A DNA stretch of 64,000 nucleotides from Candidatus Saccharimonadota bacterium (GCA_016282495.1 JAEEKR010000036.1:5594-69593), one strand, 5' to 3'. Counted from the first letter of the stretch, positions 1 to 64,000 are shown. Notes: generated by a model from the sequence alone, not told the origin. Translations and numbers: made by a program.

Positions 1-885
1 AAACTTCAACAAGATCTTGGTGAGACTACTTTTTGTGAGGAAAATGATGATTTTACTTTTCTTGCAATTTTAAAACACACGAAGATGGGGAATTATCTTT
101 ATCTTCCTTATGGGCCTTATCTTGCTAATAAAAATGCCGCCAAAAAGGCTTTTAATCGCCTCCAGGAGCTTGCTAAAGAAAAAAGCGCTATCTTTATTAG
201 GATTGAACCACAAAGCGCTAAAAATGCCGAATTTTTGCTAAATTTGCCTAATTGTAAAAAAACGATTGACCTTAATCCTAAAGAAACCTGGGTTCTTGAT
301 ATTTCTCCTTCCATCGATGATTTGTATCCAAAAATGAAACAAAATACCCGAAATCTTTGTAGAAATTATAGTAAGAAGGGAATTACTGTGTCTGTTTCGG
401 ATGACTCAAAAGATATAGATTATCTTGTGAAATTTCAGGAAAAACTTGCTCAAGACAAAAACATTGGTGTTTTTTCTAAAAACTATTTAAAAACTGAGCT
501 AAATCAGCCATTTGCTAGTCTTTATCTTGCAAAAATTGATGGGAAAACTGTCGCTGCTGCTCTATTCTTTGACGATGAAACTACTAGATACTATATGCAA
601 GCTGCGACGGACCCTAAATACCGAAATTTGCCTTGTTCTTATGGGATTATTAACGAAGCTATTATTGGTGCGAAGGCCAAAAACTTGCAGAGATTTGATT
701 TTTGGGGCATTGCTCCAGAGAATTCATCGAAAAATCACCCATGGGCTGGTTTTACTACGTTTAAAAAATCTTTTGGTGGTGAGCAAGTAGAATATGCAGG
801 AACATACGATATTGTCTTCTCTAGATTTAAATACGAGTTATATCGCGTTTTTAGAAGAATTAATAGATTAAAACGCCGTGCTTAG
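1..885 (+). CDS. FemABX-family peptidoglycan interpeptide-bridge aminoacyltransferase (5' partial)
   Basis: Frame is open from base 1. Motifs YLPYGP, FIRIEP, FDFWGI and GFTTFKKSFGG are typical of FemAB/FemX. Confidence 0.85.
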   Translation, partial: KLQQDLGETTFCEENDDFTFLAILKHTKMGNYLYLPYGPYLANKNAAKKAFNRLQELAKEKSAIFIRIEPQSAKNAEFLLNLPNCKKTIDLNPKETWVLDISPSIDDLYPKMKQNTRNLCRNYSKKGITVSVSDDSKDIDYLVKFQEKLAQDKNIGVFSKNYLKTELNQPFASLYLAKIDGKTVAAALFFDDETTRYYMQAATDPKYRNLPCSYGIINEAIIGAKAKNLQRFDFWGIAPENSSKNHPWAGFTTFKKSFGGEQVEYAGTYDIVFSRFKYELYRVFRRINRLKRRA

Positions 886-2003
886 TTAATTGGTGATCTC
901 GGTGCAATATTGAGAGAATATGGATCGGTGGGTTTTACGCCAGATTTGATCTCGAAATAGGCGGCGGCGCCGACCATGGCGGCGTTGTCGCCAGAGAACT
1001 TTGGGTCTGGAAATGTTAAAAATATTTCTTCGGGACGTTCGTCGCGCCCGTCTTTACGGGGCTCCTCACTGCGTCCTCGTAGCAACTGCGGATGCCCCTC
1101 AGAATTATTTTTTAACATTTTTAGGGCTTCTTCACGGAGTTTTTGGTTGGCAGAGACGCCGCCGGCGATGACGAGAGATTTTACCTCTGGGTATTTTTCT
1201 CTTGCGAGATTTAGTTTTTCTAGAAGGATGTCCACGGCGGTTTTTTGGAAGCTGGCGGCGAAGTCTGACCTCTGTTTTTCGGATAAAAGTTTAGCGAGCT
1301 CGTGAGATGGATAGGATATTGGTACCCCGACTTCTTTTTGAATGGCACGAAGAACAGCAGTTTTTAGGCCAGAGAAGGAAAAATCTAGTTCATTAACCTT
1401 TGGATGTGGAAGTTTATATCGATTTTCGTCGCCTTTTTTGGCTTCTGTTGCTATAGATGGGCCACCAGGGTAGGGAAGACCTAAGATTTTAGCAACTTTA
1501 TCAAAGCATTCGCCTACTGCATCGTCATGAGTAGTACCGATGATCTCGAAATGATTGTGTTCTTTCATGTAGAGGATTTGGGTGTGTCCGCCGGATATTA
1601 CTAGTGCGAGAAGAGGGAAATGTGGTTTTATTTCGTTATTGAGCCATGTGGCGTAGATGTGCGATTTGAGGTGATGAACGGCGTATAGGGGCTTATTGTG
1701 GAGGATTGCTAGGGTGCGGGCAGTAAGAGTACCAACTAGTAGCGAGCCAAGTAAACCTGGGGTATGAGTGACGGCGATTGCGTCAATACTATTCCAGTTA
1801 AGATCCGCTTCTTTTAGGGATTTGTGGATAACTGGGAGAATAGCTTCAAGATGGGAACGAGCAGCAACCTCAGGAATTACGCCACCGTATTCTGCAAAAA
1901 TGTCTATTTGCGATACTACAACGTTTGATAGAATCTTGACACCATCTTCGATAACAGCGGCTGCCGTTTCATCACAGGAACTTTCAATTGCAAGGATTTT
2001 CAT
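882..2003 (-). CDS. tsaD: tRNA N6-adenosine threonylcarbamoyltransferase TsaD (carries an in-frame insertion of about 27 aa)
   Basis: IESSCDET, GGVIPEVAARSH, HHLKSH, SGGHT, DDAVGECFDK, FSFSGLKT, GGVSAN, DNAAM. Confidence 0.97.
   Translation of the reverse strand: MKILAIESSCDETAAAVIEDGVKILSNVVVSQIDIFAEYGGVIPEVAARSHLEAILPVIHKSLKEADLNWNSIDAIAVTHTPGLLGSLLVGTLTARTLAILHNKPLYAVHHLKSHIYATWLNNEIKPHFPLLALVISGGHTQILYMKEHNHFEIIGTTHDDAVGECFDKVAKILGLPYPGGPSIATEAKKGDENRYKLPHPKVNELDFSFSGLKTAVLRAIQKEVGVPISYPSHELAKLLSEKQRSDFAASFQKTAVDILLEKLNLAREKYPEVKSLVIAGGVSANQKLREEALKMLKNNSEGHPQLLRGRSEEPRKDGRDERPEEIFLTFPDPKFSGDNAAMVGAAAYFEIKSGVKPTDPYSLNIAPRSPIN
1011..1120. repeat. Palindromic GC-rich element inserted in frame within tsaD
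   Basis: Imperfect terminal IR (AAATGTTAAAAATATTTCT ... AGAATTATTTTTTAACATTT) and internal hairpin CCCGT-CTTT-ACGGG. The core resembles 27091-27194. Confidence 0.75.
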
Positions 2004-2032
2004 TAGAATTATTATACCATATTTTTGAAAAA

Positions 2033-2056
2033 GAAAAAGAGCGCCAGGCGGCGCTC
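2033..2056 (-). terminator. Rho-independent terminator of ORF 2063-2635
   Basis: GAGCGCC-AGGC-GGCGCTC hairpin with an A-run on the left, i.e. a U-tract on the minus strand. Confidence 0.7.
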
Positions 2057-2062
2057 AGGGTT

Positions 2063-2635
2063 TTAGATTGTTGCGGAGGGTAATGGTTCACCGATTACCG
2101 TTGTTTTGGCTTTAAACTTAAAGTTTTCAGCCTGTTCAGCCGTGAAGAATACAGGGTGATCGGGTAATTCTGACTCTAGGCTATAATTCTCCGATACCCA
2201 ACTGATAGTGTTCCAACCTTTGCTATCCCCCTTTAGAGTTATTTTGATCTGGCCCATAAACCAACTGACTTCAACGTCTTTGATATTGAAAACGTCGTTG
2301 TCGCAGATAGGATTCTCTAGGGGGTTAAGCGCGATTAGTGCAATTTGCCTTTCGATATTCTTGTCATAGATGATGTCTTTGCTGGCATAGGTTCGGGATT
2401 CTTCGGTGGATTTACAGACCAATACCGTGATTTTTGGTTCAATGTATTGTTCTGGCATAAGTCCTTTGATCATTCTTGATACAGTCTTAATTTCTGCTTT
2501 GGGAATTGCGGATCGTTCAGCGAGCGACTCTTCTGCTTTGTTATCTTTGTGATAACCAAAAACAGTAAACGCCGTGAGCAGAACTGCAATGGTGACAAAA
2601 AATGCGATTAGAACCTTTAGCTTACTTTTCTTCAT
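2063..2635 (-). CDS. Hypothetical membrane-anchored or secreted protein (ORFan)
   Basis: 190 aa with a Lys-rich N-terminus and a hydrophobic helix. It has an SD (GGAGG), its own promoter and a terminator. Confidence 0.75.
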   Translation of the reverse strand: MKKSKLKVLIAFFVTIAVLLTAFTVFGYHKDNKAEESLAERSAIPKAEIKTVSRMIKGLMPEQYIEPKITVLVCKSTEESRTYASKDIIYDKNIERQIALIALNPLENPICDNDVFNIKDVEVSWFMGQIKITLKGDSKGWNTISWVSENYSLESELPDHPVFFTAEQAENFKFKAKTTVIGEPLPSATI

Positions 2636-2678
2636 TTCTTTATTCCTCCGTTTTTAAAGTGCAAAATGATATATTTTA

Positions 2679-2707
2679 ATTATAGCACAAAACTTTTAAA
2701 AAGTCAA
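2679..2707 (-). promoter_or_regulatory. Sigma70 promoter TTGACT-17bp-TATAAT (extended -10)
   Basis: Minus strand reads TTGACT ttttaaaagttttgtgc TATAAT. Confidence 0.75.
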
Positions 2708-2722
2708 TGCTTATAGGGATGG

Positions 2723-3952
2723 TTAGCGGTAATGTTTGAGAGATTCGATTGGATTTTTGTGGGCTGCTTTAAGTGCTGGGTAGAGGCCAAATATGATGCC
2801 AACAATTAGAGAAGTTGCTACGGTGATTGCGAGAATTTCTAGACTAATATAAGGTGAGAATGGTGTTATGAGCGAGATGAGAAATGCGATGATATATCCA
2901 AGAGCGAGCCCGAATAATCCACCGAGGAGTGAGAGAATGAGTGATTCAAAGAGGAACTGGAGAAGAATATTAGAGTTTGAAGCTCCAACTGCTTTGCGGA
3001 TTCCAATTTCGTGAGTGCGTTCTGATACTGATACAAGCATAATGTTCATGACGCCGATACCACCAACCACAAGGGAAATGCTCGCAACCATGGCAAGAAT
3101 ACCGGATATGATTGTAATGAGTGAACCGGTTGGGTGCGTAATTTGGTCGCCATAGGCTACTGAAAAGTTATTGTCCCCGGCTTTTTCTTTGATGAGCGCA
3201 TCGTTAATGTTACTTGCAGTTTCTGATATGGTGTCGGTGGTGGAAGTTTTAATGTTGATTTGTTGAATCTGGATTGAATTATCGATGGAGTGAAGCATGT
3301 TGGCGTCGATAAGAACAGCGTTGTCTAGATCAACGTTGTTGAAATTGATAGGATCTTCGATTTTTTCGAGGACACCGGTGACAATAAACTTTTGTCCACG
3401 GATAGAGATTGTTTTAGTTATTGAATTGTCTGGTGTACCGAATAACTCGATTGCAATAGAGTATCCAACAACGGCGGCATTATCTGGAGAGTTTTTATCG
3501 AGGAACGAGCCAGAACTGATAGAAAAATTCTGAATATTGATGAAATCTGCGTTCGTGCCAACAATAGTTCCAGAATTTACAGTGTTGTCTCCGTGGATTG
3601 TATTGTTGGAAATAGCGATTGGCGCAACAGCCGAGATATTTTCTAGGCCTTTTATTTTATCGACATCAGAGAGAGTGAGACTGGATTTGGCGTATTGGTT
3701 AGAAGAGGTGAGTTCCTCGATGATGCTGGAAACAGCATCTTTGTGTGTGGCCGGACGGACAACAATGAGATTGGAGCCAATAGAGCTAACTTGGGTAGCA
3801 ATAAGGTTTTTGATGCTACCCATTAAAGAAAGAATGAGAATAATGCTAGCTACACCGATTGCGATACCGAGGCAGGTTAGAAAAGAGCGGGTGCGATTTT
3901 GCTTTAAAGAAGCTTTTGCAAGATTGTAATGAGTACGGAGAAGAAGCGCCAT
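2723..3952 (-). CDS. ABC transporter permease, MacB/FtsX family
   Basis: RSFLTCLGIAIGVAS, GGIGVMNIMLVSVSERTHEIGIRKAVGA, GLYPA..A...PIESL. Confidence 0.93.
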   Translation of the reverse strand: MALLLRTHYNLAKASLKQNRTRSFLTCLGIAIGVASIILILSLMGSIKNLIATQVSSIGSNLIVVRPATHKDAVSSIIEELTSSNQYAKSSLTLSDVDKIKGLENISAVAPIAISNNTIHGDNTVNSGTIVGTNADFINIQNFSISSGSFLDKNSPDNAAVVGYSIAIELFGTPDNSITKTISIRGQKFIVTGVLEKIEDPINFNNVDLDNAVLIDANMLHSIDNSIQIQQINIKTSTTDTISETASNINDALIKEKAGDNNFSVAYGDQITHPTGSLITIISGILAMVASISLVVGGIGVMNIMLVSVSERTHEIGIRKAVGASNSNILLQFLFESLILSLLGGLFGLALGYIIAFLISLITPFSPYISLEILAITVATSLIVGIIFGLYPALKAAHKNPIESLKHYR

Positions 3953-4707
3953 TAGTTTTCCTCCTTTTTGTTAAAGCGGACTGATATTGGTTGAGGTAGA
4001 TCACGGTCTGCAACGGTTTTGATATCTGTGTCGATGTGGCCATCTAGCATATTGATAACACGGGTGGCGTAGGTGGTGAGGGAAGGGTTGTGAGTAACCA
4101 TGATAATCGTATTGCCTTCCTGATGGATGTTTTTGAGTTCTTCCATAACGATATGCGAGGAGCGGGAATCGAGATTGCCGGTAGGTTCGTCTGCTAGGAT
4201 GATTTCCGGATCAGAAACGATGGTGCGAGCGATAGCAACGCGTTGTTGTTGACCACCGGATAGTTGCCACGGCATGTAGTATTCACGTTCTTTGAGATGG
4301 AATCGACCGAGTGTACTGGAAGCTTGAGTAAGACGATGAGTTTTGGAGTATCCAGAATAAACTAGAGGGAGGGCGACATTTTCGATGACGCTAAGATCGG
4401 AAATAAGATTGAAGTTTTGAAAAACGAAACCAATTTTGCGAGCACGAAGACGAGCTTGGCGACGTTTAGAGATGCTTTCGACTGCTTCGCCATTCAAGCT
4501 GTAGCTTCCAGAGGTGGCTTGGTCTAGTAGACCGATGATATTGAGTAATGTGGTTTTACCACAGCCAGATGGCCCCATAATCATAATGAATTCGCCGCGT
4601 TTTACGGTGAGATCAAAATCTTTTAAGGCGAACGATTCAGTGTCACCGTAGCCATAGCGTTTAGTGAGCTTTTTTAGCTCGATAATTGGATGTCCTTTTC
4701 CCGTCAT
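3952..4707 (-). CDS. ABC transporter ATP-binding protein (MacB/LolD-like)
   Basis: GPSGCGKTT, LSGGQQQR, ILADEPTGNLD. Confidence 0.95.
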   Translation of the reverse strand: MTGKGHPIIELKKLTKRYGYGDTESFALKDFDLTVKRGEFIMIMGPSGCGKTTLLNIIGLLDQATSGSYSLNGEAVESISKRRQARLRARKIGFVFQNFNLISDLSVIENVALPLVYSGYSKTHRLTQASSTLGRFHLKEREYYMPWQLSGGQQQRVAIARTIVSDPEIILADEPTGNLDSRSSHIVMEELKNIHQEGNTIIMVTHNPSLTTYATRVINMLDGHIDTDIKTVADRDLPQPISVRFNKKEEN

Positions 4708-4832
4708 TGTTCAATATTATAACAGAAAATTACAGGGGCCATAGTCTTGTTTTTTGATGATTTTTATTTTGTGGTATGTTTTTGGTATTTTTTGCAGCTA
4801 TTTTGTAAAAAAAGATATGATATTATAGAGGT

Positions 4833-5744
4833 ATGAAACGTAAGCTTTTTGCAATTTTTACCGCGATTTTAGTAGGGTTTTTTGGCCTGTTTTTGATTTT
4901 TGGTAGGGATTCTTATGCTGATTTTGGCGATTTTTCTGGAGGCTCAGATTATGACTTCGATTCTGGATCAGATTTTGATTTTGATACAGATTATGATAGT
5001 AGCTACAGCGGTAGCGGAGGCTATAATTCTGGTTCTGGTAGTTCATTTGGTGGAGGATTTATTTTTGGGCTGGTACTTGGTATTGGCATTGGTGCTGTAA
5101 TTGTTGAACATTCTGGTGGAAAGAATAGGAAAGTAATTTCTTCTGTGCCGGTCGAGTCCTCTATGCCACTTCGTTCAATGGCTGAATATAAGACAATCGA
5201 TCCTGATTTTGATGAAAATGCTTTCCGCGAAAAGGTCTCGAATCTTTATGTTAAATTCCAAAACGCTTGGCAGGCTAAGAAGTTGGATCCGCTTCGCCCA
5301 TATCTTACTGATACTGCTTATGGACAATATGATAGACAGCTTGATAAATATAGAAAAGCAGAAAGAACTAATAAGATTGAGAAAATTGCTGTGATGGGAG
5401 TTGAGCTTAAAGGCTTTAGACAAAACAATGGTAAAGATGAGATTGTGGCAAGAGTGCGAACGAGGATTACAGATTATGTAGTAGATGATAAAACAGGGAA
5501 GATTGTGGAGGGCAGTGACAAAGTTGAGAAATTCATGGAATACGAATGGAGTTTAGAGCGTACGACTGGTGTAACTACTGCAACGGAAGATGGTACTTCA
5601 GAGCAACGATGTCCGAATTGTGGCGGGAAGATTAATATTAACAAAACAGCAGAATGTCCATATTGTCGATTCGTGGTGACAACTGATAAATTTGGCTGGC
5701 TGGTCAGTACAATTAAGGGTATTTCGCAAAGAACTGGGAAATAG
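4833..5744 (+). CDS. Tim44-like domain membrane protein with C-terminal zinc ribbon
   Basis: Signal peptide, Gly/Ser/Asp-rich linker, TM helix, DPDFDENAF...FQNAW...EYEW Tim44-like core, CPNC..CPYC. Confidence 0.75.
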   Translation: MKRKLFAIFTAILVGFFGLFLIFGRDSYADFGDFSGGSDYDFDSGSDFDFDTDYDSSYSGSGGYNSGSGSSFGGGFIFGLVLGIGIGAVIVEHSGGKNRKVISSVPVESSMPLRSMAEYKTIDPDFDENAFREKVSNLYVKFQNAWQAKKLDPLRPYLTDTAYGQYDRQLDKYRKAERTNKIEKIAVMGVELKGFRQNNGKDEIVARVRTRITDYVVDDKTGKIVEGSDKVEKFMEYEWSLERTTGVTTATEDGTSEQRCPNCGGKININKTAECPYCRFVVTTDKFGWLVSTIKGISQRTGK

Positions 5745-6833
5745 ATGCTGATTTCTATTTTGATAATTTTCTTATCTTGCGCGAGTTTGTCGGTGTTTTT
5801 GGAAGAAATTGGTTTTTTCGAATACGTTGCACAGGCTGCGGTTAGAAAGTTTGGAAGTAATCAGAATAAATTATTCTTAACTTTCAGTTTGGTAGTAGCG
5901 CTTCTGACAATTATCACGTCCAATGATATTTTAATTCTGACATTCACTCCTTTTATTTGTCATTTTGCCAGGCACGCCAAAATTAGTGCTACGCCATATA
6001 TTGTGAGTGAGTTTGTGATGGCGAATGTTTGGAGTATGTTCTTTTTGATTGGTAATCCTACGAATATTTATTTAGGAATGAAATACAATATATCTTTTTT
6101 GGAATATGCTTCCAATATGTTTTTACCAACGATTATGGCTGGATTAACTGCATTTGTAATAACATATCTTCTATTTCGAAGGAGGTTGGAAGTACCTATC
6201 AAAGCTAGGATTGAGGAGAGATGCAAAAAACCAAATTCTGCACTGCTCGTTATAGGGTTGCTTGGTCTTGGCGTAACGATTGTTTTGATGGCTATTGCTT
6301 CTTATATAAACCTAGAGCTATGGATTATTCCGCTTGTTTGTGCTTTTATCACCTATCTTATGGCATTTTTGTATTTAGTATTTGCAGAGGGGCGAAAGAA
6401 GATAATCTTGGAAGCATTAGGAAAGTTGCCGTATATTGTAGTTCCGTTTCTATTAGTAATGGCTCTTTTTGTAATGTTTCTAGGCCGATTAGGTGTAGTA
6501 GACTCATTGGCTAATTTTATTAAAGAAGGTGGAGTGTTTTTCACTGGGTCATTGGCATTTATTTCTGGCAATATATTAAATAACATACCGATGACGATGT
6601 TTTTTGCGGATATATTAGGTAAGATAGCTGACCCTGGATTATTAATCTATTCTGTTGTCATTGCATCCAACATTTGTGCATTTTTAACTCCAATTGGATC
6701 TTTGTCTGGAATTATGTTTATGAAAATATTGAAGCGTAATAAAGTTGATTTTTCTTTTAAAGAATTTATAACCTACGGGGCGGTAATTGCTGTGCCAACG
6801 CTTCTAGCGGCTCTTTTGGTCATACAATTATGA
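5745..6833 (+). CDS. ArsB/NhaD/SLC13-family ion transporter
   Basis: Polytopic protein with SND, GNPTN, NNIP and TPIGSL motifs. Short for the family, possibly N-terminally truncated. Confidence 0.8.
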   Translation: MLISILIIFLSCASLSVFLEEIGFFEYVAQAAVRKFGSNQNKLFLTFSLVVALLTIITSNDILILTFTPFICHFARHAKISATPYIVSEFVMANVWSMFFLIGNPTNIYLGMKYNISFLEYASNMFLPTIMAGLTAFVITYLLFRRRLEVPIKARIEERCKKPNSALLVIGLLGLGVTIVLMAIASYINLELWIIPLVCAFITYLMAFLYLVFAEGRKKIILEALGKLPYIVVPFLLVMALFVMFLGRLGVVDSLANFIKEGGVFFTGSLAFISGNILNNIPMTMFFADILGKIADPGLLIYSVVIASNICAFLTPIGSLSGIMFMKILKRNKVDFSFKEFITYGAVIAVPTLLAALLVIQL

Positions 6834-6845
6834 TATACTGGCGTT

Positions 6846-8165
6846 ATGAAAAAGAGAGGTTCTAGGAAAAAACTTATTTTAATTATTGCGATATTTTTTG
6901 TGGTCAGTTTGGTAGCAACAATTCTTATAATATCTTTTATTAATCATCAAAAAGCTGATGAGCCTGAAACGGAAAGTTATGAACCTAACGTTGTTGATGT
7001 TTTGGCAGAAAAAATACCAGAAGAGAAGGGTTTTTTGAAATATGTTGATGAAAAGTACGCTGGATCTTTGGATAAACTGAAAGACATTTTAGAAACCCGG
7101 GAGTACGACAGGGCACTTTGGCACGAGGTAACCGGGTATTCATACTTAGTGCTTTCTGATTTTTATCATGGAGATTACGATAGTGCAGACAATGTGAAGA
7201 TACTTAATTCTAGTGAAGGCAAATCGACACTTAGCTTTACAGGTGATGTGTCTCTTGCAGACAATTGGTTTATTGCGCCAAAGTATGATGAGCGTGGTGG
7301 AATTTCTGGGGTTCTAGGGGATAGCATGCTTGAGACTATGAGAAATAGTACTTTTCTCGCTGTAAATTCGGAATTTACGGTGAGCAATCGTGGTGCTGCT
7401 TTACCGAATAAAATGTATACTTTTAGGGCAAAGCCGGAGCGCCTAGCCATTTATGATGAGATGGGAGTGGACCTTGTGAGTTTAGCTAACAACCACGTTT
7501 ATGATTATGGTGAAGATGCGTTTTTGGATATGTTAGACGCATTTTCGGAATACAAAATTCCGCATATTGGAGCAGGAAGAGATATTGGTGAAGCATCTAA
7601 ACCATATTTTTTCATAATTGGTGGGTATAAATTTGCGTTTGTGGCGGCTACGCGGGCAGAAAAAAATGTAATGACGCCACAGGCTACTGAAAGCAGGGCT
7701 GGAACTTTTTGGTGTTATGACCCTGCTGATATGATTAGCCTAATAAAGTCATTGGATAATAAGGCGGATTTTGTAATTCCGATTATCCATTTTGGTCGCG
7801 AGAATTCGCATAGTCTTGAAGATGCGCAGGTAAGTAGCGCGAGAGCATATATTGATGCTGGTGCGGATGTGGTGGTAGGGCATCACGCACATGTTTTGCA
7901 GGGTGTTGAGTTATATAACGGCAAACCTATTATTTATAATCTTGGTAATTTTTTATTTAATGAAGAAACAGTCGACACGGCTTTATTTCAAATTGTAATG
8001 GATGAAGATGGTAGTATGGAATACTATATGTTGCCGGCACTTCAAGAGAACGCCAAGACGATTCTTCTAGAAGATGGCGCAAAAAAGAATCAAATCTTTA
8101 ATGATATTAGTTCTTGGAGCGTGAATGCGAGACTGGATGAGAATGGGAAAATTGTAGGAGAGTAG
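6846..8165 (+). CDS. CapA (PGA_cap) family metallophosphatase-like protein, membrane anchored
   Basis: GDV, NSE, LANNHVYDYG, HFG.E, GHHAHV, YNLGNF. Confidence 0.9.
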   Translation: MKKRGSRKKLILIIAIFFVVSLVATILIISFINHQKADEPETESYEPNVVDVLAEKIPEEKGFLKYVDEKYAGSLDKLKDILETREYDRALWHEVTGYSYLVLSDFYHGDYDSADNVKILNSSEGKSTLSFTGDVSLADNWFIAPKYDERGGISGVLGDSMLETMRNSTFLAVNSEFTVSNRGAALPNKMYTFRAKPERLAIYDEMGVDLVSLANNHVYDYGEDAFLDMLDAFSEYKIPHIGAGRDIGEASKPYFFIIGGYKFAFVAATRAEKNVMTPQATESRAGTFWCYDPADMISLIKSLDNKADFVIPIIHFGRENSHSLEDAQVSSARAYIDAGADVVVGHHAHVLQGVELYNGKPIIYNLGNFLFNEETVDTALFQIVMDEDGSMEYYMLPALQENAKTILLEDGAKKNQIFNDISSWSVNARLDENGKIVGE

Positions 8166-8283
8166 GTGGAAGCGAGAGGATATGAATCTCACTTCGTTCG
8201 GTACGAACCTAGGCTCGAATCCTCTCTTCTTGCAAACAAGAAGTATTAAAAAATATCCCTGCCGGGATATTTTCCAATACTTC
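8165..8283. repeat. tRNA-Ser-linked repeat: degenerate copy of the tRNA 3' end, palindrome and long hairpin
   Basis: GGTGGAAGCGAGAGGATATGAATCTC at 8165 matches GGCGGAAGCGAGAGGATTCGAACCTC at 8286 (22/26). Hairpin at 8240-8283. Confidence 0.7.
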
Positions 8284-8284
8284 C

Positions 8285-8374
8285 TGGCGGAAGCGAGAGG
8301 ATTCGAACCTCCGGTACGGTTGCCCGCACACACGCTTTCCAAGCGTGCTCCTTAAACCACTCGGACACACTTCC
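8285..8374 (-). tRNA. tRNA-Ser(GGA)
   Basis: GGAAGTGTGTCCGAGTGG...CACGCTTGGAAAGCGTG, long variable arm, GGTTCGAATCC...CCA. Confidence 0.96.
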
Positions 8375-8419
8375 GCGTGGGGCCATTATAACATATTTTT
8401 TTGAGATTCTCTAGAGGTG

Positions 8420-9880
8420 TTAGGCGACGTCGATCTCGGTGTTGCAGGTGGCGTCGATGCCAAGATTGTTTAATGCAATCATTTCATTATCTGGAATAAT
8501 GTATGTGGCGTGAAGCTGAGCGTGTTTGAATTTAGGGAGGTTTTCTAAGGCACTTTTGACGATTGGATTGGTGGTGGAGCAGATGCTGAGTGCAATTAGA
8601 ACCTCGTTAAGGCTGAGATAATTTTCTTGGAAGTTAGAAGTTTGGCTCTTTATTTCAAGGATTGGATCGAGAATGCTGCTAGAAATTAGGTCGACTTCGT
8701 CTGGAATTTTGGTGAGTTCTTTCAAAGCGTTTAAGAAAGTACTGGAAATTGGAGAAAGATAGTTAGTTTTTCGTCCAGTGATAAACTCGCCATCGATTTC
8801 GAGACAGCTGCTTGGCTGTTTGGATTTTTTACGTTTTTCTTCAGCTTTTGCTATGACTTTACGGTCTTTTTCAGAAATGTTTAATTCGTTCATTAGGAGT
8901 TTGGTTTTTTCGATAACAGAATTATCTACGCTGCCCTTTTTGAAATCAACAAGCGCTTTGAGGTGACGACGAATGACTTCGTTTTTGGCGGCTTCCTTGG
9001 CAACTTTATCGTCTGTAATGCATTTGGCGATGACATTGACGCCCATATCAGTAGGGGAGAAGTAAATGTCTTTTTTCATGATGCGTTTTAAGATTTCTTT
9101 AACTACAGGGAAGATTTCGAGGTCGCGGTTGTAGTTAACGGCAGGGATGCCGTATTTTTCGAGATGAAAATAATCGATCATGTTTTTGTCGGCAATATCG
9201 GCAGTGGCGGCTTCGTAGGCGATGTTGACGGGATGTTTTAATGGAAGATCCCAAACAGGGAAGGTTTCGAATTTGGCATAGCCGGCTTTGACGCCTTTTT
9301 TGTATTCGTGATAAAGCTGGGAGAGAGAGGTAGCAAGTTTGCCGCTACATGCACCTGGGGCAGAAACGACCACAAGTGGTTTGGTGGTTTTGATATATGG
9401 GTTAGCGCCGTAGCCTTCGTCGCTAACAATAGTATCTACATCGGTAGGATAACCTTTGGTAAAAGTGTGAATGTAGGTTTTGACGTGATAATTTTCGAGT
9501 TTTTCGACAAATTTTTGAACTTTTTTCTGGCCGTCAAATAATGTGATTACGACGTTGTTAATAGCAATGTCTTTGCTGCGTAAGAATTCAATGAGGCGGA
9601 GAATTTCGATTTCGTAGGAAATCATGCGGTCGGAGCGGATGCGGGATTTTTCGATGTCGTTGGCGTTGATGCAGAGAATTACTTCAACATCGTCTTTAAA
9701 CTCTTGAAGTAAACGGATTTTTAGATCTGGCTCAAATCCGGGAAGAACGCGTGCAGCATGGTTGTCGTCAACAAGTTTACCGCCAAACTCGATGTAAAGC
9801 TTATCAAACATTTTAATGCGGTCTTTAATTTTGGCTTTTTGCAGTTTTAAGTATTTTTCACTATCGAAGCACTTTTTCAC
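8420..9880 (-). CDS. DUF1846 (UPF0371) family protein
   Basis: FD.EKYL..Q, LYIEFGGKL.DD.HAARVLPGF, GYAKFETFPVW, PTDMGVN. Confidence 0.9.
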   Translation of the reverse strand: MKKCFDSEKYLKLQKAKIKDRIKMFDKLYIEFGGKLVDDNHAARVLPGFEPDLKIRLLQEFKDDVEVILCINANDIEKSRIRSDRMISYEIEILRLIEFLRSKDIAINNVVITLFDGQKKVQKFVEKLENYHVKTYIHTFTKGYPTDVDTIVSDEGYGANPYIKTTKPLVVVSAPGACSGKLATSLSQLYHEYKKGVKAGYAKFETFPVWDLPLKHPVNIAYEAATADIADKNMIDYFHLEKYGIPAVNYNRDLEIFPVVKEILKRIMKKDIYFSPTDMGVNVIAKCITDDKVAKEAAKNEVIRRHLKALVDFKKGSVDNSVIEKTKLLMNELNISEKDRKVIAKAEEKRKKSKQPSSCLEIDGEFITGRKTNYLSPISSTFLNALKELTKIPDEVDLISSSILDPILEIKSQTSNFQENYLSLNEVLIALSICSTTNPIVKSALENLPKFKHAQLHATYIIPDNEMIALNNLGIDATCNTEIDVA

Positions 9881-9976
9881 TTCTACCTCCTTTTTTCAAT
9901 TTTAGCATTAAACTTGATGTTTTTAAGAAAAAGATTAAGGATGCAAAAAAGGGGTAAATATGGTAAAATGTGAGCA

Positions 9977-11629
9977 ATGGAAAATGTGAAAAATAGTCTA
10001 AAAAAGACCATTAAAGAATTGTTTGATTTGGATGTAGATCCTGAGGTCTCTGTTGCACCGGCAAATGTACAAGCAGATTTTTCTTCGAATGTAGCGATGC
10101 AAATGGCGAGGGATTTGCATAAATCTCCAATTGAGATTGCTAAACAGATTGCTGAGAGAATGGGCGAGTTTAAAGCTGAAGTTGCAATGCCAGGGTTTTT
10201 GAATTTTATATCACCAGATGAATATTTTCTGAATATTGTGTCTGAATATGGTAATGATTTTGATAAAAAAATATCGTATGATAAATATTTAGATCAAAGT
10301 GTTGTTTGTGAATATTCTGACCCAAACCCATTCAAGGTTTTGCACGTTGGACATCTCTATACTTCAGTAGTGGGAGATTCGATATCGAGACTATATGAAT
10401 ACGCAGGCGCTAAAGTAACCCGAGCAAATTTTGGGGGAGATGTGGGGCTTCATGTTGCAAAAACAATCTATGCTATTTTGAATATTGTTGATCACGCTGC
10501 TGATTTAACAATTGAGGAGATTGCAAAGGCTTATGTTGAAGGGACGAAAGCGTATGAGGAGGATGCAGAAGCGAAGAAAGAAATTACTCGTCTTAATAAG
10601 GAAATCTATCGTATTAATAAAGAGAAGATTCATGAAGGTGAAGTCGCGGAGATTTATTGGCGAGGAAGGGAACTGTCGTATCAATATTTTGACGATTTTT
10701 ATGCAAAAATTGGTGTAAAGTTCGACAAGTATTATCCAGAATCAGAAGTAGCGGATCTCGGGCTTTCTAAAGTTAAAGAGCAACTTGATGCTGGCGTTTA
10801 TGAAATGTCTGATGGTGCGGTGGTGTTTGAAGGTGAAAAATTTGGTTTACACACGAGGGTATTTATTAATAAAGAGGGTGTGCCTACTTATGAAGCAAAA
10901 GATGTTGGGTTAATCTTTACGAAGTGGGCAGACTATAATTTTGATAAATCCATAGTAATTACTGGAAATGAGCAGCTTGATTATATGAAGGTCGTTTTGA
11001 AGTCGATAGAGCAATATGCACCAGAATTAGTAGAAAGAACGACGCACCTTACTCATGGTATGGTAAGGCTGCCTGGCAATGAGAAGATGTCTTCAAGAAA
11101 AGGTAATTTCCTGAAAGCAGTAGATGTACTTGAAATGATTTCAAACAATTTGGCCGAGACGAAAGATAAAGTTGACGAAAGAGTTGTTCTTGCAGCGACA
11201 AAATATTCATTCCTCAAGAATAAGCTTGGTGGTGATATAATTTTTGATCCAAAAGAGTCAGTGTCGATGTCGGGAAATTCTGGGGTGTATTTGCTATATT
11301 CGGCTGTAAGAGCGAAAAAGATACTAAGCAAGATTGATTTTAGTAAAGAGGACAGTGGCGAATTCAGTCTTGGAAATTACGAAAAAGAGTTAGTTAAAAA
11401 ATTGATTCAATATAAGGATGTTTTAGTAGAGGCTGTGGAAGGAATTTCGCCACATCTTATTTGCAATTATATCTACAATTTGTCGCAAGAATTTAGTAGA
11501 TTTTACGAGAATGTTAAAGTTGCGGGAAGTGAACACGAGAAGACACTGGGCACTTTTGTAAAGGTTTATTATAAGATTATGGAACATGCGTTAGGGCTTC
11601 TTGGTATTGAAATTCCGGAGGAAATGTAA
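9977..11629 (+). CDS. argS: Arginine--tRNA ligase
   Basis: EYSDPNPFKVLHVGH (HIGH motif), KMSSRKG, C-terminal LGIEIPEEM. Confidence 0.96.
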   Translation: MENVKNSLKKTIKELFDLDVDPEVSVAPANVQADFSSNVAMQMARDLHKSPIEIAKQIAERMGEFKAEVAMPGFLNFISPDEYFLNIVSEYGNDFDKKISYDKYLDQSVVCEYSDPNPFKVLHVGHLYTSVVGDSISRLYEYAGAKVTRANFGGDVGLHVAKTIYAILNIVDHAADLTIEEIAKAYVEGTKAYEEDAEAKKEITRLNKEIYRINKEKIHEGEVAEIYWRGRELSYQYFDDFYAKIGVKFDKYYPESEVADLGLSKVKEQLDAGVYEMSDGAVVFEGEKFGLHTRVFINKEGVPTYEAKDVGLIFTKWADYNFDKSIVITGNEQLDYMKVVLKSIEQYAPELVERTTHLTHGMVRLPGNEKMSSRKGNFLKAVDVLEMISNNLAETKDKVDERVVLAATKYSFLKNKLGGDIIFDPKESVSMSGNSGVYLLYSAVRAKKILSKIDFSKEDSGEFSLGNYEKELVKKLIQYKDVLVEAVEGISPHLICNYIYNLSQEFSRFYENVKVAGSEHEKTLGTFVKVYYKIMEHALGLLGIEIPEEM

Positions 11630-12153
11630 TGAAAAAAGCAAAACTTTTGTGGGTAGATCTAGAAATGACGGGGCTTTACCCAGAGGAAGATCGAATCTTG
11701 GAGGTGGCAGCGATTGCAACTGATTTTAAGTTTAAAAAGGTTGCAGAATATACTGCGGTAGTAAAAGTGCCTGAAACATTAATGAAAAAACGTATGGTGG
11801 GAGAGTTTTGGGAGAAGAATGTAGAGTCACGCGATGCGTTGATGGCGCAGAATGCGGGTGGTAAAGATACTTCTGAGGTTGAAAAAGAGTTACTTAAATT
11901 TGTGAAGAAGACTTTTGGCAAGGAAGTGATTTTGGCGGGGAATTCAATACATCAAGATCGCAAATTTATTGACAAGGAATGGCCAGAACTTTCTAAACTG
12001 CTACACTACAGAATGCTTGATGTTTCAGCTTGGAAGGTTTATTTTGAGGGTGCTCTTGGAAAGAAGTTTGTAAAAAGAGAAGCGCATAGGGCGTTGGATG
12101 ACATTAATGGATCGATAGAGGAGCTAAAATGGTATTTGACATTCATGAAGTAA
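11629..12153 (+). CDS. orn: Oligoribonuclease
   Basis: LWVDLEMTGL, LAGNSIHQDR.F, HYRMLDVS, HRALDDI..SI.EL. Confidence 0.95.
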   Translation: MKKAKLLWVDLEMTGLYPEEDRILEVAAIATDFKFKKVAEYTAVVKVPETLMKKRMVGEFWEKNVESRDALMAQNAGGKDTSEVEKELLKFVKKTFGKEVILAGNSIHQDRKFIDKEWPELSKLLHYRMLDVSAWKVYFEGALGKKFVKREAHRALDDINGSIEELKWYLTFMK

Positions 12154-12434
12154 GTGGAATTGGTGATTTTTTAGAAAAAACGGAGAGAAAGGGGACTCTT
12201 TATACAGTCCCAGAGGGAAGAGTGTTTTTAGTAGTGGGGCCAAATACAATTGAAGTTAGAACGGATGAGAAGCTTGGTAGATTACTTAGTGGGAAATATG
12301 AATCAGTGATGGAAAGTAGATATTTTGGGCGTGGAGGAATTGAGATTGTGATGAGCGGACAACTGAGTGATGAAGAGATAAAAGATTTGGTGAGACTGAG
12401 CTACAATATGACAAAAGAAATGGAAAATAAATAA
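12129..12434 (+). CDS. MmcQ/YjbR-like protein
   Basis: About 100 aa with LL..KYESV...Y and I.DLVRLSY.M, resembling YjbR. Start codon uncertain. Confidence 0.65.
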   Translation: MVFDIHEVSGIGDFLEKTERKGTLYTVPEGRVFLVVGPNTIEVRTDEKLGRLLSGKYESVMESRYFGRGGIEIVMSGQLSDEEIKDLVRLSYNMTKEMENK

Positions 12435-12459
12435 ACCCCCTGAGAGGGGGCTTATTTTT
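12431..12459. terminator. Terminator hairpin between convergent genes
   Basis: ATAAACCCCCT-GAG-AGGGGGCTTAT followed by a T-run. Confidence 0.65.
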
Positions 12460-12468
12460 GTTGCCAGA

Positions 12469-12936
12469 TTATTTTTTCTTTTTGAGAGAGTCGCGAATTT
12501 CGCGTAGGATGACGATTTGTTCGTCTTCTTGTTTTTCGGCGGTTTTGTCAACGACTTCTTGAGGTTTTTCGGCTTTTTTGCGATTTAGCTTATTGATAAC
12601 GCGAATCATAAGGAAAATCGATAGGGCGACGATAAGGAAATTAACGATGTTTTGGATAAAGTTACCGTAAGCGATGACGGCTTCATCCCCTGTGCCAAAG
12701 AAATTTGGAATACGGATGGCAAGACTTGTAAAATCTACACCACCTACAATTAGGCCGACGATTGGCATAATGATATCGTTTACTAAAGATGAGACAATAG
12801 CGGTGAAGGCGGCACCGATGACCATACCTACGGCTAGGTCTACGACACTACCACGATTAATGAATTCTTTGAACTCCTTTAGAACAGGGTGTTCTTTTTT
12901 AGTTAATTTTTTGAGTTTGTCAGTTGCTTTTTCCAT
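12469..12936 (-). CDS. mscL: Large-conductance mechanosensitive channel MscL
   Basis: EFKEFINRGSVVDLAVGMVIGAAFTAIVSSLVNDIIMP, LREIRDSL. Confidence 0.96.
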   Translation of the reverse strand: MEKATDKLKKLTKKEHPVLKEFKEFINRGSVVDLAVGMVIGAAFTAIVSSLVNDIIMPIVGLIVGGVDFTSLAIRIPNFFGTGDEAVIAYGNFIQNIVNFLIVALSIFLMIRVINKLNRKKAEKPQEVVDKTAEKQEDEQIVILREIRDSLKKKK

Positions 12937-12972
12937 GGTGACATTATACCACAGAAATATAGGAGAGACTAA

Positions 12973-13617
12973 TTAATTATTGCTTCGTGAACCGCCGGAA
13001 GCTTCAGAGTATTCCGAGAATTTAGTATAGATACTTGATAAATTATTGTATGACTCGCCAATAATGTTTTTGATGTTTTGATCTTTGGTACGTTCGGATA
13101 TTTCTGACTCTAAAGAAAGGAGAAGTTGAATTTGAAGAGTGATTTCACGAGGATAGGTGCGGTCTAAAAGACCATTAAGCTTAGCATGATCTAGACTAGC
13201 CTTAAGTTGATTGAAAGAGTCTTCTTCCTCTGCGGTTATTTCTGCATTTGCTGTTTCGGGGGTTAATTCGTAAACTGTAGTTAGTATTGGTGATAGATTG
13301 ACGGAAGTTCCGTTCAGCACACTATAAAGGGATGCGTTCATAGAACGTAGAGTTGATGATTTAGTGATTTTGCCATAATTTTGAGTTACTTCCATGAGAT
13401 TGGAAATACGAATGTTGATGCGCTCTGCGACAGCCTTTTCTTTATTTCCAGTTTTACCTATAACACTTCCTAGTATCATGATTAAAATAGCAAAAATGAG
13501 CAGTCCGCCTATAATGAAAATGAATTTTTTAGAGAAGAGTCCACCAATGGATTGTTTCTGTTGAGGTTGAGGGTTACTAGCGGCAGAAATTTGATTGAGA
13601 TAATCCATATTGTTCAT
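12973..13617 (-). CDS. Hypothetical single-pass membrane protein
   Basis: 214 aa with one TM helix and a helical ectodomain. A -10 box lies 6 nt before ATG. Confidence 0.75.
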   Translation of the reverse strand: MNNMDYLNQISAASNPQPQQKQSIGGLFSKKFIFIIGGLLIFAILIMILGSVIGKTGNKEKAVAERINIRISNLMEVTQNYGKITKSSTLRSMNASLYSVLNGTSVNLSPILTTVYELTPETANAEITAEEEDSFNQLKASLDHAKLNGLLDRTYPREITLQIQLLLSLESEISERTKDQNIKNIIGESYNNLSSIYTKFSEYSEASGGSRSNN

Positions 13618-13677
13618 GCTTTTATTGTAGCATAAAGTACGAGAAAATGGAGGGGTTAGATATGGTATACTTTAGAT

Positions 13678-15291
13678 ATGAATGACGCGAAGGAGGAAAT
13701 TCGGGCGCGGTTGGCGATTGAGGATGTGGTTGGGCAATATATCGAGCTGAAGCGTAAAGGAAGGACATTTGAAGGGCATTCTCCTTGGGGCGTAGATAAA
13801 ACGCCTAGTTTTATGGTATCGCCAGAAAAAGGGATTTGGCATGATTTTTCAGCTAATCGTGGTGGCGATATTTTTTCTTTTGTGATGGAGGTAGAGGGGA
13901 TTTCGTTTAGGGAAGCTTTGGAAAAATTAGCGGCACAGGCAGGCGTGGATTTATCTAAGTACAGTGGTGGTGATAAACAAGTCGCAAAAAAGAAAGCTAG
14001 AGCAAAAGAAGCTTTGGAACTGGCCTGTAAGTATTATCAAGTATGTCTTTCGAAAAACAAACCTGTTTGTGAGTATGTTTTTTATAAAAGGAACTTGAAC
14101 CGGCCAACTGTGAAGGAATTTCGAATTGGATATTCGCCAAAGGAAGGGAAAGCGTTGGTGGATTTCTTGACGAAAAGAGGCTTTTCTAGACAAGAGATGA
14201 CGGATGCCGGCCTCCTTAATCGATTTTCTGGCGATATGTTTAGGGGAAGAATGATGGTCCCGTTTATTGATACGACTGGAAATGTAATTGGATTTACCGC
14301 TAGAGTGTTGGATAAGTCGGAGCCAAAATATTTGAATACGCCAGAAACAATTTTGTTTAATAAAGGTCGATTTATTTTTGGTTTTTATCAGGCAAAAGAA
14401 GCGATTAGAAAAAGCGGTTTTGTGGTGATTGTTGAAGGGAATATGGATGTTATTTCTTCGCATCAAGCGGGAGTGAAAGAGGCGGTAGCAACGAGTGGAA
14501 CGGCGATGACGGAAATGCATCTTAGAGCTTTATCTAAATTAACGGATGATATTAGGTTGGCGTATGATGGTGATGAAGCGGGAGTGAAGGCGACGGAGCG
14601 AGCAATAAAAATGGCGGGAGATATGGGTATTAAACTATCTGTGATTTCCGATTATGGTGCGGCAAAGGATCCAGATGAGTTGATACAAAAAGGAGCAGAT
14701 TTGTGGGTGTCTGCAGTGCAGAAAAATATGCCAGCGGTGGATTGGCTTCTTTCGAAATATGAAGAAAGATTTGATCTTAAAACAGCGGATGGGAAGCAGG
14801 AGTATTCGGATCTTGCGATGGACCTTTTGAAATATTTGCCAAAAGTGAGACAGAGGCATTATAGACAGCTTGTGGCAAAGAAATTGAATGTAGAAGTAGA
14901 GGATTTAGGCGAGGCGGCCAAGAATGGGAAGAAAAGATTGAAGGAAGTAAAGACGAGCGGTAAAAGTATTGAGGATGACGGAATTTTAGATAGAATTTTG
15001 TCGATTCTGATTTATGGAAAAATTAATGCAGGAAATGATTTTGAAGTTCCGAAGGATAAAAATAAATTAGCTGAGCTTGAAATGATTTTTGATCGTTTTT
15101 ATAAGAGCTGGGCAAAAGAAAATTTGGAAGTAGAATTTGAGGAGTTGTGCAAAAAGAGACAAAAGAAATCGGTCGAGATAGAGATTAAAGAATTAAATGA
15201 TGAGCTTGCGAGGCTTAATGATGACGAAGAAGATAAAACTAATGAAATATTGAGAAAAATACAAGATTTGCAAAAAACAGAGAAAAAATAA
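13678..15291 (+). CDS. dnaG: DNA primase (zinc-binding domain lacks Cys/His ligands)
   Basis: FRGRMMVP, PKYLNTPET, VEGNMDV, YDGDEAG, KDPDE; lies upstream of rpoD. Confidence 0.96.
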   Translation: MNDAKEEIRARLAIEDVVGQYIELKRKGRTFEGHSPWGVDKTPSFMVSPEKGIWHDFSANRGGDIFSFVMEVEGISFREALEKLAAQAGVDLSKYSGGDKQVAKKKARAKEALELACKYYQVCLSKNKPVCEYVFYKRNLNRPTVKEFRIGYSPKEGKALVDFLTKRGFSRQEMTDAGLLNRFSGDMFRGRMMVPFIDTTGNVIGFTARVLDKSEPKYLNTPETILFNKGRFIFGFYQAKEAIRKSGFVVIVEGNMDVISSHQAGVKEAVATSGTAMTEMHLRALSKLTDDIRLAYDGDEAGVKATERAIKMAGDMGIKLSVISDYGAAKDPDELIQKGADLWVSAVQKNMPAVDWLLSKYEERFDLKTADGKQEYSDLAMDLLKYLPKVRQRHYRQLVAKKLNVEVEDLGEAAKNGKKRLKEVKTSGKSIEDDGILDRILSILIYGKINAGNDFEVPKDKNKLAELEMIFDRFYKSWAKENLEVEFEELCKKRQKKSVEIEIKELNDELARLNDDEEDKTNEILRKIQDLQKTEKK

Positions 15292-15348
15292 AAAAGGTCG
15301 AGCTTTGTTTACTTGATTTTTTGAGAAATTTAAGTATACTTTTAGACA

Positions 15349-16320
15349 ATGGATTTAGAAGAAGACGAAAACTTAAAAAATGGTGCCATATTAGAGCCAA
15401 TTGAACCTGGTATGGACGACTTAGAAGATGAAGAAGAACTCTCGGATGAAGATCTTGAGATTACGGTTGATAATGTCGATGCCTTTGCAGACGACTCAGT
15501 GCGACTTTATCTTCGCGAAATAGGTAAAATTCCTTTGCTTAGCCCTGAGGAAGAGTTAGATCTTGCGCATAAGGTACTTAAGGGCGATAAAAAAGCAAAA
15601 GATAAAATGGTGGAAGCTAATATGCGCCTAGTGGTTTCTATTGCCAAGCGCTATTCTGGTCGTGGTCTGGATTTTTTGGACCTTATTCAGGAGGGGAATA
15701 CGGGGCTTCTTAGAGCTGTAGAAAAATTTGACCCAGAAAAGGGTTTTAAGTTTTCGACTTACGCAACCTGGTGGATTCGTCAGGCGATTACGCGTGCGAT
15801 TGCAGATCAAGCAAGGACGATTCGTATTCCGGTGCATATGGTAGAAACGATTAATAAGGTACTTAGGACCACTCGTAAGCTTACAACTGAACTTAATCGC
15901 GAGCCAACCAACGAAGAGATTGCTAAAGAACTCGACATGGAAGTTGATAAGATTGAGTATGTGATGAAGATTAAGCAGGATATTGCCTCTTTGGATGCTT
16001 CGGTAGGGCGCGATGGCGATGATGAAGATTCGGTTCTTGGTGATTTTGTGGAAGATGAAGATCGTGAATCGCCAGAAGATTCAGTGGCGACTAAGATTTT
16101 GAAAGAACAACTTGCAGAAATAATTTCTACACTTTCAGAAAGAGAACAAAAAATTATTAAAATGCGTTTTGGCATTGGCGGTGATCGTTCGCATACTTTG
16201 GAGGAAGTTGGTGCAGAATTTTCCGTGACCAGGGAACGTATTCGCCAGATTGAGGCTAAAGCCTTATCTAAACTTCGTAAGCATAAAGATATGAAAAAAT
16301 TACATGAATATTTGAAATAG
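15349..16320 (+). CDS. rpoD: RNA polymerase primary sigma factor RpoD
   Basis: [49 protein letters not shown]. Confidence 0.97.
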
Positions 16321-16328
16321 GAGGGAAG

Positions 16329-16757
16329 ATGAAAAAAATATTGATGATACTGATTGGTGCTGTGATGGGTTGCGGATTTTTGGCTACGATGCTGCCTAAT
16401 AGGGCTTTTGCAGACACTTGTGATCCTTCTGATTTCGGTTACGGTTTTGCAACTAGTACAACTGGGGACGAGGTAGAAAGAATTGAAACTAATGTTTTTG
16501 GATTTGTGTGCGATGATGGTAACGGGAGTGCTATGAGAGCGACAATTAATTTAGTGTTACAGATCTTAACTTATGGCGTAGGCATTGGGGGGGTACTTGG
16601 CATAGTGATTTCGGGTATTCAGTATCTTACAGCAAGAGATAATGAGGCGCAAGCAGCAAAAGCAAGAAGGCGTATTCTTGAAGTGGTTATTGGCTTAATT
16701 GTTTATGCTGTAATGTATGTAGTTTTGAACTTCATATTAATTCCAAGTGGTGCTTAA
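16329..16757 (+). CDS. TrbC/VirB2-like pilin of CPR bacteria
   Basis: Signal peptide ending AFA, two Cys, two TM helices with the GIQY.TA...A.ARRRI...VIGL pattern. Confidence 0.7.
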   Translation: MKKILMILIGAVMGCGFLATMLPNRAFADTCDPSDFGYGFATSTTGDEVERIETNVFGFVCDDGNGSAMRATINLVLQILTYGVGIGGVLGIVISGIQYLTARDNEAQAAKARRRILEVVIGLIVYAVMYVVLNFILIPSGA

Positions 16758-16764
16758 GTAGCTA

Positions 16765-17667
16765 ATGCAAAGACTGATCATTGTTTATAATCCGAGATCT
16801 TCAAAGTTTGGGCAGGTTGAAAAGGATGTCTTAAGTAAGGCACGTGCGCTTAAGGGTTTTGTAATTGGGAAATATGAGATTAAGCCGATTGGTGTTGATA
16901 AGAATGCGGCGGCTCTTGCGAAAATTTTGCGAGATGGGGACATTGTAGTTTCGGCTGGTGGAGATGGTACGTCTACCGTGACTTTTAATGCCATTATGGC
17001 GTTCTCTGGAAATGTGAAATATGGAGTGCTTGGCTATGGTAATTTTAATGATCTTGCTAAAACATTTAGGACCAAGAGCTTAGAGCAAATATTAGAAACG
17101 AAACCGGTAAAAGTTTGGCCACTTGAAGCAATTGTGGATGGGAAAAGGTGGCGATACGCAATTGGTTATATTACGATGGGGCTTTTTGCTGAGGCAACTG
17201 AAGTTTTTGATGAAAAAAAGACTAGGAAAAAGCTGCAGGGTGGGAAAAAGACTCCAGTATTCTCTTGGAAGGTGCTGGCTAAATGGTATTTTAAAAATAA
17301 GAACACGAAGGTGTTTATGCCGAAGTTTAAGCTGAATGGCAAAATAATGTCCAAAAAAGTGACGGATTATGTAGCGATTAATGGTAGGTCGATGGCAGGA
17401 GTGATGAAGGGAAGAGATTGGTATCTTGACAAGAAGGTTTTCCAAAGCGAAACGGCAAAACTCGGTAGTTTTTTGAAACTGTTTTTATTAATGGCTAAAA
17501 GTATTCTGTATAAAGTCCCAGGAAAAGAGGTGAAAGAAGACATGCTTGAATTTTTGGAACCGGGCGTAGTGGAAATTCAGGCTGAGGGCGAATATGTAAA
17601 GCTGAAAAATGTGAAAAAAATCGAAGTTCGAAAGGCGGAGAAATGTCTGAACATAGTGAAGATTTAG
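16765..17667 (+). CDS. Diacylglycerol kinase-family lipid kinase
   Basis: YNPRS, AGGDGT, GNFNDLA, QAEGE. Confidence 0.85.
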   Translation: MQRLIIVYNPRSSKFGQVEKDVLSKARALKGFVIGKYEIKPIGVDKNAAALAKILRDGDIVVSAGGDGTSTVTFNAIMAFSGNVKYGVLGYGNFNDLAKTFRTKSLEQILETKPVKVWPLEAIVDGKRWRYAIGYITMGLFAEATEVFDEKKTRKKLQGGKKTPVFSWKVLAKWYFKNKNTKVFMPKFKLNGKIMSKKVTDYVAINGRSMAGVMKGRDWYLDKKVFQSETAKLGSFLKLFLLMAKSILYKVPGKEVKEDMLEFLEPGVVEIQAEGEYVKLKNVKKIEVRKAEKCLNIVKI

Positions 17668-18449
17668 CAAAGATTGTAGCCTATATGAAGGCACATTGGC
17701 CGAGCACAGTGAAAGAGGAGTGGCAGGTTGGCATAGATGAATATATGAATATTGCCAAAAAAGTCGTGATGGAGTGGAGTAAAGATGCTACTTTTAAGAG
17801 TGAATTTGTAAGAATTACTGGGCAGTCTGGCTCGGGTAAGACTTCGCAACTTTTGCCCGCAGTTGAAGCGTACTATGAGAAAAAAGGAAAAAGTCCTGTG
17901 CTTGTGGCGGCGCGAAAATTCGTAGAACACCACCCACATTTTAGGGAGATTGTAGCGGAATATGGAGAGAAGAATCTTCGCAAGATGACGGATGAGTTTG
18001 CGACTATTATGATGTTTTTGGTGCTTAAGGGACTTATTTCTTTGAAATGCGATTTAATTTTGGATGTGACGTTGCTTGACCCAAAGATGGAAGCGATTCT
18101 AGTGAAGATGCTAAAAGAGAGCGGTTATGATTTTTGGATGACAATGATTGCGGTATCGCCAGAGATTACCGCACACTTCTTGGCGCAAAGAGATTGGAGA
18201 CACACGAAAGAGACAGAAGATGAATTTGTGCGAGCAACACAAGTTGCTCTAAAGTTTTACGCTGATAGTTTTGGTGAAATGAGTATTGTGATGTGGAATG
18301 TGTGGGACAAAAACCCAGTCTTTGATGGAAGGATTAAAGATGCTCTTTCGGTTTGGCAAAAATATGAGGCGATTTCAAGTATCCCAGAAAACTATGACGT
18401 AGATGAGATTCGTGAAGCGAAGATCGAATATTTAAAAGTTAAAGTGTAG
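17643..18449 (+). CDS. Zeta toxin-family P-loop kinase
   Basis: ITGQSGSGKTS, HPHF and LILDVTL are characteristic of zeta/PezT-like kinases. Confidence 0.7.
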   Translation: MSEHSEDLAKIVAYMKAHWPSTVKEEWQVGIDEYMNIAKKVVMEWSKDATFKSEFVRITGQSGSGKTSQLLPAVEAYYEKKGKSPVLVAARKFVEHHPHFREIVAEYGEKNLRKMTDEFATIMMFLVLKGLISLKCDLILDVTLLDPKMEAILVKMLKESGYDFWMTMIAVSPEITAHFLAQRDWRHTKETEDEFVRATQVALKFYADSFGEMSIVMWNVWDKNPVFDGRIKDALSVWQKYEAISSIPENYDVDEIREAKIEYLKVKV

Positions 18450-19251
18450 GCAAGGTGATCTCTGGAAAATGGGTGCGGATGTGGTCGGCGTAGCCGGCAT
18501 CGATACGATGCCAAATGTTTTTCATTTGATTGATTTGGGTTTGGTCATCGAATTCTTTTAGCATGGTTTTTTCGAAATTGTCTGGGGTAGGACGTGAGAG
18601 AATGCGTGAAACATCCATATTTGGGTTGCCTGTGCCGGCAAAACAAAAATCGATAAAACCGACGACTTCGTCTTTGTCGTTTAATAGGACGTTGCCGAGG
18701 TTAAGATCGCCGTGGACGAGCTTAGGCTCTTCGGTTTCGGAGATGTATTTATGATCATCGGCGAGATGTTTTTCGTAATGCAGGTCATCTAGTTCTTTTA
18801 AAAATTTAGAAAGAGGGTATTTAACTTCGGCTGGAGCATCTTTTAGATCGATATTAGACAACTCTTTAATAAATTTGGCGATGCTATAAGCTGAGGCGGT
18901 GAGGGTGGTGTGGGAAAGATGATAAATCCTATCGCCCAAGGTGTAGCCTTCAATTTTTTTGTGCATTGAAAATGGGCGATTCTTTGAATCATAGCAAAGT
19001 TTCATTTGCGGAGTATAAAAGCTAGTTTTTCCTTCGACAAAATTGCATACTTTGGCGTCTTTTACGATCATTCTAGACCAGAAGGGATTACGGGGAAAAC
19101 GAAAGAAAAAAGCACCGTTTTTGGTTGTGACTTCAATGACGATATTAGTCCAACCGGTGATGATGTGTTTGCTCGAGATGATTTTTTGATCAGGGATAGT
19201 TTCGGAAATGATCTTGTCTAATGGGTCTTTGGTAGTAAAAAACGTGTTCAT
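18439..19251 (-). CDS. Aminoglycoside phosphotransferase (APH/choline kinase) family protein
   Basis: GWTN, FRFPR, HGDLNLGNVL, IDF. Confidence 0.88.
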   Translation of the reverse strand: MNTFFTTKDPLDKIISETIPDQKIISSKHIITGWTNIVIEVTTKNGAFFFRFPRNPFWSRMIVKDAKVCNFVEGKTSFYTPQMKLCYDSKNRPFSMHKKIEGYTLGDRIYHLSHTTLTASAYSIAKFIKELSNIDLKDAPAEVKYPLSKFLKELDDLHYEKHLADDHKYISETEEPKLVHGDLNLGNVLLNDKDEVVGFIDFCFAGTGNPNMDVSRILSRPTPDNFEKTMLKEFDDQTQINQMKNIWHRIDAGYADHIRTHFPEITLPTL

Positions 19252-19289
19252 AATGATGTTTTACATTATAACATGCTATACTAGTTTTT

Positions 19290-19856
19290 ATGAAAGACGT
19301 GAAAATTGTAGCGATTGTAGGAATGAGTGGCAGCGGTAAATCTGTAGCCGTGGACTATTTGACGGAAAAAGGAATACCTAAAGTGTATTTTGGCGGGATG
19401 ATTTACAAAGAGATGGAACGTAGGGGAATTGAACGTACGGAGGATGGAGAGAGCGAAAAACACTTTAGAGAGATGATTCGCGAGACAGAAGGAAAAGACT
19501 GGGTTGTAAAACAAGTGATTGATGAGACTCATAAACTGATAGAGGCGGGTCAGAAGAGAATAGTGCTTGATGGGGTGTATTCTTGGACAGAATATAAGAC
19601 TTTGAAACATGAATTCCCAGGAGAATTAACTTTTATAGCTATTGTTGTGCAAAAGAAGTTGCGTCACAAAAGAGTGGCAGTTAGACCGGATAGGCCATTT
19701 AATGCGAAAGAAATTCAGGAAAGAGATCGCAGCGAAATTGAGAATTTGGAAAAAGGTGGGCCAATTGCTATGGCGGATTATTATATTCTTAACGATGGCT
19801 CGATTAAGGATATGCACGAAAAATTAGACGTAATACTGAAAGAAATTGAATTCTAG
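19290..19856 (+). CDS. P-loop kinase, dephospho-CoA kinase-like (UPF0200/AAA family)
   Basis: IVGMSGSGKS, VLDG, RD.SEIE...G..IAMADY.I.ND. Confidence 0.75.
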   Translation: MKDVKIVAIVGMSGSGKSVAVDYLTEKGIPKVYFGGMIYKEMERRGIERTEDGESEKHFREMIRETEGKDWVVKQVIDETHKLIEAGQKRIVLDGVYSWTEYKTLKHEFPGELTFIAIVVQKKLRHKRVAVRPDRPFNAKEIQERDRSEIENLEKGGPIAMADYYILNDGSIKDMHEKLDVILKEIEF

Positions 19857-19882
19857 AAAATGAGGCCCTAAATAGGGCCTCG
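19857..19882. terminator. Terminator hairpin (U-tract on the minus strand)
   Basis: AAAATGAGGCCCTA-AA-TAGGGCCTCG. Confidence 0.6.
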
Positions 19883-20032
19883 TGCTTTAACTGTCGTCTT
19901 CTGGCGTGTCTGTGTCTGTAATATTAAACGCCACCTGTTCGACTGCTTCTTCAAGGAAAAATTTCTGCCAATGTCTTGGCAGGTCTATCCAGTACGTTTG
20001 GCTTTAATAGGGAAGGATGCTATACTAAAACT

Positions 20033-22351
20033 ATGAAAAAGTTGGCGATTATTGATGGGAAAAGTGTTTATTATCGGGGGTATTATGCGATGGGGGCGCT
20101 ATCTACTAAAGATGGTACGCCAACAGGGGGAGTTTATGGTTTTGCAGCGATTGCGATGGAGCTAATTCGCAGGATTAAACCAGATGTAGTGGTGGTGGCG
20201 TGGGATTCTAAAACTTCTACGGCTAAGAGAAAAGAGATCTTTGCGGATTATAAGGCGGGAAGAGTTAAACCGCCAGAGGATTTTTATGCGCAAATACCGC
20301 TTTTAAAGGAGCTGGTGGAGGCGCTTAATTGGAATTTTGTCGAATGCGATAATTATGAAGCAGATGATATTATTGGGACTTTATCGAAACAAGCAGATGA
20401 TTTAAAGACTTGGGATTCATATATTATCTCATCAGATCTTGATATGTTGCAGGTGGTGGATGATAATACGAGGATGTACCGCCTTTTAAAGGGGTTCTCG
20501 GAGCTTGAAGAGGTGGATGTAGCAGCAGTAGAGAAGAAATATGGCATTTTAAAAAGGCAGTTTTTGGATTTGAAGGCGCTTAAAGGAGATAATTCGGATA
20601 ATATTCCAGGGGTGCCTGGGATCGGCGAAAAGGGTGCGGTGAAGCTTTTGAATGAGTTTAATGATCTTGATGGTATATATGCCAATATCGATAAAATTAC
20701 CGGTTCTACAAGGAAGAAATTAGAAGAGGGGAAAGACTCGGCCTACATGTCTAGAGAGCTTGCTAAAATTATGTTTGATGCGCCGGTGAAGCTCGATGAG
20801 ATGAAAGATTTTGTATTAGACGAAGAGAGGGTGGTGAATGCGCTAAAGAAGTTAGAATTTTATTCGCTGATTTCTAAATTTGGGTTTAGCTTTAGTGCGG
20901 GGAGGGAAGAAAAAGTTGAGATGAAGGATTTACCAAAAGATACGGTGGTGGCATGGGACATAAAAGATTTAATGCATAAGGATAAAAAGGTTGCGACTCA
21001 GATTTTGATGGGAGAAAAGTTTTGGGATCTTGGACAAGGAAAGTTTTTGCTTGACCCGCTGGATAGAAACAAAGATTTTGAAGATGAGAAGGCTGAATAC
21101 TCCCGTGAGGTGAATGAGTTTGAAAAAGACCAAAACTTGTACAAAATTTTTAAAGATTTTGATTTACCTTTGATCCCTGTACTTTACAAGATGGAAAAGG
21201 TAGGGATGTTGATTGACGTTAAATATTTTATGCAGCTGAAGACCGAATTTGAAACAAAAGTAAAAGAGTTGGAAGAGAAAGTCTGGGAACTTTCTGGCAA
21301 GACTTTTAATGTGAATTCGCCAGTGCAGCTTTCGGGAGTATTATTTGGCGATCTTGGTCTTTCTACAAAGGGCGTAAAAAAGACCGCCAGAGGATATTCT
21401 ACTGGGGCGAAAGAACTAGATAGATTAAAGGGTGAGCATCCAGTGATCGAGGTGTTGATAGAATATCGCGAGACGGCAAAATTATTATCGACATATATTG
21501 TGCCAATGCTGGAACTTAAAGACGAAAATGATCGAATTCATACGACATTCACTCAGAACGTTACAGCTACGGGGAGATTGTCTTCTTTATCGCCAAATCT
21601 GCAGAATATCCCGGTGCGCACAGAGGAGGGGAAGAGAATTAGAGGAGGCTTTGTAGCTGGAAAGGGTAAAAAGCTAGTTTCGGCGGATTACTCGCAGTTT
21701 GAATTAAGGCTCGCGGCTGTGTTATCTGATGATAAAAACCTGATTTCTGACTTTAATGCTGGTATTGATATTCATACTAAGACGGCTTCTGAGGCATTTG
21801 GTGTGCCGTTTGATAAGGTGACAAAAGCCCAGAGGCGTGCAGCAAAGGTGATTAACTTCGGTGTACTTTATGGGATGAGCGCAAAAGGTTTGGCGGACGC
21901 AGCAGATATGACAGTGCCACAGGCAAGAGAATTTATTGAGCGATATTTTGAACTTCGAAAACCAATGAAGTTAAAACTTGAGGAGATTTTGAAAGAAGCA
22001 AGAGAAAAGGGATTTGTACAGACATTTTATGGCCGAAAACGTCCAACGCCAGATGTGAAATCAAGTAATTTCTTGGTGCGAGCAGCGGCGGAAAGGGCGG
22101 CACAGAATATGCCGATTCAGGGAACTGAGGCGGATTTGATGAAGAAAGCGATGATTGAAGTAGATAAGAAGTTGCCATCTGGCGCGGATTTAATTATGCA
22201 GGTGCATGATTCGTTGATAGTCGAATGTGACGAGGCTTTAACGGATAAAGTTTCTGAGATTCTAAAGACAAGTATGGAGAATGTGGCGCCAGAACTTAAA
22301 ATTAGGCTTGCAGTTGATGTTTCGGTGGGGGATAATTGGGGAGAGTTGTAG
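20033..22351 (+). CDS. polA: DNA polymerase I (reduced 3'-5' exonuclease region)
   Basis: IDG...YRGYYA, EADDIIG, GDNSDNIPGVPGIG, TGRLSS..PNLQNIP, DYSQFELR, QVHDSL. Start reassigned to ATG 20033. Confidence 0.96.
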   Translation: MKKLAIIDGKSVYYRGYYAMGALSTKDGTPTGGVYGFAAIAMELIRRIKPDVVVVAWDSKTSTAKRKEIFADYKAGRVKPPEDFYAQIPLLKELVEALNWNFVECDNYEADDIIGTLSKQADDLKTWDSYIISSDLDMLQVVDDNTRMYRLLKGFSELEEVDVAAVEKKYGILKRQFLDLKALKGDNSDNIPGVPGIGEKGAVKLLNEFNDLDGIYANIDKITGSTRKKLEEGKDSAYMSRELAKIMFDAPVKLDEMKDFVLDEERVVNALKKLEFYSLISKFGFSFSAGREEKVEMKDLPKDTVVAWDIKDLMHKDKKVATQILMGEKFWDLGQGKFLLDPLDRNKDFEDEKAEYSREVNEFEKDQNLYKIFKDFDLPLIPVLYKMEKVGMLIDVKYFMQLKTEFETKVKELEEKVWELSGKTFNVNSPVQLSGVLFGDLGLSTKGVKKTARGYSTGAKELDRLKGEHPVIEVLIEYRETAKLLSTYIVPMLELKDENDRIHTTFTQNVTATGRLSSLSPNLQNIPVRTEEGKRIRGGFVAGKGKKLVSADYSQFELRLAAVLSDDKNLISDFNAGIDIHTKTASEAFGVPFDKVTKAQRRAAKVINFGVLYGMSAKGLADAADMTVPQAREFIERYFELRKPMKLKLEEILKEAREKGFVQTFYGRKRPTPDVKSSNFLVRAAAERAAQNMPIQGTEADLMKKAMIEVDKKLPSGADLIMQVHDSLIVECDEALTDKVSEILKTSMENVAPELKIRLAVDVSVGDNWGEL

Positions 22352-22387
22352 TAGCAACGTGTGTTTACTGCACAAGTTGGAGGTAAA

Positions 22388-23377
22388 ATGGACAAGGAAA
22401 AACAGATAGAAATTTATAAAATCCAAAATGGTGAAGTGGTTTTTGATGTTGATCAAAACAAAGAAACCATTTGGGCCTCAGAAGAACAAATCGCGAAACT
22501 ATTTAGTGTGGATCGTTCGGTGATAAATCGCCATATTCGCAATATTTATAGAGATGGAGAACTAGAAGAGGCGGCAACATGTGCAAAAAATGCACAAGTT
22601 CGACTAGAGGGGAACCGCCCGGTTTCACGCGTGGTGAAATCTTATAATCTAGACGTGATTATTTCGGTGGGATATAGAGTAAATTCTAGAAAAGCAACGG
22701 ATTTTCGTATTTGGGCGACCAAAGTTCTTAAAAATTATGTGGTGGATGGTGCGGCTATTAATAGACAGAGACTTGAGGAGCTACCAGCGAAGAAATTGCA
22801 CGAAATTGAAGGTGCGCTTGGTGTGGTGAAAAGATTGATTTCTAGAAATGAACTTTCGGCAGCGGAGGCGAATGGGGTGCTTGAAGTTATTTCAAAGTAT
22901 CACAGTAGCTTTAAAGCTTTGGAAGAATACGATGCTGGACACATTGTTTTTAAGAAGTCGAAAAAGGCAGACAAGCTTCTAGATGAAGGGCAGTGTCTAA
23001 AGATCGTAGAAGAGCTTAAAAAGAGTGCAAAAGGGGATACCTATTTTGGCAAATTAAGGGGTGATTCGTTTGGTGCTAGCCTTGGTGCGATTTATCAAAC
23101 TTTTGAGGGGAAAGACGTATATAAAACTGTGGCAGAAAAGGCGGCGAATCTGCTTTATTTTGTGATAAAAGACCACCCGTTTTATGATGGGAACAAGAGG
23201 ATCGGGGCGCTGCTCTTTATCGTATTTTTGACGATTAATGATTTTCATTTGGCGGATAATGGTGAAACAAAGATTTCAGATCGAGCTTTGACGGCTCTTG
23301 CGCTTTTGATTGCTGAAAGCGAGCCAGAGGAAAAAGAGCTGATCGTGTCGTTAATTTGTAAGATGTTGGAGGACTGA
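22388..23377 (+). CDS. RhuM-family N-terminal domain fused to Fic/Doc domain
   Basis: YNLDVIISVGYRVNS..AT.FR.WAT and Fic motif HPFYDGNKR. SD GGAGG precedes ATG 22388. Confidence 0.9.
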   Translation: MDKEKQIEIYKIQNGEVVFDVDQNKETIWASEEQIAKLFSVDRSVINRHIRNIYRDGELEEAATCAKNAQVRLEGNRPVSRVVKSYNLDVIISVGYRVNSRKATDFRIWATKVLKNYVVDGAAINRQRLEELPAKKLHEIEGALGVVKRLISRNELSAAEANGVLEVISKYHSSFKALEEYDAGHIVFKKSKKADKLLDEGQCLKIVEELKKSAKGDTYFGKLRGDSFGASLGAIYQTFEGKDVYKTVAEKAANLLYFVIKDHPFYDGNKRIGALLFIVFLTINDFHLADNGETKISDRALTALALLIAESEPEEKELIVSLICKMLED

Positions 23378-24222
23378 TGCCGGAACTACCTGAAGTAGAA
23401 ACGATTCGGCGTGGGCTTTCGGAATTCATCCTAGAGAAGAAAATTATGGGGGTGGAGGTTTTTTGTGAAAAAAGCTGGATTGGGCCAAAGGAGATTTCGG
23501 CGAAGGTCAAAGAACTAAGACGGTTTGGAAAGGCCCTAATTATTGATCTTGATAATGGGAAATCTTTGATGGTACATCTTAGAATGACGGGGCAGATGAT
23601 TTGGCAGGGTGAAAAAAGATATGCGGCAGGTCATCCGAGTGAGAACTTTACGGCGGAACTACCGAATAAACAAACGCGGGTAGTGTTTGAGTTTGAGAAT
23701 GGCAAGTTATTTTTTAACGACCAAAGGAAATTTGGGTTTATTAAAGTGCTCGAAACGGCAGAAGTGGAAAAAGAGCCGTTTATTATGAGTCTTGCAAAAG
23801 AGCCTTGGCAGATGTCCAAGAGTGAGTTATTTGAAATTATGCAGAGGCATAAGAATTCGCCGGTGAAAGCAGTGATTTTGGATCAAAAAAATATTGCGGG
23901 GCTCGGAAATATTTATGCCGACGAGGCTTTGTACTATGCAAAAGTTCATCCAGAAACTCGGGCAGGGAAGCTAAACGAAAAGGAAGTGGGACTGATTCTT
24001 GAGGGGGCGAGGAAAGTAATGACGGCTTCGATTGATTCGGGTGGCTCGACTATGGCGACTTATGTAAAAGCGGATGGAACAAAGGGTGATTATCTTGAAA
24101 AATTTGCGCAAGTTTTTCGTCGTGAAGGGCAAAAATGTGGACGTTGCGGAGGCAAAATTGTTAAAATAAGAGTAGCAGGGCGGGGAACACATATTTGTCC
24201 AAAGTGTCAGGAGAAGAAATGA
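23377..24222 (+). CDS. mutM: Formamidopyrimidine-DNA glycosylase
   Basis: MPELPEVE, HLRMTG, GLGNIYADE, C-terminal CGRC..CPKCQ. Confidence 0.97.
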   Translation: MPELPEVETIRRGLSEFILEKKIMGVEVFCEKSWIGPKEISAKVKELRRFGKALIIDLDNGKSLMVHLRMTGQMIWQGEKRYAAGHPSENFTAELPNKQTRVVFEFENGKLFFNDQRKFGFIKVLETAEVEKEPFIMSLAKEPWQMSKSELFEIMQRHKNSPVKAVILDQKNIAGLGNIYADEALYYAKVHPETRAGKLNEKEVGLILEGARKVMTASIDSGGSTMATYVKADGTKGDYLEKFAQVFRREGQKCGRCGGKIVKIRVAGRGTHICPKCQEKK

Positions 24223-24830
24223 TACAGATTTTTTATGGAGATGATAGAGTAAAAACCGAAAAAGCCATCAAAATGGTTTTTGGTGATGATTATGAAGTTT
24301 TTGAAGGCGAAAATCTGACGCTTAATGCACTAACTAGTATTTTTATGGGCGCGTCGCTTTTCTCCGAAAAACGTAAAGTTTTGATTAAAGATTTGGGTGA
24401 GAACGCGGAATTATTTAAGAGATTGCCGGACTTTGTTAATACTGAAAACGAGGTGATTCTTTGGGAATCGAAATTAGACAAGCGTACTACAACTTATAAG
24501 GCGCTTGGCAAAAGCAAGATAAAAACTAAAGAATTTAAACTAGAAGAGAATGTTGATAAAAAGTTGGTGCTTGATGTTTTTGGTACGGCTTTTTATAACG
24601 GCGAAAAAGCAGTGAGGATGGTTGAAAAAGTTAAAAACGAACAAGATCCATATATGTTTTTTGGACTGATGGTTAGTCAGGCGGTTTCGAGATTTGAAAG
24701 AAATCCAAACGGCGCAAAAGAAAAGAGAGTTCTTAAAGAACTCTCTAATATCGATATGAAGATGAGAACTACTTCTTCTCAGCCTTGGCTTTTGATACAG
24801 TCTTTTTTGCTGCAGGTTTCTTCGCTGTAG
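24219..24830 (+). CDS. holA: Short DNA polymerase III delta subunit-like protein
   Basis: IFYGDD start, SLFSEKR.V, and C-terminal L..ID..M.T....W..I..FL. Adjacent to rpsT, as is usual for holA. Confidence 0.65.
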   Translation: MIQIFYGDDRVKTEKAIKMVFGDDYEVFEGENLTLNALTSIFMGASLFSEKRKVLIKDLGENAELFKRLPDFVNTENEVILWESKLDKRTTTYKALGKSKIKTKEFKLEENVDKKLVLDVFGTAFYNGEKAVRMVEKVKNEQDPYMFFGLMVSQAVSRFERNPNGAKEKRVLKELSNIDMKMRTTSSQPWLLIQSFLLQVSSL

Positions 24831-25188
24831 CAGCTTTGGCGGCTGGTTTTTTGGCTGGAGCTTTAGTTGCAGGAGCTTTTTTGGCAGCTGGTTTTGCTGC
24901 AGGTTTGGCGGCTGGTTTTGCGATTTTTGCGGTTTTGGCAAGAGGCTTGCCAGTGGCTTTAGCGATTTTAACTAGAGCAGCTTTGCGGCGAGCAGCAGTG
25001 TTTTTCTTGATGAGGCCTTTTTTGACGGCTTTGTCGTATTCGGACTGAGCTTTGGCTAGATTTTCCTGAGTTGGTTTAGCTTTGAAAGCTTTAAAAGCAG
25101 CCTTGATGGCTTTTTTGATTTGCTCGTTTTTCTTGTTGCGTTTGACAGATTGGCGAGCAGCCTTTTTGGCAGATTTGATAATCGGCAT
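24769..25188 (-). CDS. rpsT: 30S ribosomal protein S20 with Ala/Lys/Pro-rich C-terminal extension
   Basis: MPIIKSAKKAARQ, DKAVKKGLIKKNTAARRKA. Confidence 0.95.
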   Translation of the reverse strand: MPIIKSAKKAARQSVKRNKKNEQIKKAIKAAFKAFKAKPTQENLAKAQSEYDKAVKKGLIKKNTAARRKAALVKIAKATGKPLAKTAKIAKPAAKPAAKPAAKKAPATKAPAKKPAAKAATAKKPAAKKTVSKAKAEKK

Positions 25189-25347
25189 TAGTTTTCCTAT
25201 AAAAAATTAAATTATTTAATAACTTTTTGCGATTATACATCATATTATCAAAAAAGTAAAGCACGCCAAGATAAGAAAAAGATAAATTGGGCTTGCATTT
25301 TTAAAATACTTATGATAATATAGGGGTGTAAACTGGTAAAAATAAAA

Positions 25348-27078
25348 ATGGCAGAACAAAAAACAGAACAAAAACCTAATATTTCTGAAAAAATTATTTC
25401 TCAGATTAATGGTGCTGAAAATATTTTGGTTGCACTTACAAGCGACCCATCAGTAGATGAAATTTCGGCGGCGCTTGGTTTAACTTTGTTCTTAGATAAA
25501 ATGGGGAAGCATGCCACGGCGATTTATTCTGGGACAACGCCAAATGTTTTGGAATTCTTGCAACCAGAAAAAACTTTTGAACCTAATACGAATAGTTTGC
25601 AAGATTTTATTATTGCTCTTAGTAAAGAGAAGGCTGACCATCTTCGCTATAAAGTAGATGGTGATTTTGTAAAGATTTATATTACGCCTTATCGTACAAC
25701 TTTGTCTGAATCTGATCTTGAGTTTTCGCATGGTGATTTTAATGTCGATCTTATAATTGCGCTTAATGTAATGGCAGCAACCGATCTTGATGGAGCACTT
25801 AGGGAGCATGGCAGAATTATGCATGATGCTATGTCAATTAACCTTACAACTAACCCTCCTGGAAAATTTGGTGAAATTGAATGGAGTAACGTGGCAGCCA
25901 GTTCCGTGTCTGAAATGGCTGCAGAACTTGCATATGCGCTAAACGATAAAGTTGAAATGGAAAAAGAAACGGCTACGGCATTCCTGACTGGTATCGTAGC
26001 TTCTACGAACCGTTTTTCTAATGAAAGAACAAGTAGTGATACGATGATTGTTGCGGCAAAATTGATGGGATCAGGTGCGGATCCGCAACTAATTGCAGCA
26101 AATTTGACTGGCGACGAATCAACAAAAAGAGTGAATGGATATGTAAAGACAGGGAATAGTGGTCAGGTTATCTCGAAAGATGAAGCGCCGTCTCAGACTG
26201 AGACAAATGATGGAAGCATGACTATTGAAAGAGGGGCACAGGAACAAGCCGCCGATAACGGTCTAGACATAAGAGGTGGGAATGCACCTGAAGCGAGTGC
26301 GCCTAGCCGGCCAACTCCAGAAGAGGACCAATTGGCTCAAGTTGCAGAATCGTTGCAGGCTTTTGCGGCACCAACTAGTGGAATGACTGCTCCTGAGCCA
26401 ACAAATCAGATGAGTATTGAAGGACCTGCTGCTGAGCCAGTAGCTCCGGCTGCTCCTGTTACTGAAACTGGTGAAAAAGATTACGCTAAGATGATCGACG
26501 AGGCTTTGGCTGAGCCACTTCCAGGTGATGTAGTGCAACAACCAGAGCAAGTTCAGGCTGCTGATGCTAGCACAGCGCAGTCGATTGCGGTTTCGCCAAT
26601 GAACACCGTGGGCGGAAATCCGGCAGCTTCGATGGCTCCTGAGGTGCCAGCGAGCCCAGAAGTAAATAATGTTCCAGAAATCCCTTATGATAATGGATTA
26701 GTTGATGGTGGGGCACAACCTGCAGCGATGGGGAATGATTCTTATCTTGTAGAAACACCTAAGACAGTTTTGCAACCTCCAACGGAAGCAACTCTACCAA
26801 TGCCGGATAATAATATGGCTCCACCACCTCCACCACCTGTTGATTTTGCTGCAGCTCAGCCAATGACAGCTCCAATCGAACAGCCTATGGCTACAATGCC
26901 AGCTCCGCAACCGGTGATGGATCAACCGATAGCTCAACCAATGGCGGCGCAACCACAGATGGTAGGTGGAATGCCAGCTTTACCGCAAGTCCAGGCAGCG
27001 CCACAGCCAGCTCCAGAAGTGCAAGCTCAGCCACAACCAGTGCCTGATGCAGGTGCGTTTCAGATACCTGGGATGTAA
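25348..27078 (+). CDS. Degenerate DHH/NrnA-like phosphoesterase domain with long Pro/Ala/Gln-rich tail
   Basis: DPSVD....LGL, SSVSEM and AT.FLTGIV..TNRFSN..T are DHH-like, but the catalytic DHH is absent. Confidence 0.65.
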   Translation: MAEQKTEQKPNISEKIISQINGAENILVALTSDPSVDEISAALGLTLFLDKMGKHATAIYSGTTPNVLEFLQPEKTFEPNTNSLQDFIIALSKEKADHLRYKVDGDFVKIYITPYRTTLSESDLEFSHGDFNVDLIIALNVMAATDLDGALREHGRIMHDAMSINLTTNPPGKFGEIEWSNVAASSVSEMAAELAYALNDKVEMEKETATAFLTGIVASTNRFSNERTSSDTMIVAAKLMGSGADPQLIAANLTGDESTKRVNGYVKTGNSGQVISKDEAPSQTETNDGSMTIERGAQEQAADNGLDIRGGNAPEASAPSRPTPEEDQLAQVAESLQAFAAPTSGMTAPEPTNQMSIEGPAAEPVAPAAPVTETGEKDYAKMIDEALAEPLPGDVVQQPEQVQAADASTAQSIAVSPMNTVGGNPAASMAPEVPASPEVNNVPEIPYDNGLVDGGAQPAAMGNDSYLVETPKTVLQPPTEATLPMPDNNMAPPPPPPVDFAAAQPMTAPIEQPMATMPAPQPVMDQPIAQPMAAQPQMVGGMPALPQVQAAPQPAPEVQAQPQPVPDAGAFQIPGM

Positions 27079-27090
27079 TATATAAGATTT

Positions 27091-27194
27091 AATGAATATA
27101 ATTCTCGTCGTCGCGTCCTCGCGGCCCATCTTCATGGGCGCTCGGCGCTAATCCTCGGCAGCAGCCTCCGGAATGCGACGAGAATTAATTCATT
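27091..27194. repeat. Intergenic palindromic element, same family as the tsaD insert
   Basis: IR AATGAATATAATTCTCGTCG / CGACGAGAATTAATTCATT and internal CCCAT-CTTC-ATGGG hairpin. Confidence 0.75.
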
Positions 27195-27219
27195 CAAACT
27201 TCTCTGGTATAATTGAGAT

Positions 27220-27879
27220 ATGGATGAAGATTTTTTGTTGATCGATAAGCCGGCGGGAATGACGTCGTTTGGTGTGGTGGCGCGAGTAAGAAGAGTTTTA
27301 TCCGAGAAGGCTGGGCACAAAGTGAAAGTGGGGCATACAGGGACACTTGATCCGTTTGCGACCGGGCTTTTAATTCTTCTTATCGGGAAGGGGACTAAGT
27401 GCTCAAATGAGTTTTTGAAGCTTGACAAGTGGTATGAGGCGACGATTCGGCTTGGCGCAACTTCTTCAACCGGTGACCCTGAAGGAGAGATTACGGCTAC
27501 GAAAGATATTATAGAACCTAGCAGTTCGGAAATTGAGAAGGTAGTACAGAGTTTTGTGGGGGAGATTGAACAGAGAGTGCCAAACTTTTCGGCGGTGAAG
27601 ATTGACGGCGAGAGGGCTTATAAATTGGCGAGAAAAGGGGTGGAAGTGGAGATGCCAGCCAGGAAAGTGCAGGTTTTTCAGATTGATATTTTGGAATATA
27701 AATGGCCGGAGCTAAAGATTCGTTGTCATGTTTCGAGTGGGACATATATTAGAACGCTGGGAGAGGACATTGGCAAATCTTTAGGTGTTGGTGGGTACTT
27801 AACTGAGCTTCGTCGTATAAAGGTGGGAAAATATGATGTAAAAGATGCGGTGAAATTAGACGATTTTATGCTATTATAA
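27220..27879 (+). CDS. truB: tRNA pseudouridine(55) synthase
   Basis: DKPAGMTS, KVGHTGTLDPFATG, SSGTYIR. Confidence 0.96.
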   Translation: MDEDFLLIDKPAGMTSFGVVARVRRVLSEKAGHKVKVGHTGTLDPFATGLLILLIGKGTKCSNEFLKLDKWYEATIRLGATSSTGDPEGEITATKDIIEPSSSEIEKVVQSFVGEIEQRVPNFSAVKIDGERAYKLARKGVEVEMPARKVQVFQIDILEYKWPELKIRCHVSSGTYIRTLGEDIGKSLGVGGYLTELRRIKVGKYDVKDAVKLDDFMLL

Positions 27880-27913
27880 ACATAAGTATTTAATAAATGG
27901 GAAAGGAATTTTT

Positions 27914-28777
27914 ATGGAGCCAGAAATGGTATTACAAGAGCCAGTAATAGAGCTGGGGAAACAAAGGAAAAGTAAAGCACCTATTGTGGCGACAATCTGC
28001 GCTATTTTGGCACTAGCTGGCATAGGGTTTGGCGTGTATGGACTGATGCAAAATAGTAATAAAAATATTGATAACCTTAAGATTGAGATTGAAAATAGCG
28101 ATGGTACAAAAACAGAGCTAGAAACAGATAAAATTAGTATTTCGAACGATAATAGCACCATTACGATTAAAGATGGTAAGGTAGGAGACTATACGGTTTA
28201 TAGATATTTAGTGGATAGGTATGTGCTTGCGAGTGGCTTTTTTAATCGCGACACCGTTGTAAAAGCACTTGAAGGAGATTTCAATAATGCGAATTATGAA
28301 GCGCTTGTGACTATTGGCTCTCCTGCGGGCGAGGCTATCGCGCCTGCCGAATTAAAAGAAGGAGTTAAAAAGTATTTTGGTAAGGATTCTTTCGATTACG
28401 ATACATTTAGTTTGGGTTGCATTGAATACAAACTTGATAATAGGTATTATCGTAGTTATGCTGGGGGATGTGGAAGCCCTGCGCGTGTATGGTCAGTTTA
28501 TTCAATAGACAAAGTTGAAGAAAAAGACAAAGTTTTAAGTGTAGAGATTTCTTATGCTTCGGCTATTGATGGGCCAGAAAATGACTCTTGCTTCGTCTCT
28601 TTAGGCGGGGATATTTATAAAGAGAATATAGATTGTAATGAAGCTGGGGCTGAAGTAGCAAAAGAAAAAGCGGAAAAGTATTTTTATGAGCATTCAGATG
28701 AATTTGATCATTATACTTTAACATTTAAGAAGGGTGACAGGAATTATTATTTGACTGGAATGGGAAAAGCTGAATAG
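27914..28777 (+). CDS. Hypothetical membrane-anchored surface protein
   Basis: N-terminal TM helix and a Cys-containing ectodomain. Confidence 0.75.
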   Translation: MEPEMVLQEPVIELGKQRKSKAPIVATICAILALAGIGFGVYGLMQNSNKNIDNLKIEIENSDGTKTELETDKISISNDNSTITIKDGKVGDYTVYRYLVDRYVLASGFFNRDTVVKALEGDFNNANYEALVTIGSPAGEAIAPAELKEGVKKYFGKDSFDYDTFSLGCIEYKLDNRYYRSYAGGCGSPARVWSVYSIDKVEEKDKVLSVEISYASAIDGPENDSCFVSLGGDIYKENIDCNEAGAEVAKEKAEKYFYEHSDEFDHYTLTFKKGDRNYYLTGMGKAE

Positions 28778-28830
28778 TCTTTCCTAGAGACGTATTGAAG
28801 TTTTCCTAGAGATGTGATATAATCGCCGCT

Positions 28831-29097
28831 ATGATAACAAAAGAGAATAAAGCAAAAGCTATTGCCAAGGTTGCTCGTAACAAAGCAGACGTTGGTTCTC
28901 CTGAAGTTCAAGTGGCTATTCTCACAGAACGCATCAAAGAGGTGACGGAACATGTGAAGAATAATAAACATGACTTTATGGCTAAACGCGGACTTATCCA
29001 AATGGTAGGGAAGCGCAAGAAATTGCTAAAGTACCTTGAGGTCAACGACTTCGAAAAGTACAAAGCAACAGTAGCAAAGCTTGGACTAAGAAAATAA
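28831..29097 (+). CDS. rpsO: 30S ribosomal protein S15
   Basis: DVGSPEVQVAILTERI...HDF...RGL..MVGKR..LL.YL...LGLRK. Confidence 0.97.
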   Translation: MITKENKAKAIAKVARNKADVGSPEVQVAILTERIKEVTEHVKNNKHDFMAKRGLIQMVGKRKKLLKYLEVNDFEKYKATVAKLGLRK

Positions 29098-29103
29098 TAT
29101 TAG

Positions 29104-29128
29104 AAAAACCGCCTACGGGCGGTTTTTT
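29104..29128 (+). terminator. rpsO rho-independent terminator
   Basis: AAAAACCGCC-TACG-GGCGGTTTTTT. Confidence 0.85.
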
Positions 29129-29147
29129 GATGGCTTTAAAAGGGTTT

Positions 29148-29168
29148 GGGCCCCTCGGAGAGGGGCCC
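29148..29168 (-). terminator. Hairpin downstream of ORFan 29205-29588
   Basis: GGGCCCCTC-GGA-GAGGGGCCC. Confidence 0.55.
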
Positions 29169-29204
29169 TGTTGAAAAGGAATGAAATGAAAACAGTGGTG
29201 GAGT

Positions 29205-29588
29205 TTATGCTAAACCTACGACGTATTCGAGTTCGTCAAGGTACTCAGTGATGCGTTCTGCACAGAGCATTGACATCATCTGACAATACCTTGTTTCTGC
29301 TTTGCACAGAGCCTCGACATTCGTCGACGGTATCTTTACTTTGCCGGTGTTGGAAAAGAAAAAGTTAATCTTAGTGACGTTTCTATCGCCGTGTGTCTCA
29401 GGTCTTGAAACGCTATAAGCGACGCAGACGCCATTTTTCTTGATCAGCTCTTTTTTTGCTTTATGGCAGATGCGAATTAAGGGGTCTGGGCTATCTGGTT
29501 TGCCGTTCTTTTTAACAGGTGGAACTTCATCGATAGGGACTATGCCGTCGATGATAATTTCATTTTCGGTAGCTTGAATAATGCGCAT
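29205..29588 (-). CDS. Hypothetical protein (ORFan) between rpsO and pnp
   Basis: 127 aa with SD AAGGAG and its own promoter at 29654-29682. Confidence 0.7.
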   Translation of the reverse strand: MRIIQATENEIIIDGIVPIDEVPPVKKNGKPDSPDPLIRICHKAKKELIKKNGVCVAYSVSRPETHGDRNVTKINFFFSNTGKVKIPSTNVEALCKAETRYCQMMSMLCAERITEYLDELEYVVGLA

Positions 29589-29653
29589 TCTTCATTTCTC
29601 CTTATAATGTACTCTGACAACAGGGAATAATCAGGCCTGGAGCCAGTCTTTTT

Positions 29654-29682
29654 ATTATAGCATACTTTGGTGATTAAATCAA
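29654..29682 (-). promoter_or_regulatory. Sigma70 promoter TTGATT-17bp-TATAAT
   Basis: Minus strand reads TTGATT taatcaccaaagtatgc TATAAT. Confidence 0.7.
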
Positions 29683-29787
29683 TATGTGATATACTAATAG
29701 AGTAAATTAACATTGGGAAGACGGCAGATACAGATTACTTTTTGAAAGTGGCCTATATCTGAGGTTTTCCCAAGAGAAAGGTTTTTT

Positions 29788-31962
29788 ATGGATATAATTA
29801 ATCCAAGTGGTAAGAAGACTACAGAGGTCTCAACTGATTTTTGTGGCCGTAAACTTACATTAGAAGTTAATCGTGTGGGGTTTAGAACTACTTCGTCTGT
29901 ACTCGTAAAATACGGCGATACAGTCGTTTTGGGTTCGGTTGTAGTTGGCACGAAGCCAGTTGTACAAGACTTTTTCCCTTTATCAATTGATTATGAAGAA
30001 AAATATTATGCAGCAGGAAAAATTTCTGGTTCAAAGTTTATTAAGCGTGAAGGCAAGCCAAGTGATGATGCAGTGCTAATTGGTCGCTTGATCGATCGCC
30101 CAATTCGTCCTCTATTTCCTAAGGGTTATCGCCAAGAAGTACAGGTAGTAACCACGGTTCTTTCGATGGATCCTAGCTTCCGCCCAGATGTAGTAGCCAT
30201 GCTCGCTGCTTCAGCGGCTCTTATGAACGCTGGTGTACCATTTGACGGGCCAGTGGCTGGCCTTAGAATTGGCCGCGTGAATGGGGAATTTAAGGCGTTC
30301 CTTAGCCCAGAAGAAAGGGAAAAGTCTGCACTTGATCTCGTGGTGGCCTGTAAAGACGGCAAGGTTGTGATGGTTGAAGCTGGTGCAAAAGAAGTGCCAG
30401 AAGAGATGATTATTGAGGCGATGCATTGGGCAGTTGAGAATGTTCAACCTGCGCTTGATTTACAGAGAAAATTAAGAGATATCGTAAAACCTGTAGAACA
30501 AGAATATGAGTTAGTTTTGCCTGATGAAGACATTCAGAAGAAGGTTGACGAATGGTGTGATGGCAAGTTTGGCGATAAGGTACGCGGAAATGTGCTTGAG
30601 CGCGCTCAGATTCTTGACGATCTTAAATATCAGATGCATGATGAATTTGCTTTGGAGCTTGGTGAGGGTGAAACAGATAACGAAAAAGTTGAATGGTATG
30701 ATGAGAACTTGCGCGATAAATACAATCAAGCCTTTGAGCTGGCAGTGCATCACGAAGTGCGCCGCTCGATCGTGGAAGACGGCGTTCGTCCAGATGGTCG
30801 CAAAACTACAGAGGTGCGTCCACTTTCTTCACAGGTTGGAATTTTGCCAAGAACTCACGGTTCGTCTCTATTTACGCGTGGTGTAACCCAGGCGATGAAC
30901 ATCGTAACACTAGCTCCACTTTCATTTGGACAAGTAGTCGATACGATGGAGAAAACCGATGAAGTGCGCCGCTATATGCATCACTATAATGCGCCAGCTT
31001 ATACGGTTGGTGAATGTGGAAGAATCGGTTCTCCTGGACGCCGTGAGGTCGGGCACGGATATCTTGCAGAACGCGCATTGATTCCAGTACTTCCAAGTGA
31101 GGAAGATTTTCCGTATGCAATTCGCTCGGTAACAGAGATTATGTCTCAGAACGGTTCAACTTCAATGGCTGCAACCTGTTCTTCATGTCTTGCCTTGATG
31201 GATGCTGGCGTGCCTCTAATTCGCCCAGTTTCTGGTGTAGCGATGGGTCTTATGGTGGATGTGCCTAAAGGTCAAGATATTACTGCTAAAGATATTGATA
31301 AGGCCTATGTGTTGACTGACTTGATGGATGCAGAGGATTTTGCAGGCGATATGGACTTTAAGGTAACTGGTACGACTGAAGGTGTGACGGCGCTTCAGAT
31401 GGATATGAAAGTGCATGGTCTTCCAGTTGAGATTTTGGAGAAAGCGATTAAACAATCTCATGACGGCAGAATGTTTATTTTGGAACACATGCTTTCGGTG
31501 ATCCCAGAACCTAGAAAAGAAATTTCGAAGTACGCACCACGTATCGAGAAGTTGATGGTTAACCCAGATAAAATTGGGGCAATTATTGGTAAAGGCGGGG
31601 AAACCATTAATAAAATTACCTCTGAAACTGGCGCAATGGTGGACATCGAAGATTCTGGACTTGTGACGGTTTCTGGTAATGATAATGAAGCTATCAAGAA
31701 AGCGCTTGATTGGGTGAAATCACTCGTTGAAGAGCCAGAAGTAGGGAAGATTTATGAAGGTACCGTGGTGTCGATTAAGGACTTTGGCGCGTTTGTAAAT
31801 ATTCTTCAAGGTGTTGACGGTATGCTCCACGTTTCTCAAATTTCAGACAAGAGAATTGCTAATGTGGCTGATGTGCTTAAAGTTGGGCAAAAGGTAAGAG
31901 TAAGGCTTACTGCGATTGATGATAAGGGAAGATTGTCTTTATCGATGAGAAATTTAGACTAA
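29788..31962 (+). CDS. pnp: Polyribonucleotide nucleotidyltransferase
   Basis: FFPLSIDYEEK.YAAGKI, RTHGSSLFTRG, GDMDFKV, KH and S1 domains. Confidence 0.97.
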   Translation: MDIINPSGKKTTEVSTDFCGRKLTLEVNRVGFRTTSSVLVKYGDTVVLGSVVVGTKPVVQDFFPLSIDYEEKYYAAGKISGSKFIKREGKPSDDAVLIGRLIDRPIRPLFPKGYRQEVQVVTTVLSMDPSFRPDVVAMLAASAALMNAGVPFDGPVAGLRIGRVNGEFKAFLSPEEREKSALDLVVACKDGKVVMVEAGAKEVPEEMIIEAMHWAVENVQPALDLQRKLRDIVKPVEQEYELVLPDEDIQKKVDEWCDGKFGDKVRGNVLERAQILDDLKYQMHDEFALELGEGETDNEKVEWYDENLRDKYNQAFELAVHHEVRRSIVEDGVRPDGRKTTEVRPLSSQVGILPRTHGSSLFTRGVTQAMNIVTLAPLSFGQVVDTMEKTDEVRRYMHHYNAPAYTVGECGRIGSPGRREVGHGYLAERALIPVLPSEEDFPYAIRSVTEIMSQNGSTSMAATCSSCLALMDAGVPLIRPVSGVAMGLMVDVPKGQDITAKDIDKAYVLTDLMDAEDFAGDMDFKVTGTTEGVTALQMDMKVHGLPVEILEKAIKQSHDGRMFILEHMLSVIPEPRKEISKYAPRIEKLMVNPDKIGAIIGKGGETINKITSETGAMVDIEDSGLVTVSGNDNEAIKKALDWVKSLVEEPEVGKIYEGTVVSIKDFGAFVNILQGVDGMLHVSQISDKRIANVADVLKVGQKVRVRLTAIDDKGRLSLSMRNLD

Positions 31963-31975
31963 TGCTGTGGTAAGT

Positions 31976-32051
31976 CACCAGAACAATCTTTTTGAGTTAG
32001 CGCTCCGGGGCGCTAGCCCAAGTCTTACTAACTCAAAAAGATATTCTGGTG
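31976..32051. repeat. Long intergenic inverted repeat with GC-rich core between pnp and ftsK
   Basis: CACCAGAACAATCTTTTTGAGTTAG / CTAACTCAAAAAGATATTCTGGTG around the core GCGCTCCGGGGCGCTA. Confidence 0.75.
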
Positions 32052-32097
32052 TTATAGCTAATACTTGATATTCTGATGTGGTATAATAAAAGAAGTT

Positions 32098-34317
32098 ATG
32101 GCAAAATCTAGGAGAAATAGTAGAAGAAAGACCAAAGAGGCGCCTAAAAAACACGAACTTCCAGGAGGTTTTTGGCGACAGGTAATTGCTGTTTTGATGG
32201 TAGTTATAGCCATTATGCTGGTAATGACTTGGTTTGGTGAGGGTGGAAACTTATTAAATATGATTCATGTTGGCGCAAATAACCTGCTTGGGTATGCAGA
32301 GTATTTCTTGCCGTTACTTTTGGCGTATCTAGCGGTAATGATATTTAGAAGTGATGATAATAGGCTTCCAGTGGCAGTCTGGATCGCTTCAATTTTAATG
32401 GTCTTCTGGATAGCAGGGATTGCTGGCCTTCCGTCTGAAGGAGAACATCATACCGGTGGGATGCTTGGTACGTGGCTAAACTCTCTAGCTACACAGTTTT
32501 TGGATAGGGGTGTAGCAGTGTTTATTTATGTTGTATTAATTTTCATAACTGCGATATTTATTTTACAGATTAGTCCTGCAGCAGTATTTAGGGCGATTGG
32601 CGGTCTGCTTAAAGGGACAAAAAAGAACGAAGATGATGAAAACCTCAAAATGGCGCGTGCTGCAGAAAGTAAGGGCGGTAAAGGGCTTGATCTTAGAGTC
32701 AATTCTGGGGTGGCGGTATCTGATTCGGTTGCGAAAAAGGGTAAAGTCGCGCCGGTAAAACCGGCAGCAGCGGCTCCAGCGCCAGAGAAAGCTTTGGTGT
32801 CGATTAGCGATCCAGATTGGAAAATGCCGTCGATTGATTTGTTAGAGAAAAAACAGTCTCCGGCGGATGCAGGGAATATTCAGCAAAATGCCTATACAAT
32901 TCAAAATACTCTGGCTGACTTTGGTATTGAAGTCGAGATGGAAGGGGCGAACATTGGACCAAGAGTTACGCAGTATACGATGAAACCGCCAGCAGGGGTG
33001 AATTTGTCAAAGATTTTGGCCCATGATAAGGAGTTGGCACTTAGTTTGGCAGTGAAAAAGGTGCGTATTGAGGCGCCGATTCCTGGAACGAGACTCGTTG
33101 GCGTGGAAATTCCAAATGTGAAAGCGGCCGATGTGAGACTTCGCTCTATTTTAGAAAGTGACGAATGGAAGGAAGCAACAGATCCATTGACTTTTGCGGT
33201 TGGTAAAGACATTTCTGGTAAGGCCGTGGTAGGGAATTTGGCAAAAATGCCACACCTTCTTATCGCTGGTACTACTGGTTCTGGTAAGTCAGTTATGACA
33301 AACACGATGATTGTATCTCTTCTTTATCGTAATTCGCCAAGCGACCTTAAACTTATCGTGATTGATCCAAAACAAGTGGAAATGGTGCAATACTCTGATA
33401 TTCCGCACCTTCTTACGCCGATTATTACAGATACAGGTAAGGCAGTTTCGGCACTTAGGTGGGCAGTAAACGAGATGGAGAGACGCTATAAACTTCTTTC
33501 GGAAGAAAGAGTGAAAAATATCGTTGAATACAACAAGAAGATGGAGAGTGGTAAGGGTAAAGTTTCTGTTATGGATGAAGATGGTAATGAGCAAAAGCAC
33601 GACGGTGGAAAGATGCCATATATCGTGATTGTGGTAGATGAGATGAGTGATCTCATGATGCAGGCAGCAAAGGAGCTAGAGCCTTCGATTGTGCGTGTAG
33701 CACAAAAAGGGCGCGCAGCGGGGCTACATTTGGTACTCGCAACACAGAAACCGATCGTAAAGGTGGTAACGGGCTTGATTAAAGGTAACGTGCCGGCTAG
33801 GATTTCGTTTGCGGTGCAAAGTACTACTGACTCTATCGTGATGCTTGACCGTGGTGGTGCCGAAAAATTGCTTGGTTCTGGTGATATGTTGATGCTCACA
33901 ACTGAGATGCAAGGTACGCCAAGGCGTATTCAGGGCGCGTGGGTATCTGATGAGGAAGAAGAAAAGGTGGCAGATTTCTTGAAGATGCAACGACCGCCAG
34001 AATATAATGCCGATGTGGTGGCACAGGAAGTAAATATTAGAGGCATTGGGCCGGCTGATGGCGGTTCGATTGGCGATCTTGGCAGAAAATATGATCCAAA
34101 TGATCCGGTTGTGCGCAAGGCTGTAGAAATCTCACTAGCAAAAGGCCGCTTTTCGACGGCAATGTTGCAAACGTATCTCGGGAAAGGGCATGGTTTTGTG
34201 TCCGGTCTTGCAATTTGGTTTGAAGAAATTGGGGTGATTGGCCAGGCAAATGGCAACAAACCAAGAGAAGTTTTGATCTCTTCGATGGAAGAATTTGACC
34301 AGCTTGCAAATAGTTAA
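32098..34317 (+). CDS. ftsK: DNA translocase FtsK
   Basis: N-terminal TMs, IEAPIPG, PHLLIAGTTGSGKS, DEMSDLM, GAEKLLG.GDML, gamma domain. Confidence 0.96.
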   Translation: MAKSRRNSRRKTKEAPKKHELPGGFWRQVIAVLMVVIAIMLVMTWFGEGGNLLNMIHVGANNLLGYAEYFLPLLLAYLAVMIFRSDDNRLPVAVWIASILMVFWIAGIAGLPSEGEHHTGGMLGTWLNSLATQFLDRGVAVFIYVVLIFITAIFILQISPAAVFRAIGGLLKGTKKNEDDENLKMARAAESKGGKGLDLRVNSGVAVSDSVAKKGKVAPVKPAAAAPAPEKALVSISDPDWKMPSIDLLEKKQSPADAGNIQQNAYTIQNTLADFGIEVEMEGANIGPRVTQYTMKPPAGVNLSKILAHDKELALSLAVKKVRIEAPIPGTRLVGVEIPNVKAADVRLRSILESDEWKEATDPLTFAVGKDISGKAVVGNLAKMPHLLIAGTTGSGKSVMTNTMIVSLLYRNSPSDLKLIVIDPKQVEMVQYSDIPHLLTPIITDTGKAVSALRWAVNEMERRYKLLSEERVKNIVEYNKKMESGKGKVSVMDEDGNEQKHDGGKMPYIVIVVDEMSDLMMQAAKELEPSIVRVAQKGRAAGLHLVLATQKPIVKVVTGLIKGNVPARISFAVQSTTDSIVMLDRGGAEKLLGSGDMLMLTTEMQGTPRRIQGAWVSDEEEEKVADFLKMQRPPEYNADVVAQEVNIRGIGPADGGSIGDLGRKYDPNDPVVRKAVEISLAKGRFSTAMLQTYLGKGHGFVSGLAIWFEEIGVIGQANGNKPREVLISSMEEFDQLANS

Positions 34318-34398
34318 AATATTTGGTATAATTTTTTGTACAATATTAGCTCAGTAAACGGGCATAGTCCGCGTTTACTTTAACCAAAGGAGTGTGTA

Positions 34399-34749
34399 AT
34401 GAAAAATTACGAACTTACTGTTCTATTTCACCCTGATCTAGAGATGAATTTAGAACCAGCCACTACTAAGGTCAAGGAATTGATCGAAGCCAACGGTGGC
34501 AAAATCACCAAGGAAACTAACGAAGGGAAGAAGAAGCTTGCTTATTCTATCAATAAACAAGATTTCGCTGTTTATTTCTTCTATGAATTAGAGCTTCCTG
34601 CAGCAGCACCAGCAAAAATTTCAAGCGTGCTAAACATCACAGACGAAGTTTTGCGTTATCTGCTCGTAACTGTTGACGAACGCAAAGCCAAACTCGCTGC
34701 CAAACGTGGCGAAGATAAAGAAGAAGAAAGCGATAAGGAGGAAGAATAA
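34399..34749 (+). CDS. rpsF: 30S ribosomal protein S6
   Basis: MKNYEL...HPD, G.KKLAY.I.K, DEVLRYL. Confidence 0.96.
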   Translation: MKNYELTVLFHPDLEMNLEPATTKVKELIEANGGKITKETNEGKKKLAYSINKQDFAVYFFYELELPAAAPAKISSVLNITDEVLRYLLVTVDERKAKLAAKRGEDKEEESDKEEE

Positions 34750-35186
34750 TGCGCGGATTTAGCAAAGCAATCATCACTGGTAATTTAACTCGTGATCCAG
34801 AACTTAGAACAACACCAAACGGTTCATCTGTTTGTAGCTTTTCAGTAGCAGTAAATCGTGTTTATCGCGATTCTGCTGGTAACCAACAAGAAGATGTTTC
34901 GTTTATCGACTGTTCTGCTTGGGGTAAACTTGGCGAAATGATCGGTCAATATGCCAAAAAAGGTTCTGGTGTGCTTGTCTCTGGTAGACTAGATCAACGC
35001 AGCTGGGAAGATAAAAACTCTGGCTCAAAGCGCTCACGTGTCGAAATTGTTGTAGAGGATTTCAACTTCTTAACCGCAAATAACGACCGTGATGGCGGTA
35101 AAGCTGTATCCGCAAAGGAAGAACCAGCTGATGTAATCCCAGAAGACGTTCCAGATGAAATTGATCTTTCGGAGATTCCATTCTAA
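34749..35186 (+). CDS. ssb: Single-stranded DNA-binding protein
   Basis: GNLTRDPELR, C-terminal DLSEIPF. Confidence 0.97.
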   Translation: MRGFSKAIITGNLTRDPELRTTPNGSSVCSFSVAVNRVYRDSAGNQQEDVSFIDCSAWGKLGEMIGQYAKKGSGVLVSGRLDQRSWEDKNSGSKRSRVEIVVEDFNFLTANNDRDGGKAVSAKEEPADVIPEDVPDEIDLSEIPF

Positions 35187-35205
35187 GGAAAAATAAAGGA
35201 GAGTT

Positions 35206-35403
35206 ATGAAAAAATTTAAAAATGATGCAAATATCTATTTCGATTATCGCGATGTAAAAACTTTACAACGCTACATTGATGCTTATGGCCGTATTGAGCC
35301 AATTGCAAAAACTGGTCTTTCTGCTAAACAACAGAGACAACTTGCTGTTGCAATTAAGCGCGCACGCCATCTAGCACTATTACCGTTTGTCGCTAGCAAC
35401 TAG
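35206..35403 (+). CDS. rpsR: 30S ribosomal protein S18
   Basis: DYRDV..L..YI...GRI....TG.SAKQQR.LA.AIKRAR.LALLPF. Confidence 0.97.
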
Positions 35404-35411
35404 GAGCTCAT

Positions 35412-35972
35412 ATGTACGGACCAACTGATTTAAAGAAAAATGTGCTTATCACTTTGGATGGACAACCGTACAAGGTGGTGGAATATTCTCAAAAAGTTAT
35501 GGGTCGTGGTGGCTCGATTGTAAACGTGAAAGTAAAAAATTTGATCACGGGCGCACTTCTTCCAAAGACTTTTAAAGGTCAAGAGAAGATTGAACCAGCC
35601 GAAGTTACTACGCGTAAAGTCCAATATCTCTATAAAGACGATGAAAAATTCTATTTCATGGATCCAGAGAGCTTTGAACAATATGAGCTTAGCGCCGATA
35701 TGGTGGGTGACATGAAAGATTTTATGCGCGATGGCGATGAAATGGATATCCAATTCTACAACGGCACCGCAATTAACTTGGTTTTGCCAAAAAATCTTTG
35801 GCTTAAAGTCACCTATACAGAGACGGCAGTTAAGGGCGATACCTCTACTTCTATTACGAAGGATGCAACGCTTGAAACTGGCGTGGTGATTAAAGTTCCA
35901 GCATTTATTAAGACAGGCGATATTGTATCAGTGGATACTGAGACCTATGCATACAGGGAACGCAAAAAATAG
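35412..35972 (+). CDS. efp: Elongation factor P
   Basis: QYLY.D...FYFMD.E.FEQ, KGDT, LETG..I.VP.FI..GD...VDT. Confidence 0.96.
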   Translation: MYGPTDLKKNVLITLDGQPYKVVEYSQKVMGRGGSIVNVKVKNLITGALLPKTFKGQEKIEPAEVTTRKVQYLYKDDEKFYFMDPESFEQYELSADMVGDMKDFMRDGDEMDIQFYNGTAINLVLPKNLWLKVTYTETAVKGDTSTSITKDATLETGVVIKVPAFIKTGDIVSVDTETYAYRERKK

Positions 35973-36573
35973 CCTAGTTAGTAGGGCAGGAGAAAAGCTT
36001 GCGGGGGCGGCGCAGGCTTTTTCTTATGATTTTCGCGGCAAAACAGTGCTTGATATTGGTTCTTCGACAGGTGGTTTTACGGAAGTTGCTTTAAAAATGG
36101 GAGCAGAGCGAATTTTTGCAGTTGAAAAAGGTACAAAGCAGATGAAAGCTCCGCTTCGTTTTGATCCTAAAATTTCGCTTTATGAAAAGACGGATATTTT
36201 TGATACGGCGGTGTCGGAAAAAGATTTTTTAGTAGGAGATGAGAAAAAACAGGAAACTAGAAAGTCTCTTTTTGATACTATTGTGGCGGATGTTTCGTTT
36301 GTGAGCTTGACAAAAGTACTTGCTTATGCTAAAATGTATTTAGCATGTCGCGAGACGGACTTCTTAGTTATGTTGAAACCGCAATTTGAAGCGGACGAAA
36401 AACAGTTAAATAGAGGTGTAGTGAAAAACGAGAAAATTAGACGAGAAATAATTTTTTCGTTTGAAAAGTGGCTAAAAAGCCATGGATTTTTGATCGTTAA
36501 AAAACGAGATAATACGCTCGCAGGAAAAAACGGTAATGTTGAGCGATTTTATTGGTTAAAAATCGCAAAATAA
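35947..36573 (+). CDS. tlyA: TlyA-family RNA methyltransferase lacking the N-terminal S4 domain
   Basis: VSRAGEKL, LDIGSSTGGFT, DVSFVSL, LKPQFEA, G..GNVE. Confidence 0.85.
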   Translation: MHTGNAKNSLVSRAGEKLAGAAQAFSYDFRGKTVLDIGSSTGGFTEVALKMGAERIFAVEKGTKQMKAPLRFDPKISLYEKTDIFDTAVSEKDFLVGDEKKQETRKSLFDTIVADVSFVSLTKVLAYAKMYLACRETDFLVMLKPQFEADEKQLNRGVVKNEKIRREIIFSFEKWLKSHGFLIVKKRDNTLAGKNGNVERFYWLKIAK

Positions 36574-36612
36574 TTGTTGACCTTGATTAAACTTATGTTT
36601 ATAATATAGGGT

Positions 36613-37662
36613 ATGAACTTATTACATGGTGTGGGCGATTTCTTTGCACTAGATATCGGAACTAGTTCGCTGAGGTTAGTGCAGCTTTCTGGTGATGCTA
36701 AGAGGGGCTGGTCTTTACAGCGCTATGCGTATGTGCCAGTTGATCCAGGAGTGATTCAAGATAGTAGTGATTTGGGAAAGAAGAAATTAGGTGAAATTAT
36801 TTTGGGCGCAATTGAACAATCTGGAATTAGGACAAAAAATGTAGCAATTGGTATGCCGGCGGAAAAAACCTATACGGCAATTATTGAAGTGCCAAATCAA
36901 TCTGAGAAGGAGCTAGATAAAACTATTAAGTATGAATTAGATCAGTACATTCCAATGGCAGCTGATGAAGCCAAGGCGGATTATGCACTTTTAGGTGTTA
37001 GTCCAAATGATCCATCCAAGGCGGAAGTTTTGATTTCTTCTACGGCGATTGAATATGCTGAGCAGAGGATGGAAATGGTTGAGTCTTTGGGACTTAATGT
37101 GATTGCACAGGAGCCTGAGTCTTTGGCGATGGCACGCGCTTTGATGCCGGTGGATGCGATGGATGCAAGAATGATTGTGGATCTTGGCGAAAAAGCAACA
37201 GACCTTGCAGTTGTTTATAAGGGTGCACCAAGACTTATTCGTTCAGTGGCGGGCGGTATGACCTCGCTTGTGAGAACTGTGGCTTCTACTTTGAATGTTA
37301 AGGAAGATCAAGCTAGACAATTTATCATGAAATTTGGTTTGGCACAGGATAAGGTGGAGGGGCAAGTGTTTAAAGCGCTTGACTCGGTACTTGAAAACTT
37401 TGCATCTGAACTTTCTCGATCGGTGAGATTTTTCCAACAGAAATATGTCAATGTGAAGGTGGGCGGGATTGTGCTTTCTGGTTTTGCTGGGGCAATTCCA
37501 TTTATGGCAGAATATATTGAAGCAAAAACTGGTGTGCCAAGTATTCAAGGTAATCCGTGGCAATTAGTGAGAGTTAGCCCAGATCAGCAAAAAGCGCTGC
37601 TTAGTGTTGCGAGTGAGTTTGCGGTAGTAATCGGACTTGCAGAGAGGAGCAATGAAAGATAA
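36613..37662 (+). CDS. pilM: Type IV pilus assembly protein PilM
   Basis: LDIGTSSL, actin-like fold, VDLG, LSG..G, first gene of the pilus operon. Confidence 0.93.
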   Translation: MNLLHGVGDFFALDIGTSSLRLVQLSGDAKRGWSLQRYAYVPVDPGVIQDSSDLGKKKLGEIILGAIEQSGIRTKNVAIGMPAEKTYTAIIEVPNQSEKELDKTIKYELDQYIPMAADEAKADYALLGVSPNDPSKAEVLISSTAIEYAEQRMEMVESLGLNVIAQEPESLAMARALMPVDAMDARMIVDLGEKATDLAVVYKGAPRLIRSVAGGMTSLVRTVASTLNVKEDQARQFIMKFGLAQDKVEGQVFKALDSVLENFASELSRSVRFFQQKYVNVKVGGIVLSGFAGAIPFMAEYIEAKTGVPSIQGNPWQLVRVSPDQQKALLSVASEFAVVIGLAERSNER

Positions 37663-38816
37663 TGTATGAGATAAATTTAGTACCAGATATTAAAGACCAG
37701 ATGATTAAAGCGCAAAGGGTGCGCAACTTCATATTTTTCATTTGTATTGTGGTGTCGGCGGCCGCGGTGGGTGTAGTTTTGCTTCTTTTGGTAGTGAAAG
37801 GCGCTCAGGATATTAAACTGTCTGGGCAGGATAAGAAGCTGGAACAGATGAGTTTAAAAGTCAACTCGTATAAGGATTTAAATGAATTGTTGACTTTACA
37901 AAACCAATTAAACAAGATTGATGAAATTAGCCAGAACAGAAAGGTATTCTCAAGAGTGTTTAGCATTATTAGTACACTTTTGCCAACGAGTGCGGATAAG
38001 ATTACCATTTCAGAACTGAATGTTAATTTAGGAGAGAACACATTGACTATTGACGGTCAGGCGGATGCAGGAGAGCAGCCAGATATTGATTTCCGTGTTC
38101 TTGAGACGTTTAAGAAAAATGTTTCTGTTATGAAATATGATTATGGTAGGTTTGTCGACAAAAACAATAACGAAATACCTACGAGATGCATCATTGAGTC
38201 TGACGAGAACGGGAATATATATAGAGATGGTAGTAGTGTTATAGTTTATTGGGATCGTGAAAAAAAAGGCTGTGACCCGTCTCGCAATGATGATGAAAAA
38301 GAAGAAACGAATGGTGAGGTCGCATTAGAGAGCGAAAACGATGAGAATACTGGTGTTACGGAAAAAAGCGAAATGGAAGTTATTTATCGTACTCCGAATT
38401 TTAACGAATGGTATGGTAATGGATATATGAAAACTGATGGCACAATTGAAAATATCCCGCATTTCGAGAGTAAATGTATTACATATACTGGTACGGGCGG
38501 TACTAAGGTAAAAGATATAAAATGGATTGTTAATAATAAATGTGATCTTGCAGTGGGCGATATTATTGTTATAGATGAGGATGAGACAACGAATGCAAGA
38601 GATGAAAATGGGAAATTAGTACTCAGATTTAGAGCTACAATTTATTTGAACGAAGATGTACTTTCTTTCCAAAATAAACACATGGTAGCGGTTGGGCCTT
38701 CCGGTAGACAAAACATGACCGACTCATATTTGCAGATTGGTGGAATGTTCGGAAAACGGGCTTCGGATTGCGCCGAGAATGATACGGAATGTTTAAATAA
38801 TCAGAAGAAATCATAA
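37662..38816 (+). CDS. pilN: PilN-like pilus alignment protein with Cys-rich insertion
   Basis: N-terminal EINLVP (PilM-binding INLLP-like motif), TM helix, coiled coil; follows pilM. Confidence 0.75.
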   Translation: MYEINLVPDIKDQMIKAQRVRNFIFFICIVVSAAAVGVVLLLLVVKGAQDIKLSGQDKKLEQMSLKVNSYKDLNELLTLQNQLNKIDEISQNRKVFSRVFSIISTLLPTSADKITISELNVNLGENTLTIDGQADAGEQPDIDFRVLETFKKNVSVMKYDYGRFVDKNNNEIPTRCIIESDENGNIYRDGSSVIVYWDREKKGCDPSRNDDEKEETNGEVALESENDENTGVTEKSEMEVIYRTPNFNEWYGNGYMKTDGTIENIPHFESKCITYTGTGGTKVKDIKWIVNNKCDLAVGDIIVIDEDETTNARDENGKLVLRFRATIYLNEDVLSFQNKHMVAVGPSGRQNMTDSYLQIGGMFGKRASDCAENDTECLNNQKKS

Positions 38817-38826
38817 GGAGAATGAT

Positions 38827-39714
38827 ATGGCACAAGAGGTAGCGATAGGAAAGAGACTAAAGATATCTAAGGCGCAGCAAAATATGCTTCTTGCGGTTGC
38901 GGGGGCATCAATTGTGCTTGGCGTGGGTATTGTTTTTTCGATATGGCTGATAAAATATATTTTCTTTAATATGAAAGTAATTGATGCTAAGGATGTTGCA
39001 ATTTCAGAGTATAATGAGGTGATTAAAGTTACTGGGGCATGCAAGACACCAGCGGCGAGTAGTGGACTTTATTCTGACACTGAAATTGAAAACTGCGATC
39101 CAAATAACGATCCTTCTACCGATGAGAATACTTTGAGGTATAAAATATTGGCTGAAATGGCAAAGAATAATGATTTGGAGTCAGTTGCGCGTGAAGGTGT
39201 ACCACGTTGTTATGATGATAATGGCGATAGGATGAGCTATGATTATATTTATGAGCAATATGAGAAAGCTGAAAGTGACGAGATAAAGGAGTGGTGGCTA
39301 GACACTATCAGAAGTTGTTCGGCGTTGCGCGTGATTCCGGATGCTTTGCCTTCAGTCGAAAATGATGAAGCATTACTCGCTAGCTTAAACCAATTGTTCA
39401 TTTATTCTGGTTGGGAACCAGAATCTTTGAGTCGCGGTCAGAATGAAGAAATTAGTGAAGAGTTGATAATCGAAGGACTTAATACTATTCCTGTTTCTCT
39501 TTCTTTAAAGACGAATAGTAGAACGATACTAAATGTTTTAGGGAAAATTGAGCGATCGATTCGTGAATTCGCAATTAATAAGGCATCGGTCAAATGGGAA
39601 AGTGAGGGTACGCTTGAGCTAGAGGCTGACGCTATGGCATATTATATTGACCCAACCACCATTGAAGAAGAGACTAGGGAAGTAAGAGCTTCAAGCGGAA
39701 GGAGAAGTCAATGA
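38827..39714 (+). CDS. PilO-like pilus alignment protein
   Basis: TM helix, ectodomain, C-terminal L..IERSIR.F.I; positioned after pilN. Confidence 0.65.
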   Translation: MAQEVAIGKRLKISKAQQNMLLAVAGASIVLGVGIVFSIWLIKYIFFNMKVIDAKDVAISEYNEVIKVTGACKTPAASSGLYSDTEIENCDPNNDPSTDENTLRYKILAEMAKNNDLESVAREGVPRCYDDNGDRMSYDYIYEQYEKAESDEIKEWWLDTIRSCSALRVIPDALPSVENDEALLASLNQLFIYSGWEPESLSRGQNEEISEELIIEGLNTIPVSLSLKTNSRTILNVLGKIERSIREFAINKASVKWESEGTLELEADAMAYYIDPTTIEEETREVRASSGRRSQ

Positions 39715-40079
39715 AACAATCAGATCTTATAACTGTGGTGATGATAGCAGTAATAGGCGCAATAGCTGCGTTTGCGTTGGTGAATCTGATGCTTGGGAAC
39801 CCCGATGATTTAGTTGTCGAGTACAAATCTGTATCTAGTGTTGACAATTCTTTAACAGAGCCAGATCCAGAAGTATTTAATTATGGTTCTATCAATCCAA
39901 CGGTAGAAATTGTGATAGGTAATTGTAAAGATCTCGATGGCGATGGCAGTATTAGTGAAGAAGAACAAACTAAGTGCGATAATGATGAGAAGCATAATCC
40001 GGAAGATCCTGATAATCCGGAGCCAACACCTGAGCCTGAACCGACACCGGAGCCGGAGCCAACACCTGTGGGAGAATAA
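39711..40079 (+). CDS. Small membrane-anchored pilus-operon protein with EF-hand-like loop and PEPTP repeats
   Basis: TM helix, C-K-DLDGDGSISEEE-QTK-C, and a tail of three PEPTP repeats. Confidence 0.75.
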   Translation: MKQSDLITVVMIAVIGAIAAFALVNLMLGNPDDLVVEYKSVSSVDNSLTEPDPEVFNYGSINPTVEIVIGNCKDLDGDGSISEEEQTKCDNDEKHNPEDPDNPEPTPEPEPTPEPEPTPVGE

Positions 40080-40085
40080 TGTGAG

Positions 40086-41852
40086 ATGGCGCTCCTAGCG
40101 AAAGAGGCACAAGAAAGAGTAGTGAACCTCATTGTAGATGAGGGCTTAGCTGATTATGAAGCCGTGCAAATGGTTGAGGCTGAAGCGGCGCAAATGAATC
40201 AACCGACTTTAGCGTCGTTGGTAGCAAAGAAGATTGTAAATGATGAGATAGTGGCTCATGCGACCGCTATTGTGATGGGCGTTCCGTATGTAAACTTGCG
40301 TGGCGTAAAAATGGATCAGGAAGATCTTTTGGGGTTACCACAAGAAGTTGCAGAACGAAACATGATGGTGTCGCTCGGAGAGAGAGACGGAAAACTTGTA
40401 GTGGCGATGCTTGATGTGACGAACATCCAGGCAACGGATTATCTTTCTACTTTGACGCATAAGACTATTCGAGCAGTGATGAGTTCCGAAGAGGGAATTA
40501 GATCGGTTCTAGATCAATATAAGGCAGACTTTTCTGGTGTCAAACAGGCGGTTAAACAGACTAAAACTGAGGAAGAGATTGAGAGGCAAAATGCTGATGT
40601 TAAGACGATTACGCAAGATTCGCCGATTTCTAAAGCTCTTACTCAGATTTTGGATTATGCAGCCAAATCAAAAGCTTCGGATATTCATATTGAACCGCTT
40701 GAGGGATCGCTCGTTATTAGATGTCGTGTAGATGGTGTTCTCAGACAGATTATGGAGCTTCCAAAAGCGATTGAGCCAGCTTTGGTTTCTAGAATCAAGA
40801 TTTTGTCGAATTTAAAGATTGATGAACACCGTATCCCACAAGACGGTCAGTTTACGGTGATGGTGGGAGATCAAGAGATTGACCTTCGTATTGCAATTTC
40901 GCCAGTGGTTTGGGGCGAGCAAGTAGTGATTCGTCTTCTTGATAAGACTGGTACAACGATGGAAGTTGAAAAGATGGGTATGACAGGACGTGCACTTAAG
41001 GATGTAATTAATGGGATTAGCAAGCCGAATGGGATGATTTTAACTTCTGGTCCTACAGGTTCTGGTAAGTCCACGACGCTTTATGCACTAATTAAGAAGA
41101 TCAAGAGCGAAGAAATTAATATTGTTACACTTGAGGATCCAGTAGAGTATAAAATGGATGGAGTTAACCAGATCCAGGTTAATGTGGATGCGGGTTTGAC
41201 GTTCGCTTCTGGACTTCGTTCGATTTTGCGTCAAGACCCTGACGTAGTAATGGTAGGTGAGATTCGTGACTCTGAAACGGCAAATTTGGCGGTGCAAGCG
41301 GCGCTTACGGGCCACTTGGTGTTTTCGACGCTCCACACGAACTCTGCAGCTGGTATTTTGCCACGTCTTCTCGAGATGGGTATTGAGCCGTTTTTGATTG
41401 CCTCTACGCTTAATACGGTGATTGGCCAGAGGTTGGTAAGGCGTGTAGCCGAGAAACGGGAAACGTATCAATCTTCTGATTTTGAAACACAAGAAATCAT
41501 GTCTGTACTTGGGGATATTTTGCCAAAGGATCCAAAGGACGTGGCTACTATTAGTGATAATTTAGGATATCCTGGGTTACCACTTGCTGGTCAGAGGTCT
41601 TATACTTTGGTAAAGGGTATTGATACGAAGGATACTCCAGGTGGATATGCTGGACGTGCTGGTCTTTATGAAACAATTGAAGTAGATGAGGATATTCAGA
41701 AGTTGATTGTGGCGCATGCAACGGCCGGAGAAATTATGAAGGTAGCAAAACTTAAGGGAACAGTTACAATGCGTCAAGATGGAATGCTGAAGGCGCTGTC
41801 GGGTATTACAACTATAGATGAAGTTAATAGGGTGGCTAGTGATTTGGCTTAA
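40086..41852 (+). CDS. pilB: Type IV pilus extension ATPase PilB (GspE/PulE family)
   Basis: ASDIHIEP, RIPQDG, GPTGSGKSTT, LRQDPD, TGHLVFSTLHTN. Confidence 0.93.
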   Translation: MALLAKEAQERVVNLIVDEGLADYEAVQMVEAEAAQMNQPTLASLVAKKIVNDEIVAHATAIVMGVPYVNLRGVKMDQEDLLGLPQEVAERNMMVSLGERDGKLVVAMLDVTNIQATDYLSTLTHKTIRAVMSSEEGIRSVLDQYKADFSGVKQAVKQTKTEEEIERQNADVKTITQDSPISKALTQILDYAAKSKASDIHIEPLEGSLVIRCRVDGVLRQIMELPKAIEPALVSRIKILSNLKIDEHRIPQDGQFTVMVGDQEIDLRIAISPVVWGEQVVIRLLDKTGTTMEVEKMGMTGRALKDVINGISKPNGMILTSGPTGSGKSTTLYALIKKIKSEEINIVTLEDPVEYKMDGVNQIQVNVDAGLTFASGLRSILRQDPDVVMVGEIRDSETANLAVQAALTGHLVFSTLHTNSAAGILPRLLEMGIEPFLIASTLNTVIGQRLVRRVAEKRETYQSSDFETQEIMSVLGDILPKDPKDVATISDNLGYPGLPLAGQRSYTLVKGIDTKDTPGGYAGRAGLYETIEVDEDIQKLIVAHATAGEIMKVAKLKGTVTMRQDGMLKALSGITTIDEVNRVASDLA

Positions 41853-41883
41853 AAAATAATAATAGTTATGGTAAAATAGAAAT

Positions 41884-42960
41884 ATGGAAAACAGTGGGCA
41901 GACTCTAAGAATTGAAACTTTGTTGGAAGAATGCGTAAAACGCAATGCTTCAGATCTTCATCTTCAGGTGGGGCTTTCTCCAATTTTGAGGGTTGATGGT
42001 GCGCTTACGCCAGTTCCTGGTACACCAAAGCTAAACAATGCGATGATTGAATCGTTAGTTTTTGCAACGCTGGATGAAAATCAGCAAAAGATTTTGATAA
42101 AAGATAAAGAGTTTGATTATTCTTTTGAATTTGGCGATTTAGCACGTTTTCGCGTGAATGCTTTTCATGAGAGAGGGAATCTTGCGGCGGCGTTTCGTTT
42201 GATTCCAAATAAAATTCAGAATATCGCTGAGCTTGGGATGCCACCAGTTGTAGAATCTTTTGCAGATTATCCGCGTGGGTTAGTGCTTGTGACTGGCCCT
42301 ACAGGTTCTGGTAAGTCTACGACGCTTGCAGCGCTTGTCGATAAAATTAATAGGGAAAAAGCAACTCATATCATTACAATTGAAGACCCGATTGAGTTTA
42401 CGCACAAGTCACAGAGATCGGTAGTGGTGCAGCGTGAAGTACATTATGATACCTATTCATTCTCGATGGCGCTTAGATCTGCGCTTCGTGAAGATCCAGA
42501 TGTGGTGCTTATTGGTGAGATGCGCGATCTCGAAACGATTTCGGCGGCGATTACGATTGCTGAGACTGGCCACTTGGTATTTGCTACACTCCATACAAAC
42601 TCGGCAGCTCAGTCGATTGATCGTATGATTGACGTTTTTCCGGCCCACCAACAGCCGCAGGTACGCTCGCAGCTTGCAAATATTTTGATGGCAATTTGTT
42701 CGCAGAGGTTAATACCGGCGATTAACGGTGGTCGTGTAGTGGCGGCAGAGATTATGGTAGCAAATCCAGCAGTTAGATCTTTAATTCGCGATGGTAAATC
42801 ACATCAGCTTGATACGGTAATTCAGACTGGGGCAAGCCAAGGAATGCAGACAATGGATCGCACACTTGTGAAAATGGTACAGGCCGGTACGATTTCTTAT
42901 GAAGATGCTAAAGATTACGCGGTTGATTTGGCGGAATTTGAAAGGTTGATGAAGGGTTAA
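41884..42960 (+). CDS. pilT: Type IV pilus retraction ATPase PilT
   Basis: ASDLHL, RFRVN, GPTGSGKSTTLAA, ALREDPD, AVRSLIRDGK, GMQTMD. Confidence 0.96.
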   Translation: MENSGQTLRIETLLEECVKRNASDLHLQVGLSPILRVDGALTPVPGTPKLNNAMIESLVFATLDENQQKILIKDKEFDYSFEFGDLARFRVNAFHERGNLAAAFRLIPNKIQNIAELGMPPVVESFADYPRGLVLVTGPTGSGKSTTLAALVDKINREKATHIITIEDPIEFTHKSQRSVVVQREVHYDTYSFSMALRSALREDPDVVLIGEMRDLETISAAITIAETGHLVFATLHTNSAAQSIDRMIDVFPAHQQPQVRSQLANILMAICSQRLIPAINGGRVVAAEIMVANPAVRSLIRDGKSHQLDTVIQTGASQGMQTMDRTLVKMVQAGTISYEDAKDYAVDLAEFERLMKG

Positions 42961-42962
42961 TT

Positions 42963-44168
42963 ATGAAAAGATTTAACTATAGAGCAAAAGATTCAAAGAC
43001 TGGCAAAATTGTTAAGGGTAGTGTTCAGGCTGAAAGTGAACGTGCAGCAGGGAAATTGCTTTTAGATCAGGGCTATATGCCGGAGAAAATTGTCGATGAG
43101 AATGCAGACGGATTATTATCTAAGGCAAAAAGTAAAGTTCCGTCAAAGGACAGGATTATTTTCACGCGTCAATTTGCAACGCTTATAGGTGCAGGGTTGC
43201 CACTTTCTAACAGTTTGCAGACGATTCTAGAGCAAACTGCGTCGAAACCTATGAAGGCTGTAATTGAAGATCTTTTGGCAAGCGTAGAAGCTGGTAAATC
43301 GCTTAGCGATGCTTGTAAAAAACATCCAGATGTTTTTAATAACGTGTATCAATCTTTGGTTGCCGCAGGTGAGATGAGCGGTACTCTAGATGTTGCTTTG
43401 GAGCGTTTAGCAAATCAGCAGGAAAAGGATGCGGCAATGCTTTCTAAAATTAGAGGAGCAATGGTTTATCCGGCAATTATTTTCTTGGTGATTATTGCAG
43501 TGTTAGTGTTTATGATGGTAGCTGTGGTGCCTCAAGTAAAGAGTCTTTATGCGGATATGGGGCAGGAATTGCCTGGGCTTACGGCTTTTCTAGTTCAACT
43601 AGTAGATTTCTTTGGCCAATTTTGGTGGCTGGTACTTATTATAATTGGCGCGATTGTTTGGGGCTTCTTGAGTTTTCGCAAGACAACTACTGGTATTAAA
43701 ACGTTTGCAACGGTTAAATTGAATGTGCCAATTTTTAAGAAGATGTTCCAGAGGCTTTATATGTCACGTCTTGCAAGGACGATGGAAATGCTTTTGTCTA
43801 CAGGGGTGTCGATGCTTGATTCAATGAGTATTTCGGCTAAAGCTACGAGTAATGTGGTAGTAGAAGAGCAGGTGATGATAGCGGCGGAAAAGGTAAAGGC
43901 TGGTAAACCACTAAGTGAAGCTTTAAAGGGAAGAGATTATATTTTGCCGCTTGTGCCACAGATGGCGTCGATTGGTGAAGAGTCTGGTAAAATTGATGAG
44001 ATGCTAGGGAAAGCCGCTACGGTGTACGAAAATGAGCTAGATGAGCTGATCGCAAATATTTCTACAATGATTGAACCGATTTTGATGGTGGTGATGGCGG
44101 GATTGATCGGTATAGTAATCGGTGGTACACTGCTACCAATTTACTCCTTGGTGAGCTCAGTGAAATAG
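42963..44168 (+). CDS. pilC: Type IV pilus platform protein PilC (GspF family)
   Basis: FTRQFATLIGAGLP, AGEMSGTL, GAMVYP, GEESGK, IEP. Confidence 0.95.
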   Translation: MKRFNYRAKDSKTGKIVKGSVQAESERAAGKLLLDQGYMPEKIVDENADGLLSKAKSKVPSKDRIIFTRQFATLIGAGLPLSNSLQTILEQTASKPMKAVIEDLLASVEAGKSLSDACKKHPDVFNNVYQSLVAAGEMSGTLDVALERLANQQEKDAAMLSKIRGAMVYPAIIFLVIIAVLVFMMVAVVPQVKSLYADMGQELPGLTAFLVQLVDFFGQFWWLVLIIIGAIVWGFLSFRKTTTGIKTFATVKLNVPIFKKMFQRLYMSRLARTMEMLLSTGVSMLDSMSISAKATSNVVVEEQVMIAAEKVKAGKPLSEALKGRDYILPLVPQMASIGEESGKIDEMLGKAATVYENELDELIANISTMIEPILMVVMAGLIGIVIGGTLLPIYSLVSSVK

Positions 44169-44287
44169 TGTTTTCGTTGTTGAATAGCTTTTTGTTGTCT
44201 ATGATGTTGTGTCGTGAATGGAAATTAGTCAGTTTAGTGATATTTTTGTATTATATGAACGTATGATGTTGATAATTTAGTCTACAA

Positions 44288-44312
44288 AAATCCTCCCATA
44301 TAGGGAGGATTT
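44288..44312 (-). terminator. Pilin gene terminator
   Basis: AAATCCTCCC-ATATA-GGGAGGATTT with a U-tract on the minus strand. Confidence 0.8.
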
Positions 44313-44327
44313 ATTGGTCGGGATTTG

Positions 44328-44837
44328 CTAGCTATTGTCGCCACAATAGATACCGGCGCCCTCTAGCTTATAAAGAACTGCGTAATTACGATTTCCTTTT
44401 TTGTATGATACTACACCCTCAGATCCATCTTTACACTTTGCATTTATCATAATATATACTTTATGTCCGCTACCTTCAAATGTGGTACCACTACTTATCT
44501 GAGTTTTTTCGGCGCTAATCGATATTGGAGTTTGAACTTCGTAATTATTGCCATCTGGATCCACAAATGTGTCGCCACCCGTCGTTAGGTAATTGTTCAC
44601 TAATGTATTTTTTGAAGTTGCATCTGTAGGGATTTTGCCGTTGTTATTTGATTGATAAGCTGTTATTGCGCTCATGAGCCTAGACATGTCATCGCGTCTT
44701 TGAGTGTCTCTCTGGCTCCTTTGTAGAGCTGGAAGAGCAATGAACACCATTAAGAAGATAAGCCCAGCAATAGCAAGCACAAGCACAACCTCAATGATGG
44801 TGAAACCCTTCATCGTATTAGTTTGACGTTTTTGCAT
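44328..44837 (-). CDS. pilA: Type IV pilin (probable major pilin)
   Basis: Class III signal KG|FTIIE, hydrophobic alpha1, C-terminal Cys pair, SD AAAGGA, own promoter and terminator. Confidence 0.9.
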   Translation of the reverse strand: MQKRQTNTMKGFTIIEVVLVLAIAGLIFLMVFIALPALQRSQRDTQRRDDMSRLMSAITAYQSNNNGKIPTDATSKNTLVNNYLTTGGDTFVDPDGNNYEVQTPISISAEKTQISSGTTFEGSGHKVYIMINAKCKDGSEGVVSYKKGNRNYAVLYKLEGAGIYCGDNS

Positions 44838-44883
44838 TATTGTTCCTTTCTTTGCTCGCTAATCTCTTAGCGGCGCTTTAAAA

Positions 44884-44926
44884 TTATGCTTAATATAAGC
44901 ATAAACTAAAAAATTTTTTTTTGCAA
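44884..44926 (-). promoter_or_regulatory. Putative pilin promoter TTGCAA-17bp-TATGCT with A9T6 tract and overlapping palindrome
   Basis: Spacer is exactly 17 bp. Perfect IR TTATGCTTA-ATA-TAAGCATAA covers the -10. Confidence 0.5.
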
Positions 44927-44952
44927 GAGTTTTGCTAGGGAAAATGCGGTTT

Positions 44953-46953
44953 TTATTTTACGATCCAGATGTTAGGATCAAGATCTAAACTATTTGTTGG
45001 AGAGTCGATTTTATTGGCGTGTGTAAAGCAGTCGGTGTCTTTGTCCTCATAATAGAGACGATATATGATGTACGGTGGGTGGCTGAGACGACTTGTGGTG
45101 CTATCTTCGTCTTTTTTCAAACATGCTGGTTCGGTTGGCGGATATTGTTCGTTGAATGACCAGCATCCGTAAAAGGTCAAAGCGTGCATTATAGAAAGCA
45201 TATTTTTGGTTATAATTACTATTACTTTTGCGTCTTGGTGAGTTAATTCCAGTAGACTATCTGCTTGCTCATTTGTAAAACTGTGTTCTGAGGTTAGAAC
45301 ACTTTTTGCCTCATCTTTAGGCATGACGAGGATTTGTTTTAATAATCTTGAGCCATTTGCGTAATCGCCGACGATGGATTTGGCGAGCTCTGGTGCTTGG
45401 AGGTTAGAGTTTGCGAGCATCTTGAAAATTCTAGAAGATAATAGTTCGTCTTCTGTTAAGAAAGCGTTTGCGAGCCAATAATAAACGTGGCTATCATATG
45501 TCCCGCCATCGGCAAGGACTTTTAGGTTGGTGCCATATTCATAATAATAGCCGTAATCCCACCACGAGGCGATAGTATAATCGTTGTCGATGTTTTCGTT
45601 TATCCACGAATTAGTCGTTGTCAATGAGTCGTCAACTGACGGGACAGTGCCTTCTGGAACGGCGTAGCTCCTGAAACTTGGGAGGCAAACTAAAACCCAA
45701 ACGAGCAAGAGGATAATTTTACCGCGCCAGGATGTATGAATTTTCTCGTATAGGATACCTAGTCCGATTCCGGCAAGCAAAGCAGCTGGAATAGCCGCAT
45801 TTTTAATGAATCTCATGCCGAAACTAGAACTTACGGTCCCAACCAAAAGCCAGATTATAAGAATGGTGCTTGTGAGAAATAGCGGATCGGTTTTTTGATT
45901 GTGATTTTTTAAGAATGTGAAATTTTTTTGGGCAAATAAGATAATAATTACGCCTAGAGTAATTACTAGGGGAAATGCACCTAACGAATTGACGATGCCA
46001 CATGGTACGGTATCAAAAATATGGAAGACATCACCTGAGTATAATGGACAAGAGTTGAGCTCGGAAACATAAGCGCCTGGGCTTGGAAAACCTGTACCGC
46101 CGCTAATTGTGAGTGCTGCTATATTAATTATTGATCTAAGATGATCGTGCATTATGAGCGAAGTTAGTATCAGTAAAAGAGGGAATATTAATGCGATTTT
46201 GAATTCACTATGCGAAAAGGATGGTTTAAGTTTAAACTTGTTTTTGATGAGTATGGTTAAGATGGTTATTAAGCTGATAAAAATTGCAATTATGGCGTAA
46301 ATAAAACTGCTTTCCCAAGTAAAGGCTAAAAGGAGAAAGCTCAAAGTGGCAATGAATAAACAAGCAAGGCTTTTTTTGCGGTTTTTTGTTTCAATGGCTA
46401 TGATGTACGAACATAACATAGTTGTTGGTAAAAGGGTTAATAAGATATCGGTGTCGAAACGTGTTGCCATGGTAAAGCCTACAAGGATTGGGCTAGTGCC
46501 AAGTAATATTGCGGCGGTGAAACCACCGAAGCGATTGGTTTTTCTTTTGACAAAAATGTATGCTGGTATACAGGAAAGGGCAAAGATAAATGGGCCAATA
46601 TAACAGATTAGAGTTTCCAAGGAGATATGCGTGAGAGGATTGAGTAGTTTATATGTAGTGACAGTCGTAAATGGCAAAAGGTTGTAGTTTCCAAAATTTG
46701 AGAAAAGTGATGGCTCCTGGTTCAAGTCAAAGGCTTGTTTGGCGTAGAAATAAGAATCTGGATCGTATAAGTATGGGTTGCCTTCTTCTGTATGAAGTCC
46801 ATCAATGAATTCTTGGCTAAGCTCTTTCGGAGCGGCAATGGAACGGTATTTTTCGAGATTATCGAATGCGGACGGGAGGCGGACTAAAACAGCTACAGTC
46901 ATAGCAATAATAATTAAGATTATATCTAATATGTAGCGCTTTTTAACCTCCAT
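44953..46953 (-). CDS. STT3/PglB/AglB-family oligosaccharyltransferase
   Basis: Polytopic N-terminal half with DPDSY, RFDTD (DXD), VSE (TIXE/SVSE-like) and GMRF; soluble C-terminal domain with WWDYG and DGGT. Confidence 0.9.
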   Translation of the reverse strand: MEVKKRYILDIILIIIAMTVAVLVRLPSAFDNLEKYRSIAAPKELSQEFIDGLHTEEGNPYLYDPDSYFYAKQAFDLNQEPSLFSNFGNYNLLPFTTVTTYKLLNPLTHISLETLICYIGPFIFALSCIPAYIFVKRKTNRFGGFTAAILLGTSPILVGFTMATRFDTDILLTLLPTTMLCSYIIAIETKNRKKSLACLFIATLSFLLLAFTWESSFIYAIIAIFISLITILTILIKNKFKLKPSFSHSEFKIALIFPLLLILTSLIMHDHLRSIINIAALTISGGTGFPSPGAYVSELNSCPLYSGDVFHIFDTVPCGIVNSLGAFPLVITLGVIIILFAQKNFTFLKNHNQKTDPLFLTSTILIIWLLVGTVSSSFGMRFIKNAAIPAALLAGIGLGILYEKIHTSWRGKIILLLVWVLVCLPSFRSYAVPEGTVPSVDDSLTTTNSWINENIDNDYTIASWWDYGYYYEYGTNLKVLADGGTYDSHVYYWLANAFLTEDELLSSRIFKMLANSNLQAPELAKSIVGDYANGSRLLKQILVMPKDEAKSVLTSEHSFTNEQADSLLELTHQDAKVIVIITKNMLSIMHALTFYGCWSFNEQYPPTEPACLKKDEDSTTSRLSHPPYIIYRLYYEDKDTDCFTHANKIDSPTNSLDLDPNIWIVK

Positions 46954-47005
46954 ATATGTGTAGATTATAGCACACGGATGATGATGGTTATGGTATTATA
47001 TATTT

Positions 47006-47881
47006 ATGGATGTAGATACTAGTATGAACATCATGATTTTGATTTTTCTTTTCATAATGGGTTCAGTTGTGGGATCGTTTGCTTGTTGCCAAGCTTGGCG
47101 TTGGCGCTATAAGATTGAGAAAAACAAGGATTTAGGAAAAAGATCTATTTGTTTGCACTGTAAATATCAGCTGAAATGGTATGACAATATTCCGGTGGTC
47201 TCGTGGCTATTTCTTCGGGGAAAATGCCGCAAGTGTCACAAACCAATTGGTGCGGCAGAGATTTTGAGTGAAGTTGGTATGGGTGCAGCGTTCACGCTGG
47301 CAGGTTGGGCCTATCTAATTCCTATTATTAACAACTGGGATATTTTGCTTTCGATTGATGCGGCGGCAATTTATCTGAAGCTCGGAGAGATGGTGGGGGT
47401 ATTGGCGATTTTGGTGGTGATGGGGATCTTGGCGGTTTATGACGCAAAGTGGGGGGAACTGCCGGTGTCGCTTTTGATTGTTTCTAATATTCTTGGTGCG
47501 GCGATTTTGGCTTGTAAAGAGGTAAGACTTTATATAACTGGCGAAGATTGGATTGGGGGGCTTTATAGTGCTGGTTTTGGCGTAGTAATTCTAGCTGGAG
47601 TATGCTGTATGATTTACAAAGTTTCACATGAGCGGCTGATGGGCGGGGGAGACTGGATTTTAGCACTTGCGATTGCATTGGCAATAGGTGACTGGTGGTT
47701 ATCACTTTGGGCAATGTTCCTTGCAAATCTTCTTGGCGATTTGATAATGCTCCCAACGGTTATTAGCACTAAAAACAGCGTACTACACTTTGGGCCGTTC
47801 CTAGTGATGGCTTATATTATGGTATTTGTGCTAGGCAATGCCTTGCCGGTTTTGATTACAATTGACTTTCTGGGCTTTTAA
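47006..47881 (+). CDS. pilD: Prepilin peptidase
   Basis: GSF, RS.C..C...L.WYDNIPVVSWLFLRGKCRKC, GGGD, FGPFL. Confidence 0.93.
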   Translation: MDVDTSMNIMILIFLFIMGSVVGSFACCQAWRWRYKIEKNKDLGKRSICLHCKYQLKWYDNIPVVSWLFLRGKCRKCHKPIGAAEILSEVGMGAAFTLAGWAYLIPIINNWDILLSIDAAAIYLKLGEMVGVLAILVVMGILAVYDAKWGELPVSLLIVSNILGAAILACKEVRLYITGEDWIGGLYSAGFGVVILAGVCCMIYKVSHERLMGGGDWILALAIALAIGDWWLSLWAMFLANLLGDLIMLPTVISTKNSVLHFGPFLVMAYIMVFVLGNALPVLITIDFLGF

Positions 47882-48813
47882 TTGGTTTCGGAATGGAATT
47901 TTTCGTGCACCTCTCGGAGGTGTTGGTCGGTGACGTGGGTATAGATTTGAGTGGTGGCAATATTAGAGTGACCAAGGAGGGCTTGGACGGAGCGGAGATC
48001 GGCGCCGTTAATTAAGAGATCGGTGGCAAAGGAATGACGCATGGTGTGTGGGGTAACATGCTTGGTGATGCCGGCAAGTTTGGCATATTTCTCGACTAAG
48101 CGTTCGACGGAGCGAGCGGTGATACGGCGATAATCGCCAGAGGTATCTAAGGTATTTAGATTACGACTGTTATTGAGAAAGAGGGCAGGTAATGCATCAT
48201 GACGAGCGGCAAGATAGTCTTTAATGCGGTCAGCGGCAGCTTTGCTGATAAAAATCGGACGGTCTTTATTGCCTTTACCACGTACGACAAATTCGCGGCG
48301 CTCGAGATTAATGGAGTCGCGATTTAGTTTAACAAGTTCGGAAACACGGAGTCCACCAGAGAAGAGCAGCTCGATAATGGCACGGTCTCTGAGGCCACTT
48401 TCGGTATCCTCGGGGATGACTTCGAGAATGCGCTCAATCTCGTCATAATGTAAAAAGGTAACTTGTTTTCTCGTAACTTTAGGAAGATCGATCAGAGAAT
48501 GATCAAGAGATCTGATGTTCCTACGAGGAAGATATTTAAGAAAGCCACGGATGGCGATAAGGTGGTAAGCTTGGGTAATAGGGGCGAGCCTTTGATTATT
48601 TTTGGCGCTAACCTCGCGGTTTAAGGCAATGCGGAATTTGCGCATTAGTTCCATGGTGATGTCTTTTGGTTCTAAGCTTTTTCCTAAAATATCTTCGCAA
48701 AGAAGGTTGAAATGTTCGAGATAATAGCGGTAGTTTTCGATGGTTTTAGGCAGACAACCGCGCTCAATCTCTAAATATTCAAGATAATCTTCGATGAGAT
48801 CAGAAACATACAT
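47878..48813 (-). CDS. XerC/XerD-family tyrosine recombinase
   Basis: GLRVSEL, GKGNK.R, HTMRHSFAT, LLGH....TTQIYTHV. Confidence 0.93.
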   Translation of the reverse strand: MYVSDLIEDYLEYLEIERGCLPKTIENYRYYLEHFNLLCEDILGKSLEPKDITMELMRKFRIALNREVSAKNNQRLAPITQAYHLIAIRGFLKYLPRRNIRSLDHSLIDLPKVTRKQVTFLHYDEIERILEVIPEDTESGLRDRAIIELLFSGGLRVSELVKLNRDSINLERREFVVRGKGNKDRPIFISKAAADRIKDYLAARHDALPALFLNNSRNLNTLDTSGDYRRITARSVERLVEKYAKLAGITKHVTPHTMRHSFATDLLINGADLRSVQALLGHSNIATTQIYTHVTDQHLREVHEKFHSETN

Positions 48814-48877
48814 AAGTTTATTATAGCATGATACAAATCTGTAATTTGTGATATAATGCCTAAAAAGGAGAATCTAA

Positions 48878-49393
48878 ATGGGAAAAGAAAAAGATTTAAT
48901 TCAGAGAAGCCTAGTGGTTTGCAAGCCAGACGCCGTGCAACGTGGCATTGTAGGCGAAATTTTACAACGCTTTGAGCGTGTGGGCCTCAAGATTGTTGGT
49001 ATGAAGATGGTAATGCCAGATGAAGACCACTATCGTGCACACTACGAAGAAATCGGTAAAATGATTACTCGCCGTGGGGAAGAGGCATTTCGATATAACC
49101 TCAGCTATATGACCACTGGTCCAGTGATCGCCATGGTGCTAGAAGGGGTAGAAGCAGTTGCGCTCGTTCGCAAGATTGTTGGCCCAACCGAGCCAAAATC
49201 CGCAGAAATGGGTACGATCCGTGGTGATTATTCGCACATGAGCTTTGGTTACTCTGATGCTAAGGGAATTGGTGTGCCTAATTTGGTTCATGCCAGTGGC
49301 AACGTAGAGGAAGCCAAGAAGGAAATCAAGCTCTGGTTCTCTGATGATCAGCTTTACGATTACTCTGATCTTAGCGAAAAATATACAAGATAA
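48878..49393 (+). CDS. ndk: Nucleoside diphosphate kinase
   Basis: KPDAVQRG..GEI..RFE, GTIRGD, NLVHAS. Confidence 0.96.
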   Translation: MGKEKDLIQRSLVVCKPDAVQRGIVGEILQRFERVGLKIVGMKMVMPDEDHYRAHYEEIGKMITRRGEEAFRYNLSYMTTGPVIAMVLEGVEAVALVRKIVGPTEPKSAEMGTIRGDYSHMSFGYSDAKGIGVPNLVHASGNVEEAKKEIKLWFSDDQLYDYSDLSEKYTR

Positions 49394-49411
49394 AAAATTT
49401 GTTCAAAGATG

Positions 49412-49435
49412 AGCGGGCTGCACGGCCCGCTTTTT
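49412..49435 (+). terminator. ndk terminator
   Basis: AGCGGGCTG-CA-CGGCCCGCT TTTT. Confidence 0.8.
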
Positions 49436-49462
49436 GACAAAAAATGTTTTGCATGCTATAAT
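49434..49462 (+). promoter_or_regulatory. Consensus promoter TTGACA-17bp-TATAAT
   Basis: TTGACA aaaaatgttttgcatgc TATAAT. Confidence 0.85.
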
Positions 49463-49540
49463 TATAGGGTAGAGTGAGCTGTTGCTCTATGTATTTTGAA
49501 ATCGTGTTAGTTTTGTTCATTGGTTTTTGGAGGTGGTTTA

Positions 49541-49906
49541 ATGCTTAATATTAAGGTAAAAAAACTCGAGGAACTTGATGGTTTTGATCCAGACTTCTTC
49601 TTGGCCGATCCGCTTGAGATAAAGCTTGATAGCGCATTCTCGGACGAGCTTATTCGCAAGGCGGCTAAAAAGGTAGAAGAAGAAGGAGTGAATGGTATTT
49701 GTGTAGCTATTATCAAAGATGAGCATGGTGATTTTGCCGTTTCCATTCCTTGCAGTGGGGGAAGAGCACATAGATTTGTGTTCTTTAATGCGGTTCTATG
49801 CGATCCGCTCGACGGTGAAATACGTGCCATTGTTAACGATCCTGAGAACCAGGATGATTTGATCTTTGATGAGTTTCTCAAATGCGAACAGGGGTATTAT
49901 TTTTAG
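49541..49906 (+). CDS. Hypothetical acidic protein (ORFan)
   Basis: SD GGAGGT before ATG 49541, own promoter, terminator at 49923-49948. Confidence 0.75.
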   Translation: MLNIKVKKLEELDGFDPDFFLADPLEIKLDSAFSDELIRKAAKKVEEEGVNGICVAIIKDEHGDFAVSIPCSGGRAHRFVFFNAVLCDPLDGEIRAIVNDPENQDDLIFDEFLKCEQGYYF

Positions 49907-49922
49907 CTAACACGATTTTCTG

Positions 49923-49948
49923 ATCTCCTAGCCAGGCTAGGAGATTTT
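49923..49948 (+). terminator. Terminator hairpin
   Basis: ATCTCCTAGCC-A-GGCTAGGAGAT TTT. Confidence 0.75.
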
Positions 49949-49971
49949 GCTATCTTTAGGGGTGGTTATTA

Positions 49972-50000
49972 TTGACAAATTTAAGCATGTGTGCTATAAT
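49972..50000 (+). promoter_or_regulatory. Consensus promoter TTGACA-17bp-TATAAT
   Basis: TTGACA aatttaagcatgtgtgc TATAAT. Confidence 0.85.
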
Positions 50001-50194
50001 TAATAGATAGGGTTTTCGTATTATAACCCCAGTACTTTTTGAGTTTGTTTAGTCTGGAGTACCTCTGTAAGTATGTTTCTGTAGCTCGTTTTGTCCATTT
50101 GGTGGGTAAAACGAGCTACGGAAATCGTTATCCGTGCTCTTATTCTTATGGCACCCGCGGCCAAGAATTGCGGGAGAACATGGAGGATTAATTT

Positions 50195-50989
50195 ATGAAA
50201 AGGTACCCAATGTTTAAGGTCTATTGCCCAGATTTTTTTCAATTTGCGGGCAATAATCAGAAAACCGCGCTGAGAGTTCACATTATCTATGATGAGGAAC
50301 AGGCAAAGCTGGTGTTCAGAAGTAATCGTGCGCTTGAGGACGAACCGATTATCATGAATTGCTCGTCGCGTCTGATTGAGGTCTACTGTGCGATGGTTGC
50401 TGTCGCCGTTAAGAGGTTGAGATGGATGAGAAATTATCCGTCTGGGATGAAAGCTCCAACGGCGGAACGAGCAGGTGTTATTGATGGACGACAGGTTGCC
50501 CATATTGTGAATTTTGACACCGGGATGGTTGATCAAATGGCGCTCGACCGTGAGCAGGTCAGATCTGCGTGCAGATTCCTGAATCCTCAGGAAAATGTCT
50601 ACTGGGAAAGGATCATGCAGCACGTGTCTGTTACCAGATGTGAGGACTTCATTGAACTTGAGGACAACGAACAAGCGTCTTTGCTTGAAGAGGCTCGTAA
50701 AGCGCTCGAGAACTTGACTCCGGATATCAGTGGCGAAAACCTGACTTATCGAATTGATCTGAATAATCTTTCGTTCGCGCCGAATTTGGCGTGGAAAGCA
50801 TGGGCAATTCAAAATGCTCATAGAGGTGATTCGCGTTTTTATCGGACAGCCTTCGAGTGTGACTACGTTGGTGCAAAAATGCGTATTACATGGAAAGATG
50901 AAACAAGAGCCATAAAAGAATTGCCGAGGCTTAGGAGCAACTATTTCTCGAATATGAGGAAATCATCGCATAAGCTGCTTTCTGACTGA
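50195..50989 (+). CDS. Hypothetical protein (ORFan) with long structured leader
   Basis: SD GGAGGA, promoter about 195 nt upstream, terminator at 51005-51045. Confidence 0.7.
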   Translation: MKRYPMFKVYCPDFFQFAGNNQKTALRVHIIYDEEQAKLVFRSNRALEDEPIIMNCSSRLIEVYCAMVAVAVKRLRWMRNYPSGMKAPTAERAGVIDGRQVAHIVNFDTGMVDQMALDREQVRSACRFLNPQENVYWERIMQHVSVTRCEDFIELEDNEQASLLEEARKALENLTPDISGENLTYRIDLNNLSFAPNLAWKAWAIQNAHRGDSRFYRTAFECDYVGAKMRITWKDETRAIKELPRLRSNYFSNMRKSSHKLLSD

Positions 50990-51004
50990 TCCTTAGGACT
51001 AAAC

Positions 51005-51045
51005 AAATTTTCCCCCGATTGCTTGCAACCGGGGGAATTTCTTTT
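51005..51045 (+). terminator. Terminator hairpin
   Basis: TTCCCCCG...CGGGGGAA followed by TTTCTTTT. Confidence 0.7.
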
Positions 51046-51052
51046 GCTAGAT

Positions 51053-51178
51053 TGGTGACCCGGGTGCGAGGACGCTCGCTAAAGCTCGCTACCCACCTTC
51101 GGTGGGCGAACGGCGTTCGCCTCACATCCAGAATATACAGATAATAAAAGAAACCCCTACGGGGTTTATTTTATTTTC
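51053..51178. repeat. tRNA-Arg-linked repeat: exact 18-bp copy of the tRNA 3' end, GC-rich palindrome and hairpin
   Basis: TGGTGACCCGGGTGCGAG at both 51053 and 51179, CCCAC-CTTCG-GTGGG, and a hairpin at 51138-51180. Confidence 0.8.
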
Positions 51179-51254
51179 TGGTGACCCGGGTGCGAGTCGA
51201 ACGCACAACCTCTTCCTTAGGACGGAATTGCTCTATCCATTGAGCCACCGGGCC
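51179..51254 (-). tRNA. tRNA-Arg(CCT)
   Basis: GGCCCGGTGGCTCAATGGATAGAGC..TTCCGTCCTAAGGAA..GTTCGACTC..CCA. Confidence 0.93.
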
Positions 51255-51294
51255 ATAGCCCTATAATTATACCATAATATGCTATAATGGAATT

Positions 51295-51777
51295 ATGAGC
51301 CGTGCGCAATTTGATGGGCAAAGGGAGGGAGAAAAAGTTGAAATCGTCTTTAGAAGGCACGTTTTGACGGCCAGAAGAGGGTTTTTGTGGTGTTTTTTGA
51401 TGATTGCCTTGGGTTTTGTGCCGATGTTGCTTTGGTCAAATGAGCCGATGATGTTTTGGGTATTTTTGGGCTTTGTGGCGTTGGGAGTATTAGGGCTAAT
51501 CTACGCTTACGTGTTGTGGTATTTTTCGATTTATATTGTGACGAATGAGAGAATTCGGCAAATTGCGCAAAGGGGTATTTTTAAGAAGACGGTAGTCGAC
51601 CTTGGGCTCGATAAGATTCAAAGCGTATCTTGCGATATACCGGGTTTTAGAGGGAGTATGTTTGGTTATGGTACTCTTTTGATCCAAACTGGCGTTGGGG
51701 ATTTAACCATTAGTTCGGTGGCGCACCCGGAAGAAATCTATAATAATTTGCAGAATTTAATAGGAAAGGTAAAATGA
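51295..51777 (+). CDS. Bacterial PH (bPH_2) domain membrane protein
   Basis: Two TMs followed by YIVTNERI...RGIF....L.KIQ......FGYGT..IQT. Confidence 0.85.
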   Translation: MSRAQFDGQREGEKVEIVFRRHVLTARRGFLWCFLMIALGFVPMLLWSNEPMMFWVFLGFVALGVLGLIYAYVLWYFSIYIVTNERIRQIAQRGIFKKTVVDLGLDKIQSVSCDIPGFRGSMFGYGTLLIQTGVGDLTISSVAHPEEIYNNLQNLIGKVK

Positions 51778-52814
51778 AAAAATTTGGCAAATCAAAGAGT
51801 AAAGAGAAATCTTTAGTAAAACAGAGCGAAGATATGAAAAAGACAGAACGCGAAAAAGTTGATGAACGTCGCGAAGAAGTATTGGCAAGGGGTCGAAAGT
51901 TTAAATATCCTTTGCAATATTCCAAGCACAAACTAGTTTTTAATACAATTATTATAGCTGTGGTTGCGGTTGCGTTAATAACTGTAGCGGGATGGTTTGC
52001 GCTTTATAAGATGCAGAGCTCGGCGGATGTTCTGTATCGTGTTACGAATATTTTGCCTTTGTCCGTAGCAAAAGTAGACGGAAAGGATGTGCGATTCTCG
52101 GATTATTTGATGATTTTTAGAAGCAGTATTAAACCGGCGGGGCAAGATGTTGATTCAGACGAATTAAGTAAAGAATATTATAAGAGAATTGCATTAAACA
52201 ATGCTGAGGAATACACCTATGCTTTGAAACTCGCGGACGAACTTGGTATAGAGGTGACTAATGAAGAAGTAGCAGAGCTTTTTGCTAAGCATCGTAAAAC
52301 AGATGGAATTGAACGAAGCGAAGAGAGTTTTTTGAAGGTTCTTCAGGATAATTTCGGTTTGTCGAAGTCTGAATATGAGAGAATGTTGTACTTGTCATTG
52401 GTAAAAATGAAAGTTGAGGAAGAGATTGATGAACATGCAAAAGAGCTAACGAAGAAGGTTGAAAAAATGTTAAATGAAAATGGTGGGAATATGGGTGCCG
52501 TGGCCGAGGCGCTGGGAGGAGAAGTCTTCTATGAAGACACAGGCGGAATGACTGATAGTAGACGCATTGATGGGGGAAAGACTAGCATGGCTTTATCACT
52601 TGAAAAAGGGAAGATAAGCAAGGCGTTCGTGTCAAGCAACGGTGATGGATACTGTTTTGTAAAACTAGTAGATAAAAACGAAGAGGCTTCGCAGGTAAAC
52701 TATGCGTCGATTCAAATTCCATTCAAAGAGTTCACGAAAAGAATGGAAAAGATTAGGGAAGAGAATAAAATTGCAGAATATATAGATATTGCGGAAGACG
52801 AAAAAGCAGAGTGA
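51774..52814 (+). CDS. SurA/PrsA-like membrane-anchored chaperone
   Basis: TM helix, VAKVDG, LA.ELGIEVT.EEV, parvulin-like C-terminal part. Confidence 0.75.
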   Translation: MKKFGKSKSKEKSLVKQSEDMKKTEREKVDERREEVLARGRKFKYPLQYSKHKLVFNTIIIAVVAVALITVAGWFALYKMQSSADVLYRVTNILPLSVAKVDGKDVRFSDYLMIFRSSIKPAGQDVDSDELSKEYYKRIALNNAEEYTYALKLADELGIEVTNEEVAELFAKHRKTDGIERSEESFLKVLQDNFGLSKSEYERMLYLSLVKMKVEEEIDEHAKELTKKVEKMLNENGGNMGAVAEALGGEVFYEDTGGMTDSRRIDGGKTSMALSLEKGKISKAFVSSNGDGYCFVKLVDKNEEASQVNYASIQIPFKEFTKRMEKIREENKIAEYIDIAEDEKAE

Positions 52815-52838
52815 GGATGTGTTATAATGGGGAGAGCT

Positions 52839-52913
52839 GCGGGTATCGTATAGCGGCTATTATGTATCCTTCCCAAGGATGAGATCAGGGTCCGACTCCC
52901 TGTACCCGCACCA
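52839..52913 (+). tRNA. tRNA-Gly(CCC) with atypical T-loop (TCCGA) and A73
   Basis: GCGGGTA...TATCCTTCCCAAGGATG...CAGGGTCCGACTCCCTG TACCCGC A CCA. Confidence 0.88.
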
Positions 52914-53006
52914 AAAAAATCCCTTTCCGGGATTTTTTCTTTGCCTTAGCATGAGCATTATGATATTATTGTAGTGTTGTATGTTAATTTTAAATAGGAG
53001 AAAATA

Positions 53007-53738
53007 ATGGCTTTTTCAGTTGATATATACGATGATGGAACATTTAGCGCTGGAATAGGGTATGGTATAGAGGCGGATCCAAGTGGGATGCTCCCCTTAT
53101 TAATCGTGTTGTGCGTAATTGTTTCAATCGTTGCTATAGTTAGTATAATTTCGCTATGGAAGATTTTTAAGAAAGCAGGTAAAAAAGGTTGGGAGTCAAT
53201 TATTCCTGTCTATAACATGATTACGCTAGTTGAGATAGTAGGAAAACCAATGTACTATATTTTGTTCTTCTTTATACCTATCGCTCCAGTTCTTGTTTAT
53301 ATACCGTTAGCAGAAAAATTTGGTAAAGAGTCCTCATTTGGTGTTTTGACGTATTTCTTCCCGTTCGTTTGTTTGCCAATATTGGCCTTTGGTAAAAATA
53401 CTTTTAATTCGGCCCCTGTTACAACAGCGCCTTTAAATGCTCCAGTGCAAAATGTCACTGAAACCGTTACTCCGGCTGCACCTGTAGCTACTCCTGTGCC
53501 AGCTCCAGAGGCACCAGCTGCTCCTGCTCCTGAAACTCCAGTTGCTGCTCCAACCGAGCCGGTAGCTCCTGTTACTCCGGCTGCACCTGTAGCTACTCCT
53601 GTGCCAGCTCCAGAGGCACCAGCTGCTCCTGCTCCTGAAACTCCAGTTGCTGCTCCAACCGAGCCGGTAGCTCCTGTTACTCCGGTAGCCCCTACTGCTC
53701 CAGAAACTCCAGCTTCTACTCCTACGGAACAAATGTAG
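53007..53738 (+). CDS. DUF5684-like membrane protein with Pro/Ala/Thr-rich repeat tail
   Basis: LWKIFKKAGK.GW.SIIP.YN, A..FGK...FG, P..LAFG. Confidence 0.8.
   Translation: MAFSVDIYDDGTFSAGIGYGIEADPSGMLPLLIVLCVIVSIVAIVSIISLWKIFKKAGKKGWESIIPVYNMITLVEIVGKPMYYILFFFIPIAPVLVYIPLAEKFGKESSFGVLTYFFPFVCLPILAFGKNTFNSAPVTTAPLNAPVQNVTETVTPAAPVATPVPAPEAPAAPAPETPVAAPTEPVAPVTPAAPVATPVPAPEAPAAPAPETPVAAPTEPVAPVTPVAPTAPETPASTPTEQM
53466..53685 (+). repeat. Perfect 105-bp coding tandem repeat (2.1 units)
   Basis: GTTACTCCGG at 53466, 53571 and 53676; the 35-aa units are identical. Confidence 0.95.
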
Positions 53739-53770
53739 CTTAGACGCTAATATAGTTTATAATATTAGGT

Positions 53771-55237
53771 ATGAAGAATATATCAAAAAGGTGGATGCTA
53801 ATTGCAGGGTTTTCTGTAGTGGTATTCATTGGGCTCAGCCTTTTAATTGGGCTTAGACAGAGTGTTTGGTTTGATGAAGCCTATTCAATTAATCTGGCTA
53901 AACGTGATTTTGGCGAGATTATTGATTTGACATCTGTTGATGTGCATCCGCCTGCATACTATCTTTTATTAAAAATATGGGGAACAGTTTTTGGATTTAG
54001 CGAGTTATCTTTGAGAGCGTTAAGCATTCTTGCTATGGCTTTGGCGATAGTTGTTGGAATAATATTGATAAAAAAGATTGCTGGAACAAAAGCTGCGGTT
54101 TTAGCAAGTTTGTTTTTGAGCTTGTCGCCGATGTTGATTAGATATGGATTTGAAATCAGGATGTATGCACTAGCTACACTGATCGCCGTTCTTGCAAGTT
54201 TAGTATTATGGGATATCTTACATAGTGTTGATAGGCGTAAGAAGCGACTTTTGCAGCTTCTTTATGCGTGTTTAGTCGCGATTGGGATGTTGACGCTTTA
54301 TTATACGATTGTGGTCTGGGTAACCCACCTTGTGTATTTGGTATACAGAACGAAGAAAGAGAAAAAACCTATTTTAAAACAAGATTTTTGGATAGTATAT
54401 GCTTTGTCGGTTTTGATTTTCTTGCCATGGTTGCCAGTTGTATTTGGACAGCTTGGAAACGGGGCTTTGGCTGCTATTTCTGAAAAGTTGAATCTGACGA
54501 ATATGATGGGGATTGTGTCATTTAACTTTATTTATCGGCCAGTTTGGCAAACTGATCAAATATTGGGGTTAGTGTTGATGATTTTTGTTATAGCATTAAT
54601 TGTGGTTTTAGTAAGGTTGAAATTTCGAGATGCGGAAAAAAGGGATGGTTTTATATTCTTGGTTTTTCTAGCAATAGCACCAATTATATTAGAATTCATT
54701 ATTTGTTTAGTCGCTCCGATGTATGTAGAACGATATTTGGTTTATTCTGCGCCATTTTTGATTATGTTGGTAGTAATAATCTGTTTAAATTCAGAATGGA
54801 AAAAAATTCTTATTGCTTATACCGGCGGCGTCTTGATTTTGGGCTTGGTTAACTTGTGGCAGGTTGGAAATTATAATTTTCAAAGATTACAAAAACCAGA
54901 TATTAAAAAAATCTCTATGGAGATATCAGAGCATAATAAAGATACTGCAATTATGGCGGATTCTCCGTATGAGGCAATCGAGCTGGGTTATTATCTTGAT
55001 GAGGAGAGCTATTTTTATGCTCCATATGAAAAGTTATCTGGTGGATATGCAGTGCTTGATGGAAGTGAGAAACAAATACGAAATGAAGAGGACCTGAATA
55101 GATTTAGGTGTGTACGTTATGTTTTTTATGATGAAAATAGTGAGGGTGGGGTATTATTGACGAGAGAAGGATTTGAAGTAGAAAAAAGGAAAAATGTGGA
55201 GGGGGCTATGAAATATAAGGATTTATGTAGAAACTAG
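53771..55237 (+). CDS. GT-C fold glycosyltransferase (family 39/ArnT/PMT_2-like)
   Basis: SVWFDEAYS, DVHPP.YY, E.RMY, ERY; polytopic. Confidence 0.88.
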   Translation: MKNISKRWMLIAGFSVVVFIGLSLLIGLRQSVWFDEAYSINLAKRDFGEIIDLTSVDVHPPAYYLLLKIWGTVFGFSELSLRALSILAMALAIVVGIILIKKIAGTKAAVLASLFLSLSPMLIRYGFEIRMYALATLIAVLASLVLWDILHSVDRRKKRLLQLLYACLVAIGMLTLYYTIVVWVTHLVYLVYRTKKEKKPILKQDFWIVYALSVLIFLPWLPVVFGQLGNGALAAISEKLNLTNMMGIVSFNFIYRPVWQTDQILGLVLMIFVIALIVVLVRLKFRDAEKRDGFIFLVFLAIAPIILEFIICLVAPMYVERYLVYSAPFLIMLVVIICLNSEWKKILIAYTGGVLILGLVNLWQVGNYNFQRLQKPDIKKISMEISEHNKDTAIMADSPYEAIELGYYLDEESYFYAPYEKLSGGYAVLDGSEKQIRNEEDLNRFRCVRYVFYDENSEGGVLLTREGFEVEKRKNVEGAMKYKDLCRN

Positions 55238-56013
55238 TCGTAATAGCCTTTTCTTTTGGCGCGCTTGATTTTGATAATGTCAGAAAACATGCGTGCGGAA
55301 TCTTTGACAATGTTGACCCGATTGGTGTCGTGATGTTTCCATTTAATAGGCACTTCTTTAACGTCTAAACCTTTGTTTTTGGCGATTACAAATAATTCGA
55401 CGTCAAAAGCACCGGTGAAAGCTCCGGTTTCTGAAACGCGCTTAGGGTCATAGACGTAAAGTTTATCGAAAAGTTTAGCGCCTTTTTTACTAAAAAGCTT
55501 AAAACCACATTGAGTATCTCTAATCTTGAGCCCGGTAATAGTTCTGACGATGAGATTAAAGGTGTTGCCAATGAACTCACGGTACCATTTAGCTTCTACG
55601 GCTTTTGGATTGATTTTTCGTGACCCGAAAATAATATCGAAGTTTTTTCCTGTGTAAGGAAGAAGTTTCTCAATTTCTTTTATGTCAGTGCTTTGATCAA
55701 AGTCTGTGAAAAGCTTCCACTCTCCTTTAGCGTGTTTTATTCCATTCATGACTGCGCTAGTTTTGCCGCCATGCTTATTCATTAGTAGCGATATCGTACC
55801 ATGCTTCAATTTTGTTTCATTTTCGGAAATAAACTGTTTCAATAGAGAGACAGTTTGATCAGAGGAGCCGTCGTCGGAAAAAATTAATTCATAATGGTAT
55901 TTTTGTTGCTCTAGATAAGGAAGGATTTTATTGAGGCAACCTTCTTTGAAATTGGTCGATTCGTTGTAAGAGGGAATTACGACTGACAGGAATATATTAG
56001 AATCTTTGCTCAT
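55234..56013 (-). CDS. GT2 polyprenyl-phosphate glycosyltransferase (Alg5/DPG synthase-like)
   Basis: SVVIPSYNE, DDGS.D.T, GK..AV..G, FTDFD, DTQCGFKLF, FDVEL. Confidence 0.9.
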   Translation of the reverse strand: MSKDSNIFLSVVIPSYNESTNFKEGCLNKILPYLEQQKYHYELIFSDDGSSDQTVSLLKQFISENETKLKHGTISLLMNKHGGKTSAVMNGIKHAKGEWKLFTDFDQSTDIKEIEKLLPYTGKNFDIIFGSRKINPKAVEAKWYREFIGNTFNLIVRTITGLKIRDTQCGFKLFSKKGAKLFDKLYVYDPKRVSETGAFTGAFDVELFVIAKNKGLDVKEVPIKWKHHDTNRVNIVKDSARMFSDIIKIKRAKRKGYYD

Positions 56014-56094
56014 AGGTATATATTAACATAAAAAATGATAATATGAGTTAGTGTACTTGAATTTTTAGAATAAATAAGTTATACTTTTTGGTGT

Positions 56095-56171
56095 GGATTC
56101 GTAGCTCAGTTGGTTAGAGCGCTGCCCTGTCACGGCAGAGGTCGCGAGTTCGAGTCTCGTCGGATCCGCCA
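56095..56171 (+). tRNA. tRNA-Asp(GTC)
   Basis: GGATTCGTAGCTCAGTTGGTTAGAGCGCTGCCCTGTCACGGCAG..GTTCGAGTC..CCA. Confidence 0.97.
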
Positions 56172-56266
56172 CATGAATTGTCGCATCCGTGCGTCCCAAG
56201 GAGTAATCGGATCCGCTATAAAAATGCCCCTCGGGCTCTTTTTTATTTATGGTATAATAAGCGTAT

Positions 56267-56342
56267 GCCGATGTAGCTCAGCTGGTAGAGCAGCTCATTC
56301 GTAACGAGCAGGTCACAGGTTCGAGCCCTGCCATCGGCTCCA
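56267..56342 (+). tRNA. tRNA-Thr(CGT)
   Basis: GCCGATGTAGCTCAGCTGGTAGAGCAGCTCATTCGTAACGAGC..GGTTCGAGCCC..CCA. Confidence 0.96.
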
Positions 56343-56348
56343 GCATAT

Positions 56349-56711
56349 ATGAAAGATATTATTAAATCATTAAAAGATATTTATAGAAATTATGGCGTTT
56401 TGCTCGTTTTTATGATTTTGATTTTTTTGTCGAGTTTAGCGCTACTTATCTTTTCAATTATTGCCCTAAACCCAAATGCTGCCGTTGTAAAGATTTCTTA
56501 TAGCGACGTGAATGGCTATGTTGATGGTAGTTGGAATAATATGTTTGTTTTTTTGTTTATATCTGTATTATTTGGGATTTTGCATAATTTATTAATAGTG
56601 AAAGTTTTTGAAAAACATGGTGATGGTTTAGCGAAAGTATTTGCTATCATGACTTTGATGCTGATTTTGGGCGCTTTTGTGGTTCTTGCGAGATTAGTAG
56701 GAGAGGCATAA
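56349..56711 (+). CDS. Hypothetical membrane protein (3 TM)
   Basis: Hydrophobic 120 aa ORF translationally coupled to the downstream GT2. Confidence 0.75.
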   Translation: MKDIIKSLKDIYRNYGVLLVFMILIFLSSLALLIFSIIALNPNAAVVKISYSDVNGYVDGSWNNMFVFLFISVLFGILHNLLIVKVFEKHGDGLAKVFAIMTLMLILGAFVVLARLVGEA

Positions 56712-58336
56712 TGTCTAAAAATCTAGAAATTCCAATGGGGAAGCGCACAAGGCTGTATCGTTTTTTTGAGATTTTGCCTGGTTTTTTGAGTTACACATTA
56801 ATAGCGTTGCTTTTTATTCTGTCGCTTATAAAGCCATTGGTTGGAGTTATATACTTGATAGCTGTCATTGCAATTACTTTGGTTAAAGCAATTGCGGTAG
56901 CTTTTAGAACGATACAGGGATATGAGATTGTTAAGAAAGCTTCTAGAGTTAATTGGAATAATCGATTGAAAGATTTAGAAGATCCACATACCGCCTACGA
57001 AAAGCTTAGGGATGAATATTCTGATAGTTATGGCTATAAAGAACATATAACGAATGTAAAAAAACTTTCTATTGCCGAAAATCAGACTGGACTAATATCG
57101 CCGAAGGATGTCTATCATGCGGTAATTATGGTGGCATATAATGAGAGCCTTGAAACGCTTATTCCATCTGTAAAGGCAGTAAAAGACACTTCTTTTCCAA
57201 ATGAGAGGATAATTTTTGTACTCGGGTATGAAGAGCGCGGTGGTGAAGAAATGGAGAAAAACGCTAAGGAGTTAAAAAGGCGTTTTGAGGGTGTTTTTGC
57301 GGATTTTCTTTTGGTGAAGCATCCGAAAGATTTGAAGGGGGAAATTGTGGGTAAGGGACCAAATTTGGTTTGTGCTGGAGAAAAGCTTGCAGAGTATGTC
57401 GAGAAGAAACATATTAATAAAGAGCATGTAATTGTCACTTCACTTGATAGCGATAATAGAATGAGTGAAAAATACCTCGACTATGTTGCATATGAGTTTA
57501 TTGTGCATGAGGATAGACAACACTTAAGCTATCAGCCCGTTTCTTTGTTTATGAATAATATTTGGGATGTACCAGCGCCGATGCGTATCGTTGGAATAAC
57601 GAATTCATTTTTTAATATTATTACAACAATGAGACCGCATGCTTTAAGAAATTTTGCTTCACATTCACAACCACTTGCGGCTTTGATGGACATGGGCTTT
57701 TGGAGCAAGAGAACAATTGTGGAAGATGGGCATCAGTATTGGCGTAGCCTGTTCCACTTTGATGGTGATTATGAAGTTTTGCCAATTAGGGTGCCAATTT
57801 ATCAAGATGCGGTAATGGAAAGAACGCTACTTGCTACGCTGAAAGCTCAATTTGTCCAACTGAGAAGATGGGATTATGGCGCTAGTGACGTGGCTTATGT
57901 TGGGGTTAGACTATTCAGTAAAAAACGCAAAATTCCGTTTATAGAACTTTTACCAAAGTTTTGTAGGCTTCTTGACGGTCATGTGACGCTAGCAATCATG
58001 TCACCAATAATAATGTTTGGTGGTTGGGTGCCGATGCTTTTCAACCTTTCTTCTAGAAGTATCGTACCTTTTAACTTGCCAAGAGTTATCAGCATAATCC
58101 AAACTATTGCAAGCATCGGTCTATTTGTAACAATTTTGACATCGATTAGGATGTTGCCAAAAAGGCCAAAAAAATACAAAAAGCACAAGAGTATATTAAT
58201 GATTTTGCAATGGATCTTGATGCCATTGGTAGCGCTTTTGTACCAAAGTCTAGCTGCGTTTTACGCGCAAACAAGATTGATGACCGGCCATTACATGGAA
58301 AAGTTTGACGTTACTAAAAAAGTAGTAAAGAAATAG
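56711..58336 (+). CDS. Membrane GT2 glycosyltransferase (processive-type motifs)
   Basis: YNE, GKG.NL, LDSD, VEDGH, QLRRW (QxxRW); TMs at both ends. Confidence 0.85.
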   Translation: MSKNLEIPMGKRTRLYRFFEILPGFLSYTLIALLFILSLIKPLVGVIYLIAVIAITLVKAIAVAFRTIQGYEIVKKASRVNWNNRLKDLEDPHTAYEKLRDEYSDSYGYKEHITNVKKLSIAENQTGLISPKDVYHAVIMVAYNESLETLIPSVKAVKDTSFPNERIIFVLGYEERGGEEMEKNAKELKRRFEGVFADFLLVKHPKDLKGEIVGKGPNLVCAGEKLAEYVEKKHINKEHVIVTSLDSDNRMSEKYLDYVAYEFIVHEDRQHLSYQPVSLFMNNIWDVPAPMRIVGITNSFFNIITTMRPHALRNFASHSQPLAALMDMGFWSKRTIVEDGHQYWRSLFHFDGDYEVLPIRVPIYQDAVMERTLLATLKAQFVQLRRWDYGASDVAYVGVRLFSKKRKIPFIELLPKFCRLLDGHVTLAIMSPIIMFGGWVPMLFNLSSRSIVPFNLPRVISIIQTIASIGLFVTILTSIRMLPKRPKKYKKHKSILMILQWILMPLVALLYQSLAAFYAQTRLMTGHYMEKFDVTKKVVKK

Positions 58337-58639
58337 TTATTTAGAAAGCCATTTTTCGAGGTATTTTTTGGATTGGACGCCGACATTACGTTTAATTTCT
58401 TTGCCATCTTCGAAAAGAACAAGGCAAGGAATAGTGGACACTTCGTATTCTTCAGCGAGTTCGGGATTTTCATCGATGTCGACGGACATAATATTGTAAT
58501 TATCACTGAGTTCTTCCAGAGTAACACCAACCATTTGACAAGGGCCGCACCAAAAGGCATTAAAATCAACCAAAATCCGGCCTTTTTGATCTAATACTTC
58601 TTTTTTAAAATCAGTTTCTGTTAGAGTTTTGATAGACAT
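58337..58639 (-). CDS. trxA: Thioredoxin
   Basis: VDFNAFWCGPC, V.TIP. Confidence 0.92.
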   Translation of the reverse strand: MSIKTLTETDFKKEVLDQKGRILVDFNAFWCGPCQMVGVTLEELSDNYNIMSVDIDENPELAEEYEVSTIPCLVLFEDGKEIKRNVGVQSKKYLEKWLSK

Positions 58640-58738
58640 AAATATCCTTTGATTACAGTTATATTTTATAACGTTTTCTGTTTTTGTCGCAATGATTTTT
58701 AATATATAATAGCTATATAACGTAACGAAGGGAATTAA

Positions 58739-59284
58739 ATGGGGATTTATAGTTTAAAAGTTGAAACGAGAAAAGGTGAAAAGTTTGACCTTTGTAATTT
58801 GAAGGGAAAAGTTTCGCTAGTTGTAAATACTGCGACGGGTTGTGGGTTTACGCCACAATATGAGGCTATAGAAAAGCTTTACGAGAAGTATCACAAGAAG
58901 GGATTCGAAGTACTGGATTTTCCGTGCGATCAATTTGGGCATCAGGCACCGGGAAGTAATGACGAGATCCATGCGTTTTGTACGGCTAAGTATAAGACAA
59001 AATTTGATCAGTTTGCCAAAATAGAAGTGAATGGCGAGAATGAAAGCAAGGTGTTTAAGATTTTGAAAGAGCAGCAGCCGAATGAAGAGATTGTGGGTGT
59101 TAAGAATAAAATGGCGATGAAGGCGGTTGCAAAGATTAGTAAGACCTGCAAGAAAAAAGGGGACATCGTGTGGAATTTTACGAAGTTCTTAGTAGATAAA
59201 GACGGAAATGCCGTAAAAAGGTATAACCCGACTTTTAATCCAATAGATATTGAAAAAGATTTGGTAGAACTTCTTGAGAAGTAG
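58739..59284 (+). CDS. Glutathione peroxidase-family (Cys-type) peroxidase
   Basis: VVNTATGCGFTPQY, FPCDQFG.Q.PG, WNFTKFLV. Confidence 0.95.
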   Translation: MGIYSLKVETRKGEKFDLCNLKGKVSLVVNTATGCGFTPQYEAIEKLYEKYHKKGFEVLDFPCDQFGHQAPGSNDEIHAFCTAKYKTKFDQFAKIEVNGENESKVFKILKEQQPNEEIVGVKNKMAMKAVAKISKTCKKKGDIVWNFTKFLVDKDGNAVKRYNPTFNPIDIEKDLVELLEK

Positions 59285-59294
59285 AAAGGAGAAA

Positions 59295-60206
59295 ATGTAC
59301 GATATTGTAATTGTAGGGGCGGGGACAGCTGGGTTAACAGCGGCAATTTATGCGCGTAGAGCAGCTAAAAAAGTGTTGGTGCTTGAGGCTAAAAGCTATG
59401 GTGGACAAATAATTAATACGCCAGACATCGAAAATTATCCAGCGTTTGATCATATTTCTGGTTTTGATTTTGCAACTAAACTATATAAGCAGGCAGAAAG
59501 TTTGGGCGCGGAGATTGAGTTTGAAAAAGTTGAAAGCATTGAAGATAATGGTGATGAAAAAAAGGTCAAAACAGATGAAAATACTTATACGTGCAAAACG
59601 GTGATTTTGGCAAACGGGTCAGAGAATAGAAAGCTCGGACTTTCTAATGAAGAAGAGTTGGTGGGAAGAGGCGTGTCTTATTGTGCAACTTGTGACGGGG
59701 CGTTCTATAAAGGAAAAATAGTGGCGGTAAACGGAGGAGGAAATACAGCGCTAGAAGACGCTTTGTATTTATCTGGCATCGTGAAAAAGGTCTATTTGAT
59801 TCACAGAAGAGATGAGTTTAGAGGGCACGAAACTGTAGTGGATGAATTGGGGAAGAGGGATAATGTAGAATTTGTGTTAAATAGTACGATTACGAAACTT
59901 AATGCAGATAAGAAACTAGAAAGTGTTGAGGTGATGGACAATGATGGAAATAAGAGGGAAATTGCGGTTGACGGATTATTTGTGGCGATTGGTAGAGTGC
60001 CAGAGAACGAAAACTTTGCTAAATTAATTAATCTTGATGATAAAGGCTATATTGTGGCAGGAGAGGATTGCCATACTAATGTTCCTGGTATTTTCGTAGC
60101 TGGTGATAGCCGCACAAAAGATGTTAGGCAGCTCGTGACGGCCGCGAGTGATGGTGCAGTAGCAGCAGAAGAAGCTGTGAAATTTATTAATGAAAAGAGA
60201 GGTTAA
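59295..60206 (+). CDS. trxB: Thioredoxin-disulfide reductase
   Basis: GAGTAGL.AA.Y, GVSYCATCDG, GGGNTA, IHRR..FR, AGD. Start at ATG 59295 after an SD. Confidence 0.95.
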   Translation: MYDIVIVGAGTAGLTAAIYARRAAKKVLVLEAKSYGGQIINTPDIENYPAFDHISGFDFATKLYKQAESLGAEIEFEKVESIEDNGDEKKVKTDENTYTCKTVILANGSENRKLGLSNEEELVGRGVSYCATCDGAFYKGKIVAVNGGGNTALEDALYLSGIVKKVYLIHRRDEFRGHETVVDELGKRDNVEFVLNSTITKLNADKKLESVEVMDNDGNKREIAVDGLFVAIGRVPENENFAKLINLDDKGYIVAGEDCHTNVPGIFVAGDSRTKDVRQLVTAASDGAVAAEEAVKFINEKRG

Positions 60207-60207
60207 A

Positions 60208-60966
60208 ATGTTTGATCTTAAAGGTAGAGTAGCGGTTATAACTGGGGCAAGTTCAGGCCTGGGGCGCCAGATGGCGAGGGCTTTTTCTAAACAAGGTGCG
60301 GATCTAGTGGTGCTGGCTCGAAGAATGGAAAGGTTAGAAGAGCTGAAGAAAGAACTGGAACAATATGGCGGAAAGGTTTTGCCAATAAAATGCGATGTAA
60401 CTTCTTCTGATGATATAGATAATGCGGCAAAAATTGCGGAGCAGGAGTTTTCGAAAGTTGATATTTTGGTAAACTGTGCTGGCTCGTCTAAAGATGCGGG
60501 CGTACTCGAAATGAAAGATGATGAATGGGATTTTACGATCAACACAGATTTAACATCGGTGTTTAAAATGACGAGAACATTTGGGAGCATTATGAAGAAG
60601 CATAAGTATGGACGAATTATCAATATTGCCTCAATGTATGGATTAGTCGGAAATAATGAGATCCCGACGATTGCGTATCACGCATCAAAGGGTGGGGTAG
60701 TTAACTTTACGAGAGCAGCCGCGGCTGAGCTTGCGAAATACAATATAACCGTAAATTGCATTTGCCCAGGATATTTTTATACTGAACTTACAACGGAAGT
60801 TTTGGATAGCGATTACTTTAAAAAATTTGCTGATGCGCATGTGCCGATGAAAAGGTATGGAAAAGAAGGGGAATTAAACGCTGGCGCGATTTTTTTGGCG
60901 AGTGACGAAGCAAGCTATGTGACTGGTGTAGTTTTGCCGATTGACGGTGGGTATACCTGCGTTTAG
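60208..60966 (+). CDS. Short-chain dehydrogenase/reductase
   Basis: TGASSGLG, VNCAG, YHASK, IDGG. Confidence 0.93.
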   Translation: MFDLKGRVAVITGASSGLGRQMARAFSKQGADLVVLARRMERLEELKKELEQYGGKVLPIKCDVTSSDDIDNAAKIAEQEFSKVDILVNCAGSSKDAGVLEMKDDEWDFTINTDLTSVFKMTRTFGSIMKKHKYGRIINIASMYGLVGNNEIPTIAYHASKGGVVNFTRAAAAELAKYNITVNCICPGYFYTELTTEVLDSDYFKKFADAHVPMKRYGKEGELNAGAIFLASDEASYVTGVVLPIDGGYTCV

Positions 60967-61012
60967 AGTAAAACGTATTTATTTTCTAAAACGCTTATGC
61001 TATTATTTTGAT

Positions 61013-63172
61013 ATGGAAGAAGGGAAGTCACATTTTTGTGGGCATTGTGGAAGTCCTTTAGAGGGTGGGTCTGTCTTTTGTGGTAAGTGCGGTACAAAAG
61101 TCGAGAGCATTGAAGCTAGCAGCGTAATCGTTGGACAACAAGCTGGCGCCTTAGCGCAAGCCACACAGCAACCACAACCATCTATGATGACAACGCAAGG
61201 GTCTACGAAGGGAAAAGGTAAAGCTAAATTCTTTGTAATTGGGGGAGTAACATTAGCCTTAGTGGTTGCTTTGATTTTTTTGGTGCCACTACTTGTTGGC
61301 ACATTAACCCCTAAAACTAGAACGATGATGGTATATATGATCGGCTCTAATTTAGAGACTAAGACTGCCGCAGCTAGCACAGACATTATAGAGATGGAAG
61401 ATGCTAAATTTAATACCGATGACACAAAGGTTTTAGTTTACACTGGTGGGGCAAAAGAATGGCAGCTAGACGGTATAAATTCTGATGAAAATGCGGTTTT
61501 TGAGGTAACTCCTTCTGGCATAACAAAGGTTAAAACTTTTGAACAAAAATCTATGGTTGACCCTTCGACTTTGACGGAGTTTGTGGATTTTGCCTACGAA
61601 AATTACGATACTAATTTTTATGATTTGGTACTTTGGGATCATGCTGGCGGACCGATAATTGGCTTTGGTGAGGACGAATTATTTGAAAAAGATGATGCGA
61701 TGGGTCTTAAGGATTTGGGTAAGGCATTAGAGGATTCTAAATTAGTAAAAGATGGCAAGAAGCTGGAATTTGTTGGATTTGACGCTTGTTTGATGGGTGG
61801 GATCGAGATTGCGATGGCACTTAGGGGCTATAGTAACTATATGATTGCGTCGGAAGAATCAGAGCCTAACGAAGGTTGGAACTATAACTTTTTGAGGGCA
61901 GTAGATAAAAGCAAGAGTTCTGAAGACGTAGCAAAACAGATAGTGAGTGACTTTGCTGATTTTTATGGTGAAGGATATCCTTATGATGAAGATATGTCTT
62001 TGTCGGCAATAGATCTTAGCAAGATAGAGCAAGTCGCAGAGACTACGGGTGATCTTTTCGAACGGGTTAACACTGAAGTTACGGCAAAAACTTTTTCACA
62101 ATATTCAAGGGTGCTGACTAGGAAGAAAGTCTATGGCTATAACGGTAGGGATAGTGAGTCTTTTGACTTGGTAGACCTTAAAGATTTAGTCAGCAGTTTG
62201 GCTGATTTACATCCAGATGAGGTGGCTAGAGTTAATGAAGCTATTGAGGCGGCAGTGCTTTATAGTGAAAGTAATATAGAGTATACGAATGGAATTTCAG
62301 TGTATTTCCCAACTAATAATAAGCAGTTGGCGAAAATATTTGTGGCGGAGTACAGAAATGTAACTTTTTCAGATAAATATTACGATTTCTTGAAAAAATA
62401 CAGCTCGTTTATTGGCGGAAAGAGGTTAGTTGAAAGAGATAGCTATAACGATTTAACAAGCACGGTAAGTGACGACACGATATCGGTAGAGCTGCCATCT
62501 GAATTGTTGGATAACTATCAAAGTGCAAAGATCGCCATTTATAGGAAAATAGTTGATGAGAAAGTTGAAGGAGAATGGTATTTGCCGGTTTACCAAAGTT
62601 CAGAAGTGGTTCTGGACGGAAATGTGTTGAAGGCAACAACCAATAATTTGCAATTTATGCTGAAAGTCAAACATGCTGACGGTACGGAAGAACATAATTT
62701 TGTGACTATGATTGAAAAAGAGCGAAATGCAGAATATGCTGAATATACGATTTTTGGTGTTCTAGGTATTAAAAATGAAGAAACGATAGCCGGGTTTGAC
62801 ATTGAGGCTTATGAATTAACTCTTAAAGTAGATAAAGAAAACAATGTAGAAATTAAGGAGATTAGGGAACATACAAAAGAAGGTCAGATGCCGAGCAAGA
62901 GGGTTTATTCTATGGACGAGATATTATGGATTGATTTTTTGGCGCCGTCGATGAACTTAGATCACGATACTTCTGGCACAGATTATGGTACTGAGGTATC
63001 AATAAGTAAGGGCGATATGATGGAGTTTGAGCTAGTAGATTTAAATACGGATTTCGAAGACATGTGTGGTACTACTTGGTGTGTCTCATCGGATGAAGTG
63101 TACTACCGATTTAAAGTGTACGATACTCAGGGCGAGGTACACTGGCTGGATATGGCTAAGGTTAACATATAA
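61013..63172 (+). CDS. Membrane-anchored clostripain-related (C11) cysteine peptidase with N-terminal zinc ribbon
   Basis: CGHC..CGKC, TM, YMIGSNLE, WDHAGG (catalytic His), FDACLM (catalytic Cys), ASEE. Confidence 0.88.
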   Translation: MEEGKSHFCGHCGSPLEGGSVFCGKCGTKVESIEASSVIVGQQAGALAQATQQPQPSMMTTQGSTKGKGKAKFFVIGGVTLALVVALIFLVPLLVGTLTPKTRTMMVYMIGSNLETKTAAASTDIIEMEDAKFNTDDTKVLVYTGGAKEWQLDGINSDENAVFEVTPSGITKVKTFEQKSMVDPSTLTEFVDFAYENYDTNFYDLVLWDHAGGPIIGFGEDELFEKDDAMGLKDLGKALEDSKLVKDGKKLEFVGFDACLMGGIEIAMALRGYSNYMIASEESEPNEGWNYNFLRAVDKSKSSEDVAKQIVSDFADFYGEGYPYDEDMSLSAIDLSKIEQVAETTGDLFERVNTEVTAKTFSQYSRVLTRKKVYGYNGRDSESFDLVDLKDLVSSLADLHPDEVARVNEAIEAAVLYSESNIEYTNGISVYFPTNNKQLAKIFVAEYRNVTFSDKYYDFLKKYSSFIGGKRLVERDSYNDLTSTVSDDTISVELPSELLDNYQSAKIAIYRKIVDEKVEGEWYLPVYQSSEVVLDGNVLKATTNNLQFMLKVKHADGTEEHNFVTMIEKERNAEYAEYTIFGVLGIKNEETIAGFDIEAYELTLKVDKENNVEIKEIREHTKEGQMPSKRVYSMDEILWIDFLAPSMNLDHDTSGTDYGTEVSISKGDMMEFELVDLNTDFEDMCGTTWCVSSDEVYYRFKVYDTQGEVHWLDMAKVNI

Positions 63173-63374
63173 TTAAAACTGCAGAAAAACAAGCTACTGT
63201 AAGTAGCCGTGGTTTTGAAGATAGCTTTATCAATAATGTAAAGATTAATAAAGTAGATCTTTCTGGTCTTGGTGATTAAGGGAATTCTATAATAAAAAAT
63301 CCTCCTTATAAGGAGGATTTTTTGGCCTAAAACTATTTAGTGGGCCGTTTTTATCCCGATATAGCAAAGAGGAG

Positions 63375-63617
63375 TTATTGTTCGATGGTGGCGTTGGCTG
63401 TACTTTCTGATGGCAGAATAATGACTTCGTCTTCAACATTTTTAGTTTTTTTATCGCCGAAGATCCAACGATCTACCCAGAAAAAGATACATCCACCAAT
63501 GAGATTTGCGGCGATAGTAGCGACAACAACGTTCCATCCGCCTAGCCATACCATACAAATAGCTAGAATTGGTGAGCTTAGTTGCCAGCGAAGTAAATAT
63601 AAGAAGAATTTTTTCAC
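63375..63617 (-). CDS. Small membrane protein
   Basis: YLLRWQLSSPILA..ANLIGGCIFFWVDRWIF; GTG start overlaps the upstream stop. Confidence 0.7.
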   Translation of the reverse strand: MKKFFLYLLRWQLSSPILAICMVWLGGWNVVVATIAANLIGGCIFFWVDRWIFGDKKTKNVEDEVIILPSESTANATIEQ

Positions 63618-64000
63618 TATTTTTTATCTCCTTTGTCGGAGATTTCGAGGCCGCCGAAACCACCGGTGGCGTCGATGTAGATAGTATATTTGCCAGTGGC
63701 TTCGTTTTTGCGTTCGTCGGAAGTGCCGCCGAAGATGAAGCCGGATTTGATTTTAACCTGGATGTCTTCAGGAACTTTAATGTCGATGCCGCCGAATAAA
63801 CAGAAGGCTTTGATGGTGGTATCTTTGGTAAATTTAGCGTTTCTGAGGTCTAGGTTGATGCCACCAAAAACTGCAGTGAGGTTGGCACCAGAGAAGGTTT
63901 CGTTTTTATAGACGCGATCGTTGCCGGAAAAGATGGCGGTTTGAACGTCGGTTTTGCGTTCTTCTTTGGCATCGTGAACTTTTTGTTCAACTTCTTTATT
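63617..64000 (-). CDS. LiaF-like (DUF2154) cell-wall antibiotic response protein, C-terminal part (5' partial)
   Basis: Hand translation gives AIFSG..F.GANLTAVFGGINLDLR.A...AFCLFGGIDI.VP..SGFIFGG..GGFGGLEI. Not in the ORF track. Confidence 0.8.
   Translation of the reverse strand, partial: NKEVEQKVHDAKEERKTDVQTAIFSGNDRVYKNETFSGANLTAVFGGINLDLRNAKFTKDTTIKAFCLFGGIDIKVPEDIQVKIKSGFIFGGTSDERKNEATGKYTIYIDATGGFGGLEISDKGDKK

What the first reader, a model, noticed from the sequence alone, without database searches (positions are those of the whole stretch)
44328..47881. STT3/AglB-type oligosaccharyltransferase inside the type IV pilus locus, between pilin and prepilin peptidase
Seen: the 666-aa gene carries the full STT3 motif set (DPDSY, RFDTD, VSE, GMRF, WWDYG, DGGT). 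It lies directly upstream of pilA on the same strand and back-to-back with pilD. Known: bacterial pilins are usually O-glycosylated by PglL/TfpO-type enzymes, whereas AglB N-glycosylates archaeal archaellins and pilins. Bacterial PglB is best known from Campylobacterota and some Deltaproteobacteria. Inference: the layout (GNPYLYDPDSYF, GFPS...VSE, YWLANAF, QIL.M....A...LT.....T..QA......H, FYG.W.F) looks to me like Methanobacteriales AglB. This suggests an archaeal-type N-glycosylation system for pilus or surface proteins in a CPR epibiont, possibly acquired horizontally. Caveat: the mature pilin has no N-X-S/T sequon, so the substrate may be PilN (NVS, NMT, NDT), the VirB2-like pilin or other surface proteins.
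Basis: partly seen in the sequence, partly recalled or inferred. Interest (0 to 1): 0.85.

Follow-up and report, generated by a model that had tools for sequence, protein, structure and literature searches.

The report
Borrowed N-glycosylation enzyme in gut Saccharibacteria
A tiny gut epibiont bacterium carries, between two of its pilus genes, an intact relative of the enzyme that attaches sugars to asparagine; it was likely acquired from gut Firmicutes rather than straight from archaea and would sugar-coat some surface proteins, but its own main pilin has no attachment site.

Summary
Observation confirmed. ORF 44953-46953(-) is a full STT3/PglB/AglB oligosaccharyltransferase by Pfam, predicted fold and motifs, lying between pilA and pilD. 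It is rare (2 of 369 genus genomes). The closest genome lacking it has pilA back to back with pilD, so it is most likely an insertion. It has its own host-style promoter, pilA keeps a separate one, and strain variants are mostly synonymous (32 of 40 listed). In trees it sits inside a gut-Bacillota clade that groups with Methanobacteriales AglB; a clade of it with Methanobacteriaceae AglB alone is rejected (AU p=6e-7). The likely route is methanogen, then Bacillota, then Saccharibacteria.

Pilus dedication is weakly supported. PilA has no sequon; pilins and surface proteins show no sequon excess. The one conserved PilN site also occurs in enzyme-less genomes. A related Saccharibacterium keeps its homologue near pnp, and 1 of 21 presumed-Bacillota loci has a pilin nearby.

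Best reading: an accessory, likely active N-glycosylation enzyme for a few surface proteins; activity untested. The scan earlier noted STT3 genes beside pilins on other DNA (Omnitrophota, other CPR, a Clostridia-like genome).

The parts
44953..46953 (-). stt3: single-subunit N-oligosaccharyltransferase (GT66), 666 aa; D64xD66, D167TD169, YVSE298, R381, WWDYG464-468, DGGT482-485, MI-type M585xxI588
46964..46972 (-). Extended -10 promoter-like site TGCTATAAT, 10 nt before the stt3 ATG (leaderless type); inferred own promoter of stt3
   Evidence: Sequence; same site in G477, and TGGTATAAT before the L024 homologue; 91 of 541 G000 ORFs have TGnTATAAT 3-13 nt before an in-frame ATG, mode 6 nt
44898..44926 (-). 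sigma70-like promoter of pilA (TTGCAA-17-TATGCT) between stt3 and pilA; inferred
   Evidence: Conserved in G000, G477 and enzyme-less G703 (TTGCAA-17-TATGAT); read by eye from the three intergenic sequences, not listed by the consensus scan
44328..44837 (-). pilA, type IV major pilin, 169 aa; no N-X-S/T sequon
46991..46999 (+). Extended -10-like site TGGTATTAT, 6 nt before the pilD ATG; inferred
   Evidence: Sequence; equivalent sites on the pilD side in G477 and G703
47006..47881 (+). pilD, prepilin peptidase A24, 291 aa
   Evidence: PF06750 E 7.5e-22
37662..38816 (+). pilN-like gene (named by position; no Pfam hit); three sequons, none specific to enzyme-bearing genomes
36613..44168 (+). pilM-pilN-pilO-pilP-like-pilB-pilT-pilC assembly operon (context; gene names from motifs and order, recalled knowledge)
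   Evidence: same order in G477, G421, G518, G640 and, from pilO on, G703

Best explanation
The gene encodes a full-length STT3/PglB/AglB-family membrane enzyme with all its core catalytic motifs, which likely transfers a lipid-linked sugar onto Asn-X-Ser/Thr of a few exported surface proteins, not specifically the major pilin, and was likely acquired from gut Bacillota. Shown: family, predicted fold, motif set, rarity, an empty site in the nearest enzyme-less relative, purifying selection, and nesting in a bacterial clade that groups with Methanobacteriales AglB. Inferred: (1) one old methanogen-to-Bacillota transfer, then Bacillota-to-Saccharibacteria; (2) insertion between the divergent pilA and pilD promoters, a variable site, with its own leaderless-type promoter; (3) the donor glycan comes from the undecaprenyl pathway on contig C6, either an Und-PP glycan (phosphoglycosyltransferase, GT1, Wzm/Wzt) or an Und-P monosaccharide from the GT2+DUF2304 (GacI/GacJ-like) pair, the latter resembling the monophosphate donors of euryarchaeal AglB; (4) D66, D167/D169 and E298 bind the metal and activate the amide, while WWDYG and the MI motif read the +2 Ser/Thr (by analogy to PglB/AglB); (5) acceptors are whichever surface proteins carry accessible sequons, the best candidate being the sequon-repeat PxTG protein at G000 C9:39931-40842.
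For: Family and fold. Motifs aligned to PglB-like and AglB rows; motif definitions from passages of PMC8342417. Distribution: 2 of 369 genus genomes; 1 of 401 family genomes over the PF02516 cut-off; 1 strong and 2 weak (E 2e-5, 4e-4) matches in 401 phylum genomes. Empty site: G703 (median 69% identity) has pilD and pilA back to back, 116 nt apart; none of 29 other genus pilD loci shows the gene within 1.5 kb. Selection: 32 synonymous and 8 non-synonymous among the 40 listed of 84 strain differences, no frameshift in the ORF; against G477 pN 0.21 with pS saturated at 0.76. Codon use ameliorated (46th percentile of 299 genes). Tree: clade of the window's protein 100/99, inside bacterial clades 100/99, 100/100 and 100/100, then joined with Methanobacteriales-type rows 97/97; AU p=6e-7 against a direct grouping with Methanobacteriaceae. 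Donor pathway genes in G000. GT2+DUF2304 lies upstream of stt3 in 6 of the 21 presumed-Bacillota loci (Pfam run on chosen neighbours only), and the G477 GT2 is 51-55% identical to three of those GT2s.
Against: There is no proteome-wide trace of N-glycosylation. N-X-S/T observed/expected in predicted ectodomains is 1.00 (G000) and 1.02 (G477), against 1.03 and 0.98 in enzyme-less G594 and G703. Sequons are no better conserved between G000 and G477 than control motifs (0.41 vs 0.32-0.41). The column that is Arg in PglB-like and most outgroup archaeal rows (R147 of PglB, number recalled) is His in most Methanobacteriaceae rows and Phe160 here. Some members of the same clade have damaged motifs (DWGYG in P0006, WWETG in L024, WCDLG in P0011). 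The C9 candidate (13 sequons vs 6.3 expected, p=0.0016) is one of 92 proteins tested, is repeat-driven and has no orthologue in G477. The GT2+DUF2304 pair also occurs in enzyme-less G703. No RNA or glycopeptide data.
Confidence: 0.55

Rival explanations
1. Pilus-dedicated system: the enzyme was retained beside pilA because it N-glycosylates pilins, for example to mask pili from phage or tune host binding. The G000 major pilin would be an allele that lost its sequon, or the minor pilins on contig C17 are the targets.
For: Same position in both sister species. Each of the three G477 pilin genes at this site has exactly one sequon. stt3 diverges between G000 and G477 (63%) about as fast as PilA (61%), PilN (66%) and PilO (70%). 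G000 minor pilins carry 3, 3 and 1 sequons. Clostridial locus L026 has a pilin with two sequons at the head of a GT2-DUF2304-GT2-LicD-membrane protein-stt3 run. Archaeal AglB does modify pilins (PMC5131992 passages).
Against: G000 PilA has 0 sequons (2.2 expected, P(0)=0.08). Pilin totals are below expectation in G000 (6 vs 7.1) and G477 (7 vs 8.8), while 20 pilins from enzyme-less genomes have 45 vs 39.6. L024, whose PNPase is 92% identical to G000's, has its homologue downstream of pnp. Only 1 of 21 presumed-Bacillota loci has a pilin in the DNA held, and flanks were short in several. pilA has its own promoter. Unrelated cargo genes sit upstream of pilD in other genus members (L115, L117).
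Confidence: 0.2
2. Repurposed GT-C: in this gut clade the enzyme no longer modifies proteins but moves a sugar from Und-P or Und-PP onto a cell-wall glycan or lipid, as GacL does, or mainly hydrolyses the lipid donor.
For: In Bacillota the gene often sits in glycan clusters beside GT2+DUF2304, flippases and LicD; GacI/GacJ feed a GT-C that decorates polyrhamnose (10.1101/180810 passages). No sequon signal in proteomes. The conserved Arg column is lost, and WWDYG is eroded in some clade members.
Against: The peptide-reading elements (xVSE, WWDYG, MxxI) are intact here and in G477, and WWDxG is kept in most of the clade. The fold is closer to STT3/PglB (Z 30-32.5) than to DPY19, PMT, ArnT or Aft (Z up to 22.6).
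Confidence: 0.12
3. Passenger: a gene that arrived with foreign DNA, has no matching donor or acceptor, and is on its way out.
For: Very patchy: 2 of 369 in the genus, 1 of 140 Lachnospiraceae-family and 0 of 140 phylum-wide Bacillota genomes besides the centre genome. Faster protein divergence than 84% of orthologues. Damaged motifs in some relatives.
Against: Intact in two species whose synonymous sites are saturated, with pN far below pS in every segment; 32:8 synonymous excess among strains; host-style promoter kept in three Saccharibacterial loci.
Confidence: 0.1
4. Direct transfer from a Methanobacteriales archaeon, the strongest form of the first reader's reading.
For: Shared features: GxPY..D.DSY, FDTD, FP....VSE, DGG(T/S). 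Methanobacteriaceae AglB is among the homologues found, and Methanobacteriales-type rows join the bacterial clade at 97/97.
Against: Bacterial relatives score far higher (E 1e-79 to 1e-111 vs 1e-44); several nested, fully supported bacterial clades intervene; AU p=6e-7.
Confidence: 0.03

Closest known systems
Methanobacteriales AglB (e.g. Methanobrevibacter STT3-domain proteins P0029, P0039, P0047; GT66)
   Same: Nearest named archaeal group; shares FDTD, xVxE, WWDxG and DGG(T/S), and lacks the Arg that PglB has seven residues before the second DxD.
   Different: About 900 aa against 666 aa; D/M-x-x-K motif (SSDMxxK) against MI-type MLSI; the loci seen lie between a topoisomerase and a GTP-binding protein gene (L025, L036, L037); separated from the window's protein by the whole Bacillota radiation.
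Campylobacter lari / C. jejuni PglB (PDB 3rce, 5ogl, 6gxc)
   Same: Best solved-structure match by sequence (E 9e-8, profile E 6e-24) and by Foldseek (E 6e-16); DxD, DTD, xxxE, R, WWDYG and MI-type motif; bacterial single-subunit enzyme.
   Different: About 18% identity; a separate clade outside the Methanobacteriales-plus-Bacillota group; NCBIfam PglB score 43 against cut-off 1300; no pgl operon beside it; DGGT rather than DGGK.
Archaeoglobus fulgidus AglB-L (PDB 3waj, 5gmy, 7e9s) and pilin/archaellin N-glycosylation by AglB in Methanococcus and Haloferax
   Same: Same fold (Z 25-29); AglB modifies pilins among other surface proteins (PMC5131992 passages).
   Different: Bacterial host with undecaprenyl carriers (inferred); the adjacent pilin has no sequon; TIGR04154 score 24 against cut-off 450.
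PglL/TfpO-type pilin O-oligosaccharyltransferases and O-antigen ligases (Wzy_C, PF04932)
   Same: Lipid-linked glycan transfer at the outer membrane face (recalled). G000 encodes one such protein in its glycan cluster (C6:4133-5542), with matches in G477 and enzyme-less G594.
   Different: A different family; this gene is not the one beside pilA. It is the more ancestral candidate for pilin O-glycosylation in these bacteria (inference).
GacI/GacJ/GacL of Streptococcus pyogenes (GT2 + DUF2304 + GT-C)
   Same: A GT2+DUF2304 pair lies upstream of stt3 in 6 of 21 presumed-Bacillota loci and in the glycan clusters of G000 and G477; such a pair makes GlcNAc-P-Und (10.1101/180810 passages).
   Different: GacL decorates polyrhamnose, not protein; the pair is not adjacent to stt3 in Saccharibacteria and is present in enzyme-less G703.

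Membership tests
STT3/AglB/PglB N-oligosaccharyltransferase (GT66) | PF02516 and PF21436 domains over cut-off | tested here: met
   61.7 vs 24.5 bits and 42.3 vs 23 bits
STT3/AglB/PglB N-oligosaccharyltransferase (GT66) | GT-C membrane domain plus C-terminal globular domain with the STT3 fold | tested here: met
   Predicted model pLDDT 85.7; Z 32.5, rmsd 3.5, 509 aligned to yeast Stt3 8age; Z 30.7 to PglB 3rce
STT3/AglB/PglB N-oligosaccharyltransferase (GT66) | 13 transmembrane helices | tested here: inconclusive
   A simple hydropathy scan finds 11 segments; the model has about 13 long helices before residue 435; membrane embedding not computed
STT3/AglB/PglB N-oligosaccharyltransferase (GT66) | Two DxD motifs (EL1, EL2) and TIXE/SVSE glutamate (EL5) | tested here: met
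   D64-P-D66, D167-T-D169, Y-V-S-E298, aligned to PglB-like and AglB rows; the first position of TIXE/SVSE is Tyr
STT3/AglB/PglB N-oligosaccharyltransferase (GT66) | WWDYG and DK/MI motifs (Ser/Thr pocket) | tested here: met
   WWDYG 464-468; M585-L-S-I588 aligns with MLSI of PglB-type P0042
STT3/AglB/PglB N-oligosaccharyltransferase (GT66) | DGGK motif and phosphate-binding Arg | tested here: inconclusive
   R381 conserved; DGG present but Lys replaced by Thr, as Thr/Ser in most Methanobacteriaceae rows
STT3/AglB/PglB N-oligosaccharyltransferase (GT66) | Transfers a lipid-linked glycan to Asn of N-X-S/T | not testable with these tools
   No assay; indirect sequon statistics gave no signal
Methanobacteriales AglB (orthologue group) | Falls inside or directly sister to the Methanobacteriaceae AglB clade | tested here: not met
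   AU p=5.95e-7; nested among Bacillota rows
Campylobacter-type PglB | NF050801 over cut-off and monophyly with PglB | tested here: not met
   43 vs 1300 bits; separate clade
Pilin-dedicated glycosylation system | Acceptor motif on the adjacent pilin | tested here: not met
   0 sequons in G000 PilA; 1 each in the three G477 pilins, at or below chance
Pilin-dedicated glycosylation system | Recurring linkage to pilin genes across independent lineages | tested here: inconclusive
   One shared insertion (G000, G477); L024 near pnp; 1 of 21 presumed-Bacillota loci. Loci of eight other clade members (P0002, P0004-P0006, P0010, P0011, P0202, P0205) were not obtained

The most novel reading that the evidence does not exclude
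A methanogen-derived N-glycosylation enzyme passed through gut Bacillota into an epibiont and now N-glycosylates a bacterial type IV pilus, using an archaeal-style monophosphate-linked donor (Und-P-HexNAc from the GacI/GacJ-like pair). Pilin alleles at this variable locus gain and lose the sequon (one each in G477, none in G000) as a switch for phage evasion or host choice.
Probability: 0.15. Interest if true: 0.8.

Novelty: new variant of a known kind. Interest (0 to 1): 0.5.

Why it matters
The papers I read in passages treat OST-type bacterial N-glycosylation through Campylobacter and Desulfobacterota PglB. Here a separate bacterial branch, 126 of the 215 proteins in my largest tree (few have names), groups with Methanobacteriales AglB, occurs in gut Bacillota and has reached Saccharibacteria. 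My searches found no paper describing it. If active, it adds monoderm gut bacteria and CPR epibionts to the N-glycosylating lineages, and it gives a testable handle on Saccharibacterial surface glycosylation, which PMC11623550 calls unexplored. It also offers a compact 666-aa single-subunit OST that may take relaxed sequons or monophosphate donors, of interest for glycoengineering. The more striking claim, N-glycosylated CPR pili, is not supported by the sequence evidence.

Tried and rejected
1. D/E-x-N-x-S/T depletion in ectodomains of enzyme-bearing genomes (0.61 and 0.71) looked like avoidance of an extended sequon. Enzyme-less G703 shows the same 0.61, so it was rejected.
2. PilN as substrate: site 351 is a sequon in all seven aligned genomes, five of them without the enzyme.
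3. VirB2-like pilins: sequons are as common in G594 and G703 as in G000 and G477.
4. A compositional sign of recent transfer: none; GC 39.7%, GC3 0.40, codon use at the 46th percentile.
5. Viral contigs and plasmids: no relative.
6. The first FastTree put Methanobacteriaceae inside the Bacillota rows with weak support; denser sampling placed them outside a fully supported bacterial clade, so that nesting was dropped.
7. The consensus promoter scan found no more sites than shuffles (9 vs 9.6); the promoters reported rest on cross-genome conservation and the genome-wide count.
8. Sequencing runs: no RNA holder listed. Run X4 has exact pieces of pilC, pilA and xerC but no cover over most of stt3 and no contig joining across it; this is uninformative.
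9. The ESM Atlas did not hold either query.
10. Host names for the nearest unnamed relatives could not be obtained; calling L021-L023 and L031 Bacilli rests on 24-27% GC and a YutD-like gene in L031.
11. Earlier-findings look-ups by sequence and by genome returned nothing.
12. No complex prediction was run, since an enzyme-substrate pair is a poor use of it.
Full report
OBSERVATION. The window holds pilM-pilN-pilO-pilP-like-pilB-pilT-pilC on the + strand (36613-44168), then pilA (44328-44837, -), a 666-aa ORF (44953-46953, -), pilD (47006-47881, +) and xerC (pil gene names other than pilA and pilD are from motifs and order, recalled knowledge). The ORF passes Pfam STT3 (E 1.2e-16) and STT3-PglB_core (E 1.3e-10), but not the NCBIfam PglB or archaeal TIGR04154 cut-offs. 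Its best PDB sequence hit is C. lari PglB. An AlphaFold2 model from an 18-row alignment (pLDDT 85.7) matches PglB at Foldseek E 6e-16. It matches yeast and human STT3 and PglB at Z 28-32.5 and A. fulgidus AglB at Z 25-29, above DPY19, PMT and ArnT (Z up to 22.6).

ACTIVE SITE. Against the motif list in passages of PMC8342417, the protein has D64-P-D66, D167-T-D169, Y-V-S-E298, R381, WWDYG 464-468, DGGT 482-485 and an MI-type M585-L-S-I588. Two departures stand out. The Lys of DGGK is Thr, as it is Thr or Ser in most Methanobacteriaceae rows. The Arg seven residues before the second DxD (R147 in PglB, number recalled) is His in most Methanobacteriaceae rows and Phe160 here. Some relatives in the same clade have damaged WWDYG motifs; this protein and its G477 orthologue do not.

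HOST AND DISTRIBUTION. The G477 protein sits at near-zero distance from P0003, whose cluster mate P0043 is named Candidatus Saccharibacteria bacterium; G477 is in the window's genus. Contigs from sheep, bovine and other gut runs lie on the gene at 94-100% identity, and one bridges the pilA/stt3 junction. The gene was found in 2 of 369 genus genomes, in 1 of 401 family genomes over the PF02516 cut-off, and strongly in 1 of 401 phylum genomes, with two weak hits not followed up. G477 (median 85% identity) has it at the same site, 63% identical, followed by three pilin genes. G703, the next-closest genome by PilC (77%; median 69%), has pilD and pilA back to back and no STT3 hit in the stretches fetched. 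Of 29 other pilD loci, 21 have a pilin-like ORF next to pilD, 5 have pilC directly, and at least two (L115, L117) have unrelated genes there. The pilC-pilD interval is therefore a variable cassette, and stt3 is most simply an insertion in the ancestor of G000 and G477. L024, whose PNPase is 92% identical to G000's (closer than G703's 84%), carries a 36%-identical homologue downstream of pnp, with no pil gene in the 4.8 kb held upstream and no DNA held downstream.

EXPRESSION AND SELECTION. stt3 has TGCTATAAT 10 nt before its ATG; the same element is in G477 and, as TGGTATAAT, in L024. This is the host's common leaderless-type signal: 91 of 541 ORFs have it, and 134 of 270 such sites are followed by ATG within 3-13 nt against 44 at a control offset. 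pilA keeps TTGCAA-17-TATGCT, conserved in G477 and in enzyme-less G703. The two genes therefore need not form an operon (inference; no RNA holder was listed). Of 84 strain differences, 40 were listed: 32 synonymous, 8 non-synonymous, no frameshift inside the ORF. Against G477, pN is 0.21 while pS is saturated (0.76). The protein evolves faster than most orthologues, at the rate of PilN, PilO and the Wzy_C ligase, but under purifying selection, and its codon use is host-like.

ORIGIN. The closest homologues are four unnamed proteins at 55-64% identity, then a band at 30-35%, then Lachnospiraceae, Solobacterium and Methanobrevibacter proteins. Ten GTDB genomes hit by the peptide scan are all rumen or gut Bacillota. 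I ran IQ-TREE (LG+G4, mixture model off) on 51 rows chosen from 215. It gives a clade of the window's protein with L024 and unnamed rows (100/99), inside a 12-row clade with low-GC contigs (100/99), inside clades holding named Lachnospiraceae, Eubacterium and Clostridia rows (100/100). That bacterial clade joins Methanobacteriales-type rows at 97/97, with PglB outside. Caveats: most rows lack names; the Bacilli label for L021-L023 and L031 rests on 24-27% GC and a YutD-like gene; the root is set on distant archaeal-type rows; and the order among the 12-row clade's subgroups is open, so the exact donor is unknown. Passages of PMC4973528 already report at least two euryarchaeon-to-bacterium transfers of this gene with later spread among bacteria; whether its Fig. 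6 includes this clade I could not see. The gene is also patchy in the donors: 1 of 140 genomes of a Lachnospiraceae-centred family draw and 0 of 140 of its phylum, besides the centre genome.

DONOR GLYCAN. G000 contig C6 encodes a phosphoglycosyltransferase (PF02397), a GT1, a Wzy_C ligase, GtrA, an epimerase, an ABC exporter pair, DUF2142, GT2+DUF2304 and a further GT2; contig C42 adds dTDP-sugar genes and more GTs. No Wzx-type flippase was found in this 90%-complete genome. In 6 of 21 presumed-Bacillota loci a GT2+DUF2304 pair lies upstream of stt3 (only chosen neighbours were scanned, and several loci are close kin). In S. pyogenes such a pair makes GlcNAc-P-Und (10.1101/180810 passages), and Euryarchaeota use monophosphate donors (PMC8342417). 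A monophosphate donor is thus plausible but inferred, and the pair also occurs in enzyme-less G703.

SUBSTRATE. This is the weak point. PilA has no sequon despite 12 Asn in its globular part (2.2 expected, P(0) 0.08). Pilin sequon totals are at or below chance in G000 and G477, and no lower in enzyme-less genomes. Predicted ectodomains (a crude hydropathy class of 71-95 proteins per genome) show observed/expected N-X-S/T of 1.00, 1.02, 1.03 and 0.98 in G000, G477, G594 and G703, and no extra conservation between G000 and G477. PilN site 351 is a sequon in all seven genomes aligned, five lacking the enzyme. After an earlier scan note claimed constant pilin linkage for a Clostridial STT3, I scanned 27 loci: a pilin was found in 1 of 21 presumed-Bacillota loci (L026), none of 5 archaeal loci and not in L024; one further hit in L028 was a short fragment that I dropped as not pilin-like. 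One G000 protein stands out, C9:39931-40842, a PxTG-tailed surface protein with GGNTT/GNGT repeats: 13 sequons against 6.3 expected, reversed motif 2, p 0.0016 uncorrected among 92 proteins, no orthologue in G477. A recently gained enzyme with few targets would leave no proteome-wide signal, so these nulls weaken pilus dedication more than they weaken activity.

MECHANISM AND VERDICT. Most likely this is an accessory, host-integrated N-oligosaccharyltransferase that uses an undecaprenyl-linked donor and modifies a few surface proteins (0.55). Rivals are a pilus-dedicated system (0.2), a repurposed glycan transferase (0.12), a passenger (0.1) and direct archaeal transfer (0.03). No activity is shown.

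LITERATURE. Searches: oligosaccharyltransferase with Patescibacteria (1 paper, on archaeal pili, listing only), with candidate phyla radiation (1, on Asgard archaea, listing only), STT3 with Saccharibacteria (0), PglB with homologs and Lachnospiraceae (0), and broader ones (listings only, apart from the six papers read in passages). None described this clade by title or abstract. PMC11623550 (passages) predicts only O-glycosylation of TM7x pilins and never uses the words oligosaccharyl or sequon. PMC12229607 (passages) describes characterised bacterial OSTs from Campylobacter and Desulfobacterota. No supplements were opened, subscription journals are largely missing from the library, and archaeal AglB phylogenies that I recall but could not read may list Bacillota homologues. 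The scan's earlier notes report STT3 genes in pilus operons of Omnitrophota, other CPR and a Clostridia-like genome; those are unchecked, and the Omnitrophota ones describe sequon-rich pilins, which this locus lacks.

Noticed in passing
L259:11932-12843 (G000 C9:39931-40842): 303-aa PxTG-tailed surface protein with a Gly/Asn/Thr repeat linker holding 9 sequons in 60 residues; no Pfam family; follows an LRR-dockerin protein.
   Followed up: partly
genome-wide G000: TGnTATAAT sits 3-13 nt (mode 6) before an in-frame ATG in 91 of 541 ORFs, suggesting widespread leaderless transcription.
   Followed up: partly
L026:5062-11980: Clostridial locus with a type IV pilin (two sequons) heading GT2, DUF2304, GT2, LicD, a membrane protein and stt3: a better candidate for pilin N-glycosylation than the window.
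   Followed up: partly
L020:4400-6043 (G477): Three pilin-like genes in mixed orientation between stt3 and pilC; one is a 200-aa form with a different hydrophobic N-terminus lacking the usual class III cleavage motif.
   Followed up: no
window 53771-56013: PMT_2-type GT-C gene (488 aa) convergent with a GT2; the GT-C has no match in G477, G594 or the G477 locus, while the GT2 is kept in G477: a second accessory glycosyltransferase 7 kb from stt3.
   Followed up: partly
L131:9196-14168 versus L174:13534-19998: The glycan cluster after the ABC exporter is swapped between sister species: DUF2142 proteins 22% and GT2s 40% identical, each GT2 closer (51-55%) to different Bacillota copies.
   Followed up: partly
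L260:3731-7233 (G000 C17): Second pilin locus with two N-methyl minor pilins and two larger pilin-like genes.
   Followed up: partly
P0006, P0011, L024, P0233-P0271 group: Several clade members have eroded WWDYG motifs (DWGYG, WCDLG, WWETG, FWSLG), hinting at altered acceptor recognition or decay.
   Followed up: no
window 17643-18449 and 22361-23377: Zeta_toxin-family and RhuM/Fic-family genes among housekeeping genes.
   Followed up: no
window 60941-63172: Clostripain-family peptidase with an N-terminal zinc ribbon, after a glutathione peroxidase, an oxidoreductase and a short-chain dehydrogenase.
   Followed up: no
L143 (G872) and L144 (G766): Weak matches (E 2e-5, 4e-4) to the STT3 profile in two other Patescibacteria families.
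   Followed up: no
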